From an uncultured Anaerolineales bacterium (GTDB lineage: Bacteria > Chloroflexota > Anaerolineae > B4-G1), in the NCBI GenBank assembly GCA_964597105.1, contig CAZQXX010000002.1, positions 1 through 40,339 of the forward strand: a DNA stretch of 40,339 nt, in the 5' to 3' direction. Position numbers and translations under genes: made by a program. The notes beneath the pieces were generated by a model. It was not told the origin of the DNA and searched no databases. It saw nothing but the letters and a program-made list of their open reading frames with translations. This document shows, one piece after another, positions 1 to 40,339 of the stretch (position 1 is its first letter; the number at the start of each line of letters is the position of its first letter).

Positions 1-1152
1 GATCTCGACCTCGACGGGCACCAAGCTATCGCCACAGCCGAACTCCTCCCCAAGCCGGCCCTCGTCGCCAACGGCCACCAGATAGATTGTCGTCCGGGTG
101 AACCCTGAGGGCGTCGGTGTCACCGACGGCGTGACGTCGAACTCGTCAGAGATCGCACTCACCTGTCCATCCTCCGCAGCGACGACGATGACCCAGCGAT
201 CGTCCGGATCAACAAACTCGGGAATAGTTATCCGCGTCTCGGCCCGACCGTCGGCACCCGTTCTCGCGCGGGCAATGACGTCGTATTCGGAGTCGACACG
301 ACCGATACCGATCTCGACGGCGCTATTCGGCGGGAACCCTCGGGCGGTGACGCGCACGTCCGTGCCAGGCGCCCCCTCACCCGGCGAGATATCGACACCT
401 GGCTCGTACTCGATCTCGGTAACCTGGAAGACGTTCGACACGGCCTCCGCTGGCCCATCCTCGGTCACCACGACGACGACCCAGCGCTCGTCGACTTCTG
501 CGTAGGAGGGAATGGAAACCCCGGTGACCAGAGCGCCGTCCCCATCGCTCTCCAACACGTCCACCACGTCGTATTCGGAGTCCTCCCGGCCCAGGCCCAC
601 CTCAACAGTCTCATCGGGAGGGAACCCTTCGGCCGTGACCTCAACCTCTGTTCCCGGCGGACCGCTCGTGGGTGACAGCTGCACCCGGGGATCATACGGC
701 GAGGCGACGACCTCAAAGGGGTTCGAAACGGCACGAACGGTCTCGTCCGGCGTGGTCGCCACGACCACCCACTCCTCTCCGGGCTCTGCAGACGACGGGA
801 TGGCAAGTCTGGTGGCGAGCGCACCCGCAGAGTCGGCGCGGGGGCTGGCCACGACGTCGTACTCGGAGTCGCTCCGCCCCAGACCGAGCTCAATGTCAGT
901 CTCTGGCGGGAAGCCGGCGACCATCACCTGGATCTCTGTTCCCGGTGAACCGCTCCTCGGTGTGACAATCACGGTCACGCTGGACGGCGTCGAACCCTCT
1001 CCCGCCGTAGGTGACGGGCTGGGCTCAACCGTCTCAGCCGTCGGCGTCTCCTCCGTCTGACCCCGAGCGCACCCCAGCAGCAGGACACCTACAAACAAAG
1101 TAGACAGCATAGCTCTCAGCACTGACCTGGGTCTCCGTCTCACATCTCGCAC
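1..1152 (-). CDS. Lipoprotein with three 96-aa tandem repeats followed by a GerMN-like segment. Partial: the C-terminus lies beyond the left window edge.
   Basis: I read every minus-strand codon from nt 1 to the in-frame stop at 1180-1182 and found no stop. The ORF track omits it because no stop lies inside the window. GTG 1152 lies 8 nt downstream of AAGGAGGA (1161-1168); an alternative ATG is at 1110. The N-terminus (V/M)RDVRRRPRSVLRAMLSTLFVGVLLLGC has a basic n-region, a hydrophobic core and an L-L-G-C lipobox. The last residues in the window, TIYLVAVGDEGRLGEEFGCGDSLVPVEVEI, resemble the start of GerMN-type domains; that comparison is from memory and unverified. Confidence 0.7.
   Translation of the reverse strand, partial: MRDVRRRPRSVLRAMLSTLFVGVLLLGCARGQTEETPTAETVEPSPSPTAGEGSTPSSVTVIVTPRSGSPGTEIQVMVAGFPPETDIELGLGRSDSEYDVVASPRADSAGALATRLAIPSSAEPGEEWVVVATTPDETVRAVSNPFEVVASPYDPRVQLSPTSGPPGTEVEVTAEGFPPDETVEVGLGREDSEYDVVDVLESDGDGALVTGVSIPSYAEVDERWVVVVVTEDGPAEAVSNVFQVTEIEYEPGVDISPGEGAPGTDVRVTARGFPPNSAVEIGIGRVDSEYDVIARARTGADGRAETRITIPEFVDPDDRWVIVVAAEDGQVSAISDEFDVTPSVTPTPSGFTRTTIYLVAVGDEGRLGEEFGCGDSLVPVEVEI
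115..981 (-). repeat. Three in-frame tandem coding repeats with an exact 288-bp (96-aa) period, inside the lipoprotein gene
   Basis: The codons for the D-S-E-Y-D-V stretch recur at 277-294, 565-582 and 853-870, an exact 288-nt spacing. The repeat consensus is SP.SG.PGTE(V/I).V.A.GFPP...VE(L/V/I)G(L/I)GR.DSEYDV(V/I)......G.......IP.......W(V)(V/I)V....DG....(V/I)S(N/D).F. The outer boundaries are approximate. Confidence 0.75.
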
Positions 1153-1226
1153 TTGCTCATTCCTCCTTGCTTCTATCTCTCATCTTCAGCTACGTCGCCG
1201 GCGGCGTTCGATTCCCTGGGGGGCAC

Positions 1227-1868
1227 CTAGCCCGGCGCTCTCTGGAGCAGGTCTCGCACCTGTTCGTTCGTCGTCTGGGAGAAATCCCGGAACGCACCCC
1301 CGACGCCAAAGAAGGGACGAGGCGTCGTGAGACAGAGCACCCGGTCAACCATGTCCTCAAACTCAGCGCAGACGTCGGGCGGGGCCGTGGGGACGGCCAC
1401 AACGATTTTCTGCGGGTTGTGCTCGCGCAACGCGGAGACAGCGGCGCGCATGGTGGCTCCCGTGGCCAGACCGTCATCCACCAGGATAACAGTCTTCCCA
1501 CCGAGATCGATGCTGGGACGAGCCCCACGGTAGATCTGTTCACGATCCTCCAATATCTCCCGTTCCTCCTGCGCCACTCGCTCGATGGTCGCTTCAGAGA
1601 TGCCGAGCCTCTCGACCACGCCCGTGTTCATCACCTGAACGCCCCCGGACGCGATGGCGCCCATCGCGAGCTCCGGATTACCCGGCACCCCCAGCTTCCG
1701 GACGACGAATACGTCGAGGGGCGCGTCCAACGCCTGGGCCACCTCGAAAGCGACAGGGACTCCGCCCCTGGGGAGTCCCAGGACGACGACGTCCTCTTGA
1801 TCCGCGTATTCCGACAGTTCCTCAGCCAGCTGCTGGCCGGCTTGTCCTCTGTCCGCAAACTCTGCCAT
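1227..1868 (-). CDS. Phosphoribosyltransferase-family protein (COG1926-like predicted PRTase), copy 1
   Basis: PRPP-binding loop VILVDDGLATGATMRAAV. The N-terminus MAEFADRGQAGQQLAEEL is co-linear with the neighbouring paralog. I chose ATG 1868 because AGGAG lies about 5 nt upstream. The longer track ORF (to 1946) adds a basic MAKRKRRRRV extension that the paralog lacks. Confidence 0.85.
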   Translation of the reverse strand: MAEFADRGQAGQQLAEELSEYADQEDVVVLGLPRGGVPVAFEVAQALDAPLDVFVVRKLGVPGNPELAMGAIASGGVQVMNTGVVERLGISEATIERVAQEEREILEDREQIYRGARPSIDLGGKTVILVDDGLATGATMRAAVSALREHNPQKIVVAVPTAPPDVCAEFEDMVDRVLCLTTPRPFFGVGGAFRDFSQTTNEQVRDLLQRAPG

Positions 1869-1915
1869 ATGGTCTCCTGATTCTTCAAGGGAAGGCGGGT
1901 GCGGGTACGCGTAGC

Positions 1916-2572
1916 TTACCCTTCTCCGCCGCTTTCGCTTCGCCATCTCTCCATAAGACTGGTAACCTCGCTGTCGGGCACGTCATACCAGCGCTCGTAC
2001 ACCTGGGCGACGGCGCGGAAGAACTTCGGTTGCTCCAGCACCAGAATCTCATCGGCCATCCCATCCCGCTCGCCCCCGATCCGCTCCGCGACCTCGCGAC
2101 CCGCGACCGGGACAGCGACAACGATCTTCCGCGCGCTCCCGTGCCGACAGCACTTAATGGCAGCCTGCATCGTCGATCCCATGGCGATCCCGTCGTCGAC
2201 GAGAATAACGGTTCGGCCGTCCACATCGGGAAGGGGCTCTCCTCGCCGGAGGACCGCGAGCCGCCGCTGGATCTCCTGCCGTTGTTCGTCGATAACCCGC
2301 TCAATAGCTTCGTCGGAGAGCCAGCGGGTGGCATCCCTGAGAATCACGGTGCTGCCGTCCTCGGCGACGGCGCCAAACCCAGCCTCTGGCTGATCCGGAT
2401 AAGGCAGCTTGCGGACAATGAGGAGGGACAGATCGGCGTCCAGGTCCTTCGCGACCTGATACCCCACCTCCACGCCACCCCGGGGTATCGCCAGAACCAG
2501 CACGTCCTCGCCGCGGTAGGGCTCTAGTTCCTGCGCTAACTGCTTGCCAGCGTCTCGCCTATCCTTGAACAT
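1916..2572 (-). CDS. Phosphoribosyltransferase-family protein (COG1926-like), copy 2, a tandem paralog
   Basis: MFKDRRDAGKQLAQELEPYRGEDVLVLAIPRGGVEVG... and the PRPP loop VILVDDGIAMGSTMQAAI. Co-linear with copy 1. Confidence 0.85.
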   Translation of the reverse strand: MFKDRRDAGKQLAQELEPYRGEDVLVLAIPRGGVEVGYQVAKDLDADLSLLIVRKLPYPDQPEAGFGAVAEDGSTVILRDATRWLSDEAIERVIDEQRQEIQRRLAVLRRGEPLPDVDGRTVILVDDGIAMGSTMQAAIKCCRHGSARKIVVAVPVAGREVAERIGGERDGMADEILVLEQPKFFRAVAQVYERWYDVPDSEVTSLMERWRSESGGEG

Positions 2573-2643
2573 CTTGCCTTTCTATTGGTCCCTCTCGCTC
2601 TGCTCCACTCACAGACTCCACGGATCGGAGTGCCGTCCCGTGT

Positions 2644-3096
2644 CTAGATCAGAAGATCGAGCGCCTCTGTCGTCCGATCCCACGTCTCATCATCGGGATT
2701 GGCGACATCCGGATCTACAACGGTCATCAACTGAGCGGTCACCAGAATCAGCGCTCCGATAATGTCTGGCAGCAGGTCGATCACTTCCTGACTCGGCTCA
2801 CGTTCCAGCAGGGGGTAGGTCGCGAGTTGCTCCAATACCGGATCAATATCCAGCTCTTCCTCGTACAACTCGAAGTCTTGCATACTCTCGCGCAGCCCCC
2901 GGGTCAACGGCAGATCCGGCTCCATTATGAGGTCCCGGTTGTCGTAGCTGGCGTGCTGCACCCCCACTAGTAGAAGGTCATAGAGTTTGTCGCTCACAAG
3001 ATCCGAGAGTCGTTGCAGATCACTCTTGTCCAAGTCGAGGCCGGACACGAGCCCGACCAACTCCTCCAGTCGATTCGCCCCAAATATCATTGACAT
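2644..3096 (-). CDS. DUF1931-like protein, a single-chain double histone fold (pseudodimer)
   Basis: 150 aa and acidic. ...LDLDKSDLQRLSDLVSDKLYDLLLVGVQHASYDNRDLIMEPDLPLTRGLRES... and ...PVLEQLATYP...DLLPDIIGALILVTAQLM..VDP match my memory of DUF1931 (Aq_328-like) proteins. AGGAGG lies 8 nt upstream of ATG 3096. The CDS call is solid; the family call is moderate. Confidence 0.65.
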   Translation of the reverse strand: MSMIFGANRLEELVGLVSGLDLDKSDLQRLSDLVSDKLYDLLLVGVQHASYDNRDLIMEPDLPLTRGLRESMQDFELYEEELDIDPVLEQLATYPLLEREPSQEVIDLLPDIIGALILVTAQLMTVVDPDVANPDDETWDRTTEALDLLI

Positions 3097-3179
3097 CGTT
3101 GAATCCTCCTATCTCTTCCCGAAATCACTTGAATCGTCTGGACATTCGTGTTGAGATCCTGGCGCCCCGTCAGATCCTC

Positions 3180-3206
3180 AAAAACTTGACGGCTTCACTG
3201 TCGTCA
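3180..3206 (-). terminator. Weak intrinsic-terminator candidate after the MBL gene
   Basis: On the minus strand, UGACG (3206-3202) pairs with CGUCA (3191-3187) across a 10-nt loop. AG and UUUUU (3184-3180) follow. It lies 20 nt after the MBL stop. The stem is only 5 bp. Confidence 0.3.
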
Positions 3207-3225
3207 CAGCTCGCCGCCGGGACAC

Positions 3226-3969
3226 TCAACGCAACACGACCTCCATGCCGTCGTAAGCGATATCTACTTCGGATAGGTCTCGTTCGTCCGCCAGGCTCCG
3301 CATTTCAGCCCGAAGGGTTCGTTTGTCGCCCTCTACAATCTCGGACCCCAGATGGGTGAAAATGGCCCGAGGGACGTCGAGCTTGTGACACCAGGTGAGC
3401 TGAGTTTGGATGGGCACGTGGCCGATGATGACGTCACCTGGCTTCCGCACCATCGAGCGCGTCACCGTCGCTCCGTCACCCACGTAGACCCGCACCCCAG
3501 ACAGCGCGGCCTGGCGATCCTCAATCCACGCGACATCGGGCACATAGAAGATGTCGACCTCTCCAGCGCTGACGCGATACCCCACAGCAGGCGCCCGGGT
3601 GGAGTGGAGGACGGGGAACGCCTCAAAACGGATCCCGGGCGACTGTCCCCCTCCGCCAATTGTTATGAGCTGTCGCTCCGGCATCGTCCGCCGCTGCTCG
3701 ATGTCGAAAGCGTCCATCGTCTCCCACGCCGCTTCTGTAGCGTAGACAGGGCATGGCGCACCCTCCTTCAGGCCAAAGGCGTGATCCGGATGCGCGTGTG
3801 TCACAACGACAGCGTCGACCTCCCAGTCTCCAACCTCATCCAGCCAATCCTCGCCGCAGTCGATGATGACCTGGGCCTCGTAGTAGGAGACCTTCATCGA
3901 GCTGTGCATACGGTGCCGTACGGTCCGCGCCTCGATGTTCCCCCGTGTACCCAGGAACGTGAGTTTCAT
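3226..3969 (-). CDS. MBL-fold metallo-hydrolase
   Basis: HxHxDH motif in VVVTHAHPDHAFGL. 247 aa with a typical beta-lactamase-fold layout (MKLTFLGTRG...). Confidence 0.85.
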   Translation of the reverse strand: MKLTFLGTRGNIEARTVRHRMHSSMKVSYYEAQVIIDCGEDWLDEVGDWEVDAVVVTHAHPDHAFGLKEGAPCPVYATEAAWETMDAFDIEQRRTMPERQLITIGGGGQSPGIRFEAFPVLHSTRAPAVGYRVSAGEVDIFYVPDVAWIEDRQAALSGVRVYVGDGATVTRSMVRKPGDVIIGHVPIQTQLTWCHKLDVPRAIFTHLGSEIVEGDKRTLRAEMRSLADERDLSEVDIAYDGMEVVLR

Positions 3970-4080
3970 CGTACCATCTCTAGTGTAACAGAAAACGTCT
4001 CGCGCTGCGTACGGAATGGGTTGGGGTTCCTTTTGGGTTTGGTTGTGAAAAGTTGGAATTTCGTGGGAGGAGATGCGGGC

Positions 4081-5373
4081 CTAATCTGGTCCATCGGACT
4101 GAACGATGACGGTCGGCGCCTCTCCCTCGGTAGCATCTTCGAGGATCGCTCGGACGGCACCCTCTTCCAGACCGCCGCGGCCTTTTATCACTTTCTCAGC
4201 GCGATTCGAGGGATAAGAGCCGCCCGCGGACGCCGCAGAAGACTGATCCCGCAGCTGTGCTGCCGCCACGTCGGAGAGGGCTGCGTACGGAATCCAGCCT
4301 TTTCGAGCGGCGTGGCGGGCCATCGAAAGACTGTCGTCGGCCAATACCAGCTCTCTCCCTGCAGCTGCCACCTCCTGAGCCAGCGCACGAATGGCACGCG
4401 CACGTTCCGGATCAGGACTCACAGTGCGGATGTACACAGCCAGGATGCGGTCGGGATGCTGGTCCACGAGGGTGCAGTAGATCTCGGGATCCGCTTCGCT
4501 ACTGTCTCCGAGGAGGATAAAAGGGAGATCGGCGTAGGTATCGAGGATGGGCCGGATGAGCCCCAGCTTGTGTTCTCGCTGGCGGGTCGGGAGTATCTCG
4601 TCCCGATACACACCCCAGTTGCGCAGGAGAAGCACCGGGCCGCCGGGGATGTTGTTCATCCTGAAAAAGTCCTCGAGAAGATCGTACAGGTTCCAGAGGC
4701 CGTTCGACACGTAGAACATGGGCGCTTTGGCATCCCCGTGAGGGCCTCGATGGAGAGCACGGTAAAAGGCAGCCACCCCTGGCAGAGGAAGACGCGTTCG
4801 GGCATTGCCGAACAGGACGGTGCCGAGCATCTGAAGGAAGTCCCCCACGTCCGACTGGATGACCGTGTCGTCGATGTCACTGATGACCCCGAAGGGCGCA
4901 TCCGGCGGCGGGATGAGGACGGGGGCCGTCGCCCGAACAGGACCGGGCTGCCCCTCACTGACCGGCTCGACAAGCTCCAGCTCGACAGACTGCCACCGCT
5001 TATCGGAGGAAACAGGCTGGGAAGGCTCAAGTACGCACTCGAACATCCCCTCCTCATCGGCAGTCATAGTCTGCTCCACATCCTGGAAGCGTGCTATGAG
5101 GTGGGCATGGGGGACCTCCCGGCTCTGGAGGCGCTTCACCATGTTGATCAGGTTCGTCCACCAGCTATCGGTCTCACTCGGCGGAGCGACTCCACGGTCT
5201 TCGAGCACGCGGCCCATGAGATAGAAGCGCTCAGGCGTCCCGTAGCCGTGATAAGGCTGGATCCTGATCGGGCCCGGCCCTCCCAACGCGTAATAGAGGC
5301 GGTACTTCAAGGCATCGTACCGCCTCTCGATAGCCCTGACATAGGGAGCGATCTTCCGCTGCCAGTCTGTCAT
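4081..5373 (-). CDS. App1-family (DUF2183) phosphatase, a putative phosphatidate phosphatase
   Basis: 430 aa. DxDxT motif in GVISDIDDTVIQSDV. N-terminal IRIQPYHGYGTPERFYLMGRVLEDRG is typical of bacterial DUF2183 proteins. There is no SD upstream; a -10-like TAGTAT sits 10 nt before the ATG. Confidence 0.8.
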   Translation of the reverse strand: MTDWQRKIAPYVRAIERRYDALKYRLYYALGGPGPIRIQPYHGYGTPERFYLMGRVLEDRGVAPPSETDSWWTNLINMVKRLQSREVPHAHLIARFQDVEQTMTADEEGMFECVLEPSQPVSSDKRWQSVELELVEPVSEGQPGPVRATAPVLIPPPDAPFGVISDIDDTVIQSDVGDFLQMLGTVLFGNARTRLPLPGVAAFYRALHRGPHGDAKAPMFYVSNGLWNLYDLLEDFFRMNNIPGGPVLLLRNWGVYRDEILPTRQREHKLGLIRPILDTYADLPFILLGDSSEADPEIYCTLVDQHPDRILAVYIRTVSPDPERARAIRALAQEVAAAGRELVLADDSLSMARHAARKGWIPYAALSDVAAAQLRDQSSAASAGGSYPSNRAEKVIKGRGGLEEGAVRAILEDATEGEAPTVIVQSDGPD

Positions 5374-5494
5374 GAGTCTACGTATACTATGACGTCCGTG
5401 CCAGGACTGGATCCCTCACGCTCCCTATCAGGAGTCGCCGGTGGAAACCCGCGGGCGACCTTCGGGGAGAGAACAGGTGAAAGGACACAACAAT

Positions 5495-5530
5495 GCCCTG
5501 GAGGGCGCCCTGGAGCGTGCCCTCCAGGGC
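5495..5530 (-). terminator. Hairpin / intrinsic-terminator candidate after the small membrane protein gene
   Basis: A perfect 12-bp stem joins gccctggagggc (5495-5506) and gccctccagggc (5519-5530) across a 12-nt loop. It starts 11 nt after the TAG at 5542-5544. On the minus strand it is followed by AUUGUUGUGUCCUUU. Confidence 0.5.
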
Positions 5531-5541
5531 GCTCCGAACGG

Positions 5542-5736
5542 CTACTCCTCTTCGTCGGACGAGCTCGTGACGAACCCAAGGACGAGGCCAAGGGCAGTCC
5601 CCAGGGCGGGCCTATTCAGGATCAGCTTGCCCGCAACGTAGCCGAGCAGAGCCCCCACTATGATGCTCAAGCCGAGGCCACGGCTGGTTGACGTCCTCTC
5701 CTCTTCTGTCGTCGTCTCTTCACGTTCCATCTCCAT
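5542..5736 (-). CDS. Small hypothetical membrane protein (64 aa)
   Basis: MEMEREETTTEEERTSTSRGLGLSIIVGALLGYVAGKLILNRPALGTALGLVLGFVTSSSDEEE has an acidic head and tail and two Gly-rich hydrophobic helices. AGGAGG (5741-5746) lies 4 nt upstream of ATG 5736. The track ORF extends to 5802. Confidence 0.5.
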   Translation of the reverse strand: MEMEREETTTEEERTSTSRGLGLSIIVGALLGYVAGKLILNRPALGTALGLVLGFVTSSSDEEE

Positions 5737-5859
5737 ATCTCCTCCTGGTTGTTCAACACTCTGGTTGGACATTAGGTGCAGGCATCGCCGATGCACCGGC
5801 AAGGATAGCGTCTCCCGACCTGACGAGCTGCCGGGTGTCGAAACAGTCGCACGCCTTCG

Positions 5860-9082
<3,223 letters not shown>

Positions 9083-9126
9083 GACCTCCTCTGGGTCTCT
9101 GGTCGATCAGGCTCCGCTGATGGGCG

Positions 9127-10863
9127 CTACCTCTGGATCAGGGCTTTCAGGTCATCCCAGGTTCTGGTGTTGAGCACATCGTCCGGCTCGAGCCACCCCC
9201 GCCGGGCCTGATCAACGCCGAATCGCAAGAACTTCAACTCATCCGTGCGGTGAGCGTCGGTGGAGATGGCGACCTTCAGCCCCCGCTCCTTCGCCATCTT
9301 GCAGTAGACATCGTCCAAGTCGAGACGATCAGGCTGGGCGTTCAGCTCGAGGAAGCATCCACGCTCCAGCGCGGCGTCCATCAAGCGCCCCACATCGACG
9401 TCGTATCCGGGCCGCTTTCCGATCTGACGAGCGGTAGGATGGGCCAAGATGGTGCAGTTAGGGTTGTCCATAGCCCGGATGATCCTCTCAGTCTGCTCGT
9501 CGGCCGGGAGATCGAAGTGGGAGTGGACAGCGCAGATGACCAGATCGAGCTTCTCAAGAACATCATCCGGAAGGTCGAGGGAGCCATCCTCCATGATATC
9601 GACCTCGACGCTTTTCAGGAGGACGATGTCCTCCATGGTCTCGTTCAAGCGCTCGATGTCCTCAATCCGCTTCTCCAACTCCTCCGCGTTCAGGCCCTGG
9701 GTGACGCCGATATAGGCGGAGTGCTCGGTGATGGCGAGGTATTTGTGACCAAGGGCCTGCGCCGCCCGAGCCATCTCCTCCAGGGTCCCCTGTCCGTCGC
9801 TGGCAGTGGTATGTGACTGGAGGTCGCCCTGGATGTCCTCCAGGGTAATGAGATCAGGAAGCCTTCCCTTTCGGGCGGCGTCTATCTCGCCGCGATCCTC
9901 GCGGAGCTCAGGAGGAATCCATGGGAGATCGAAGAGCTGATAGATCCCCGCCTCACTCGCGCCGGCGATCATCTCTGCCTCCTCGGATTCGTCGTCGACG
10001 TCCCACACGCCGTACTCGTTGATCTTCCATCCCTGTTCCAAGGCGATGTTGCGGAGCGTGATGTTGTGCTGCTTAGAACCGGTGAAGTAGAGCAGGGCCG
10101 CCCCGTAGCTCTGCTCCTCCACAACTCGGAGGTCGACCTGAAGGCCGGACCGGAAGACGACGCTCGAGCGGGTCTCGCCCTGGGAGACGATCTCTGCGAC
10201 ATCCTCATACTCGACGAACCTGGAGATCACCTCCTCGCCCGCATCGCTGGTGGTGAGGATATCGAGATCCCCCACGGTCTCCTTCCTGCGGCGGTAGCTG
10301 CCGGCGGCCTCGGCCCTCTCGACAGCCTCGAGATTGCGCAAGAAATCGAGGAGCGGCTCAACCCTTTCCTCGGCCACATCACGCCGCGTGCGCTGCTCTT
10401 CTCCGCTCCAGCGCTCGAGATCCTCCAAGATCTTCTTCTCCGTCTTCGGTCCCAGCCCGTGTAGATCGCGAATCTCGCCCTGTTCAGCGGCCTGCTGCAG
10501 CTCCTCAAGAGTGGTGACACCACACTCCTGGTAGATCGTCTGCACGCGTTTGGGCCCCAAGCCGGCCACGTCCAGCATCACCGACAGGGTCGGCGGGGTA
10601 CGCTGCTCGATCTCCTCCAGCGCCTTCAGGTCCCCGGTCCGGACAATCTCCGTAATCTTGCCGGCGAGGTCCTCACCGATGCCCGGGAGCTCGGTCAGAT
10701 CTTCTCCAGATTCCACCATGTCCGACACGTTCCTGGACATCGTGGAAATGGTGCGGGCGGCATCTCGGTAGGCGCGGACGCGGTACTGGTTGGCCCCCTC
10801 GATCTCCAGAAGGTCGGCCACCTGGTTGAAGATATCGACGACGTCGGAGTTATACACAGGCAT
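9127..10863 (-). CDS. polX: Family X DNA polymerase with a C-terminal PHP domain (bacterial PolX)
   Basis: 578 aa. The N-terminal HhH / 8-kDa-like region reads VADLLEIEGANQYRVRAYRDAARTI. The Pol-beta palm is GSYRRRKETVGDLDILT...QVDLRVV. The PHP motifs are HTTASDG, AITEHS, AVHSHF, ILAHPT and ISTDAH. Confidence 0.93.
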   Translation of the reverse strand: MPVYNSDVVDIFNQVADLLEIEGANQYRVRAYRDAARTISTMSRNVSDMVESGEDLTELPGIGEDLAGKITEIVRTGDLKALEEIEQRTPPTLSVMLDVAGLGPKRVQTIYQECGVTTLEELQQAAEQGEIRDLHGLGPKTEKKILEDLERWSGEEQRTRRDVAEERVEPLLDFLRNLEAVERAEAAGSYRRRKETVGDLDILTTSDAGEEVISRFVEYEDVAEIVSQGETRSSVVFRSGLQVDLRVVEEQSYGAALLYFTGSKQHNITLRNIALEQGWKINEYGVWDVDDESEEAEMIAGASEAGIYQLFDLPWIPPELREDRGEIDAARKGRLPDLITLEDIQGDLQSHTTASDGQGTLEEMARAAQALGHKYLAITEHSAYIGVTQGLNAEELEKRIEDIERLNETMEDIVLLKSVEVDIMEDGSLDLPDDVLEKLDLVICAVHSHFDLPADEQTERIIRAMDNPNCTILAHPTARQIGKRPGYDVDVGRLMDAALERGCFLELNAQPDRLDLDDVYCKMAKERGLKVAISTDAHRTDELKFLRFGVDQARRGWLEPDDVLNTRTWDDLKALIQR

Positions 10864-10866
10864 GAT

Positions 10867-11991
10867 TCAGGCCTCCCCGGCCCCTATTGGCCTGGCAAAC
10901 AAGCCATCGACCGATCGATCGTAGTGGATACGATTGATTGCCCAACAGAGAGGATCCGACAAGGACCGTACAGTGAGGAACTGGAGCTCCCGGAAGGGTG
11001 CCGTCTGCGGCACACTGTCTGTCACAGAGACACTACGCAGGCGATAGTCGGCATGGAGGGACGAGAGGCGCTCGAGAGCCGACTGGGCGCAGAGATTGTG
11101 CGACACGGCCAGATGGACCTCCCGAATGCCCTTCTGCTCAACCAGCATCTTGACAGTTGCCTCGACCGTGCCCCCGGTGTTGATCATGTCATCCAGAACG
11201 ATGGCGACATCCTTTCCCTCGAAATTGCCCATAATCTCCGAGACCTCCGCCTGCTCTGGCCGAGGGCGATACTTGGACGCGATCGCTGAACTGACGTTGA
11301 GAGCCCGCGCCACATGCATGATGAGCTTCGAGGCCCCGGCGTCAGGAGCGACAACGATCACGTCGTCCCGGGCCCGGAAACTGGCGAATTGTCTTGTGAA
11401 CATAGCCACAGGACTTAGCCCATCGACCGGGACGCTGCCGTAGAATCCGTGGACGCGCCCGGTGTGAGGGTGCCACACGACAAGCCGATCCAGCCCTGCT
11501 TCGAGGCTGAGATCCGCCATCAGCTCCGCCGTGGTCGGCTCTCGCTCGAACCTGGTTGGCTTGTCCTGGCGAGCATAAGCCAGATAGGAGAGTACGCCAG
11601 TGACGCGATTGGCCCCCCACTCGCGGAACGCGCGCGCTGCAATAAGGAAGGCGACGTAGTTTTGGTCGACGCTTCGACCTGACACCGGATCCTGAAGCGC
11701 TTGAAAGAGAAAGACGTCATGCCCGTTGACGTCTGTCTCAAGACGGACACAGGTCTCTCCATCGGAGAACTCGAAGTCGATGCCGTCGAGATAGGACACG
11801 TTCTGGGGCTCCTCTCCTTCCGACAGCAGGTCCTCGTATCGACGGACGACCTTCCGCGCCAGAGCGCTCGCCGACCGACAGCTGGCGATAAGCAGTCGGC
11901 CGCGGGGAGACACGAATCTGTGCGCCTGCTCCTGCGCGACCTTGCGTGGCGTCAGAAATTCCTCTCTTGCGATGATCGTCTCCTTTGTCAT
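10867..11991 (-). CDS. prs: Ribose-phosphate diphosphokinase (PRPP synthetase) family protein
   Basis: 374 aa. FSDGETCVRLETDVNGHDVFLFQAL, LSYLAYARQDK and the PRPP loop VAIVLDDMINTGGTVEATV. Its stop is 3 nt from the polX start. Confidence 0.85.
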   Translation of the reverse strand: MTKETIIAREEFLTPRKVAQEQAHRFVSPRGRLLIASCRSASALARKVVRRYEDLLSEGEEPQNVSYLDGIDFEFSDGETCVRLETDVNGHDVFLFQALQDPVSGRSVDQNYVAFLIAARAFREWGANRVTGVLSYLAYARQDKPTRFEREPTTAELMADLSLEAGLDRLVVWHPHTGRVHGFYGSVPVDGLSPVAMFTRQFASFRARDDVIVVAPDAGASKLIMHVARALNVSSAIASKYRPRPEQAEVSEIMGNFEGKDVAIVLDDMINTGGTVEATVKMLVEQKGIREVHLAVSHNLCAQSALERLSSLHADYRLRSVSVTDSVPQTAPFRELQFLTVRSLSDPLCWAINRIHYDRSVDGLFARPIGAGEA

Positions 11992-12089
11992 CGAGTCAAC
12001 TCGCCTTTCACAGGTTATTCACCCCACGGATATTGGCACGCAAAGCAGACCAGGCTCACTCAGCCCAGGCCACCGCCTGTCTCATACCA

Positions 12090-12098
12090 AGTATACCA
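12090..12098 (-). promoter_or_regulatory. Extended -10 promoter candidate TGGTATACT for the prs-polX-rhomboid-ligA operon
   Basis: The minus strand reads TGGTATACT (TGn + TATACT), followed directly by a second TGGTATGA. It lies about 98 nt upstream of the prs ATG. The identical 9-mer occurs at 25281-25289. There is no clear -35. Confidence 0.35.
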
Positions 12099-12227
12099 GC
12101 TAAGGCGCCTGACTGATGACGGATTCGGTTGGAATCGACTTTGAGTCAGGTTGTGAACGTTGGAAGTTGGTTGGACGACACAGGGACGCACCATCCGGAC
12201 GAAAGGCGTGAGGCCGGGGCCCGTGGC

Positions 12228-15200
12228 CTAACCCAACGTAACTCGGACCTCATGTCGCTCTCCGTCAGCAACCAGCGGGATACTCCCCCCTGGTAGGTCC
12301 TCGCCGTCCAGCATCGCCGCCTTCACTCCCCGGTTGACGCCATCGGGGTTCTCAACCAGGATCTCATAAACCGTCTCGCCGTACCTGTACGTCACACGAT
12401 AACGCGACCATTCGCTTGAAATACACGGATCGATCTGCAGTTCATCCCCAAGTCTCCGCAAGCCCAGGAGCGCCTCGATCCCCAGACGGTACATCCACCC
12501 GGACGAGCCAGTGTACCAGGTCCACCCTCCTTCGCCCCGGTGCTCCGCGGCGCTATACACGTCCGCGGCCACCACGTAGGGCTCCACCGCGTAGCGTCGC
12601 GCCCTATCGGCTGTGTCGCTGTGGTAGATGGGGTTGAGAAGCCGGAACAGGTCAACGGCGCGGTCCCCGTGTCCCAACGCAGCGTAAGCCCAGACGGCCC
12701 ACAGCGCGGCGTGCGTGTACTGCCCCCCATTCTCTCGGATGCCCGGCGGATATCCTTTGATGTACCCGGGATCTCGCCGGGTCTCGTCGAAAGGGGGCGT
12801 GAAGAGGAGTATCAAGCCATTCGCTGGCCCTTCTGGCTCCTCGTCGCGAATCAGCCGGTCGGCGACGGATGCCATCGCCTGCTCGACGCGCTCCTGATCC
12901 CCTGCGCCGGACAGAACGGCCCAGGACTGGGCCATCGATGCGATCTTGCACTCCTCGCTCTCGGAGGATCCAAGCGGGGTGCCGTCATCATAGGTAGCGC
13001 GGATGTACCAGTCGCCGTCCCAGGCCGTCTCTTCAAGGCTCTCCTGGAGTTCGCGCCCGCGCCGACGCAACTCCTCGGCCCGGTCCGAGTCCCCGCGGCG
13101 GTCACACAGCTTCGCGAACCGGGACATGGTGGCGCAGAGGAACCACCCCAGCCAGACGCTCTCGCCCTTCCCTTTCAGGCCCACCCGGTTCAGTCCATCG
13201 TTCCAGTCCCCGGCACCGATCAGGGGCAACCTGTTGGGACCGGACGTCAGCCCTCGATCGAGGGCACGAAGGCAATGCTCATACACGGAGGCCGTCTCCT
13301 CTGTGAGCTCGTAGTGACCGTACCGCTCCTCCTCGTCCTTCTTGAGGGGATCGCCGCGGCGGAACTCGACCTGTTCGTCGAGGAGCGCCTCGTCGCCGGT
13401 CGCCTCCACGTACTCGGCGGTCGTGTAAGGGAGCCAGAGGAGGTCATCGCTGATACGGGTGCGCACCCCGCGACCCGACGGCGGATGCCACCAATGGAGG
13501 ACATCGCCCTCCTCAAACTGATGGCGCGCCGAGCGGAGGATGTGCTCCCGTGCGAGCTCCGGCGCAGCGTGGAGCAGCGACATCACGTCCTGCAACTGGT
13601 CGCGGAATCCGAAGGCCCCGCTGGACTGGTAGAGGGCAGACCGCCCCCACAGGCGGCACGACAGGGCCTGGTAGAGCAGCCAGCGGTTGAGCAACAGGTT
13701 CATGCCTGAATCAGGCGTATCGACGCGCACTGTGTTGAGCAGGTGGTCCCACCTGGCCTGTACCTGCTCCCATGCACTCGCGACAGCGTCATCGTCCTGG
13801 TAATGGCTCAACAGCTCGCGGGCGTGCTCCCGGTCCTCGGCCTGACCAAGCAGGAAGAAGACATCTTTCCTCTCGCCTGGCTCCAACTCCACGTGGATCT
13901 GCAGCGCAGCGCACGGATCGAGGCCGGGCTCAACGTGGCCTGCGAGGCCCACCCGGTCCAGAGCAGCCGGGTGAGACATCTCACCGTTCCGCCCCAGGAA
14001 CTCAGTCCGATCAGCCGTAAGGCCATGTAGGTCAGTGCTGGCGGCGACGAAGGCCACCCGATCGCTGAACTCGGGGTTGTAGGCGTTTCGAGCCAGCAAA
14101 GCCCCGGTCTCGGCATGGTACTCGGAGACGACATACTGCTGCGCTTGATCGCGGTTTATGCCCAGTACCCACTCGGCGAAGAACGTAGCGGTGAGACGTC
14201 GCGGTCGGTCCCAGGCGTTCTCCAGACTGAGCCTGATGACTTTCAACGGCGCCTCAGCGGCAGCGAACACGCGAAGCCGCTGCTTGAGCCCATGACTGTG
14301 GTGCTGGAAGAGGGAATACCCGGCACCGTGGCGGATGAGGTACGGTCCGTCCTCGCCCGCCGGCAGAGGCGTCGGAGACCAGATTCGGCCTGTCTCCTCA
14401 TCCCGCAAGTAGAGGGCCTCAGCCGGTGGGTCCGACACCGGATCGTTCCTCCAAGGCGTGAGCCGATTCTCACCGCTGTTGGCAGCCCAGGTGTAGCCGA
14501 GCCCCGTCTCTGAGACGAGAAACCCGAAGGATGGATTGGCAATGACATTGACCCAGGGGGCGGGCGGCCAATTCTCGCTTCTGCGAGCGTCCGATGCTGT
14601 GTCGAGGTAGACGACGTATTCTCGTCCATCGGCGGAGAACCCCCCGAGGCCATTATCGAACTGGAGATCGTCGGGGCGCGCCACCGGTGGAATGGCCGGC
14701 GGTTCGCCCTCGGTACCGGCAGGCGTAAGGGCAGGCAGACGAGTGGGACGCTCGAACATGCCCTCGACCTGTTCCGTCAGAGAACCCGCATCGGCATCGA
14801 GCACCACCCGGGCCGCCGCTTGGAGGAGCACGCGGCTCGGCTCATCCATCTGATCCGCGCGAAGGACGAATATGCCGCCCCGGCGGTTCAACCAAGCGTG
14901 GCTGTCCATCTTGGTGATGACCTGGTTCAGTTGGTCATTGAGCTCCTGGGCGTATCCAACGTCCCTCTCATTCAGAATCACCAGGTCGATCTTGAGCTGC
15001 CGATCACGCCAGTAGGTGTGCGCACGCAGCAGCTCGCGCACCCGCGGGAGCCGCTCTTCATCCTCGATGCGCAACAGCAGGATTGGGTAGTCACCGGAGA
15101 TCCCGTAGGGCCACAGGGCAGACTGTCCACGCTCATTCTTCGCCAGGATGTCGGGGGCCGCGCGGAGCGCCGGATGAGGATAGAGCAGGGCAGATAGCAG

Positions 15201-18200
15201 CTGCTGACTGTCCTCCACGTCCGAGACTTCCATGTCCAGGTTACGAAGCTCGACCTCGCTCTGAGCGTGAGCCTGATCGAAGGCACGGTCGAGCGGCGGC
15301 CAGGCTGTGTACCGACGGGCCAGATCGAGAGCCTCCTTCCGCGATTCGGCGACCAGGGTCAAGTAGGCCAGCCGAGCTGTCGTGTGAGGCGCCATCTCGA
15401 GCTCTTGCCCCAACACCATGACAGGATCGAGGGTGGCCCCCGTGGTGCCGGACAGATCCGTTTCGCCCTCGAGCGCAACCGGCGCGCGTGTCGTCCGCCC
15501 GCGACCGACGAAACGAGCACGGTCACCCTCGTGCTGGTGGCTGACCGCCAGGTCCGGCGAAGTCACGAGCACGTGGGCCATGGTGAGAGGTTCCTCATCG
15601 GCCGAGCGAGGCCTGCGAGTGAACAGGAGAGCGTTGAGATCCTCGACATACTCGCTTCCGATGAACAGCTTATTGAAGGCCGGGTGTCGGCGATCCTGGT
15701 TCTGAGAGGCGAGCACGACCTCGCCATAACTAGTAATCCGCAGGCGATGCGACTCATCGCTGTGGTTCGTCACCAGGAGACGTCGAATCTCGACATCGTC
15801 CTCTGGGACCACGACGATCTGGGTGTGAAGTGACACGTCGCCATGGCGTCGCCGAAACTCAACCTGGTGTGGATAGAAGCGCACCTGTTGCTCGTCCGAC
15901 GGAACCTGCGTCGGTTGCTCCGACGCTGACCACCGAGCACCGCTATCCAGATCCTGCAGGTAGAGCCAGGTCCCCCAGCAATCGAGGGTGGTATCCGCAC
16001 GCCAGCGCGTCAGAGCCGTCATCTCGCCGTCACCGCGACGCCCCCCTGCATAGGCGCTGTATCCGCCACCGGCGGCGGTGATGAGCAGGCCGTAGCGGCC
16101 ATTGGAAAGGAAGTGGACCTGGGGGAGTGCAGCGCGCGGCGAGACCTTCCACGGTTCCAGCTCCACCCGCTCTCTCTCCGGCCTCTCAAGGCCGACGCCC
16201 TCCTCGGGCACAGTCTCGAGTTGCGCCTCGCCTGGCACCTGTTCTTGAAGCAGAAACTCGACGCTCTGCACTCGTGGATCCTCGTGAACTCGCCCCACGA
16301 TGGTCTCGTCATCCAGGTAGTTGGCCAGGGCAGCGAAGATCATCCCCTGATGGTGCACCATGTAGGACTTCACGAGAGCCCGTTTCCGCCCCATGGGCAG
16401 CCGAGACGCTGTATAATCAAGCGCCTCGTAGAAACCGTAGTGTCCCAATGCCCCCTCATCAATCAGCCGGTCGACGTTCTCAAGCACGCTCTCCGGCACG
16501 AGTCCGACAGCGAGGAGAGAGGCGTACGGGGCGACCACCAGATCCTCTCCTAACCCCCGCTTGCGCCCCAGACCTGGCACCCCAAATCCCCGATACTGGT
16601 AGTTCATCTGGGTGTCGAAGCGGTAGTAGCCGGACTCGGAGATCCCCCATGGTATCCCCTTCTCCTTGGCGTATGCTATCTGATAGCGCACTGCCGCCCG
16701 ATTCGCGTGGTCGAGCAGCGTCTCCTCGTAGCGGCGTAGCATCAGATCAGGCATCAGATACTCGAACATCGACCCGCCCCAGGACAGAAGCGTGCGCATG
16801 CCCTGCTCCTGACCGACCTGTCGGGCCAGGGGGCGCCCCAGGTGAAGCCAGTGACGCACCGGAACATCTCGCCTGCCGATCGCCACGAGACTGGCGATCC
16901 GCGCCTCCGACGCCAGCAGGTCGTAATGATTCCTATCGAGCTCTTCTGCGTCCACCCGGTACCCGATGTGAAACACGTCGCGCTGGTGATCGTACAGGAA
17001 GCGGAAATCCATATCCTGGACGTATCGTTCGGCCCGCTCGATGTGCTCATCGAGTCCGATCATAAGGCTGTCAGCCGCCATTCCAGCAGCCTCCAGGGAC
17101 TCGTCCAAACTGCGGCACCAGTCGCGCGCCTCCTCAAGCGCCTCAACGAGGCGAGGCTGATCCTCCCTCGCAGTTGCGTCGAGCTCCTTGTCCAGGAGCG
17201 CGATCAGTTCTTCGAGATGGGATCGAGCTGCCCTGCAGATTCCGCTGATCTCGTTCAGACGCGGGCGTCGTGACAGCGTCTCGAGGAGAGCGTGCCATGG
17301 ATCGAACGAGGCAATTCGACTACGGGTCTCCTCGCCTACCGCCTCCGGCTCCTCCCCGGATAGAATTGAGGGAGGCTGATCGAGAGCGGACAACCAGGGG
17401 AGCATCCGCTGTATCTCGAGACGGAGGTCGCGCAGGTGTAGGTGAATCCGATCAGACCAGAGGCGGAGATCGCGGAGGGTTGCCGTGTCCAGAGGCTCCG
17501 TACCTGCCTCGAGTAACGCTTGAAGGCGTTGATTGAAGGGGACGGCCAGATCCTGCTCGAGTTCGTCTAACAGGGGAGTCCAGCGCTCCGGTTCCTCACG
17601 AGCCGCGGCAATCTTGTCGGACAACCCCCTGGCATAGACTCGGAACGCCCTTGCCTCTTCCGCAACCTCGTCACGCTGCTCAACGCGGAGAACGACTTCT
17701 ATCAGGACGCCGATGGTGTCACATAGGCCTCGCCAGCGCTCCCACCGGATCGCGGGTTGACGCTGTACGTCCTCCAGCCCCTGCCTCAGCGCGATCAAGG
17801 ACGCAGCCAGATTGCCGCTGTCCACGGTTGACACGTAACGAGGCATCAGGGTACTCAGGTCCCGCGTATCGTACCAGTTGAGGAAGTGCCCCCGGTACCG
17901 CTCAAGCTCGTCCATACCGTCAAAGGCATCGCCCACGCGGAGAGCAAGCCCCATCACGCCGATGTAGCCCATGTCGAGGGCAGCCAGTGTAGAGACCAGC
18001 ATGAGGCCGATGTTTGTGGGGGACGTGCGACGTGCTACCACGCCTCTGGGCTCCTCCTGGAAGTGATCGGGGGGCAGCCAGTGATCATCGGGGCCGACGA
18101 ACTGCTCGAAATAGAGCCAGGTGCGACGAGCCAGACGACGCAATCGTCTCCGCTGCCGGCTCGAGAGCTTCTGCTCATCTTTCTCCACAGGCTTGCTGGT

Positions 18201-20945
18201 CCAGCCAGCAATAGTGGGAGACAGGATCCACATCAGCAGCAGCGGCGCAGCGACCGAGAGGACAACGGGACGCATCAGCCCCACGAGGAGGGTGGTGATC
18301 AAGGCCAGCACGGCCCCACCTCCCATCCGCCTCCAGAGCAGACCGAGCTTCGACTCAGCCCCAAACAGGCGTACGGTGTGAGCGGCTGTGGTCCACTGGA
18401 GCAGACGTTTGTGGCTGATGGTCAGCCGGACCAAGGTGGTAGCGATGGCGTCGGCCATAAGGATCGTCTCATAGGGCAAGAAGGCCAGACTCAGCAGCCA
18501 ACGGGCTGCTTCGATACCCAACGCTGGCGAGCCACCTGCCTGAGCCCCTCCACGCAAGCGCCGCGAAAGCTCGGTCACTGCTCCAGTGACGAGAGGAAAC
18601 CCCGAGGTGATCATCCCGGCGAGCGTCCAGACAAGGGGCGACCCCGGCAAGAAGAGCCATCCCGCCACAAAGAGAGCAAGCAAAGCAGGGGCTCGCAAGC
18701 TGCGTCGGAGATTGTCGAAGATCTTCCAACGGTCTATGATCGAGAGCTTGTTGGTGATCGGCTCACGGTCTGCGTCGGGCACCCTGGGAAACAGCCAGGG
18801 CAGGATCTGCCAATCGCCCCGCACCCAGCGATGCTTGCGATGGGCATAGCTGAGGTAGCTAGGCGGGTAGTCCTCGAAGAGAACCACGTCCGTGACGAGG
18901 GCAGCGCGGCCATGGACCCCCTCAAAGAGGTCGTGGCTCAGCAGCGCATTCTCTGGCACATGTCCCCGCAGGCTCCGTTCGAATGCATCGACGTCGTAGA
19001 TCCCCTTGCCGATGTAGATGCCTTCTCCGAAGAAGTCCTGGTAGACATCGGAGACGGCCCGGGTGTAGAGATCGAGGCCTGCATCTCCAGCGAAGATCCG
19101 GGAGAAGTGGGTCCGGGTCACGGCCGTGGGCTGAACTTCGGTCCGAGGCTGCAGAACGGTGTAGCCGGCCACTACCTGTTCCTGGCCAGTTCGGTCTCGT
19201 TCGAACTCAGCTTGATTGAGCGGATGGGCGAGAGTCCCAACCAGCTCGTGCCCGCTCTCCAGAGGGAACGCCGTGTCAGCATCGAGGGTGATCACGAACT
19301 CTACATCAGACAGGAAATCGAGGTTTCCCATCTTGACCACGTAGGACGTGTCTCCCTCGCCCAAGACAAGCCGGTTGAACTCGGCCAGCTTTCCGCGCTT
19401 CCGCTCCCAGCCCATCCAGCGGTCCTCACCTGGGTTCCACAGTCTTTCGCGATGAAAGAGGTAGAATGGCATCTTGCCGTTTTCGGCAAGACTCCCGCCG
19501 TACCTGGCGTTTAGCTGTCTGATACCCTCTTTGGCTCTCTCCAGCAACCGGTCATCGTCCGGCATGTGCTTCTCTGGAGAGTCGCCGAAATCGGTCAGCA
19601 GGGCAAAGCCGAACTCGGGGTCCGAATTGCCCAAGTAATGGAGCTCCAGCTGGCGCAGCAGGAAGTCGATCTCATCAGAAGACGTCAGCAGTGAGGGGAT
19701 CACGACCATGGTCCCGTACTGCGGGGGAACGCCGTCGCTGAAATCGAACTTGGGCAGCACCCGGGGCGGCACCGACCGGGTGACGATCAGGTTGACCAGA
19801 TTCACCGCCACCACTGAGGCCGGAATAGCACCGAACGCAGCCACAGCCACGAGACCCAACGTTTCTCCTCCGGCGGACCGGGCGTATGCCAATGCGCCAG
19901 CCAGAACCAGGGCGGTGATCATGCCGATGCTCGTCAGGTAGACGACCGTGGGATGATCGAAGATCACACGTCGTGCCCGCTCCAGAAGCCCCGGACGGTA
20001 ACCGATGACCTCTTCGAGCCGACGACGGCCGTCCGCGATCAGATAGAAGCCAACGTGCTCGCGCCGACTGCCAAAGGTATTGGCTTGACGCCTTCGTCCC
20101 GCATTGGCCCGGGTCTGCTGCCGAGCCAGGCGGATGGCCTCGCCCGCTACCTCCTGCTCAGACCGATCGACGGCCCTTGCGAGCTCCTCAACCACGCCGC
20201 GGTACCGATCGCGGGTCTCGAAGTCCATGGCCGCATAGACGTTGGCCGGATCGAGACGAAGGGTCCTCTCTACGAGGCTTACGGCCTCAAAGAAGGCGTC
20301 CCAGTCCTGCGCGTCGATGGCGCGCAGGCTGTTTATGGAAGCGGCAAGGGTGGCCTCATTCCCCTGTTGAAGGTCCACAGGGTCAGGCATTGGGCCAGCC
20401 GCGACAGGAACCTCGATGGAGGCGGCGTCGGCAACGGCCCAGGTGAGAGCCTCCAGGATAGCCAAGCGGAGCATCGTGGGAAGCGCCCAGACCTCGCCCA
20501 TCGTCAGTGGTCGAGCCTCCTGGTATTCCCGGACGAAGCGCTCGACTCGATCGACGTCGACCTGCCCTCCCACGGTCCGGAGTATCTCACGAGCCACCGC
20601 GTAAACCCGCGGGTAGCCCCTCAGCGAAGACTGATCGAGCTTCGGAAGCCGGCGGTAGTAACCGGGCGGCATGTTTTGCTCGATCTGACGGATGGCCTCC
20701 TGAATCACGTAGAAGTTGTCCAGCAGCCATTCAGCCACGCCTGAGAGAGCTCCACGCGCCTTCGAAACACGCACGAAATCGGCATGTGCCTCCCGAAGGA
20801 GCTGCTGAAGTGCGGGGAGCCGCTCCAGAGGCGTGGGGGTTACGCCGGTTGCCCGGGAGGCAACGTGTCGCTCGGCCAGACTGCGAGCTTGATCCTCGAG
20901 TTGAGGTTGGCTTCGATTTGGATCCGTGTTCGTTTCCATTATCAC
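12228..20945 (-). CDS. ndvB: Cyclic beta-1,2-glucan synthase (NdvB/ChvB/Cgs type): GT84 glycosyltransferase, membrane segments, a central alpha-helical domain and a C-terminal GH94-like phosphorylase domain
   Basis: 2905 aa. The N-terminus carries AEWLLDNFYVIQEAI. The GT region reads MVVIPSLLTS...FALLTDFGDS...FYLFHRERLWNP...GWERKRGKL...VITLDADT...YTVLQPR. Several hydrophobic blocks follow. The GH94-like part reads HFLSNGRYGLLITAAGGGYS...RISDDLLWLPY...GGQYTHAALWAVWA. Start is GTG 20945 or ATG 20939, and neither has an obvious SD. Confidence 0.92.
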   Translation of the reverse strand: MIMETNTDPNRSQPQLEDQARSLAERHVASRATGVTPTPLERLPALQQLLREAHADFVRVSKARGALSGVAEWLLDNFYVIQEAIRQIEQNMPPGYYRRLPKLDQSSLRGYPRVYAVAREILRTVGGQVDVDRVERFVREYQEARPLTMGEVWALPTMLRLAILEALTWAVADAASIEVPVAAGPMPDPVDLQQGNEATLAASINSLRAIDAQDWDAFFEAVSLVERTLRLDPANVYAAMDFETRDRYRGVVEELARAVDRSEQEVAGEAIRLARQQTRANAGRRRQANTFGSRREHVGFYLIADGRRRLEEVIGYRPGLLERARRVIFDHPTVVYLTSIGMITALVLAGALAYARSAGGETLGLVAVAAFGAIPASVVAVNLVNLIVTRSVPPRVLPKFDFSDGVPPQYGTMVVIPSLLTSSDEIDFLLRQLELHYLGNSDPEFGFALLTDFGDSPEKHMPDDDRLLERAKEGIRQLNARYGGSLAENGKMPFYLFHRERLWNPGEDRWMGWERKRGKLAEFNRLVLGEGDTSYVVKMGNLDFLSDVEFVITLDADTAFPLESGHELVGTLAHPLNQAEFERDRTGQEQVVAGYTVLQPRTEVQPTAVTRTHFSRIFAGDAGLDLYTRAVSDVYQDFFGEGIYIGKGIYDVDAFERSLRGHVPENALLSHDLFEGVHGRAALVTDVVLFEDYPPSYLSYAHRKHRWVRGDWQILPWLFPRVPDADREPITNKLSIIDRWKIFDNLRRSLRAPALLALFVAGWLFLPGSPLVWTLAGMITSGFPLVTGAVTELSRRLRGGAQAGGSPALGIEAARWLLSLAFLPYETILMADAIATTLVRLTISHKRLLQWTTAAHTVRLFGAESKLGLLWRRMGGGAVLALITTLLVGLMRPVVLSVAAPLLLMWILSPTIAGWTSKPVEKDEQKLSSRQRRRLRRLARRTWLYFEQFVGPDDHWLPPDHFQEEPRGVVARRTSPTNIGLMLVSTLAALDMGYIGVMGLALRVGDAFDGMDELERYRGHFLNWYDTRDLSTLMPRYVSTVDSGNLAASLIALRQGLEDVQRQPAIRWERWRGLCDTIGVLIEVVLRVEQRDEVAEEARAFRVYARGLSDKIAAAREEPERWTPLLDELEQDLAVPFNQRLQALLEAGTEPLDTATLRDLRLWSDRIHLHLRDLRLEIQRMLPWLSALDQPPSILSGEEPEAVGEETRSRIASFDPWHALLETLSRRPRLNEISGICRAARSHLEELIALLDKELDATAREDQPRLVEALEEARDWCRSLDESLEAAGMAADSLMIGLDEHIERAERYVQDMDFRFLYDHQRDVFHIGYRVDAEELDRNHYDLLASEARIASLVAIGRRDVPVRHWLHLGRPLARQVGQEQGMRTLLSWGGSMFEYLMPDLMLRRYEETLLDHANRAAVRYQIAYAKEKGIPWGISESGYYRFDTQMNYQYRGFGVPGLGRKRGLGEDLVVAPYASLLAVGLVPESVLENVDRLIDEGALGHYGFYEALDYTASRLPMGRKRALVKSYMVHHQGMIFAALANYLDDETIVGRVHEDPRVQSVEFLLQEQVPGEAQLETVPEEGVGLERPERERVELEPWKVSPRAALPQVHFLSNGRYGLLITAAGGGYSAYAGGRRGDGEMTALTRWRADTTLDCWGTWLYLQDLDSGARWSASEQPTQVPSDEQQVRFYPHQVEFRRRHGDVSLHTQIVVVPEDDVEIRRLLVTNHSDESHRLRITSYGEVVLASQNQDRRHPAFNKLFIGSEYVEDLNALLFTRRPRSADEEPLTMAHVLVTSPDLAVSHQHEGDRARFVGRGRTTRAPVALEGETDLSGTTGATLDPVMVLGQELEMAPHTTARLAYLTLVAESRKEALDLARRYTAWPPLDRAFDQAHAQSEVELRNLDMEVSDVEDSQQLLSALLYPHPALRAAPDILAKNERGQSALWPYGISGDYPILLLRIEDEERLPRVRELLRAHTYWRDRQLKIDLVILNERDVGYAQELNDQLNQVITKMDSHAWLNRRGGIFVLRADQMDEPSRVLLQAAARVVLDADAGSLTEQVEGMFERPTRLPALTPAGTEGEPPAIPPVARPDDLQFDNGLGGFSADGREYVVYLDTASDARRSENWPPAPWVNVIANPSFGFLVSETGLGYTWAANSGENRLTPWRNDPVSDPPAEALYLRDEETGRIWSPTPLPAGEDGPYLIRHGAGYSLFQHHSHGLKQRLRVFAAAEAPLKVIRLSLENAWDRPRRLTATFFAEWVLGINRDQAQQYVVSEYHAETGALLARNAYNPEFSDRVAFVAASTDLHGLTADRTEFLGRNGEMSHPAALDRVGLAGHVEPGLDPCAALQIHVELEPGERKDVFFLLGQAEDREHARELLSHYQDDDAVASAWEQVQARWDHLLNTVRVDTPDSGMNLLLNRWLLYQALSCRLWGRSALYQSSGAFGFRDQLQDVMSLLHAAPELAREHILRSARHQFEEGDVLHWWHPPSGRGVRTRISDDLLWLPYTTAEYVEATGDEALLDEQVEFRRGDPLKKDEEERYGHYELTEETASVYEHCLRALDRGLTSGPNRLPLIGAGDWNDGLNRVGLKGKGESVWLGWFLCATMSRFAKLCDRRGDSDRAEELRRRGRELQESLEETAWDGDWYIRATYDDGTPLGSSESEECKIASMAQSWAVLSGAGDQERVEQAMASVADRLIRDEEPEGPANGLILLFTPPFDETRRDPGYIKGYPPGIRENGGQYTHAALWAVWAYAALGHGDRAVDLFRLLNPIYHSDTADRARRYAVEPYVVAADVYSAAEHRGEGGWTWYTGSSGWMYRLGIEALLGLRRLGDELQIDPCISSEWSRYRVTYRYGETVYEILVENPDGVNRGVKAAMLDGEDLPGGSIPLVADGERHEVRVTLG

Positions 20946-20962
20946 GCGGACCTAACAGCGGG

Positions 20963-20992
20963 CATTGATGGACATCGTCTGACGCAGCGCAA
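20963..20992 (-). promoter_or_regulatory. Promoter-like motif TTGCGCTG-N16-TCAATG upstream of ndvB
   Basis: The minus strand reads TTGCGCTGCGTCAGACGATGTCCATCAATG and ends 17 nt before GTG 20945. The same architecture occurs upstream of the Lon-like gene at 36091-36120. Confidence 0.3.
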
Positions 20993-21063
20993 CCGGGACT
21001 GGGTCGTCACGGGCAGCCACGGTTCATCTCAGCCAGGTTATCGGACTGGAGGAGGGAGGAAAA

Positions 21064-22017
21064 TTAGTGCCCTGCTCGCTCGGTGGCGGCCCTCGCGGCC
21101 TCTGTCATCCCTGCTGCCTCCGGAGGCACGTCCTGGACCATAAGAAGTGGCCTCGAGCCGTAGGCAATGAAGTTCAAGGCAATACTGCCGTAGGGCCATT
21201 TCGACTTCCCCGAATAGCCATGAGCCGCCATGACGACCAGATCAACATCCTCTTCGTCCACCACCTCGTGGAGAGTCATAGCCGGGTCATCACTGACCAG
21301 TAAGCGCGTCTCCACCCCTGCATCGAGACGACTGCGCACGTCGTCCAGATAGGCCGTCCCACTCTTTCTGTTCAGCTCAGTGAGCCGGTCCACCAGCCGT
21401 CTCTCCTCATCCGTCGGCGGTGCACGACGTGGGACCTCAGGACGGCTGACAATGTGAACGAGCAACAACTGGGAAGCGTGGAAGGCTGCCAGATTCTTCG
21501 CCCACGGCAACGTGCATTCCGCGCGCTTCGACCCGTCGAGCGGCACCAGCACTTTCCCGTATCTCAGCTCGCTCAACTCATCAGTGACCGACCGATAGGC
21601 CCGCACCACCATCGTGGGTGCATACGCCTCCAGAATCACCTTTTGCACGACGCTGTTGATGTTCCATCGGCTCAGGCCGCTCTTTCCGTGGCTGCTGATG
21701 ACAATGAGGCCAACGTCCTCTTCGCGTGTGTACTCGATTATGCGCCAGGCTGGTTTCCCTTCTTCCAGCACCGTATCGACCCTGAGACCGGCGTCGCGAA
21801 CGCGCTGAGCCACGTCGTCGAGATAGGCACCTGCCTCTGATTTGCGCATGTGCCAGCTCAACGGATCCACAGCTGAGGAACCAGGGCTAGGCTCACGCAC
21901 AACGGCTCGCAGGAGCGTCACCTTCGCGTCGAACGCCTTCCCCACCGCCACGGTGTGAGGCAACACGCATTCGGCAAGAGATGAGCCGTCCAGTGGAACG
22001 AGCAGGTGATCGATCAT
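21064..22017 (-). CDS. Universal stress protein with tandem USP domains
   Basis: 317 aa. MIDHLLVPLDGSSLAECVLPH...LIVISSHGKSGLSRW then ...KVLVPLDGSKRAE...LVVMAAHGYSGKSKW. AGGAGG lies 7 nt upstream of the start. Confidence 0.85.
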   Translation of the reverse strand: MIDHLLVPLDGSSLAECVLPHTVAVGKAFDAKVTLLRAVVREPSPGSSAVDPLSWHMRKSEAGAYLDDVAQRVRDAGLRVDTVLEEGKPAWRIIEYTREEDVGLIVISSHGKSGLSRWNINSVVQKVILEAYAPTMVVRAYRSVTDELSELRYGKVLVPLDGSKRAECTLPWAKNLAAFHASQLLLVHIVSRPEVPRRAPPTDEERRLVDRLTELNRKSGTAYLDDVRSRLDAGVETRLLVSDDPAMTLHEVVDEEDVDLVVMAAHGYSGKSKWPYGSIALNFIAYGSRPLLMVQDVPPEAAGMTEAARAATERAGH

Positions 22018-22052
22018 CGCTGAGCCTCCTTACCCAAGACCGGATACATCCT

Positions 22053-22781
22053 CTAGCCTCCGGACGCAATGATGACGACGCCGACGAGAACGCCAGCAGC
22101 CAAGGTGAGTATCGTGTATCGGCGCTCCTGCTCCGCGACCTCTGGAAGAAGATGGGTGGCACCGACGTAGGTGAGCGCGCCGCCGGCGAGGCCCAGCAGT
22201 GTACCGAGCGTCGATTGATCAATCTGACTGACGAACGGGTACGAAATCAACGCCCCCAGTGGCGTGGAGAAGGCCGCCGCCAAGAAGGCATACAGCACGC
22301 TTCTCCTGGTGCTGAATCCTCCTCGCTCCAAGAGCACGAACGTGATGATGCCCTCCGGGAATTCGTGAAAGATCATCCCGAGGGCAGCCAACAAGCCGGT
22401 GAAGACACTGACGTTGAACGTGACCGAATAGATCGCGCCGTCGATCAAGGAGTGGACTCCAATGCCGAGCATAGGAATAAGGCCCACTGCGTAATCAGGA
22501 CACTCATATTCGTGACACAAGTAAAGATGGAGGAAGTGATTCAGTAGATAGAGGCCGAGGAACCCGACCAAGACGAAGACAGGTGCATCCTCGCTCATCT
22601 CCATGGCCTCTGGGATGATGTGCAGGAAGGAGACGGTGATGAGTACGCCCGCCGCGAAACTCACGAAATAGGCGGAGCGCTCCCTGCTCCATGCCTGGAA
22701 ACGGCTGATGACGAGGATGCCCAACGTGGTCACGCCACAGGCAACCAGACTGGCTGCGAGCACGATTATGAACCTATCCAT
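22053..22781 (-). CDS. ZIP-family divalent metal transporter (ZupT-like)
   Basis: 242 aa and multi-TM. Signature motifs HSLIDGAIY and HEFPEGIITFVLL. Confidence 0.9.
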   Translation of the reverse strand: MDRFIIVLAASLVACGVTTLGILVISRFQAWSRERSAYFVSFAAGVLITVSFLHIIPEAMEMSEDAPVFVLVGFLGLYLLNHFLHLYLCHEYECPDYAVGLIPMLGIGVHSLIDGAIYSVTFNVSVFTGLLAALGMIFHEFPEGIITFVLLERGGFSTRRSVLYAFLAAAFSTPLGALISYPFVSQIDQSTLGTLLGLAGGALTYVGATHLLPEVAEQERRYTILTLAAGVLVGVVIIASGG

Positions 22782-22805
22782 ATCCCTCTTCCAGTTCCAG
22801 TGTCA

Positions 22806-22831
22806 CGATTCCATGATTGCTGAATGGAACG
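22806..22831. promoter_or_regulatory. Imperfect palindrome, a candidate operator, upstream of the ZIP transporter
   Basis: The sequence is cgaTTCCATgattgctgaATGGAAcg, with 6-bp perfect arms extendable to 8 of 9. It ends 25 nt upstream of ATG 22781. Confidence 0.3.
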
Positions 22832-23022
22832 CCTCCAGTCCGCATGGGAAGCAGCCATCCCGACATCGGCCACCAGCGTGCCGCGCTCCCGGCAGACGCC
22901 CCACTCGTCAATCTCGTCTTCCACGAGGCGATAGATCGATCTCCGGATCACCGCCTCCCCAGACTGGCGGAGACGGTATTCGAAACATCCGGCACACTGC
23001 CGAGATAGACGCAGAGAGGCCC

Positions 23023-24258
23023 TTATTGACCCAAGCTCTCGGGTCGAGCCGCCAGCTCCACGGTCACCTGCTGGCGCTCCCCATCGCGGAGAATGGTCAA
23101 CTCCACAGCGTCTCCTGGTTGCCGGAACGCCACGTATGCGAGAAGGTCGGTGAAATCCTGGATCTCCTGACCGTCCGCCTCCAGGACGATATCGCCGCCC
23201 ACAGGCACATCCGTGCCCAAAATCTCCTCGGCACCGGCAGCACCCTGAAGCCCCGCCTCGGCAGCCGGTCCACCCTCGACTACGCCGGCAATATACGCTC
23301 CGCGCTGAATCGATAGGTCGTTGGCCTGCTGCACGAGGAGGTTCACCGAGAGGCCCTCCACGCCAAGCCAGGGCCAGGTATAGGACCCTTCTTCGATCAA
23401 TGAGGGCACGACACGTCGTACGACGTCGGACGGAATGGCGAAGCCGACGCCCGTGTTCACGCCCGACCCACCCGACGCAATCTGAGCGTTCACGCCAACC
23501 ACCTCACCGGCGAAGTTCAGCAGCGGGCCTCCGGAGTTGCCGGGGTTGATGGCCGCATCGGTCTGGATGGCCCTCGGGATCTGGAATCGAGTCGCGCCAG
23601 AGGGTATCGCCCGGCCCACCGCGCTCACGATGCCCAGGGACATGCTGCCCCCCAGGCCGAACGGGTTGCCGATGGCCACCACCCAGTCACCGGGCACCAC
23701 AGCCCCGGACTCCGCCAGCGGCAGGGGCGCCACACCCTCGGGCACCTCGTCGACGCGAATGACGGCCAGATCGCTGTCCGTGTCCGCACCGACCAGCTCT
23801 GCCTGGATCTCAAACCCGTTGTGGAAGATGACCGTGACCGCGTCAGCCTGAGCGACAACGTGATTGTTAGTCACGATGTGTCCTTCGTCATCCAGGATGA
23901 AACCAGACCCGCCACCCTGACCCGTCGTTCCACCACGGTTCACATAGATGCGGATGCTGACCACTCCGGGGTTTAGCTGGTCATAGAGCGTCGCCAGAGA
24001 CACCCCTTCCATCTGCGGCATACGCCCCGGGGCAGGGGTCGCTTCACCCTCCGGCTCGTCCGGGCCCACGGTGAGCGTGGGAACCTCCTCCACCACCTCT
24101 TGCGTAATCTCTGACACGGAAGGCGTGTCCTGCTCCCCGGTCTCGACCAAGCCACTCAGTCCTATGCAACCGAGGCTCACTGTCGCAACAACCACGGCAG
24201 CAGCGAGGACCCACACCAACTGCTTGCCCTCCGCCATCACTCCAGGCTGATTGTCCAC
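23023..24258 (-). CDS. HtrA/DegP-family S1C serine protease with an N-terminal membrane anchor and a C-terminal PDZ domain
   Basis: 411 aa. Trypsin-fold motifs are HIVTNNHVV, DSDLAVIRV and GNSGGPLLN. A C-terminal PDZ-like region follows. AAGGAG lies 7 nt upstream of GTG 24258. Confidence 0.92.
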   Translation of the reverse strand: MDNQPGVMAEGKQLVWVLAAAVVVATVSLGCIGLSGLVETGEQDTPSVSEITQEVVEEVPTLTVGPDEPEGEATPAPGRMPQMEGVSLATLYDQLNPGVVSIRIYVNRGGTTGQGGGSGFILDDEGHIVTNNHVVAQADAVTVIFHNGFEIQAELVGADTDSDLAVIRVDEVPEGVAPLPLAESGAVVPGDWVVAIGNPFGLGGSMSLGIVSAVGRAIPSGATRFQIPRAIQTDAAINPGNSGGPLLNFAGEVVGVNAQIASGGSGVNTGVGFAIPSDVVRRVVPSLIEEGSYTWPWLGVEGLSVNLLVQQANDLSIQRGAYIAGVVEGGPAAEAGLQGAAGAEEILGTDVPVGGDIVLEADGQEIQDFTDLLAYVAFRQPGDAVELTILRDGERQQVTVELAARPESLGQ

Positions 24259-24375
24259 TCTCGATCTCCTTGCTTGTTACACGAAATAACCTTAGCCATG
24301 ACATCGACGATCGGATCAACTGATCGTCCCGGAAGCTGTACACTACCCGAAATCGCCCCGGGTCGATGGGCAGCG

Positions 24376-25245
24376 TCATTCACTTCTCTCATAGTAGTCC
24401 CGACACTCGGCCTCCCGGCCCCTGACGACGCGCTTCCCCTCCAGCGGCCCGCGGCCCTCCGTGACGATCGTAGCCTGATCCTCCTCGCCGTCCCGCTCGT
24501 AGTAGATCACGACCCAGTCGTGGGTCTTGTCGAGCTCGTGGGCCCGCTTCGTGTTGGAGTAGAGGGCGGTGAAGGTCCAATTGTCGCGCTGTGTGTTAAG
24601 AATCGGGAGCCACGCCTCTCCTGCGGGATTGAAGCGCTTGGGTGCAATCTTACGGAGCCCTCCGGCCTCTGCCTTGCGCCGGTATTCCTGGTCGACGTCG
24701 AGAAGCGTCCCGACATCGAGCTGCTCCTCCGGTCCCGTATCGCTGCAGCGCCGGCGTCGGCGAGCTGCCGTACTGAGCATTCCGGCCAGACTGACCCGGA
24801 CGTTGCGGACTCTCTCGGGCCCGAAACCCTCCACCTCATCAAGGCGGCCATCGTGAGCTGCCTGCTCCAACTCCTCGAGGGTTGAGACAGCGAGCTCACG
24901 GGCTATCCGCTCCGCCAGCTCCTCGCCGATGCCCGGAACCTGTGTGAACAGATCTGCCGGGGAGACCTCGCCTTTCAGCCGCTCCAGGACATCTGAGCGT
25001 CCGGTGCGCACATAGGTCGCAATGACCCTGGAGATCCCCTCACCGATGTTGGGAAGCTCCTGTAGTGCCTGTCGGCCCCTCTCAGTCACCAGCGCGCTGA
25101 TCGATTCCCGCACGGTGCGCACGGTGAGCGCTGCATCCCGGTAGGCCTGAATCTTGAACCGATTCGCTCCCTGCGTCTCCAGGAGATCGGCGATTTGGTC
25201 GAGGACGTCCCCAATCTGATCGTTTGTTGGCTCTCCGTCCGGCAT
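24376..25245 (-). CDS. Helix-hairpin-helix DNA-binding protein that resembles only the N-terminal part of PolX, plus an uncharacterised C-terminal domain
   Basis: GDVLDQIADLLETQGANRFKIQAYRDAALTVRT parallels the PolX N-terminus in this same window. More HhH-like segments follow. The C-terminus reads KIAPKRFNPAGEAWLPILNTQRDNWTFTALYSNTKRAHELDKTHDWVVIYYE. There is no DxD palm and no PHP domain. I chose ATG 25245 because GGAGGA lies 7 nt upstream; the track start is GTG 25269. Confidence 0.7.
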   Translation of the reverse strand: MPDGEPTNDQIGDVLDQIADLLETQGANRFKIQAYRDAALTVRTVRESISALVTERGRQALQELPNIGEGISRVIATYVRTGRSDVLERLKGEVSPADLFTQVPGIGEELAERIARELAVSTLEELEQAAHDGRLDEVEGFGPERVRNVRVSLAGMLSTAARRRRRCSDTGPEEQLDVGTLLDVDQEYRRKAEAGGLRKIAPKRFNPAGEAWLPILNTQRDNWTFTALYSNTKRAHELDKTHDWVVIYYERDGEEDQATIVTEGRGPLEGKRVVRGREAECRDYYERSE

Positions 25246-25280
25246 ATGGCTATCCTCCGAATCAGTCACCAGCCGCCTAC

Positions 25281-25289
25281 AGTATACCA
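25281..25289 (-). promoter_or_regulatory. Extended -10 promoter candidate TGGTATACT for the HhH gene
   Basis: The minus strand reads TGGTATACT, 35 nt upstream of ATG 25245. It is identical to the 9-mer at 12090-12098. An inverted copy, GTATACC/GGTATAC, occupies 25282-25288 and 25312-25318. Confidence 0.4.
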
Positions 25290-25607
25290 GAGCTCGAAAG
25301 GGCCGACGGACGGTATACGTTGGACCTGGCTTTGCCTTTGGTTGTCACAGTTGGATTTCCGTTGGACGCGCAGCGGGAGATCCATCTCAATCTATGTCAG
25401 AGGAGCCCGACTACATAATGCGTGTCTGCACTCAGACAGACCTACTTCAGCACCCGAAGATCCTCCTCCTTGGGCTCCTCAAGCTCCCGGTCCCCAGCTT
25501 GTCAAGCCAGGCTTCCTTCCTCTCCATACTATCCGGGATGCTGATCAACCTCCTCCAGACACGCTCGCGCTCCAGACCTAACCTCCCTCCCGGCTCGCTA
25601 TAGAATG

Positions 25608-26873
25608 CTAGAAAATGAAGGCCACACCTACCCCGACCCCCAGCACCAGGAGGAATCCCGGCAGCATCTCCCGCCGCAGCGAGGACGATCCGACCGCGAG
25701 GACGATTCCTCCCTTGACCAGGGTATTGGACATCGCCCCAATCACGATGGCTCGAGCGCCCGTCGTCAGGCTTACCCCTCCGTCGGCCCCGCTCAACTGC
25801 GCCATAGAGAGAGTCACGGCGTCCACACTGGGTAGGCCGGAGAAGAAACTCGAGACGTAAACACCCAGGTTTCCGCCGTAAAGACTGGCAGCCTTGGAGA
25901 TGAGCAAGACGACGGCAAACAGAAGCCCGAACTGGAGCGCCGTAGCCAACTCGAAGGGGTTCGAGAACTCAACCTCCTCTTCACCCTCGTCTCCCCGCTC
26001 CGAGAGATAGAGGTACCCGCCGTAGACAAGGCCTGTGACAGCGGCAGCAGCCATGGGGAGCCACAACTGCGCAAGGAGCACCTGGTTCAGGGCCGCGACC
26101 TCGATCAGCACACGGACGAACATCATGGACCACGCCACAATGATGGCCAGCGCAAAGGATCTCCCCAGTTCCTTCTCCTCCTGGCTTCGCTTGGCGAAGC
26201 TGAGAGTGACCGGGGTGCTCGAGACGATCCCGCCAAGGAGGCCCGTCAGGCTCACCCCCTGTCTTGGGCCAACAAGCTTAATCATGACGTATCCGAGAAA
26301 GCTTATGCCCGAGATGAGGACCACCATCAACCAGATCTGATAGGGGTTGAGCACATCAAGCGGGGGAGGACCTATTCCTCGATTAGGGAGCACCGGCAGC
26401 ACAATGGCCGTGATGACGGCGAACTTCAGGGTGGCGTAGACGTCCTCCCGCGTGATCTGCTGGGCGAAAGCGTGCATCTCCGGCTTCAGCGACAGGAGGA
26501 CGGTCGTCGTGACGCCGATCGCGGCTGCCAGCGCCAGGTGGTCCCAATAGCAGAGGGCCCCGGCTGCAAACGCAAGCAACGTTGCCATCTCGGTCGTCAG
26601 ACCAGCACCGTGATGTCGCCAGGCGAACACCAAGTGTGCGATGACCACGAGGGTCGCCACGGGGATGAGAATGCCCACGAACCCCCAGACGGAGCCAACC
26701 TCCTCACCGAGCAGTGCGGCCGTGGCGCCAAGCATCGCAATCAAAGCGAAGGTGCGCACGCCGGCGAAGAGTTCATCCTCCGGGCCCCCATATGAGTACT
26801 CACGCTGGAGACCGATCAACACGCCGATCGCCAGTGCTGCGCCGAAGCGGTAGTAGACGGCAGTAGGTGCCAT
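25608..26873 (-). CDS. MgtC/SapB-family membrane protein with a DUF4010-type C-terminal half
   Basis: 421 aa and polytopic. The N-terminus FGAALAIGVLIGLQRE...AGVRTFALIA is typical of the MgtC family. Confidence 0.85.
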   Translation of the reverse strand: MAPTAVYYRFGAALAIGVLIGLQREYSYGGPEDELFAGVRTFALIAMLGATAALLGEEVGSVWGFVGILIPVATLVVIAHLVFAWRHHGAGLTTEMATLLAFAAGALCYWDHLALAAAIGVTTTVLLSLKPEMHAFAQQITREDVYATLKFAVITAIVLPVLPNRGIGPPPLDVLNPYQIWLMVVLISGISFLGYVMIKLVGPRQGVSLTGLLGGIVSSTPVTLSFAKRSQEEKELGRSFALAIIVAWSMMFVRVLIEVAALNQVLLAQLWLPMAAAAVTGLVYGGYLYLSERGDEGEEEVEFSNPFELATALQFGLLFAVVLLISKAASLYGGNLGVYVSSFFSGLPSVDAVTLSMAQLSGADGGVSLTTGARAIVIGAMSNTLVKGGIVLAVGSSSLRREMLPGFLLVLGVGVGVAFIF

Positions 26874-26914
26874 GAACTCCTTTCTGATTCAGGTCCTGCC
26901 GACGGGTCAGGACA

Positions 26915-27379
26915 TCACGGTCGCCCGTAACGGCCCGTGAGTCCGGCGCGGGCGAGAGCGTGCTCCTCCACCTCGCTCAGCAGCTGGTTGCGACTCGCCC
27001 CCGGGGGTAGACCAAGGGGTTGATCGAGGGCGTAAAGCCGGAAGACGTACTGGTGCGTCTCTCCCATCGGGGGGCAGGGCCCACCGTAGCCGACGTTGCC
27101 GAAGTCGTTCCGTCCCTGGGCGCCGCCCCACGGCAGCATGGGGTCCGCCGGCACACCCTCGGGGAGCTCATCCCTGTCGCGCGGGATAGTGTAGAGAACC
27201 CAGTGGGTGAACGTACCACCAGGTGCATTGGGATCCTCACATACGAGAGCGAACTCCTGCGTCGCGTCCGGCGCGTGGCTCCAGCTGAGAGGCGGGGAAA
27301 CGTCCGCACCCTCACACGTATACCGATCGGGAATCGTATCCTCGGAAGAAAAAGCCGAGCTCGTCAGTAGAAAAGGCAT
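26915..27379 (-). CDS. YbhB/YbcL-family PEBP (Raf kinase inhibitor-like) protein, copy 1
   Basis: MPFLLTSSAFSSEDTIPDRYTCEGADVSPPLSWSHAP...ALVCEDPNAPGGTFTHWVLYTIP...GYGGPCPP.GETHQYVFRLYAL. GGAGG lies 5 nt upstream of ATG 27379. Confidence 0.9.
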   Translation of the reverse strand: MPFLLTSSAFSSEDTIPDRYTCEGADVSPPLSWSHAPDATQEFALVCEDPNAPGGTFTHWVLYTIPRDRDELPEGVPADPMLPWGGAQGRNDFGNVGYGGPCPPMGETHQYVFRLYALDQPLGLPPGASRNQLLSEVEEHALARAGLTGRYGRP

Positions 27380-27481
27380 AACCTCCTCCATCCGCTGTGA
27401 AGCACAAAGTCACTCACAGGTGCTTCAAACCTATGCTTCCATCACCGTTTCTTCGAACAGCAACCTGCCCGTCGACACCAG

Positions 27482-27955
27482 CTAGCGATCGGCCAGGAGC
27501 GAGTAGCGGCCCATCAACTCCGCCTGCTCAAGAACGTGTCCCTCCATCGCGCTCAGGACATCCGCCCTCGTGGCTTCCGGGTCCAGCCCGAGTTCGGCAT
27601 CGAGTGCGTACAGACGAACCACGTAGCGATGCACGTTTCCGTCAGACGGACAGGGTCCGCCGTAGCCGATATTGTCGAAGTCGTTGCGCCCCTGCAGGCC
27701 ACCCGCGGGCAACGATCTCGCCGGGGGGACCCCCTCCATCAACGCGTTGACGTCCGGGGGAAGGCCGTAGACGACCCAATGAGACCACACCCCTTTGACA
27801 GAGTCGATGTCCTCGAAGATCAGCGCAAGGCTCTTTGCATCGTCGCGCACTCCGATCCACGTCAACGGGGGCGACGTGTCGTCACCATCACACGTGTACT
27901 GCGGGGGAATCATCTCTCCATCTTGAAAGGCAGTGCTCCTCAACTCAAGTGCCAC
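27482..27955 (-). CDS. YbhB/YbcL-family PEBP protein, copy 2, a tandem paralog
   Basis: LRSTAFQDGEMIPPQYTCDGDDTSPPLTW...LIFEDIDS..GVWSHWVVYGLP...GYGGPCPSDGNVHRYVVRLYAL. GTG start with AGGAGGG upstream. Confidence 0.9.
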   Translation of the reverse strand: MALELRSTAFQDGEMIPPQYTCDGDDTSPPLTWIGVRDDAKSLALIFEDIDSVKGVWSHWVVYGLPPDVNALMEGVPPARSLPAGGLQGRNDFDNIGYGGPCPSDGNVHRYVVRLYALDAELGLDPEATRADVLSAMEGHVLEQAELMGRYSLLADR

Positions 27956-27981
27956 TGTACCCTCCTACATCCAATGAGCCA

Positions 27982-28010
27982 TTTATAACATCGATCGTGA
28001 CGTTCAACAA
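27982..28010 (-). promoter_or_regulatory. Sigma-70-like promoter candidate for the PEBP-PEBP-mgtC unit
   Basis: On the minus strand, TTGTTG (28010-28005) is separated by 17 nt from TATAAA (27987-27982). The -10 lies about 27 nt upstream of GTG 27955. Confidence 0.35.
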
Positions 28011-28096
28011 TCGCAAGAAACGCGTCTCCAGTGCAGCAGCCTCTGCGCCGCCCGGGTTCGTCGGTCGGGTAAGGCGCCCCTGGTCAACTTGACTGC

Positions 28097-28134
28097 GGCC
28101 GGCAGCGGTAGCGCCTCCTCCACCGCTGCCGGCC
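28097..28134 (-). terminator. Hairpin / terminator candidate after dodecin
   Basis: A perfect 13-bp GC-rich stem joins ggccggcagcggt (28097-28109) and accgctgccggcc (28122-28134) across a 12-nt loop. It starts 19 nt after the dodecin stop. There is no U-tract. Confidence 0.55.
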
Positions 28135-28153
28135 CTCCCTGACGATTCCAGGG

Positions 28154-28360
28154 CTAGTCCTCTCCAACCATGAACGAGATCTTCGTATTGACCCGGTACG
28201 CCGTGATCTCATCGTCCTCGACGATGGCCTGTACATCTTTCAGATAGATCGACTGAATGTTACGAACGGTCTTGGACGCCTCGTCGAGTGCCTTCTGGAC
28301 CGCGTCCTCCCAGCTCTTATCCGACTGTGCGAGTACCTCAATGACCTTCACAACGCTCAT
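28154..28360 (-). CDS. Dodecin-family flavin-binding protein
   Basis: 68 aa: MSVVKVIEVLAQSDKSWEDAVQKALDEASKTVRNIQSIYLKDVQAIVEDDEITAYRVNTKISFMV. This matches the bacterial dodecin pattern (KviE..a.S.kSwEDAv...v..AskT.rni....v.....v.dg.i..Yrvn.kisF). AGGAGGG is upstream. Confidence 0.85.
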   Translation of the reverse strand: MSVVKVIEVLAQSDKSWEDAVQKALDEASKTVRNIQSIYLKDVQAIVEDDEITAYRVNTKISFMVGED

Positions 28361-28568
28361 CGTATTCCCTCCTGTCTGTTGAACTGCCTGAATTCCACAC
28401 CGTCATCGTGCTCGTGCGTACATCACCCCTAGCCTCTTCTGCTCCGTCGATCATCACCTCCTTCATCTTCGTCACCCAACGGTGTCCTTCTACCCAACTT
28501 GAGGTATTGACTGCCGGCAAGGTGGTGCCCCAGCGTGCCAGCAGGTACGGCTCCCATCCGGGCCACGT

Positions 28569-29039
28569 CTAGCTCGGCATCTCCGCGATCTGCGGAGTGA
28601 TAATCCACGTCGCCTGCCAGCGTCCGTCAGTCTTCTCCAGGCATACGATGCCTGCGTTGGTGAACTCGATCACCGGCTGCCGATCGTCGCCCGTGAGCAA
28701 CTGCCCTGCCAGACGCTCCATGAACGGCAAGTGGCCCACCAACATGACGGGCTCAGACGCGACGTCTAGCTCCTCCGCCACGGGTTTCACGTCGTCCAGC
28801 GGTGCCAATCCGGGGACAGCCACCACGCCCTCTGTTGGCGACAGGGCATTCCCGATGATCTCCGCCGTCTGTTCAGCCCGCGTCTTGCCGCTGTGGCGAA
28901 TCTGCTCTATCTCCACATTCAATCTGGCTGCCAGATCGGCCGTCCACTGTGCGTGCTGACGGCCCAGATCGGTCAGCGGCCTCTCTGGATCTTGCTCTTC
29001 GGACATCGCCTCTGCGTGCTGTACCAAGTAAACTCTCAT
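28569..29039 (-). CDS. sixA: SixA-like phosphohistidine phosphatase (histidine phosphatase superfamily)
   Basis: MRVYLVQHAEAMSEEQDPERPLTDLGRQHAQ...IRHSGKTRAEQTAEII is co-linear with E. coli SixA as I remember it (MQVFIMRHGDA...RPLT..G). I chose ATG 29039 because GAGGAGGG lies about 3 nt upstream. The track ORF extends to 29111. Confidence 0.8.
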   Translation of the reverse strand: MRVYLVQHAEAMSEEQDPERPLTDLGRQHAQWTADLAARLNVEIEQIRHSGKTRAEQTAEIIGNALSPTEGVVAVPGLAPLDDVKPVAEELDVASEPVMLVGHLPFMERLAGQLLTGDDRQPVIEFTNAGIVCLEKTDGRWQATWIITPQIAEMPS

Positions 29040-29058
29040 CGTCCCTCCTCTATCCTCT

Positions 29059-29219
29059 GTACCGCGCTTTCGAATCGGGCGCATCCCAGCCCGAGGCAGA
29101 CGAACCGACACGACCCGGGACTCGTTCGTACCACCGGGCTATGTGGAACCTGGCCCGGGAGTTGATCCTGCCTTGCCCCCTGCGTCCGCTCCCCGAGACC
29201 GGGATGCGCCCCACGGTAC
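29059..29219 (-). other. Nested inverted-repeat element, a candidate structured RNA leader or miniature palindromic element, between the TM-helix gene and sixA
   Basis: The outer 6-bp pair is 29214-29219 with 29059-29064. The 11-bp perfect pair is gggatgcgccc (29201-29211) with gggcgcatccc (29077-29087). Two internal hairpins sit between them: ccgggc/gcccgg (29134-29139 with 29153-29158) and acgaac/gttcgt (29100-29105 with 29124-29129). Confidence 0.3.
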
Positions 29220-29262
29220 CTGTCGGACAGACGCACAACGGCCGCGTTCATTCAGCGCCCGT

Positions 29263-30759
29263 TCAGTACTGTGTGGGCTCCTCTTCCGACGGCACCCACT
29301 CCTCCAGCTTGCGGGCCGCCATCTCCCGGCCGCCCAAACCGAAGGCGAGCGCTCCAGCCACCGCAACAGCACCCAGCAGGAGACCGAAGGCGAGATTGAC
29401 GATCTCGTTAGCCAACCCCATCTGCCGCAAGGACATCGCGCCAGCGAACACGAGGATGGCAACTCTGGCCAGGACCGCCAGCAGCCCGGCTTGAGCGGCG
29501 TTGCTCTCCCGGATTATGCGGGATGCCACGTTCGCTAGATAGAGCCCGACTCCGAAGATGATCAGACCGAGAACGATCTGACCAGCAAAGGCCGTGAACT
29601 GGCTCACGAGGTCCGCGACCTGCTCAAAGCCAAGCAAGCTAGACGCCTCAATGGCGGCAAAGAGCATGATGCCGACCAACACGAGGTATCCCACGATCTC
29701 CGACGGCGTTCGTTCACCCTCAGCGGGCTCATAGCGCAGACCGAGCCGAGCCAGGATGGAGTTGAAGCCGATCCCCGCCAGAAGGTTGGCGATGAGTCCG
29801 GATACTACCCTGCCAACCACGTAGGCGATGACGAGGACCAGACCGGCGCCGAAGATAGCAGGCAGCGCGGCCAGGATGGCGTTCAACATGTTCGTGGCCG
29901 GCCGTGTAATGGCCTCCAGGGCCAGAGCGTCGAGGGCCGCGATGAGGACGGGTATGAGGATCAGGACATAGATCACGAGGCCTATGGCCCCTGACAACGT
30001 CTGCTCCCCCAGCACTCCCGAAAGCCCGACGCGATCGCTCAGCCTATCCACCCCCACCGCGGCCAGCAAGTTGGTCACGATTCGCTGCACGATCCTGGCG
30101 ATGAACCAGCCGATGACCAGGATCAAGGCGGCACCGAATACATTCGGCAGATAGCTAAGGGCCTGATTGACCGTCTCCTGAACCGGTCCCAGCAGTCCTT
30201 CCAAGGCAAGCGCATCGAGCACTGCCGGCAGGAACAGCAAGAAGACGAGCCAGTAGATGACGTTAGCCAGCGTGTCCGAGAGAGCCACCTCCTGTCCAGC
30301 CTGTGTACCGAGCCGGTCGTCGAGATTGATCGCTCCCAACAGACGCGAAACGATCAGCTTCAAGGCACTTGCGACAATCCAAGCCAGCACCAAGAGCAAC
30401 CCCGCTCCCAGCAGCCTAGGTGCGTACTCGAAGATCTGGGTTAGGAGTTGATTCAACGGCTGGGTGATCAGCGTCAGCCCCAGGGTCTGGAAGAAGGCGA
30501 TCAGGACGAAGAGCATGATCAGGTAGAATACGCCCTTCCCAACCCATTTCCCGGTGTCGACGCCCTCGAGCTTCTCCTCATCCGCGATCCACCGCGCGAG
30601 TCGATCATCCAAGCCCGTGCGGCGCAGGGCTGCCCGAACGGCCGCAGATACGGCCAGGGCGATGACCCACCCGATGATCAGGATTACCAATGCTGCGACG
30701 ATGCTCGGAATCGATCCTCCGAGAAGCTGTCCCATTCGCTGCAGTATCACTTGTCCCAT
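29263..30759 (-). CDS. Membrane protein with four to five 'conserved TM helix' repeats (MscS-associated type)
   Basis: 498 aa. A repeated module of about 90 aa recurs, for example LPNVFGAALILVIGWFIARIVQRIVTNLLAAVGVDRLSDRVGL and LPAIFGAGLVLVIAYVVGRVVSGLIANLLAGIGFNSILARLGL. AGGAGG is upstream. Confidence 0.8.
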   Translation of the reverse strand: MGQVILQRMGQLLGGSIPSIVAALVILIIGWVIALAVSAAVRAALRRTGLDDRLARWIADEEKLEGVDTGKWVGKGVFYLIMLFVLIAFFQTLGLTLITQPLNQLLTQIFEYAPRLLGAGLLLVLAWIVASALKLIVSRLLGAINLDDRLGTQAGQEVALSDTLANVIYWLVFLLFLPAVLDALALEGLLGPVQETVNQALSYLPNVFGAALILVIGWFIARIVQRIVTNLLAAVGVDRLSDRVGLSGVLGEQTLSGAIGLVIYVLILIPVLIAALDALALEAITRPATNMLNAILAALPAIFGAGLVLVIAYVVGRVVSGLIANLLAGIGFNSILARLGLRYEPAEGERTPSEIVGYLVLVGIMLFAAIEASSLLGFEQVADLVSQFTAFAGQIVLGLIIFGVGLYLANVASRIIRESNAAQAGLLAVLARVAILVFAGAMSLRQMGLANEIVNLAFGLLLGAVAVAGALAFGLGGREMAARKLEEWVPSEEEPTQY

Positions 30760-30908
30760 CCGTCCTTACCTCCTATCTGCGTATGGCGCCTCGGACTTGA
30801 CCGAGGTTCCCAGCGTAAGAGCATGTCTATGTTGAGTTCCAAGCGACGGCCAATCGACCGACCACCGGTCGCCCATCTTGAACTGACCGGGCTGAGATCC
30901 CTTGTGAC

Positions 30909-31595
30909 CTACTCTTCTGGCGGCGGCTCCGCCCGTTGCAGCGGCGGCGTTTCCGCCTGACCGGCGTAGACCGTGTCGACGGCGTGACCGATCCGCCGCT
31001 CGCCGTCATACAGGTAGGCGTGAACGACGTACTCGCCCTCCTGTTCAGGCGTGATTTCGATTGTGTAGCTCCCTTCATCTCCTTCAGACACCTGCAGATT
31101 TTCCAGCGTAGCGAGCTGGTCGAACTCCCCCCTCGGCTGCTGAGCCCAGAACTCGAGCCGCAGGTCGCCCCCCGGCTTCAGGCCGCGGACGATGGCCTCG
31201 CATCGCAGTTGCTCACCCGGCGACGGGTACGGCGCCGTCAGGGCGAAGAGGCTCACGAGCTCCGCAGCTGCCTCGCCAACCGTGATGCGGATCCCGGGAG
31301 ATTCCCACTCAAAGCGCTCGTCGTCCCTCCATCCTTCGACCGAGGCGTACACGCGTCCGGTCAGATCCGCGGATACCCGATAGGGGATCTCTTTTTCCTC
31401 GCCAGGCGGCAGTGCCTCGACGTAGTTCCCGTCGCCAGCAATGGCGATGCTATAGTCGTCCATCGAGCGGAGGCGAACGTCGAGGCCTGTCAGCGGTTCG
31501 TCCCCTACGTTCTTCAGCCTCAGCGTAAGCCAGTGCAGCCCCCGGTCAATTGTGTCGGGAGATACCTCAAACTCGATCGGATATCTTGTTGGCAT
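30909..31595 (-). CDS. Unassigned two-domain paralog family, copy P1 (228 aa), the dispersed copy
   Basis: It aligns without gaps to P3 (38280-38924); I counted 117 identical of 211 positions by hand. Shared motifs are YPIEFEVSP, HWLTL, LTGLDV, FEWESP, AELVSLFAL, GEQLRCEA, LEFWA and AYLYDGERRIG. AGGAGG lies 7 nt upstream of ATG 31595. There is no signal peptide. Confidence 0.8.
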   Translation of the reverse strand: MPTRYPIEFEVSPDTIDRGLHWLTLRLKNVGDEPLTGLDVRLRSMDDYSIAIAGDGNYVEALPPGEEKEIPYRVSADLTGRVYASVEGWRDDERFEWESPGIRITVGEAAAELVSLFALTAPYPSPGEQLRCEAIVRGLKPGGDLRLEFWAQQPRGEFDQLATLENLQVSEGDEGSYTIEITPEQEGEYVVHAYLYDGERRIGHAVDTVYAGQAETPPLQRAEPPPEE

Positions 31596-31686
31596 TCGCC
31601 ATCCTCCTCTCCCATCAACGTGGTGCGTGAACGGCTACATCCAAACGCGACTGTAGCGCCATGTCGTCGACCCGCTTCTGATTGTC

Positions 31687-32628
31687 CTAAGAAGCGAGCA
31701 TGACCTCCTTTGCGCGCTGCGTTATCTCGAGCCCCTCGTCGAAGGGGCGCTGCCACATATTGCGGCCGAAGATCAATCCTGTGGCTCCGCTCTCGATGCA
31801 GATGCGTGCCTTCGTCAACAGATCCTCGTCGCTCACCTTGCTCCCTCCGGAGAACAGAACCATGGTCTTTCCCGCCGAGTCAACCACCTTCCGTACCGCC
31901 CGCCGATATGCCTCGTTCTCCTCCATGTCTTTCCATTCCTCATAGAGCTGTCGGTAAGGCTGCGGGCTCTTCTCGTTTCCTGGATCCCTGAAAGCGGGCA
32001 CGTTGAGCTTAACCACATCCGCACCCAGCTCGTTGGCCAACCGGGCGGCGTAGTCGACGGCGTAGATGCTGTCATGACCACCCTTTCGCTCCACCGCCTC
32101 CCCTCGTGGATAGCTCCAGAGGATAAGGGGCATCCCGTACTGCTCACACCTCGCTCGGACCCGCATCAGCTGGACGAAGTCCTCGCTCTGCCGCGGCGAC
32201 CCCACATACAGGGTATATCCGACGCCGTCGGCTCCCAGCCGTACCGCATCCTCAACTGTCGCGTCCAGGGCCGAAAGTGGGCAGTCACCCGAGGGAATGT
32301 GCGGCCTACCATTGATCTTGAGGATCAACGGCACATCGCCGGCGTAATCCTGCATATACTTCTGGGCCAGTCCGATGTGGAACACAACCCCGGAGTAGCC
32401 GCCCTCTTTCGCCAGGCGACACTGATAATCAGGGTCGCCGCTGGGCGGATTGGGGAAGAAGTCGATGGGCCCGTGTTCCACGCCATGGTCAACTGGCAAG
32501 AGCAGTAGTTTCCCGTTCCCCGGCCCGTGCTCGTAGAGCATACGGTGCAACCGCACACGCTTGCCCAGACCGATGGCCAAAGATTCGAGTCCGTCTTTGC
32601 TGCTTGGCGATGTGGACATGTTATCCAT
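31687..32628 (-). CDS. Class I fructose-bisphosphate aldolase family protein (DhnA/FbaB, archaeal type)
   Basis: 313 aa. LLLLPVDHGVEHGP...GYSGVVFHIGLA...PLILKINGR...ADGVGYTLYVGS...GADVVKLNVP...VLFSGGSK. AAGGAGGG is upstream. Confidence 0.8.
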   Translation of the reverse strand: MDNMSTSPSSKDGLESLAIGLGKRVRLHRMLYEHGPGNGKLLLLPVDHGVEHGPIDFFPNPPSGDPDYQCRLAKEGGYSGVVFHIGLAQKYMQDYAGDVPLILKINGRPHIPSGDCPLSALDATVEDAVRLGADGVGYTLYVGSPRQSEDFVQLMRVRARCEQYGMPLILWSYPRGEAVERKGGHDSIYAVDYAARLANELGADVVKLNVPAFRDPGNEKSPQPYRQLYEEWKDMEENEAYRRAVRKVVDSAGKTMVLFSGGSKVSDEDLLTKARICIESGATGLIFGRNMWQRPFDEGLEITQRAKEVMLAS

Positions 32629-32698
32629 GCTGCCCTCCTTACGTGCACTTAGGCACGCCTTCGCTAACCGGTGAATCGTGAGCCTTGCCCAGGTCTCG

Positions 32699-33592
32699 CT
32701 ATCGGATCAGAAGAACGGGAACTCGCGTCTCGTCCAGGAAGTCAAGCAGCGCCTCGTCCTCAAGCGTCTCCGCCTCCGCAGGCAATATCAGCGTACCCCC
32801 CTCCTCGTGCGCCACAAGATAGGCGAGCCGCGAGACACTCGTCTCGCTCAACGTCTGGAAGGTGGGCTCCAGAAGCGTGCCCACAAGCTGGTCCCGGACA
32901 GCCTCCTGCTGCTGGGATGCTTCCGCAGGATCGTCCGCGAGCAGGAAGATCACTAACCCGCCATCCCCTGGCTTCGCGAGATCTGCAGCGACAGCAATCG
33001 CCTTGTCTGCACGCGATGTGCCGTCGTAGACCACGCGAAAGGGTGGTTCTATCTGAGTTCCCTCGCGGAGAACCAGCGTGGACGCCGGGGCCTGGCTCAA
33101 CACCTCTCGAACCACAGGAGCCAGGCGCTCCGTGTGGAACGCCGACCAGGCTCCTTTGCCCATGATGACGACGTCGGCCTCGGCGGCAGCCGTCAACAGC
33201 TCGGGCGCGACCCTGCCACGAACCACGCGGAACGTACAGCGAGTGCCCAGATTTCGGGTGCGCCCAGTGAACCGCCGCCGGACTCGGCCAGCCTGTACCC
33301 TGAGCTGGCGTGAGAGCTCCTGCGTCTCCACCTGACGGCAGCTGGCGGTGAAGAAACCAACCTCCTGAACGAAGGGCAGCTCGGTCAAGCGCCGCACATT
33401 GACGTCCTCGACGAAAAGGCCCAGGAGCTCGGCATCGAGCCGAGCAGCCATCCGAGCCCCGGCCTCCAACGCCGCCCGGCTGTGTTGCGAAGGATCGAGC
33501 GCAACCAGAATTCGGCGTATCCCATGCTCCCGCCCCGGTTCCTCCATGTCGTTACCATCCATGCTCCGGTCGGTCAGGTCTTCATCGCTCAT
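32699..33592 (-). CDS. Universal stress protein family (one clear USP domain plus a degenerate second), translationally coupled to the Lon-like protease
   Basis: RILVALDPSQHSRAALEAGARMAARLDAELLGLFVED...ADVVIMGKGAW. ATG 33592 overlaps the upstream TGA (33589-33591), giving ATGA. Confidence 0.8.
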   Translation of the reverse strand: MSDEDLTDRSMDGNDMEEPGREHGIRRILVALDPSQHSRAALEAGARMAARLDAELLGLFVEDVNVRRLTELPFVQEVGFFTASCRQVETQELSRQLRVQAGRVRRRFTGRTRNLGTRCTFRVVRGRVAPELLTAAAEADVVIMGKGAWSAFHTERLAPVVREVLSQAPASTLVLREGTQIEPPFRVVYDGTSRADKAIAVAADLAKPGDGGLVIFLLADDPAEASQQQEAVRDQLVGTLLEPTFQTLSETSVSRLAYLVAHEEGGTLILPAEAETLEDEALLDFLDETRVPVLLIR

Positions 33593-36054
33593 GAGTCCTC
33601 CTCCTCCTGAGCGCTCTTGCCGAACTCAGACCGCTTCTGGGCCAGCTCGGCCAACCGCTGCGCCACCTTGTAGTTGATGGTCCCTTCCGGATGCTCCCCC
33701 TCTGGACCGGGCTCGCCAGCCGGCACGCCGGTGAGGAGCTCGATCCCTTCGTCTATCGTCTCAACGGGGTAGATGTGGAAGTTCCCCTCCTCAACCGCGT
33801 CGACGACGTCGTGACGCAGCATCAGGTTCTTGACATTGCTCTGGGGAATAATGACACCCTGGTCGCCGGTCAGACCGCGCTCCTTGCAGATATCGAAGAA
33901 GCCTTCGATCTTCTGATTGACACCACCGATGGCCTGAACCTGCCCGCGCTGGTTAACCGATCCGGTGACGGCCATCGACTGCTTGATCGGGACCTCAGCC
34001 AGCGACGATAGCAGGGCGTAGAGCTCGGCCGACGAGGCGCTGTCGCCGTCGACCTGACCATAGGACTGCTCGAAGACGAGGCTCGCGGAGAGGGACAGGG
34101 GCGTCTCCTCCGCGTAGCGCGAACCGAGGAATCCGGCGAGGATCAGCACTCCCTTGGAGTGAATCGGCCCACCGAGCTCAACCTCTCGCTCGATGTCGAC
34201 GACCTCGCCCTTCCCCACACGGGTTCGAGCCGTAATCCGCGTCGGACGACCGAACATGAAGCCGCCGAGAGGGATGATCGACAGACCGTTGATCTGTCCG
34301 ATCTCGTCGCCCTCGGTGTCGATGAGGACCGTATCCCGGAGGATGGCCTCCTGCATCCGCTCGCGCAACCGGCCGGCTCGATAGACCTGGGCATCAATCG
34401 CTCGCTGAACGTCATCCGCAGTAACGACGCCATTCCCATTCTCCCTGGCCCAATGGTTGGCCTCGCGGAGAAGATCCTCCACTATCTCTCCCTTGGTCGA
34501 CAGTTTCTCCGAGTCGCTCACCATCCGAGCACTATGCTCGATCACCCGAGCCACAGCACCCCGATCGAAGGGCTGGAGTTCCGCTTCGTGGATCATGGTA
34601 CCGATGAACCTGGCGTACAGCTGCTGGTTCTCATCGTCGCGCTCCATCTGTTCGTGGAAATCCGCTTGAACTTTGAACAGATCGGCGAATTCAGGATCGT
34701 ACTGGGTCAAGAGGTAGTAGATCAGACGGTTACCGAAAAGACCGATCTTGATGTCCAACGGTATCGGCTCCGGTTCAAGGGAGACGGTGCTGATCAGGCT
34801 CAGCTGCTGAGCCAGCGACTCGAGCCTGAGCTTACCGGAGTCCAGGGCGCGTTTGAGCGCCTCGTACGCGTATGGTTCCGTCAGCACCTTCCGTGCGTCA
34901 AGCAGCAGATACCCACCGTTGGCCCTGTGCAGGGCGCCGGACTTGATCAGATGGAAGTCAGTCGTCAGCGCACCCATGCGCGCCATATGCTCGATCCGTC
35001 CGATCAGATTCTGATACGTGGGGTTGTCCTCGTAGATCACGGGGGCATGGTCGGTCTCGCTGTTGTCGACGATCACGTTCACTTTGTACCGGCGCATCAG
35101 CGCTTGCTGGACCAAGGCCTGACGGCCCCCCTGCCCCTGCTCTCCCTGCATCATCTGCTGCAACGCTTGCTGGACACCCTGCTGCTGACCACCACTCTGC
35201 TGGGGCAGGAAATTCTCTGCGTTCTCGACGACGTCATCCTGGACAGCATCGAGGTGGTCTACGATCTTCGGATAATTCGAGTACTTCTCACGCAGTTCGT
35301 CGATCAGGCCCCCGATGGCCAGGTTCGCGATCTCTTTATTGAGTTCGTTCAATCGGTCCCGCATCTCCCGCTGCCAGCTGGGCACCTGGCGGAGGATCTC
35401 CTGGAGTTCTCCCTGCATCTCCTCAACCTTCCGCTGCAGCTTTTCCTGCTCCTCTCCAGACAGCTCTTGGATCTCGTCGGGAGAGAGCACCTCCCCGTCG
35501 CGCACCGGGGCCACAGCTAGGCCGGCGGGCGTGCGAATGAGCCGCACATCCTCCTGTCGCGCGCGCTGCTGCAGCTCCTCAAATGCCTCCTGCTGTTTCT
35601 CCCGGAACTCCTCCACGACGGACTGACGCCGGGACTGGTATTCCTCGCTCTCGAAGGCTGCTGACAAAGCGGCGTCGAATTGCTCCACGAGCTCGTCCAT
35701 GTCGTCACCGAACTCGACGCCCGTACCGGCAGGCAACTGAATAGCCTTGGGCTTATTGTCGTCCTCGAAGTTCTTCACGTAGCACCAGTCGGATGGCGCA
35801 GGTTCATTCTCTGCCCGCTCCTCAAAGAACCGACGCATAAGGGACTGCTTACCGATCCCCGGGGGGCCCATGGCGTAGATGTTGAATCCCCTATCATCGA
35901 TCCCCATGCCAAATCGCATGGCCTCCACCGCCCGAGGCTGGCCGATGACCTCCCTCAGGTCTTCTACCTCATCCGTGGTTTCAAACCGGAACTGCTCCGG
36001 GTCGACGTACCGATACAGCTTCGTCGAGTCTAGGCGTTTCGATTGGTCAGTCAT
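33589..36054 (-). CDS. LonC-type Lon-like protease: an AAA-like module split by a long coiled-coil insertion, plus an S16 Ser-Lys protease domain
   Basis: P-loop GPPGIGKQ. A Q/E-rich helical insertion of about 330 aa follows. The Walker-B position reads GGYLLLDARKVL. The protease domain reads QVDGDSASSAELYALLSSL...MAVTGSVNQRGQVQAIGGVNQKIEGFF. I chose ATG 36054 because AAGGAG lies 8 nt upstream. The track ORF extends to 36141. Confidence 0.88.
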   Translation of the reverse strand: MTDQSKRLDSTKLYRYVDPEQFRFETTDEVEDLREVIGQPRAVEAMRFGMGIDDRGFNIYAMGPPGIGKQSLMRRFFEERAENEPAPSDWCYVKNFEDDNKPKAIQLPAGTGVEFGDDMDELVEQFDAALSAAFESEEYQSRRQSVVEEFREKQQEAFEELQQRARQEDVRLIRTPAGLAVAPVRDGEVLSPDEIQELSGEEQEKLQRKVEEMQGELQEILRQVPSWQREMRDRLNELNKEIANLAIGGLIDELREKYSNYPKIVDHLDAVQDDVVENAENFLPQQSGGQQQGVQQALQQMMQGEQGQGGRQALVQQALMRRYKVNVIVDNSETDHAPVIYEDNPTYQNLIGRIEHMARMGALTTDFHLIKSGALHRANGGYLLLDARKVLTEPYAYEALKRALDSGKLRLESLAQQLSLISTVSLEPEPIPLDIKIGLFGNRLIYYLLTQYDPEFADLFKVQADFHEQMERDDENQQLYARFIGTMIHEAELQPFDRGAVARVIEHSARMVSDSEKLSTKGEIVEDLLREANHWARENGNGVVTADDVQRAIDAQVYRAGRLRERMQEAILRDTVLIDTEGDEIGQINGLSIIPLGGFMFGRPTRITARTRVGKGEVVDIEREVELGGPIHSKGVLILAGFLGSRYAEETPLSLSASLVFEQSYGQVDGDSASSAELYALLSSLAEVPIKQSMAVTGSVNQRGQVQAIGGVNQKIEGFFDICKERGLTGDQGVIIPQSNVKNLMLRHDVVDAVEEGNFHIYPVETIDEGIELLTGVPAGEPGPEGEHPEGTINYKVAQRLAELAQKRSEFGKSAQEEEDS

Positions 36055-36090
36055 TGGGTTATCTCCTTGAATTGGCTGCAAAAGCTGCGA

Positions 36091-36120
36091 TATTGATTCT
36101 CGTGTCTCGGTCCAGCGCAA
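36091..36120 (-). promoter_or_regulatory. Promoter-like motif TTGCGCTG-N16-TCAATA upstream of the Lon-like gene
   Basis: The minus strand reads TTGCGCTGGACCGAGACACGAGAATCAATA and ends 36 nt upstream of ATG 36054. The 8-mer, the spacing and the TCAAT box are the same as at 20963-20992. Confidence 0.3.
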
Positions 36121-36176
36121 TCTCGTTGTCCCCCGGCCCAACTGAGGGATGACTGGCTAGGATGCCTGTGCCTGAG

Positions 36177-37067
36177 TTACTGCACCTCCACGATCGTATC
36201 GGCCTGCATCTCCAGCATCTTGATGAGCGCGGAAGCGTTCTCCTCGCCCCAGCCCTGGTTGACCGCCCCCTTCAACATCTCGCGCACGATGGCGGCCTCA
36301 GGAATCGGAGACCGGAGCTGCTCCGCGAAGCGGGCGATGAGATTCGCATCTTTCAGCATATGTCGCAGCGCGAAGAACGTCGAAAAATCTCGGTCGATCA
36401 AGCTGCGTCCCACACCGCTGATCAAGGGCGATCGGAAGTCGACCACGTCGAGGACGTCCATCACGTCATGGGGGTCGAGGCCCGCATTCTTGGCCAGGAT
36501 GAGAGCCTCGCCGACAGCCTCAAGCTGGGCGGCCACGATCAGGTTCCCCACCAGCTTCATGGAGGTCCCCATGCCGGTATCGCCCATATAGTGGACGCTG
36601 ACACTGAGAGGCTCCAGAACAGGCTTGACGTGGCTGAACACCCCCTCGTTCCCACCGACGACGATCCACAACCTCCCCTCCCGGGCCTCCTGCTTACTCC
36701 CGAAGACAGGCGCGTCCAGGAACTCGACTCCTCGCTCCTGGTACGCCTCCGCCTCATAGCGGCTGGTATCGGGATGGACCGTGCTCATGTCCAGCGCGAT
36801 CTGCCCGCTATGCACGCCGGCGAGGATACCCTCGTCTGAGAATAGCACACTCTCGACAGCGTCATCGTCGCTCAGGCTGTATATGATCACGTCGACGTCC
36901 GCGACAGCTTCAGCGGGAGTCGACGCCTCCGTCGCTCCCATCTCAATCAGGGGCTCCCGTTTCTCCGCGGTTCGATTCCAGACGGTGACCGGGTAGCCGG
37001 CCGCCACCAGGTTCTTGGCCATCCCGCTCCCCATCACGCCCAATCCGAGGTACGCTATCTTCTCCAT
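36177..37067 (-). CDS. NAD(P)-dependent beta-hydroxyacid dehydrogenase (3-hydroxyisobutyrate / 6-phosphogluconate dehydrogenase-like)
   Basis: Rossmann motif [31 protein letters not shown]. 296 aa. GGAGGG is upstream. Confidence 0.9.
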
Positions 37068-37100
37068 TACATCACCCTCCAGAAGTACTGGCTCATGCCG

Positions 37101-37361
37101 TCAATCTCTCGTGCCGTTTCCGCAGCCGCAAGCCAACCCAGCCCGGGATCTTAGTCCCTGGACTGTGGCCTCGACAATTGAGGCCACGTTCGTTTGGTCC
37201 CGTTGATCCTGAACGCGCCTCGCGGCCCGCCGTATCGCCTTCAACGTCACCGAGCCCTCCGGCAGTGCAAGCACCTGGTCCCCGCCAACCGGAACGATGG
37301 CACGGCTTCGATCACGGGCAACCACGACCACACTTGGCCCCTCTCCCGTCTGCGCCATCAT
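37101..37361 (-). CDS. Doubtful small hypothetical ORF (about 86 aa)
   Basis: MMAQTGEGPSVVVVARDRSRAIVPVGGDQVLALPEGSVTLKAIRRAARRV... GAGGAGG lies 2 nt before the first ATG and 5 nt before the second. Third-position GC looks coding. No family is recognised, and the ORF could be spurious in GC-rich DNA. Confidence 0.3.
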   Translation of the reverse strand: MMAQTGEGPSVVVVARDRSRAIVPVGGDQVLALPEGSVTLKAIRRAARRVQDQRDQTNVASIVEATVQGLRSRAGLACGCGNGTRD

Positions 37362-37533
37362 CGCCTCCTCGCTCTCGCGCTCCCGGATGTACTGACCGCT
37401 GGCGACGCGACTGGCCCAAAAGGCTGGGTCACCGACGCACCCCCGCGGGCTTGCCATACTCGCTCGCGACCGCAGACGCACTGCTCGACGGCCGGCGCCC
37501 CCAATCGGCGGGTGTCAATGCCGTGAAACCCAT

Positions 37534-38178
37534 CTACGTTGTGACACTTATGTAGTCGGTCTCGTGACCAATGCGTGTTGTGTCGTCGAATAGATAGGCG
37601 TGGATCACGTAGATCCCCTCTTCCTCCGGTACGAACTCGTCAGACTTATACGTCGCCGTCTCGCCTGGATTGAGCAGGTCGGTCGCGGTCTTGTCTACTG
37701 ATATCGAGTCGCCACTGGGCGTCTCAACCCAGAACTCAAGGATCAGCCCGCTCGACGTCGTGAGGCCGCGGAGCGTGGCCTCAATCGTGACTGGCTCACC
37801 CCGCCTGGGGTGGGGTTCGGGCAAAGCGAAGACACTCACCAACTCTGCAACCTCGGCACCCACCACGATCCGCCGGGGAGGGGATTCCCAGTGGAATGGC
37901 TCGCCAGCCCATCGCCCGTCGAGGGAGATGTAGACACCTCCGGACTGATTCGCCGCCACCTGGTAGTGAACCTCCTCCCCCTCGTCCGGCTCCATCGATG
38001 AGACGAACTTCGACTCCTCGACCACTTCGATCGCGTACGTGTCGAGGCTGTTCAGTCTCACGTTCAATCCGGTCAACGGATCCTGGCTGATATTCCTTAC
38101 GCTGACGGCCAGCCAGGATCTGCCGGCCGATGTGCTCTTGGGGCTTATCTCATACTGTATAGGAAACTTCCCTGCCAT
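37534..38178 (-). CDS. Unassigned two-domain paralog family, copy P2 (214 aa)
   Basis: MAGKFPIQYEISP...SWLAVSVRNISQDPLTGLNV...FHWESP...AELVSVFAL...LEFWV...HAYLFDDTTRIG. GGAGGAGG lies just upstream of ATG 38178. The track ORF extends to 38199. Confidence 0.8.
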   Translation of the reverse strand: MAGKFPIQYEISPKSTSAGRSWLAVSVRNISQDPLTGLNVRLNSLDTYAIEVVEESKFVSSMEPDEGEEVHYQVAANQSGGVYISLDGRWAGEPFHWESPPRRIVVGAEVAELVSVFALPEPHPRRGEPVTIEATLRGLTTSSGLILEFWVETPSGDSISVDKTATDLLNPGETATYKSDEFVPEEEGIYVIHAYLFDDTTRIGHETDYISVTT

Positions 38179-38230
38179 AGGCCTCCTCCAGCCTGTCATT
38201 AACTCGATTGCAGATGGATGGACGATGTAA

Positions 38231-38270
38231 AGATCGCCAGAGCCAGGGCGCGGTCTGGAACTGGCGATCT
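38231..38270 (-). terminator. Hairpin / terminator candidate between P3 and P2
   Basis: A 10-bp perfect outer stem joins agatcgccag (38231-38240) and ctggcgatct (38261-38270). A 4-bp inner stem joins ccag (38243-38246) and ctgg (38255-38258) across a 2x2 internal loop. It starts 9 nt after the P3 stop and is followed by UUUAC. Confidence 0.55.
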
Positions 38271-38279
38271 ATCCGGTTC

Positions 38280-38924
38280 CTAGGCCTCCCGCACGTAGAC
38301 GTACTCGACCTCACGCCCTATGCGGCGAATGCCGTCGTAGAGATAGGCGTATATGGTGTAGAGACCGTCCTCCCCGGGCATGATCTCCGCGGAGTAGGTC
38401 GCCTCCTCTCCCGGCGACAGGGCCTTCGTCTCCACGATGGCCAGCTCCTCGAACTCGCCGCCCGGCGTGTCCGCCCAGAACTCCAGCTTCAGTCCCTCGG
38501 TCTCGCTCAAGCCGCGGATCGTGGCCTCGCAACGCATTTGCTCTCCAATGACGGAATATGGCTCCGTCATAGCGAAGAGGCTGACGAGCTCTGCCACCTC
38601 CGCCCCCACCGTGATCGGGATGCCGGGGGACTCCCAATGGAAGCGCTCGCCGTCCTGCCACCCATCGATGGTGACGTAGAGGCTTCCAGTCCTGTTGGCC
38701 GAGACCTGGAATGGTAGCTCGCGTCTCTCGTCGGGCTTGAGAATGGAGACATAGCTTCCCGTGCCCAGGACACTGATGCTATACGCGTCCAACGAGTTCA
38801 GGTTGACGTCCAGGCCAGTCAGATCCTGAGTGCCAATGTTCTGCAGGCTGAGAGTCAGCCAATGCCTGCCCGTGTCGATGCTCTTTGGAGTTATCTCGTA
38901 TTCAATAGGGTACTTGATAGCCAT
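38280..38924 (-). CDS. Unassigned two-domain paralog family, copy P3 (214 aa)
   Basis: MAIKYPIEYEITPKSIDTGRHWLTLSLQNIGTQDLTGLDV...FHWESPGIPITVGAEVAELVSLFAM...GEQMRCEATIRGL...LEFWA...YAYLYDGIRRIG. AAAGGAGGAAGT precedes ATG 38924. Confidence 0.85.
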   Translation of the reverse strand: MAIKYPIEYEITPKSIDTGRHWLTLSLQNIGTQDLTGLDVNLNSLDAYSISVLGTGSYVSILKPDERRELPFQVSANRTGSLYVTIDGWQDGERFHWESPGIPITVGAEVAELVSLFAMTEPYSVIGEQMRCEATIRGLSETEGLKLEFWADTPGGEFEELAIVETKALSPGEEATYSAEIMPGEDGLYTIYAYLYDGIRRIGREVEYVYVREA

Positions 38925-39017
38925 ACTTCCTCCTTTTCTCTGTGACCGTCACGCATACGTTGACTTCTGCTGCACTGACGTTCATTCCGCGCCCGGCGTA
39001 TTCTCCGATCAACTATT

Positions 39018-39053
39018 GCCCGTCCTGCAGCCGTTACTGAGGCTCTGGAGGGC
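39018..39053 (-). terminator. Imperfect hairpin after P4
   Basis: GCCCUCCAGAGCC...GGCUGCAGGACGGGC forms bulged pairs of 4+3+1+4 bp. It begins 5 nt after the P4 stop. Confidence 0.3.
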
Positions 39054-39058
39054 AAGCT

Positions 39059-39706
39059 TTACTTTTCGTCGACTTGGACGATTTCGATTCGGCGACCGAT
39101 CCTCGTCGTGCCGTCGTACAGAAACGCGTAGATCGTGTATCGTCCTGGCTCCTCCGCCTCGGTCTCCGCGACGTACCGTGCCTGCTCCCCGGGAGACAGC
39201 CGCTTCGTCTCCACAGAGGCCAGTTCCTGGAACGTACCGCTGGGCGTCTCCGCCCAGAACTCGAGGGTGAGCCCCGCGCTTTCAACGCGTCCTCTGAGCG
39301 TGGCCTCGCAGCGGATTACCTCGCCCACTGACGGCTCGGTCTCAGTCAGCGCCAGCAGGCTCACCAACTCCGCGCTCTGCTGCTCCACCGTGAGCGTGAT
39401 GTCCGGGGATTCCCAGTGAAACGGCTCGTCCCCGCGGTCTCCATCCACCGTGATGTAGACGCTCCCCGATAGTCTGGCAGAGATTTGCACAGGGATCACT
39501 TCCCTCGCGTCTGGATCCAGAACCGGGATGAAGGCATCCTCGGTGAGTACATCGACACCGTGGACATCCAGCGACTTCAGCCTCACGTGGAGGCCCCTCA
39601 ACGTGTCCGTGGACACGTCTTCGAGGGTTATCGTCAGCCAGTTGGTCCCCCTGTCGACAGCCTGGGGACTTAGCTCATACCGGAATGGTCCTCTTGTCGC
39701 CATCAT
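39059..39706 (-). CDS. Unassigned two-domain paralog family, copy P4 (215 aa), the most divergent copy
   Basis: MMATRGPFRYELSP...NWLTITLEDVSTDTLRGLHV...FHWESPDITLTV...AELVSLLAL...VIRCEATLRG...LEFWA...YAFLYDGTTRIG. The SD is weak (GAGG, 9 nt upstream). Confidence 0.8.
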   Translation of the reverse strand: MMATRGPFRYELSPQAVDRGTNWLTITLEDVSTDTLRGLHVRLKSLDVHGVDVLTEDAFIPVLDPDAREVIPVQISARLSGSVYITVDGDRGDEPFHWESPDITLTVEQQSAELVSLLALTETEPSVGEVIRCEATLRGRVESAGLTLEFWAETPSGTFQELASVETKRLSPGEQARYVAETEAEEPGRYTIYAFLYDGTTRIGRRIEIVQVDEK

Positions 39707-39769
39707 TGGACTGCCTCGTGGGTGCCGGGAGGAATGGGATCAAATCCCATCAGGCCCTTCACCCCAGCT

Positions 39770-39799
39770 CCGAGGGTGGTACCGCAGGGCCACCCTCGG
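39770..39799 (-). terminator. Hairpin / terminator candidate after the DUF2267 gene
   Basis: A 10-bp perfect stem joins ccgagggtgg (39770-39779) and ccaccctcgg (39790-39799) across a 10-nt loop. It starts 12 nt after the stop. A second hairpin, atgggat-caa-atcccat, lies at 39734-39750. Confidence 0.5.
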
Positions 39800-39811
39800 G
39801 TCCGTCGGGGC

Positions 39812-40213
39812 TCAGACATCTATGCTCATCTTACCTTCGCTCCCGGCCTCAAACAGAGGCTTGTAGTTGTCCGGGAGCTGCGTGCGCACGTCCTCCATCT
39901 CTCCCGTCGTGACCGCCTCGTGAAGGACATCGATCACGGCCCGGGCGTGAAACGTGGCATCCGGCAGATCCACAGTCTCCTTGGCGGCCACTCGAAGGAA
40001 GAATTCATCGACAGCGAAGCTCTCTGTCATATCGACATCTCGCAGGAACTTCCCCAGCTCTGGAGGAAGCTGAGCGGCCAGATCCCCCGCCTCCCCGGGA
40101 TGAATCCGCTCTGCCAGGGTCTCAAGCGTGGCCTGCAACGCTCTCACCGCGTCACCGCGAGATGGCAGCTGCGCTCTGTCCTGAACTTCTCCAACTATCT
40201 CCTCATACTGCAC
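39812..40213 (-). CDS. DUF2267 domain protein
   Basis: 133 aa. EEIVGEVQDRAQLPSRGDAVRALQATLETLAERIHPGEAGDLAAQLPPELGKFL...EFFLRVA...HARAVIDVLHEAVTTGEMEDVRTQLP is the typical two-repeat DUF2267 pattern. AAGGAGG lies 7 nt upstream of GTG 40213. Confidence 0.85.
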   Translation of the reverse strand: MQYEEIVGEVQDRAQLPSRGDAVRALQATLETLAERIHPGEAGDLAAQLPPELGKFLRDVDMTESFAVDEFFLRVAAKETVDLPDATFHARAVIDVLHEAVTTGEMEDVRTQLPDNYKPLFEAGSEGKMSIDV

Positions 40214-40279
40214 TTTGCTACCTCCTTCCGTAGAATTAAGCCGCTTTGTTTAGATGCATGCGTTCGCACGCCGCTTATT

Positions 40280-40339
40280 TCAGCGGAGGGACCACGTCAC
40301 CTGCAGGTTCACCTGGATATCCTCAGCACCGGGTTCGAT
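40280..40339 (-). CDS. Possible 3' end of an upstream gene (19 codons plus stop); identity unknown
   Basis: The frame is open from the window edge and reads ...IEPGAEDIQVNLQVTWSLR*. The TGA (40280-40282) sits inside the small hairpin ccgct/agcgg (40271-40286). The fragment is too short to verify. Confidence 0.2.
   Translation of the reverse strand: MEPGAEDIQVNLQVTWSLR

Follow-up and report, generated by a model that had tools for sequence, protein, structure and literature searches.

Organization of the gene block

In the window (the whole 40,339-nucleotide stretch of DNA that was analyzed), four copies of one protein family, P1–P4, enclose genes for a LonC-like protease, a USP, an aldolase and a dehydrogenase, which raises the question of whether these genes constitute one functional module or were brought together from separate units. 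The original prediction offered either a single functional neighborhood or an array that a duplication or insertion had split, and likened the combination to a regulated stress or dormancy module. All ten genes of the 9.3-kb block were on the minus strand in the predicted order: DUF2267, P4, P3, P2, a small ORF, the beta-hydroxyacid dehydrogenase, LonC, USP, the aldolase and P1. P1–P4, which had been proposed to be copies of one family on both sides of the cassette, are indeed true paralogs, with 41–55% identity to P1 and 56 invariant columns (alignment A1). Every gene assigned across the 40-kb window was on the minus strand; therefore, the shared strand is weak evidence of linkage here.

The LonC-like gene was first called at 33589–36141, but the ATG at 36054 is its most likely start, because this codon is preceded by an AAGGAGA ribosome-binding site that is conserved in relatives; the span 33589–36054 would encode 821 aa. 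For P2 (37534–38199), 38178 is the probable start. The small ORF, first called at 37101–37481, is a real but shorter gene of approximately 86 aa (37101–37361). Its product was basic (pI 10.5), its core V.V.D...GSVT.E..RRAAR.V was conserved at the protein level in six loci (L007, L012, L019, L121, L123 and L124), and it was annotated as a 74–82-aa gene in three metagenome contigs; it matched no Pfam or NCBIfam family.

A G+C-rich 10-bp stem-loop, terminator- or stabilizer-like, followed the stop codon of the DUF2267 gene (39770–39799, minus strand), and the spacer after this gene had an MFE of −56.3 kcal/mol (z = −3.54), with none of 200 shuffles folding as well. A second 10-bp stem-loop followed by UUUAC was located after the P3 stop codon (38231–38270, minus strand; z = −2.46), and hairpins of −21 to −40 kcal/mol, strong but not alignable with one another, were present downstream of P3 in 12 of 12 relatives examined. 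These hairpins make separate transcription units plausible, but in such G+C-rich spacers they may be stabilizers and not terminators. In the congeneric loci L010 and L011, the distance from the end of P2 to LonC was 38–92 nt, which leaves no promoter space, so P, LonC and USP may form one operon there.

Conservation of the LonC–USP pair

The LonC-like protease had AAA_32, LonB_AAA-LID, LonC_helical and Lon_C matches, and shares the LonC_helical, AAA_32, LID and Lon_C set with MtaLonC/TTC1975 (PDB ID: 4fwd, 7euy, 8k8v). It matched MtaLonC (4fwd) with an E-value of 2.4e-96, with the Ser-Lys dyad aligned. Its Walker A-like GPPGIGKQS and Walker B-like GGYLLLDA sequences were without the Ser/Thr and Glu, like those of MtaLonC, which are GPPSLGKHE and GYLILDA, the latter without the catalytic Glu (PMC3391209). 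From its sequence, LonC is predicted to be an ATP-independent-type Lon-like protease.

The USP gene (32699–33592, minus strand; PF00582, tandem-type) overlapped LonC by the expected ATGA, which was seen at 33589–33592. This 4-nt overlap was retained in L115 and L121–L123, down to 66% LonC identity. The LonC gene of the window, like those of two LonC clades of the order, thus has a dedicated tandem USP gene with which its translation is coupled, whereas the literature searched contained no mention of a USP partner for a LonC of the MtaLonC/TTC1975 type.

In the LonC tree, the window LonC belonged to clade A, and clades A and B formed one group with a support of 100. The 24 sampled clade A/B loci came from two families of the order and encoded LonCs 55–70% identical to that of the window. 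In 23 of them, the next gene downstream of LonC was a USP gene, and none of P, aldolase, dehydrogenase or DUF2267 was found within 6 kb of these LonC–USP loci. LonC genes of the other clades were located behind dnaN, without USP. The genome of the window also had a second LonC–USP pair on another contig (C57). The pair is a separately conserved unit that was inherited across two families of the order.

The solved structure nearest to the USP was the tandem USP TTHA0350 of Thermus thermophilus (PDB ID: 3ab7/3ab8; E = 1.9e-5), which has the same two-USP-domain layout. However, the G-x2-G-x9-G-S/T nucleotide motif was degenerate in the window USP (…GKGAWSAFHTERLAPV…), with AP in place of the GS of TTHA0350, so ATP binding is doubtful. 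The USP may be a subunit or regulator of the LonC protease.

Aldolase and dehydrogenase as optional passengers

The DhnA/DeoC-type aldolase (31687–32628, minus strand; PF01791, E = 1e-41) belonged at the Pfam level to the class I aldolase family of Escherichia coli FbaB (DhnA), and the dehydrogenase (36177–37067, minus strand; PF03446 and PF14833) to the HIBADH/tartronate-semialdehyde-reductase family; both scored below every NCBIfam equivalog cut-off (best model for the aldolase, NF006704: 209.8 bits versus a cut-off of 277). The aldolase was the sole PF01791 gene in the genome, in which contig C146 also carries a class II FBA gene. No ortholog of the dehydrogenase was found in 12 congeneric species genomes (best match 39%, elsewhere in the genome), whereas metagenome contigs L121–L124 had it in the same position with 79–90% identity. 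Among the 15 loci syntenic with the block, the window included, the dehydrogenase was present in 5 and the aldolase followed USP in 10, and P1, P4, dehydrogenase and aldolase were each dispensable on their own. Neither enzyme gene is constant in the block; they are optional passengers, and the proposed single LonC–USP–aldolase–dehydrogenase module was not borne out.

The P family and its neighbors

P4 (39059–39706), P3 (38280–38924) and P1 (30909–31595), together with P2, were the only P copies in the 3.28-Mb assembly; P3 was the best-conserved and P4 a divergent paralog. An AlphaFold model of P3 had two tandem Ig-like beta-sandwich domains (pLDDT 92.5), and P3 had a pI of 4.4 and no signal peptide. 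The P proteins are, as modeled, acidic, cytoplasmic proteins of two Ig-like domains. The best Foldseek matches of the model were transglutaminase C-terminal barrels and RbmA (E about 1e-9), and the P domains had weak Pfam matches to CARDB, DUF7490 and NPCBM_assoc. The likeness of both domains to all of these is at the fold level, and no solved structure matched P at the sequence level. Those domains are mostly extracellular or belong to larger enzymes, whereas P is a stand-alone protein that lacks a signal peptide.

A search with P3 found 458 homologs. Among 145 genomes of the order, 31 had P and 124 had LonC. P occurred in 2 of 301 genomes of a class sample and in many archaea. In the P tree, Chloroflexota and Archaea were cleanly split (support 96). 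The P3 clade consisted of 14 rows, and the P2 clade took in second or third array copies from genomes of family f3; therefore, the P3/P2 duplication is older than the split of families f1 and f3. P4 orthologs were present only in L012, L019 and L123 among the loci examined, P4 pairing with the L012 copy with a support of 100. The P1 clade (support 100) consisted of four rows (the window, L005, L006 and L010), and P1 was also found in L121–L124; it was located directly after USP in L005, L006 and L121 and after the aldolase elsewhere.

In other Chloroflexota and archaea, P homologs adjoined genes for USPs (single USPs in these cases), Hsp20, HtrA, M50-CBS protease, PRC/BON proteins, PEBP and DUF2267, in agreement with the stress flavor originally suggested. 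The M50-CBS protease gene was directly upstream of P in L016, L020, L022, L023 and L119/L120. PRC/BON proteins, which include OsmY-like BON-domain and PRC-barrel stress proteins, were encoded beside P in at least seven loci (L008, L020, L022, L038, L115, L117 and L119), and in one congener P domain 1 was fused to PRC and BON (G343:C46:375-1823). The P genes of the window had no BON or PRC neighbor; the M50-CBS and PRC pair of this genome was on another contig (C41). DUF2267, which heads the P unit of the window (39812–40213, minus strand; PF10025, E = 1e-35), was upstream of P in genus-level relatives, L023, L038 and L119/L120; in L117 it was on the downstream side, 7 kb from P. This linkage was found in at least five lineages, though the genome of the window holds only two DUF2267 genes. 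The P array with DUF2267 is a separately conserved stress-associated unit.

Adjacency of P and LonC

P adjoined LonC in only 15 loci. In the 14 besides the window, a P gene was directly followed by LonC–USP, and at least seven of them retained P1 beyond. The block is thus a real conserved neighborhood retained in close relatives, although it probably consists of two units and not of the one module that had been envisaged. Within the order, P and LonC were on one contig only in genus g1, and the ten P–LonC cases in the LonC tree (the window, L007, L009–L014, L019 and L020) fell into one 11-row subclade with a support of 100, the remaining row being G309, in which P and LonC were apart. In the neighborhood comparison called for by the original prediction, the P–LonC adjacency was thus traced to one LonC subclade, and it counts as one evolutionary event. 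Most P loci, including most of those in other Chloroflexota, were without LonC, which was absent from all of the approximately 40 archaeal P loci. Clade A LonC was present in roughly 22 of 31 P-positive and 12 of 114 P-negative genomes, a co-occurrence that exceeds independence but is confounded by shared ancestry. The idea that P is a client or adaptor of LonC was not supported, because a single event gives no repeated independent evidence. P was directly beside three protease types (LonC, HtrA and M50-CBS) in independent lineages, so a protease-related role for P, and hence a P–LonC link, is possible.

Origin of the block

We consider it probable that, in this lineage, two separately conserved stress units and optional passengers became juxtaposed to form the block inside a larger co-directional stress/maintenance island. 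The first unit would be the LonC–USP bicistron, in which the protease is translationally coupled to its USP with the degenerate ATP motif, and the second the DUF2267-headed P array, whose recurrent partners elsewhere are DUF2267, the M50-CBS (site-2-protease-like) metalloprotease and PRC/BON proteins, not LonC. In the ancestor of the genus-level clade, an accessory (clade A) LonC–USP copy would have acquired the P array as its immediate upstream neighbor. Three genes (small ORF, DUF308 and dehydrogenase) may later have entered the P2–LonC junction, and three others (aldolase, P1 and mechanosensitive-channel-repeat) the USP–SixA junction. Gene content, phylogenies and neighborhood statistics were observed directly, whereas stress co-regulation of the block genes and any physical contact between P and proteases are inferences.

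The window further encodes PolX, LigA, PRTases, a second tandem USP, HtrA, two PEBPs, dodecin, SixA and MgtC. Other lineages, Thermoplasmatales among them, also had members of this set beside P or clade A LonC. Plain synteny by descent in a young clade, with unrelated neighbors and a stress theme that reflects annotation bias toward common genes such as USPs, would agree with the restriction of the P–LonC adjacency to one clade, with the single direction of the entire window and with the heterogeneous Bathyarchaeal P contexts, which had no recurrent window genes. It is nevertheless unlikely, since the low- or single-copy genes DUF2267, PolX, LigA, M50-CBS and PRC/BON recurred near P in differing orders across families and domains, the P–PRC–BON fusion exists, and 2 of the 9 USP genes of the genome are in the 40-kb window versus approximately 0.1 expected.

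Still less probable is that the whole block is one regulated stress/dormancy module, with the P proteins as clients, adaptors or protectants of LonC–USP and the aldolase and dehydrogenase as a linked metabolic step. The full arrangement with dehydrogenase, aldolase and P1 recurred in L122–L124 and partly in L121, but these are close kin (LonC 80–89% identical) in which synteny is expected by descent. The short P2–LonC spacers of L010 and L011 and the occurrence of P beside other proteases would fit such a module, as would matches of the C-terminal P domain to BsuPI, an intracellular protease inhibitor, but the latter were sub-threshold (E = 0.05–0.1), far under the Pfam cut-off. Moreover, no operator-like motif was common to 21 spacers, each accessory gene was absent from some congeners, 23 of the 24 other loci had LonC–USP but not P, P was without LonC in archaea and most other Chloroflexota, and the P–LonC adjacency had a single origin.

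A mobile island moving between genomes, which would account for the patchiness of P (patchy in bacteria, broad in archaea) and of clade A LonC, for the nesting of f1 clade A LonC among f3 sequences and for the Tn7-like tnsA/tnsB/tniB/tniQ genes directly flanking the block in L122, is very improbable, because neither the window nor the syntenic loci other than L122 showed a transposase, an integrase or a repeat boundary, the G+C content was flat across the block (0.59–0.64), and the Chloroflexota/Archaea split in the P tree leaves no recent inter-domain transfer visible.

The gene set of the window and P loci may resemble the DosR/DevR-type dormancy clusters of actinobacteria, such as the Rv2623–Rv2631 block of Mycobacterium tuberculosis with USPs and the M50-CBS protease Rv2625c. 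In both, tandem USPs are clustered with an M50-CBS protease, with PRTase-type proteins and with uncharacterized small stress proteins, and no metabolic pathway is common to the clustered genes. Neither a DosR-type regulator nor a DosR-type box was detected. The cluster studied here differs in that it includes the P proteins, LonC and PolX–LigA, which are not hallmarks of the DosR regulon.

Organization of the block and its two conserved units

The ten genes that had been proposed to form one stress or dormancy module were found between positions 30909 and 40213, all on the minus strand and arranged head to tail. Pfam and NCBIfam searches bore out the names given to DUF2267, the dehydrogenase (NAD_binding_2 and NAD_binding_11 domains), the Lon-like protease, the USP, and the DeoC/DhnA-family aldolase. 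P1–P4 proved to be real paralogs, with 41–55% identity to P1, and were the only P genes in the 3.28-Mb assembly. lonC and usp did overlap through ATGA at 33589–33592. The start of lonC was most likely the ATG at 36054 (minus strand), which follows a conserved AAGGAGA ribosome-binding site, and that of P2 was probably at 38178 on the same strand. The small ORF, encoding a basic protein of approximately 86 amino acids, was judged genuine, and its core was kept in six relatives. Since every assignable gene of the 40-kb window lay on the minus strand, the common direction of the block says little.

The block is best explained as two conserved units brought together once, with optional genes added later: an independent DUF2267–P array and an independent LonC–USP pair would have been joined in one step and then decorated. 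The original prediction of one stress neighbourhood stood in part. The neighbourhood is real, conserved within the genus-level clade and of stress character; it is not a single pathway. A four-enzyme module of stress and metabolism is not worth pursuing as one pathway, and LonC–USP and the DUF2267–P array are offered instead as two testable units.

The LonC protease and its USP partner

In a phmmer search the protease matched MtaLonC (TTC1975; 4fwd_A) with an E-value of 2.4e-96, and its segments ...DGDSASSAEL... and ...GGVNQKIEGFF... aligned with the dyad positions of MtaLonC. The S16 protease domain, matched by Pfam Lon_C and containing the Ser-Lys catalytic dyad, was at the C-terminus. The LonC_helical, AAA_32, LID and Lon_C domains were all found; LonC_helical (PF20437) covered residues 118–151 and AAA_32 resumed at residue 365, with about 200 unmatched residues between them, corresponding to a large helical insert within the AAA-like module. 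On its sequence, the window protease is classed as a member of the LonC subfamily. The Walker A motif, GPPGIGKQS, had no Ser/Thr after the P-loop lysine, and the Walker B motif, GGYLLLDA, had no catalytic glutamate before the aspartate. Both motifs are likewise degenerate in MtaLonC, where they read GPPSLGKHE and GYLILDA (PMC3391209). MtaLonC degrades proteins independently of ATP and also acts as a chaperone (PMC13069640). From these motifs, the window LonC is predicted to lack ATPase activity and to combine ATP-independent proteolysis with chaperone activity.

A tandem USP gene came directly after lonC, in the same direction and overlapping it, and this overlap was retained in four comparison loci (L115 and L121–L123). 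The closest solved relative of the USP was TTHA0350; by Pfam the window protein is still a USP, with 55.9 bits (cut-off 24). The nucleotide motif G-x2-G-x9-G-S/T of the ATP-binding MJ0577-type subclass was degenerate: the window USP had GKGAWS.AFHTERLAPV aligned to GRSGEAHGDGFGGLGST of TTHA0350.

Forty LonC loci were sampled elsewhere in the window's order, 24 from clades A and B of the LonC tree and 16 from the remaining clades. USP was directly downstream of lonC in 23 of the 24 clade A/B loci and in none of the other 16, where lonC lay behind dnaN. P, aldolase, dehydrogenase and DUF2267 genes were absent within 6 kb at all 24 clade A/B loci. In the tree, clades A and B formed one group (support 100), and the window copy belonged to clade A. 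This pairing without P and the other block genes, together with the LonC tree, marks LonC–USP as an old, self-contained unit. The pairing was verified within the window's order, and no description of it was found in the literature searched; it could account for the control of a Lon protease devoid of ATPase activity. In families f2 and f3, the more distant LonC clades (L089–L101 and L106–L108; 40–50% identity) were directly downstream of dnaN, the gene for the beta clamp, and had no USP partner. The genome of the window also carried a second LonC–USP pair on another contig (L079 on C57, approximately 4024–7371, minus strand), whose LonC was 59% identical and fell in the family-wide clade B; none of the other block genes was nearby.

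Adjacency of P and LonC

P genes occurred in 31 of the 145 genomes of the order, distributed as 14 of 47 in the window's family (f1) plus the window's own genome, 0 of 26 in f2 and 16 of 71 in f3, and in 2 of 301 genomes of a class-wide sample. A LonC-like gene was present in 124 of the 145. In the order-wide survey, the window's genus was the only one in which P and LonC shared a contig. The ten P-adjacent LonC sequences in the tree (window, L007, L009–L014, L019 and L020) fell in one 11-row subclade with support of 100, nested among f3 sequences; another genome, G309, lies within the same subclade, yet P and LonC are apart there. The tree thus presents P–LonC adjacency as one evolutionary event. 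A conserved functional neighbourhood of P with LonC, USP, aldolase and dehydrogenase had been proposed, and this did not hold up, as adjacency was confined to one LonC subclade and was not found beyond close kin. Independent lineages and domain fusions are informative for such questions, and close-kin synteny is not. By a rough count, clade A LonC was present in about 22 of the 31 P-positive versus about 12 of the 114 P-negative genomes, a difference inflated by shared ancestry. That P is a client or adaptor of LonC is a minority possibility, kept alive because P repeatedly adjoins different proteases.

Optional genes of the syntenic clade

The order P directly followed by LonC–USP was found in 15 loci, namely the ten in the tree plus L115 and L121–L124. 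The stable core of these loci was P3, often followed by P2, and then LonC–USP, with DUF2267 at the head of the array in 9 of the 15. The other members came and went: the aldolase was present in 10, P1 in 6 (and additionally in L005 and L006), the dehydrogenase in 5 and P4 in 4. In L005, L006 and L121, which have no intervening aldolase, P1 came straight after USP. Even inside the P–LonC subclade, aldolase and dehydrogenase were variable. A DUF308 gene was found at the P2–LonC junction in four loci, and because of this gene the junction was regarded as an insertion hot spot; the P2–LonC and USP–SixA junctions both behave in this way. In L007 the gene, at 11822–12380, encodes a DUF308/HdeD-like membrane protein; it was also seen in L121 and L123, and as a fragment in L122.

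The genomes of congeneric species (n = 12) had only dehydrogenase paralogs of 36–39% identity, located elsewhere. A homolog search found the dehydrogenase at the same site in four metagenome contigs (L121–L124) with 79–90% identity, which ruled out a gene unique to the window genome and indicated that it belongs to a sub-lineage. Both enzymes scored below every NCBIfam equivalog cut-off. For the dehydrogenase, the scores were 224 against 340.75 (TIGR01505) and 183 against 291.6 (TIGR01692), short of the 3-hydroxyisobutyrate dehydrogenase and tartronate semialdehyde reductase equivalogs. For the aldolase, the best model was NF006704 (209.8 bits; cut-off 277), short of a DhnA/FbaB equivalog. By these profile scores, membership of the PF01791 superfamily is the only secure assignment for the aldolase, which is the sole PF01791 gene of the genome; a class II FBA gene is also present.

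Upstream of DUF2267 the window's own contig runs on (L125; C2, 40000–43812) with a SIMPL-family gene interrupted by a run of N bases, two small genes without a family match, and a gene of the Pyr_redox_2/Reductase_C type; L121 and L124 have this order too. In one metagenome relative (L122, 1–5399), Tn7-like genes (TnsA-like, Mu-type transposase, TniB and TniQ) lay directly upstream of a sigma70–SIMPL–DUF2267–P block.

Transcription of the block

The spacers of the block, all between genes of one strand, were 33–149 nt. Stem-loops followed the stop codons of DUF2267 (z = -3.5) and P3 (z = -2.5, then UUUAC), and strong, non-homologous hairpins were found 3' of P3 in 12 of 12 relatives, including those in which P3 abuts lonC; a consensus fold of the P3–P2 spacer gave no shared structure. 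The hairpins after DUF2267 and P3 suggest separate or attenuated units, and the P2-to-lonC gap of just 38–92 nt in L010 and L011 counts against separate units. A consensus promoter scan gave nothing that resembled a sigma-70 promoter, and its yield of terminator-like sites was that of shuffled sequences. The 8–10-mers shared among the 21 intergenic spacers of the window were only Shine-Dalgarno-like words, no better than in shuffles, and no operator-like word was seen. A TTGCGCTG-N16-TCAAT motif upstream of lonC was absent in 18 of 18 relatives checked and was discarded as not conserved. Neither the window nor the 3.5 kb upstream of it showed a gene for a DosR/DevR-type regulator.

Structure and recurrent neighbours of P

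The AlphaFold model of P (pLDDT 92.5) had two tandem Ig/FnIII-like sandwiches. Foldseek gave generic matches, to transglutaminase barrels and RbmA, and a 34-sequence profile search of the PDB gave matches at chance level only (E > 1), with no sequence-level match to solved structures. The P proteins were acidic (pI 4.4–4.6) and had no signal peptide. The C-terminal domain scored 13–14 bits against the protease inhibitor BsuPI (cut-off 22.9), so that this likeness is a weak lead only. In the P tree, Chloroflexota were cleanly separated from Archaea (support 96), and a recent inter-domain transfer is therefore unsupported. The P3/P2 duplication was older than the split of f1 and f3, and P1 and P4 were limited to the genus-level clade.

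Recurrent neighbours were counted outside the genus-level clade. DUF2267 was near P in L023, L038, L117 and L119/L120; the window's genome has only two DUF2267 genes. A gene for an M50-CBS protease was directly upstream of P in L016, L020, L022, L023 and L119/L120, PRC/BON proteins accompanied P in L008, L020, L022, L038, L115, L117 and L119, and HtrA was directly downstream in L024 and L033. Hsp20 lay 24 nt upstream of P in one bathyarchaeal contig. In Thermoplasmatales, PEBP and single USPs were with P, and PRTase, PolX and NAD-dependent LigA were nearby. Partners of this kind (M50-CBS protease, PRC/BON and Hsp20) suggest a place for this uncharacterized family in the stress proteostasis of uncultured bacteria and archaea from sediments.

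P adjoins M50-CBS, LonC, HtrA or Hsp20 according to lineage, and its domain 1 is fused to PRC and BON in one genome. On a reading drawn from this, which we consider rather improbable, P proteins would be undescribed cytoplasmic stress proteins of two Ig-like domains, found in Chloroflexota and several archaeal phyla. They would act together with BON/PRC stress proteins and with proteases under regulation, whether by presenting substrates as adaptors, by inhibition or as clients under protection, to name examples, and in this genus they would have been recruited to the ATP-independent LonC–USP.

The fusion is a 482-amino acid protein of a congener (L126; G343, contig C46, 375–1823, plus strand), consisting of P domain 1, DUF2171/PRC and two BON domains; a gene for a RelA/SpoT-type (p)ppGpp enzyme (1895–3304) follows it directly. 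In the window's genome, an M50-CBS protease gene is on another contig, beside a double PRC-barrel gene and without P (L133; C41, 7–1895), and an M50-CBS paralog is 2 kb from a tandem USP (C9, 11445–15075). Four Thermoplasmatales contigs (L025, L032, L034 and L036) carry PolX, bacterial-type NAD-dependent LigA, PRTase, P, PEBP, single USPs and a DJ-1/PfpI-like gene in approximately 15 kb, a gene content that echoes the bacterial window.

The wider island

Besides the block, the window codes for two PRTases, LigA, a rhomboid protease, PolX, Prs, a 2905-amino acid ORF, a second tandem USP, ZIP, HtrA, an HhH protein, MgtC/DUF4010, two PEBPs, dodecin, a SixA-like phosphatase and a mechanosensitive-channel-repeat protein. 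Two of the nine USP genes of the genome are within the window. Island members recurred in varied order beside P (L020, L024, L029, L030, L033, L038 and L115) and beside clade A LonC–USP in f3 (L072, L073, L075 and L078). Because of this recurrence of island genes and USP, together with the co-occurrence counts, the stress neighbourhood is supported when understood as a loose island, and unsupported as a defined pathway. The SixA-like gene and the first PEBP gene are separated by a nominal spacer of 613 nt, in which lies the unannotated dodecin gene (28154–28360, minus strand; 68 amino acids). The dodecin gene was found at the same place in relatives with 71–87% identity, and three metagenome contigs have it annotated as PF07311.

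Follow-up and report, generated by a model that had tools for sequence, protein, structure and literature searches.

Two-domain Ig-like proteins encoded in tandem in uncultured Anaerolineae and archaea, with a covarying inverted repeat bracketing the core gene

A stretch of 40,339 nucleotides from an uncultured Anaerolineales bacterium, here called the window, has three consecutive genes, and a fourth at some distance, whose products resemble one another and no named protein family, and the question it raises is what a protein kept in so many copies does. The four ORFs recognized in a sequence-only reading are all present, and all are on the minus strand: the distal paralog P1 (30909 to 31595, 228 aa, its C-terminal tail rich in Pro and Glu), P4 (37534 to 38178, 214 aa counted from the ATG at 38178), P3 (38280 to 38924, 214 aa) and the third tandem paralog P2 (39059 to 39706, 215 aa). 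P3 is referred to as the core, or A-type, paralog and P4 as the B-type. Alignment confirms that the four are co-linear, with 56 invariant columns, and P1 and P3 align without an internal gap at 55% identity, in agreement with an earlier count by hand of 117 of 211 positions. Pairwise identity among the four ranges from 41 to 55%, P3 being 52% identical to P4 and 52% to P2. P1 is flanked by a class-I aldolase gene and a gene for an MscS-like membrane protein.

The true start of P4 is most likely the ATG at 38178, and 38199, to which its longest ORF reaches, is an unlikely one, because GGAGGAGG precedes the ATG, the family N-terminus matches there and 214 aa is also the length called independently on identical contigs; the annotation of the start is in need of correction to 38178. 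Each copy had been credited with its own Shine-Dalgarno site, and this holds well for P3, P4 and P1, the AAGGAGG of P3 at 38929 to 38935 being the strongest of all, but P2 has only a weak GAGG. Measured against orthologs with near-saturated synonymous sites, dN/dS across the four is 0.04 to 0.21 (about 0.04 for P3, the slowest-evolving copy, about 0.07 for P4, 0.10 to 0.13 for P1 and about 0.21 for P2, the fastest), and to judge from these ratios purifying selection acts on all of them. Orthologs of P3 in loci L001 to L009 are 84 to 93% identical to it, the second tandem copy in L002 to L009 is 70 to 80% identical to P4, and orthologs of P1 at the same position in L003, L036, L038 and L043 show 76 to 84% identity. 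The only clear ortholog of P2 among GTDB species-representative genomes (L001 to L077) is in L002, with 62% identity, and the SRA contigs L078 and L083 have a 215-aa gene at the position equivalent to that of P2. P1 to P4 are functional genes of a conserved, unannotated family.

The motifs W-L-T, L-x-G-L-x-V, F-H-W-E-S-P, A-E-L-V-S, E-A-x-x-R-G, L-E-F-W and A-Y-L-Y-D-x-x-x-R-I-G, all picked out earlier, were confirmed in the window copies, and most of the motifs are kept across 95 homologs, bacterial and archaeal; conserved residues of the family include E133, R137, E148 and W150 as well as H96 and E98. The claim that there is no N-terminal hydrophobic segment or transmembrane helix holds for 95 of 95 members, archaeal and bacterial (the family median of the maximum 19-aa Kyte-Doolittle window is 1.15), and a leader, lipobox, transmembrane or sorting signal occurs in 0 of these members, which span two domains of life. 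Nor is there a Cys cluster, each copy having 0 or 1 Cys, and the family is without a catalytic or cofactor motif. The copies are indeed acidic, with pI of 4.4 to 4.5, but acidity is not the family trait that it might seem: the proteome of the whole window is also acidic (median pI 4.8) and among archaeal homologs the median is 5.9, so that it is a trait of the genome.

The suspicion that each protein is made of two beta-sandwiches is borne out by AF2, which models the whole protein with a pLDDT of 91.5, 17 strands and no helix; pLDDT stays high throughout residues 1 to 214, leaving no arm disordered, and domain 1 modelled alone is all beta with a pLDDT of 96.6. On these models the family consists of soluble, leaderless proteins of about 214 aa with two Ig-like beta-sandwich domains in each, and between domain 1 and domain 2 within the protein there is no detectable relationship. 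The N-terminal domain is a divergent one of CARDB type and the C-terminal domain is DUF7490/NEW3-like, where placement near CARDB and DUF7490 signifies, from the profile matches, a weak but consistent similarity at the superfamily level only. As had been supposed, no named family captures P1 to P4: results with Pfam, NCBIfam, PDB sequence profiles, PADLOC and PHROGs were below threshold or empty, with 0 matches to the anti-phage defence profiles of PADLOC and, among the phage profiles of PHROGs, only matches no better than E 0.04, to families whose function is unknown. All homologs go by the database name 'hypothetical protein'. There was thus no confident match to a characterised family, and both homologs and synteny, the absence of which would have spoken against the sequence-only reading, exist.

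That reading had declared the family unplaceable, which is so for curated families, but placement in a superfamily is possible. CARDB (PF07705) matches 41 of 52 members weakly at E<0.1 (best 7.6e-7), through the domain 1 strand pair h-x-h-x-h-x-N-h-G ... L-x-G-L-x-V-x-L, and in the window it gives 17.0 bits for P3 and 12.3 bits for P1, below the gathering cut-off of 22.7, and no match for P2 or P4. For domain 2 the resemblance is to DUF7490 (PF24318), with weak matches in 20 of 52 members (best 5.4e-6), and to NPCBM_assoc/NEW3 (PF10633), with matches in 7 of 52; the window copies are under every gathering cut-off, DUF7490 giving 15.9 bits for P1 and 12.8 bits for P2 against a cut-off of 27. 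Transglut_C has weak matches in 2 of 52 members. The LEA_2/WHy-type sandwich that had been mooted as a further option had no profile match with any copy at E up to 10, nor with any of 52 members at E up to 0.1. A small heat-shock protein (HSP20) identity was also considered and rejected: HSP20 profiles match no copy at E up to 10 and are absent from the votes of the 52 members, the alpha-crystallin fold is absent from the top 50 Foldseek matches, and the AF2 model has no flexible arms.

For the two-domain arrangement, the Foldseek matches are the C-terminal barrel pair of transglutaminases and RbmA (E about 1e-8), and for domain 1 they are TRAP-beta/delta, alpha-2-macroglobulin MG domains, adaptin/COPI appendages and ApaG, at TM 0.6 to 0.7; as far as the models go, these are generic Ig-like folds only. 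The folds so matched act as binding or structural modules and not as catalytic domains. The barrel pair of transglutaminase and protein 4.2, the best two-domain match (E 8e-9), is an appendage of an enzyme of 650 to 720 aa whereas the family is without a transglutaminase core, and the resemblance is generic since TMq is 0.41 to 0.44 and rmsd about 11 A. CARDB/E-set domains are Ig-like beta-sandwiches of seven to nine strands and domain 1 is like them, both in its AF2 model and in its E-set/Ig-like Foldseek matches (TM 0.6 to 0.7). A CARDB protein is typically of large size, with several domains, and is either secreted or anchored; in contrast the signal peptide, anchor and multi-domain setting of that extracellular context are lacking from the 95 members, which are leaderless and have a fixed two-domain form of about 214 aa. 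CARDB-type domains being typically extracellular (Pfam description), a leaderless protein at work in the cytoplasm would be unusual for this class of fold.

The proteins might accordingly be looked for outside the cell, as a structural component of envelope, sheath or matrix that is exported non-classically, without a Sec/Tat leader, and in which the paralogs co-assemble. Besides the CARDB-like domain 1, the analogy with Vibrio cholerae RbmA (PDB 4KKP, 4BE6) points that way. This secreted biofilm matrix scaffold of tandem FnIII domains, about 225 aa with two beta-sandwiches, is the best tandem-domain structural analogue of like size; it is non-enzymatic and works through oligomerising and binding, and by analogy the same is proposed for the family. 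But for RbmA the TM is only about 0.4 and identity 13 to 15%, with no sequence-level relationship, and it is secreted by way of a signal peptide to work in the extracellular matrix, whereas the family is leaderless. A giant secreted subtilase has nine repeats that weakly match domain 2, and SIMPL, DUF308, MscS-like, rhomboid and cyclic-glucan synthase genes are envelope-related neighbours, yet secretion-system genes are not conserved nearby, the paucity of Cys fits a surface protein poorly, and adaptin/COPI appendages and ApaG, which are cytosolic, fit domain 1 equally well. With a leader or anchor in none of the 95 members, a place at the cell surface is judged quite unlikely.

The family is small: 5.8 billion clusters yield 458 homologs, and 1.84 billion proteins, at 50% identity, yield 284 representatives. 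All homologs are from uncultured MAGs, with hosts confined to uncultured Anaerolineae, Bathyarchaeia, some methanogen MAGs (including Methanotrichaceae) and others. The members are standalone, of about 214 aa, and the two-domain unit is conserved across bacteria and archaea. The local amplification seen in the window proves to be recurrent, with two or three tandem copies in many Anaerolineae and in some Bathyarchaeia loci. In an NJ tree the core clade and the B clade are apart, and at 14 loci a higher-scoring core copy is followed, 0 to 204 nt further along the same strand, by a B copy. An ancient duplication in Anaerolineae would have given the slow core A-type (P3) and the B-type (P4), with P1 and P2 as later accessory variants. 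Because A nearly always stands next to B and precedes it, the two types probably act as A/B hetero-oligomers.

Directly upstream of the P2-P3-P4 triplet is a DUF2267 gene (39812 to 40213, minus strand, profile E 1.2e-35), and the window also has, on the minus strand, a gene for a LonC-type Lon-like protease (33589 to 36141, with AAA_32, LonC_helical and Lon_C) after which, in a conserved block, comes one for a universal stress protein, USP (32699 to 33592). The stress-type neighbourhood first noticed here recurs in related genomes, but the association with LonC, USP and DUF2267 is that of Anaerolineae and there is no conserved partner in archaea, where 33 loci share none and the top family occurs 3 times among 108 neighbours. 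The Anaerolineae neighbours are M50-CBS protease, LonC, HtrA, USP, DUF2267 and PRC-barrel genes. M50-CBS is directly upstream on the same strand at 10 loci (gaps of 12 to 89 nt), PRC-barrel is downstream of the family gene at 7, LonC adjoins it at 4 and is within 10 kb at 12 related loci (13 sources with the window), HtrA adjoins it at 3, and DUF2267, a recurrent neighbour, is upstream at 5 loci at least. Paired thermosome genes adjoin the family gene in L042, L053 and L056 from Bathyarchaeia. Since PolX, LigA and cyclic-glucan synthase genes are also in conserved order in the Anaerolineae neighbourhood, the protease and USP linkage there may be inherited synteny and not functional coupling.

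Three protease classes are immediate same-strand neighbours, at 17 Anaerolineae loci in total, which lends some appeal to a cytoplasmic protease inhibitor or regulator whose Ig-like sandwich restrains the neighbouring M50-CBS, LonC or HtrA, in the way of BsuPI or MG domains. Bacillus subtilis BsuPI is, like the family, a leaderless cytoplasmic Ig-like sandwich, its profile (PF12690) weakly matches the last strands of domain 2 in 14 of 52 members (best 0.0048), and bacterial alpha-2-macroglobulin MG domains are among the best matches of domain 1. However, BsuPI has only one domain, of about 120 aa, whereas the family has two, and every BsuPI score is under the gathering cut-off, those in the window being 13.5 bits for P3 and 13.9 bits for P2 against 22.9 and covering profile positions 62 to 96 only. 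The partner protease varies by locus and none is beside the archaeal homologs, and possible inheritance of the synteny weakens what linkage there is. HtrA is periplasmic and the active site of M50 is intramembrane, so that one cytosolic inhibitor for M50, LonC and HtrA is unlikely, and this reading as a whole very unlikely.

Glycan genes are among the neighbours too, and a pair of cytoplasmic modules that bind glycogen or cyclic beta-glucan through conserved aromatics, like CBM-type beta-sandwiches, was weighed. The aromatics W22, Y83, F95, W97, F149, W150, Y177 and Y192/Y194 are invariant or nearly so, but most conserved aromatics are at alternating strand positions, as expected of sandwich cores. 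Glycogen-synthase-like GT5/GT1 genes are at most three genes away in L041, L051, L069 and L074 from archaea and in L006 and L032 from Anaerolineae, and a giant GH94 cyclic beta-1,2-glucan-synthase-like gene is syntenic in the window, L022, L027, L038 and L045. Such genes are nevertheless near only a minority of loci, L051 and L074 are the same MAG, and there is no conserved glycoside hydrolase or transporter partner. The NEW3/NPCBM_assoc matches could also be claimed for carbohydrate binding, but no CBM family was matched in Pfam, and such a role is most improbable.

A different line of evidence comes from the spacers, in which hairpins had been proposed to separate the copies. Those at 38231 to 38270 (dG -27.5, z -3.4) and, between DUF2267 and P2, at about 39770 to 39800 on the minus strand (CCCGAGGGTGG...CCACCCTCGG; spacer dG -56.3, z -3.5) are significant, but the P2-P3 spacer, in which the one at 39018 to 39053 was placed, is not (z -0.86), and none of the three has the U-tract of a canonical intrinsic terminator. 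The accompanying idea of individually tuned expression acquired an unexpected basis, in that the hairpin downstream of P3 is the remnant of a conserved inverted-repeat bracket, one arm of which is 5′ and the other 3′ of the gene. In the window a degenerate 5′ arm (38987 to 39014, minus strand, AGTTGATCGGAGAATACGCCGGGCGCGG) ends 62 nt before the P3 ATG, and the 3′ arm (38226 to 38253, minus strand, CCGCGCCCTGGCTCTGGCGATCTTTACA), which folds also into the local hairpin at 38231 to 38270, begins 26 nt past the P3 stop. About 16 of 25 pairs are left there, the duplex having a dG of -33.4 as against -19.6 +/- 3.4 for shuffles.

In relatives a covarying 25-bp inverted repeat encloses the P3 orthologs, with one arm in each flank; the arms, of 24 to 28 nt, are 81 to 100% complementary and 736 to 819 nt apart, and the duplex dG is -47 to -57 kcal/mol versus -16 to -26 for shuffles. 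Over the 25 pairs 91.6% of cells are paired (31 to 41% in slid controls), G-U wobble pairs being present among them, and 9 pairs have changed on both sides (0 of 500 shuffles); the bracket is specific to P3-type genes, 996 genes having been tested. The 16S and 23S rRNA precursors in bacteria are flanked by RNase III processing stems (PMC6582327). Like these, the bracket in relatives is a covarying duplex, 20 bp long or more, whose two strands lie on either side of the whole functional RNA that it encloses; unlike them, it encloses a 645-nt protein-coding ORF with its Shine-Dalgarno site, has an arm core whose sequence is itself conserved, and is degenerate in its window copy. From this pairing and covariation, the P3 inverted repeat probably serves either to clamp the mRNA or as a processing stem for RNase III. 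The 25-bp helix between the 5′ and 3′ untranslated flanks of the core transcript would clamp the mRNA or, alternatively, RNase III would excise the core mRNA from a polycistron at the helix, as with rRNA, and the helix would set the level of the core copy apart from that of the flanking paralogs. In the window the clamp would have decayed, with the 3′ arm making the local hairpin instead.

Covariation of the arms can also arise at the DNA level, by gene conversion from one arm to the other or by parallel change of two binding sites for one protein factor, and the repeats could then be the termini of a former mobile cassette, recombinase sites for inversion or a single regulator's paired operators, looping the DNA. 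Both arms retain a nearly invariant core, CCAGGGCGCGG, across genomes in which synonymous sites are saturated, and so they look like targets of sequence-specific recognition and not just of pairing; the cross-domain distribution of the protein family is, moreover, HGT-like. However, the bracketed gene has the same orientation and syntenic position in 12 of 12 loci, and hence shows no sign of inversion or mobility, about 0.9 Mb of related loci contain no other instance of the bracket motif, and no recombinase or transposase gene is near the bracket in the window or related loci. The G-U wobble pairs also count against a DNA-level origin, as do the sigma70-like promoters predicted in L010 and L014, 35 nt ahead of the 5′ arm, since with a promoter-like site preceding it the 5′ arm would be within the transcript. 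A DNA-level origin is thus regarded as rather doubtful.

The best explanation as a whole, to which a probability of roughly 0.4 is given, is that of a cytoplasmic Ig-fold binding module together with a P3 mRNA clamp or processing stem. With low confidence, the protein is further taken to serve a stress/proteostasis island in the cytoplasm as a binding or adaptor module without enzymatic activity, working as A/B hetero-oligomers. A scaffold or adaptor is proposed because the family sits in such an island and some Bathyarchaeia copies adjoin thermosome genes; it would be co-regulated with the DUF2267, M50-CBS site-2 protease, LonC, HtrA, USP and PRC-barrel genes and, without catalysis, bind client proteins or protease and chaperone partners. 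The most specific version, in which a new class of cytoplasmic A/B hetero-oligomeric Ig-fold stress holdase or protease/chaperone adaptor, common to Anaerolineae and Bathyarchaeia/methanogens, is combined with a 25-bp 5′UTR-3′UTR helix that stabilises the core mRNA, excises it in the manner of rRNA and sets stoichiometry, is unlikely in its entirety.

Covarying duplexes that enclose a whole RNA are textbook knowledge for rRNA, but to our knowledge conserved covarying duplexes around a whole ORF have rarely been documented in bacterial mRNAs, and the P3 helix is of interest independently of what the protein does. The family itself is a compact and strongly constrained one of uncultured anaerobic lineages in two domains of life, unannotated in any curated library, and it merits a Pfam/NCBIfam model of its own. 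If it is truly a cytoplasmic proteostasis adaptor, a leaderless Ig-fold module would join a field in which AAA+ and alpha-crystallin proteins prevail, and would provide a handle on the stress physiology of organisms that are not yet cultivable.

The four reading frames on which the sequence-only reading rested are all present on the minus strand, P1 at 30909-31595, P4 at 37534-38199 (longest ORF), P3 at 38280-38924 and P2 at 39059-39706, and their products are indeed co-linear, with 56 invariant columns in a MAFFT alignment. Identity to P3 is 55% for P1 and 52% for each of P4 and P2. The start of P4 is most likely the ATG at 38178, giving 214 aa: it has the SD GGAGGAGG and the family N-terminus MAxK(Y/F)PI, and in public contigs of identical sequence the gene is also called at 214 aa. 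Against their orthologs the Nei-Gojobori dN/dS is ~0.04 for P3, 0.07 for P4, 0.10-0.13 for P1 and 0.21 for P2, ratios that are approximate as dS exceeds 1; to judge from their sequences, P1 to P4 are real genes. The motifs listed earlier are real, and most are kept when 95 bacterial and archaeal homologs are aligned; a hydrophobic N-terminus or transmembrane segment is absent from every one of them, and cysteines number 0-1 per member. The proteins are acidic as described (pI 4.4-4.5), but this is shared by the whole window (median pI 4.8 for 29 genes) and so is no family trait; for archaeal homologs the median is 5.9. An acidic proteome is a feature of salt-adapted organisms, and several of the Anaerolineae sources of the family are soda-lake or hypersaline samples.

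With all four copies there was no match above threshold in Pfam, NCBIfam, PADLOC or PHROGs, and the family profile gave 0 matches at E up to 10 against all PDB sequences. AlphaFold2, from a 52-sequence alignment, predicts for the whole protein 17 strands and no helix (mean pLDDT 91.5), disposed as two sandwiches, residues ~1-107 and 109-214, with domain 1 alone reaching pLDDT 96.6 and pTM 0.86. Internal duplication as the origin of the two domains was rejected, since at an hhalign probability of 0.5% they are not detectably homologous. In a vote over 52 members, domain 1 weakly resembles CARDB (41/52, best 7.6e-7) and domain 2 weakly resembles DUF7490 (20/52, best 5.4e-6), BsuPI (14/52, best 0.005) and NEW3 (7/52). 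Foldseek searches of the PDB matched the tandem arrangement to the transglutaminase C-terminal barrel pair and RbmA (E ~1e-8, TM ~0.4), and domain 1 to TRAP-beta/delta, macroglobulin MG domains, adaptin/COPI appendage domains and ApaG (TM 0.6-0.7); for the whole protein and domain 1 in the PDB, and in BFVD, such matches were generically Ig-like and nothing specific was found. Membership tests failed for both sHSP and LEA_2/WHy identities, and literature searches on DUF7490, and on CARDB with Bathyarchaeota, turned up nothing relevant. The family thus falls in the E-set/CARDB-like fold class, as a leaderless protein of fixed two-domain build that has neither a catalytic nor a cofactor motif and is covered by no curated model. 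For CARDB-like domains this architecture and the absence of a leader are unusual, and the notion that the family is, as most CARDB proteins are, a surface or matrix component, here exported by a non-classical route, draws on the domain 1 resemblance and is considered rather unlikely.

A word-indexed search returned 458 homologs, any name given to them being 'hypothetical protein', and when 1.84 billion cluster representatives were searched exhaustively by HMM, 284 matched (69 below 1e-30), the full-length ones nearly all of 211-225 aa and matching end to end; none led to an annotated family. The sole long match, P0235, was discarded as a family link: it is a subtilase of 3144 aa, secreted and carrying Ig repeats of a generic kind. 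Scanning one genome per GTDB species gave 77 loci (L001-L077), every one from a MAG. The bacterial hosts are Anaerolineales, 'Thermoflexales' and other Anaerolineae, with one Sulfotelmatobacter bin, and the archaeal hosts are Bathyarchaeia of peat and soil, Methanotrichaceae, Methanomicrobiales and Methylarchaceae. Tandem arrays of 2 or 3 copies are common in Anaerolineae and occur also in Bathyarchaeia (L053, L056, L065, L072).

A neighbor-joining tree separates old paralog groups in Anaerolineae. P3 belongs to the slow 'core' or A group, with 84-93% identity to loci L001-L009, and P4 to the B group (70-80%). P1 represents a distal group whose position between aldolase and MscS-like genes is kept in L003, L036, L038 and L043, and P2 a young group whose other member among the GTDB loci is found only in L002 (62% identity), with a 215-aa gene at the P2 position also in the SRA contigs L078 and L083. 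In 14 loci adjacent copies share a strand in the order core then B, an arrangement suggestive of the pattern typical of heteromeric partners. In an Anaerolineales MAG from Salar de Ascotan (L076, 9998-10243), just the first ~45 codons of the family gene lie between M50-CBS and USP genes; the fragment has the look of a gene remnant, a hint that this lineage has lost the family.

All 29 substantial window genes are on the minus strand; GC skew is negative across 1-40339, a 40-kb co-directional block. The annotated genes close to P1-P4 encode DUF2267, a 3-hydroxyisobutyrate-type dehydrogenase, LonC, two USPs, a DeoC/class-I aldolase and an MscS-like membrane protein, and those further off two PEBPs, MgtC/DUF4010, HtrA, ZIP, a giant GH94 cyclic-beta-1,2-glucan-synthase-like protein, PolX, LigA and a rhomboid protein. 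Clustering of neighbors in all 78 loci revealed recurrent associations. In 10 Anaerolineae loci the gene directly upstream, in the same orientation and 12-89 nt away, encodes a CBS-domain-containing M50 site-2 protease; a PRC-barrel/DUF2171 protein is downstream in 7 loci, and DUF2267 is upstream in at least 5. LonC adjoins the family gene in 4 loci and is within 10 kb in 12 related loci, HtrA adjoins it in 3, and SIMPL, DUF308, baeRF and RF-1-domain genes are other nearby neighbors. In L010 and L014 the family gene region is flanked by two LonC-type genes. As the housekeeping genes for PolX and LigA are also syntenic, much of the neighborhood may be inherited gene order. No conserved partner gene was found in the 33 archaeal loci, where the commonest neighbors, with three matches each, are thermosome genes, methyltransferases and PQQ-repeat proteins; a thermosome (Cpn60/TCP-1) gene pair directly adjoins the family gene in Bathyarchaeia L042, L053 and L056.

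What emerges is a conserved tandem Ig-like protein that is leaderless and non-catalytic, has an ancient A/B paralogy and, in Anaerolineae, lies in a recurrent stress/proteostasis neighborhood of the kind the sequence-only reading had pointed to. On the favored explanation, to which a probability of about 0.4 may be given, the family proteins would serve as a cytoplasmic binding, scaffold or adaptor module, the A and B paralogs would act as A/B hetero-oligomers, and the module would work within a stress/proteostasis regulon. Direct inhibition of a protease, in the manner of BsuPI or MG domains, could be imagined from the protease neighbors and from the resemblance of domain 2 to BsuPI and of the domain 1 fold to MG domains, the former weak and the latter generic, and seems distinctly improbable. 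A cytosolic glycan-binding module linked to glycogen or cyclic glucan is a long shot: a glycogen-synthase-like GT is at most three genes away in archaeal L041, L051, L069 and L074 and Anaerolineae L006 and L032, and the giant 2905-aa ORF of the window (12228-20945, minus strand) is a cyclic beta-1,2-glucan-synthase-like protein, syntenic in L022, L027, L038 and L045.

That giant protein combines two GH94 supersandwich stretches with a catalytic domain of GH94 type and one that is glucoamylase-like; it was rejected as a carrier of family-related domains, being GH94/cyclic-glucan-synthase-like and unrelated to the Ig-fold family. Other minus-strand genes of the window include tandem paralogs of a YbhB/YbcL-like phosphatidylethanolamine-binding protein (PEBP; 26915-27391 and 27482-27955), another local duplication in the same island, and a full PolX (9127-10863; HHH_8, HHH_5, thumb and PHP) with, 14 kb apart, a 297-aa protein (24376-25269). 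The 297-aa protein matches only the helix-hairpin-helix domains HHH_8 and HHH_5, both of which PolX also has in its N-terminal part. An ORF of 85-86 aa separating P4 from the dehydrogenase gene (37101-37361, minus strand) is called on the identical public contigs L078-L081; it has no Pfam match and is missing at the equivalent position in L003.

Of the hairpins said to separate the copies, those at 38231-38270 (dG -27.5, z -3.4) and ~39770-39800 (z -3.5) hold up, but that of the P2-P3 spacer is not significant (z -0.86). None of the window's spacer hairpins is a canonical U-tailed terminator, the spacers lack intrinsic terminators on the minus strand, 0 promoter-like sites of canonical type were found around the copies, and an Rfam search of the window and three related loci matched nothing.

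When the upstream regions of P3 orthologs are aligned, the sole conserved block besides the SD is GTCGATCACACGAACCAGGGCGCGG, and its reverse complement is just downstream of P3-type genes and almost nowhere else in a PWM scan of ~0.9 Mb of loci. The core gene is thereby bracketed by a 25-bp inverted repeat with no matching Rfam family. A repeat search in L002, L003, L005, L006, L010 and L014 gave arms of 24-28 nt, 81-100% complementary and 736-819 nt apart around the 645-nt ORF, with full complementarity in L005. Both arms are present in L001, L002, L003, L005, L006, L010, L013, L014, L016 and the metagenome contig L083, with a variant form in L022 and only the 3′ arm found in L008 and L009; the ATG follows the 5′ arm at 30-72 nt, and 21-143 nt separate the stop codon from the 3′ arm. 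A metagenome motif scan found two contigs only; a P3 ortholog and its bracket are complete in the first, and the second breaks off on the gene side. With ten arm pairs aligned, the 25-pair helix is 91.6% paired, nine pairs are altered on both sides and 0 of 500 shuffles equal it; with the partner shifted by 1-3 columns, just 31-41% are paired. In DNA as GC-rich as this, 130-nt flanks were uninformative in RNAduplex, and core arms were therefore analyzed, giving a duplex dG of -47 to -57 kcal/mol versus -16 to -26 for shuffles. In a ranking of 996 genes by flank complementarity the top is dominated by P3-type genes, and the scores of the weaker P3-type brackets are also reached by five ORFs from outside the family, most of them short and probably spurious. 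The bracket of the window is degenerate: of the arms at 38987-39014 (5′) and 38226-38253 (3′), both on the minus strand, ~16/25 pairs are left (duplex dG -33.4 versus -19.6 +/- 3.4 for shuffles), and the 3′ arm has gained a pairing partner close by, forming the hairpin at 38231-38270.

A genome-wide repeat or MITE was rejected as the identity of the bracket, nearly all 26 PWM matches, and all strong ones (score >25), flanking P3-type genes. Less probably than an RNA element it is a feature of the DNA, such as former cassette ends, paired operators or arms subject to gene conversion with each other, even if constant orientation and position in all loci speak against inversion or mobility. L010 and L014 have an 11/12 sigma70-like promoter, TTGACT-16-TATAAT, 35 nt upstream of the 5′ arm, which therefore lies in the leader. 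On the favored reading the bracket would act at the mRNA level, as a clamp or as an RNase III processing stem, either of which would set expression of the core paralog apart from that of neighboring genes. The 16S and 23S rRNAs are flanked by processing stems (PMC6582327), to which the P3 bracket would be analogous.

The fold class is known and the family, all of whose members are from uncultured lineages, is undescribed, having neither a curated model nor a named homolog. By itself the protein is a routine 'hypothetical Ig-fold family'; it is the covarying, ORF-enclosing helix around the core paralog, unusual and directly testable, that gives it added weight.
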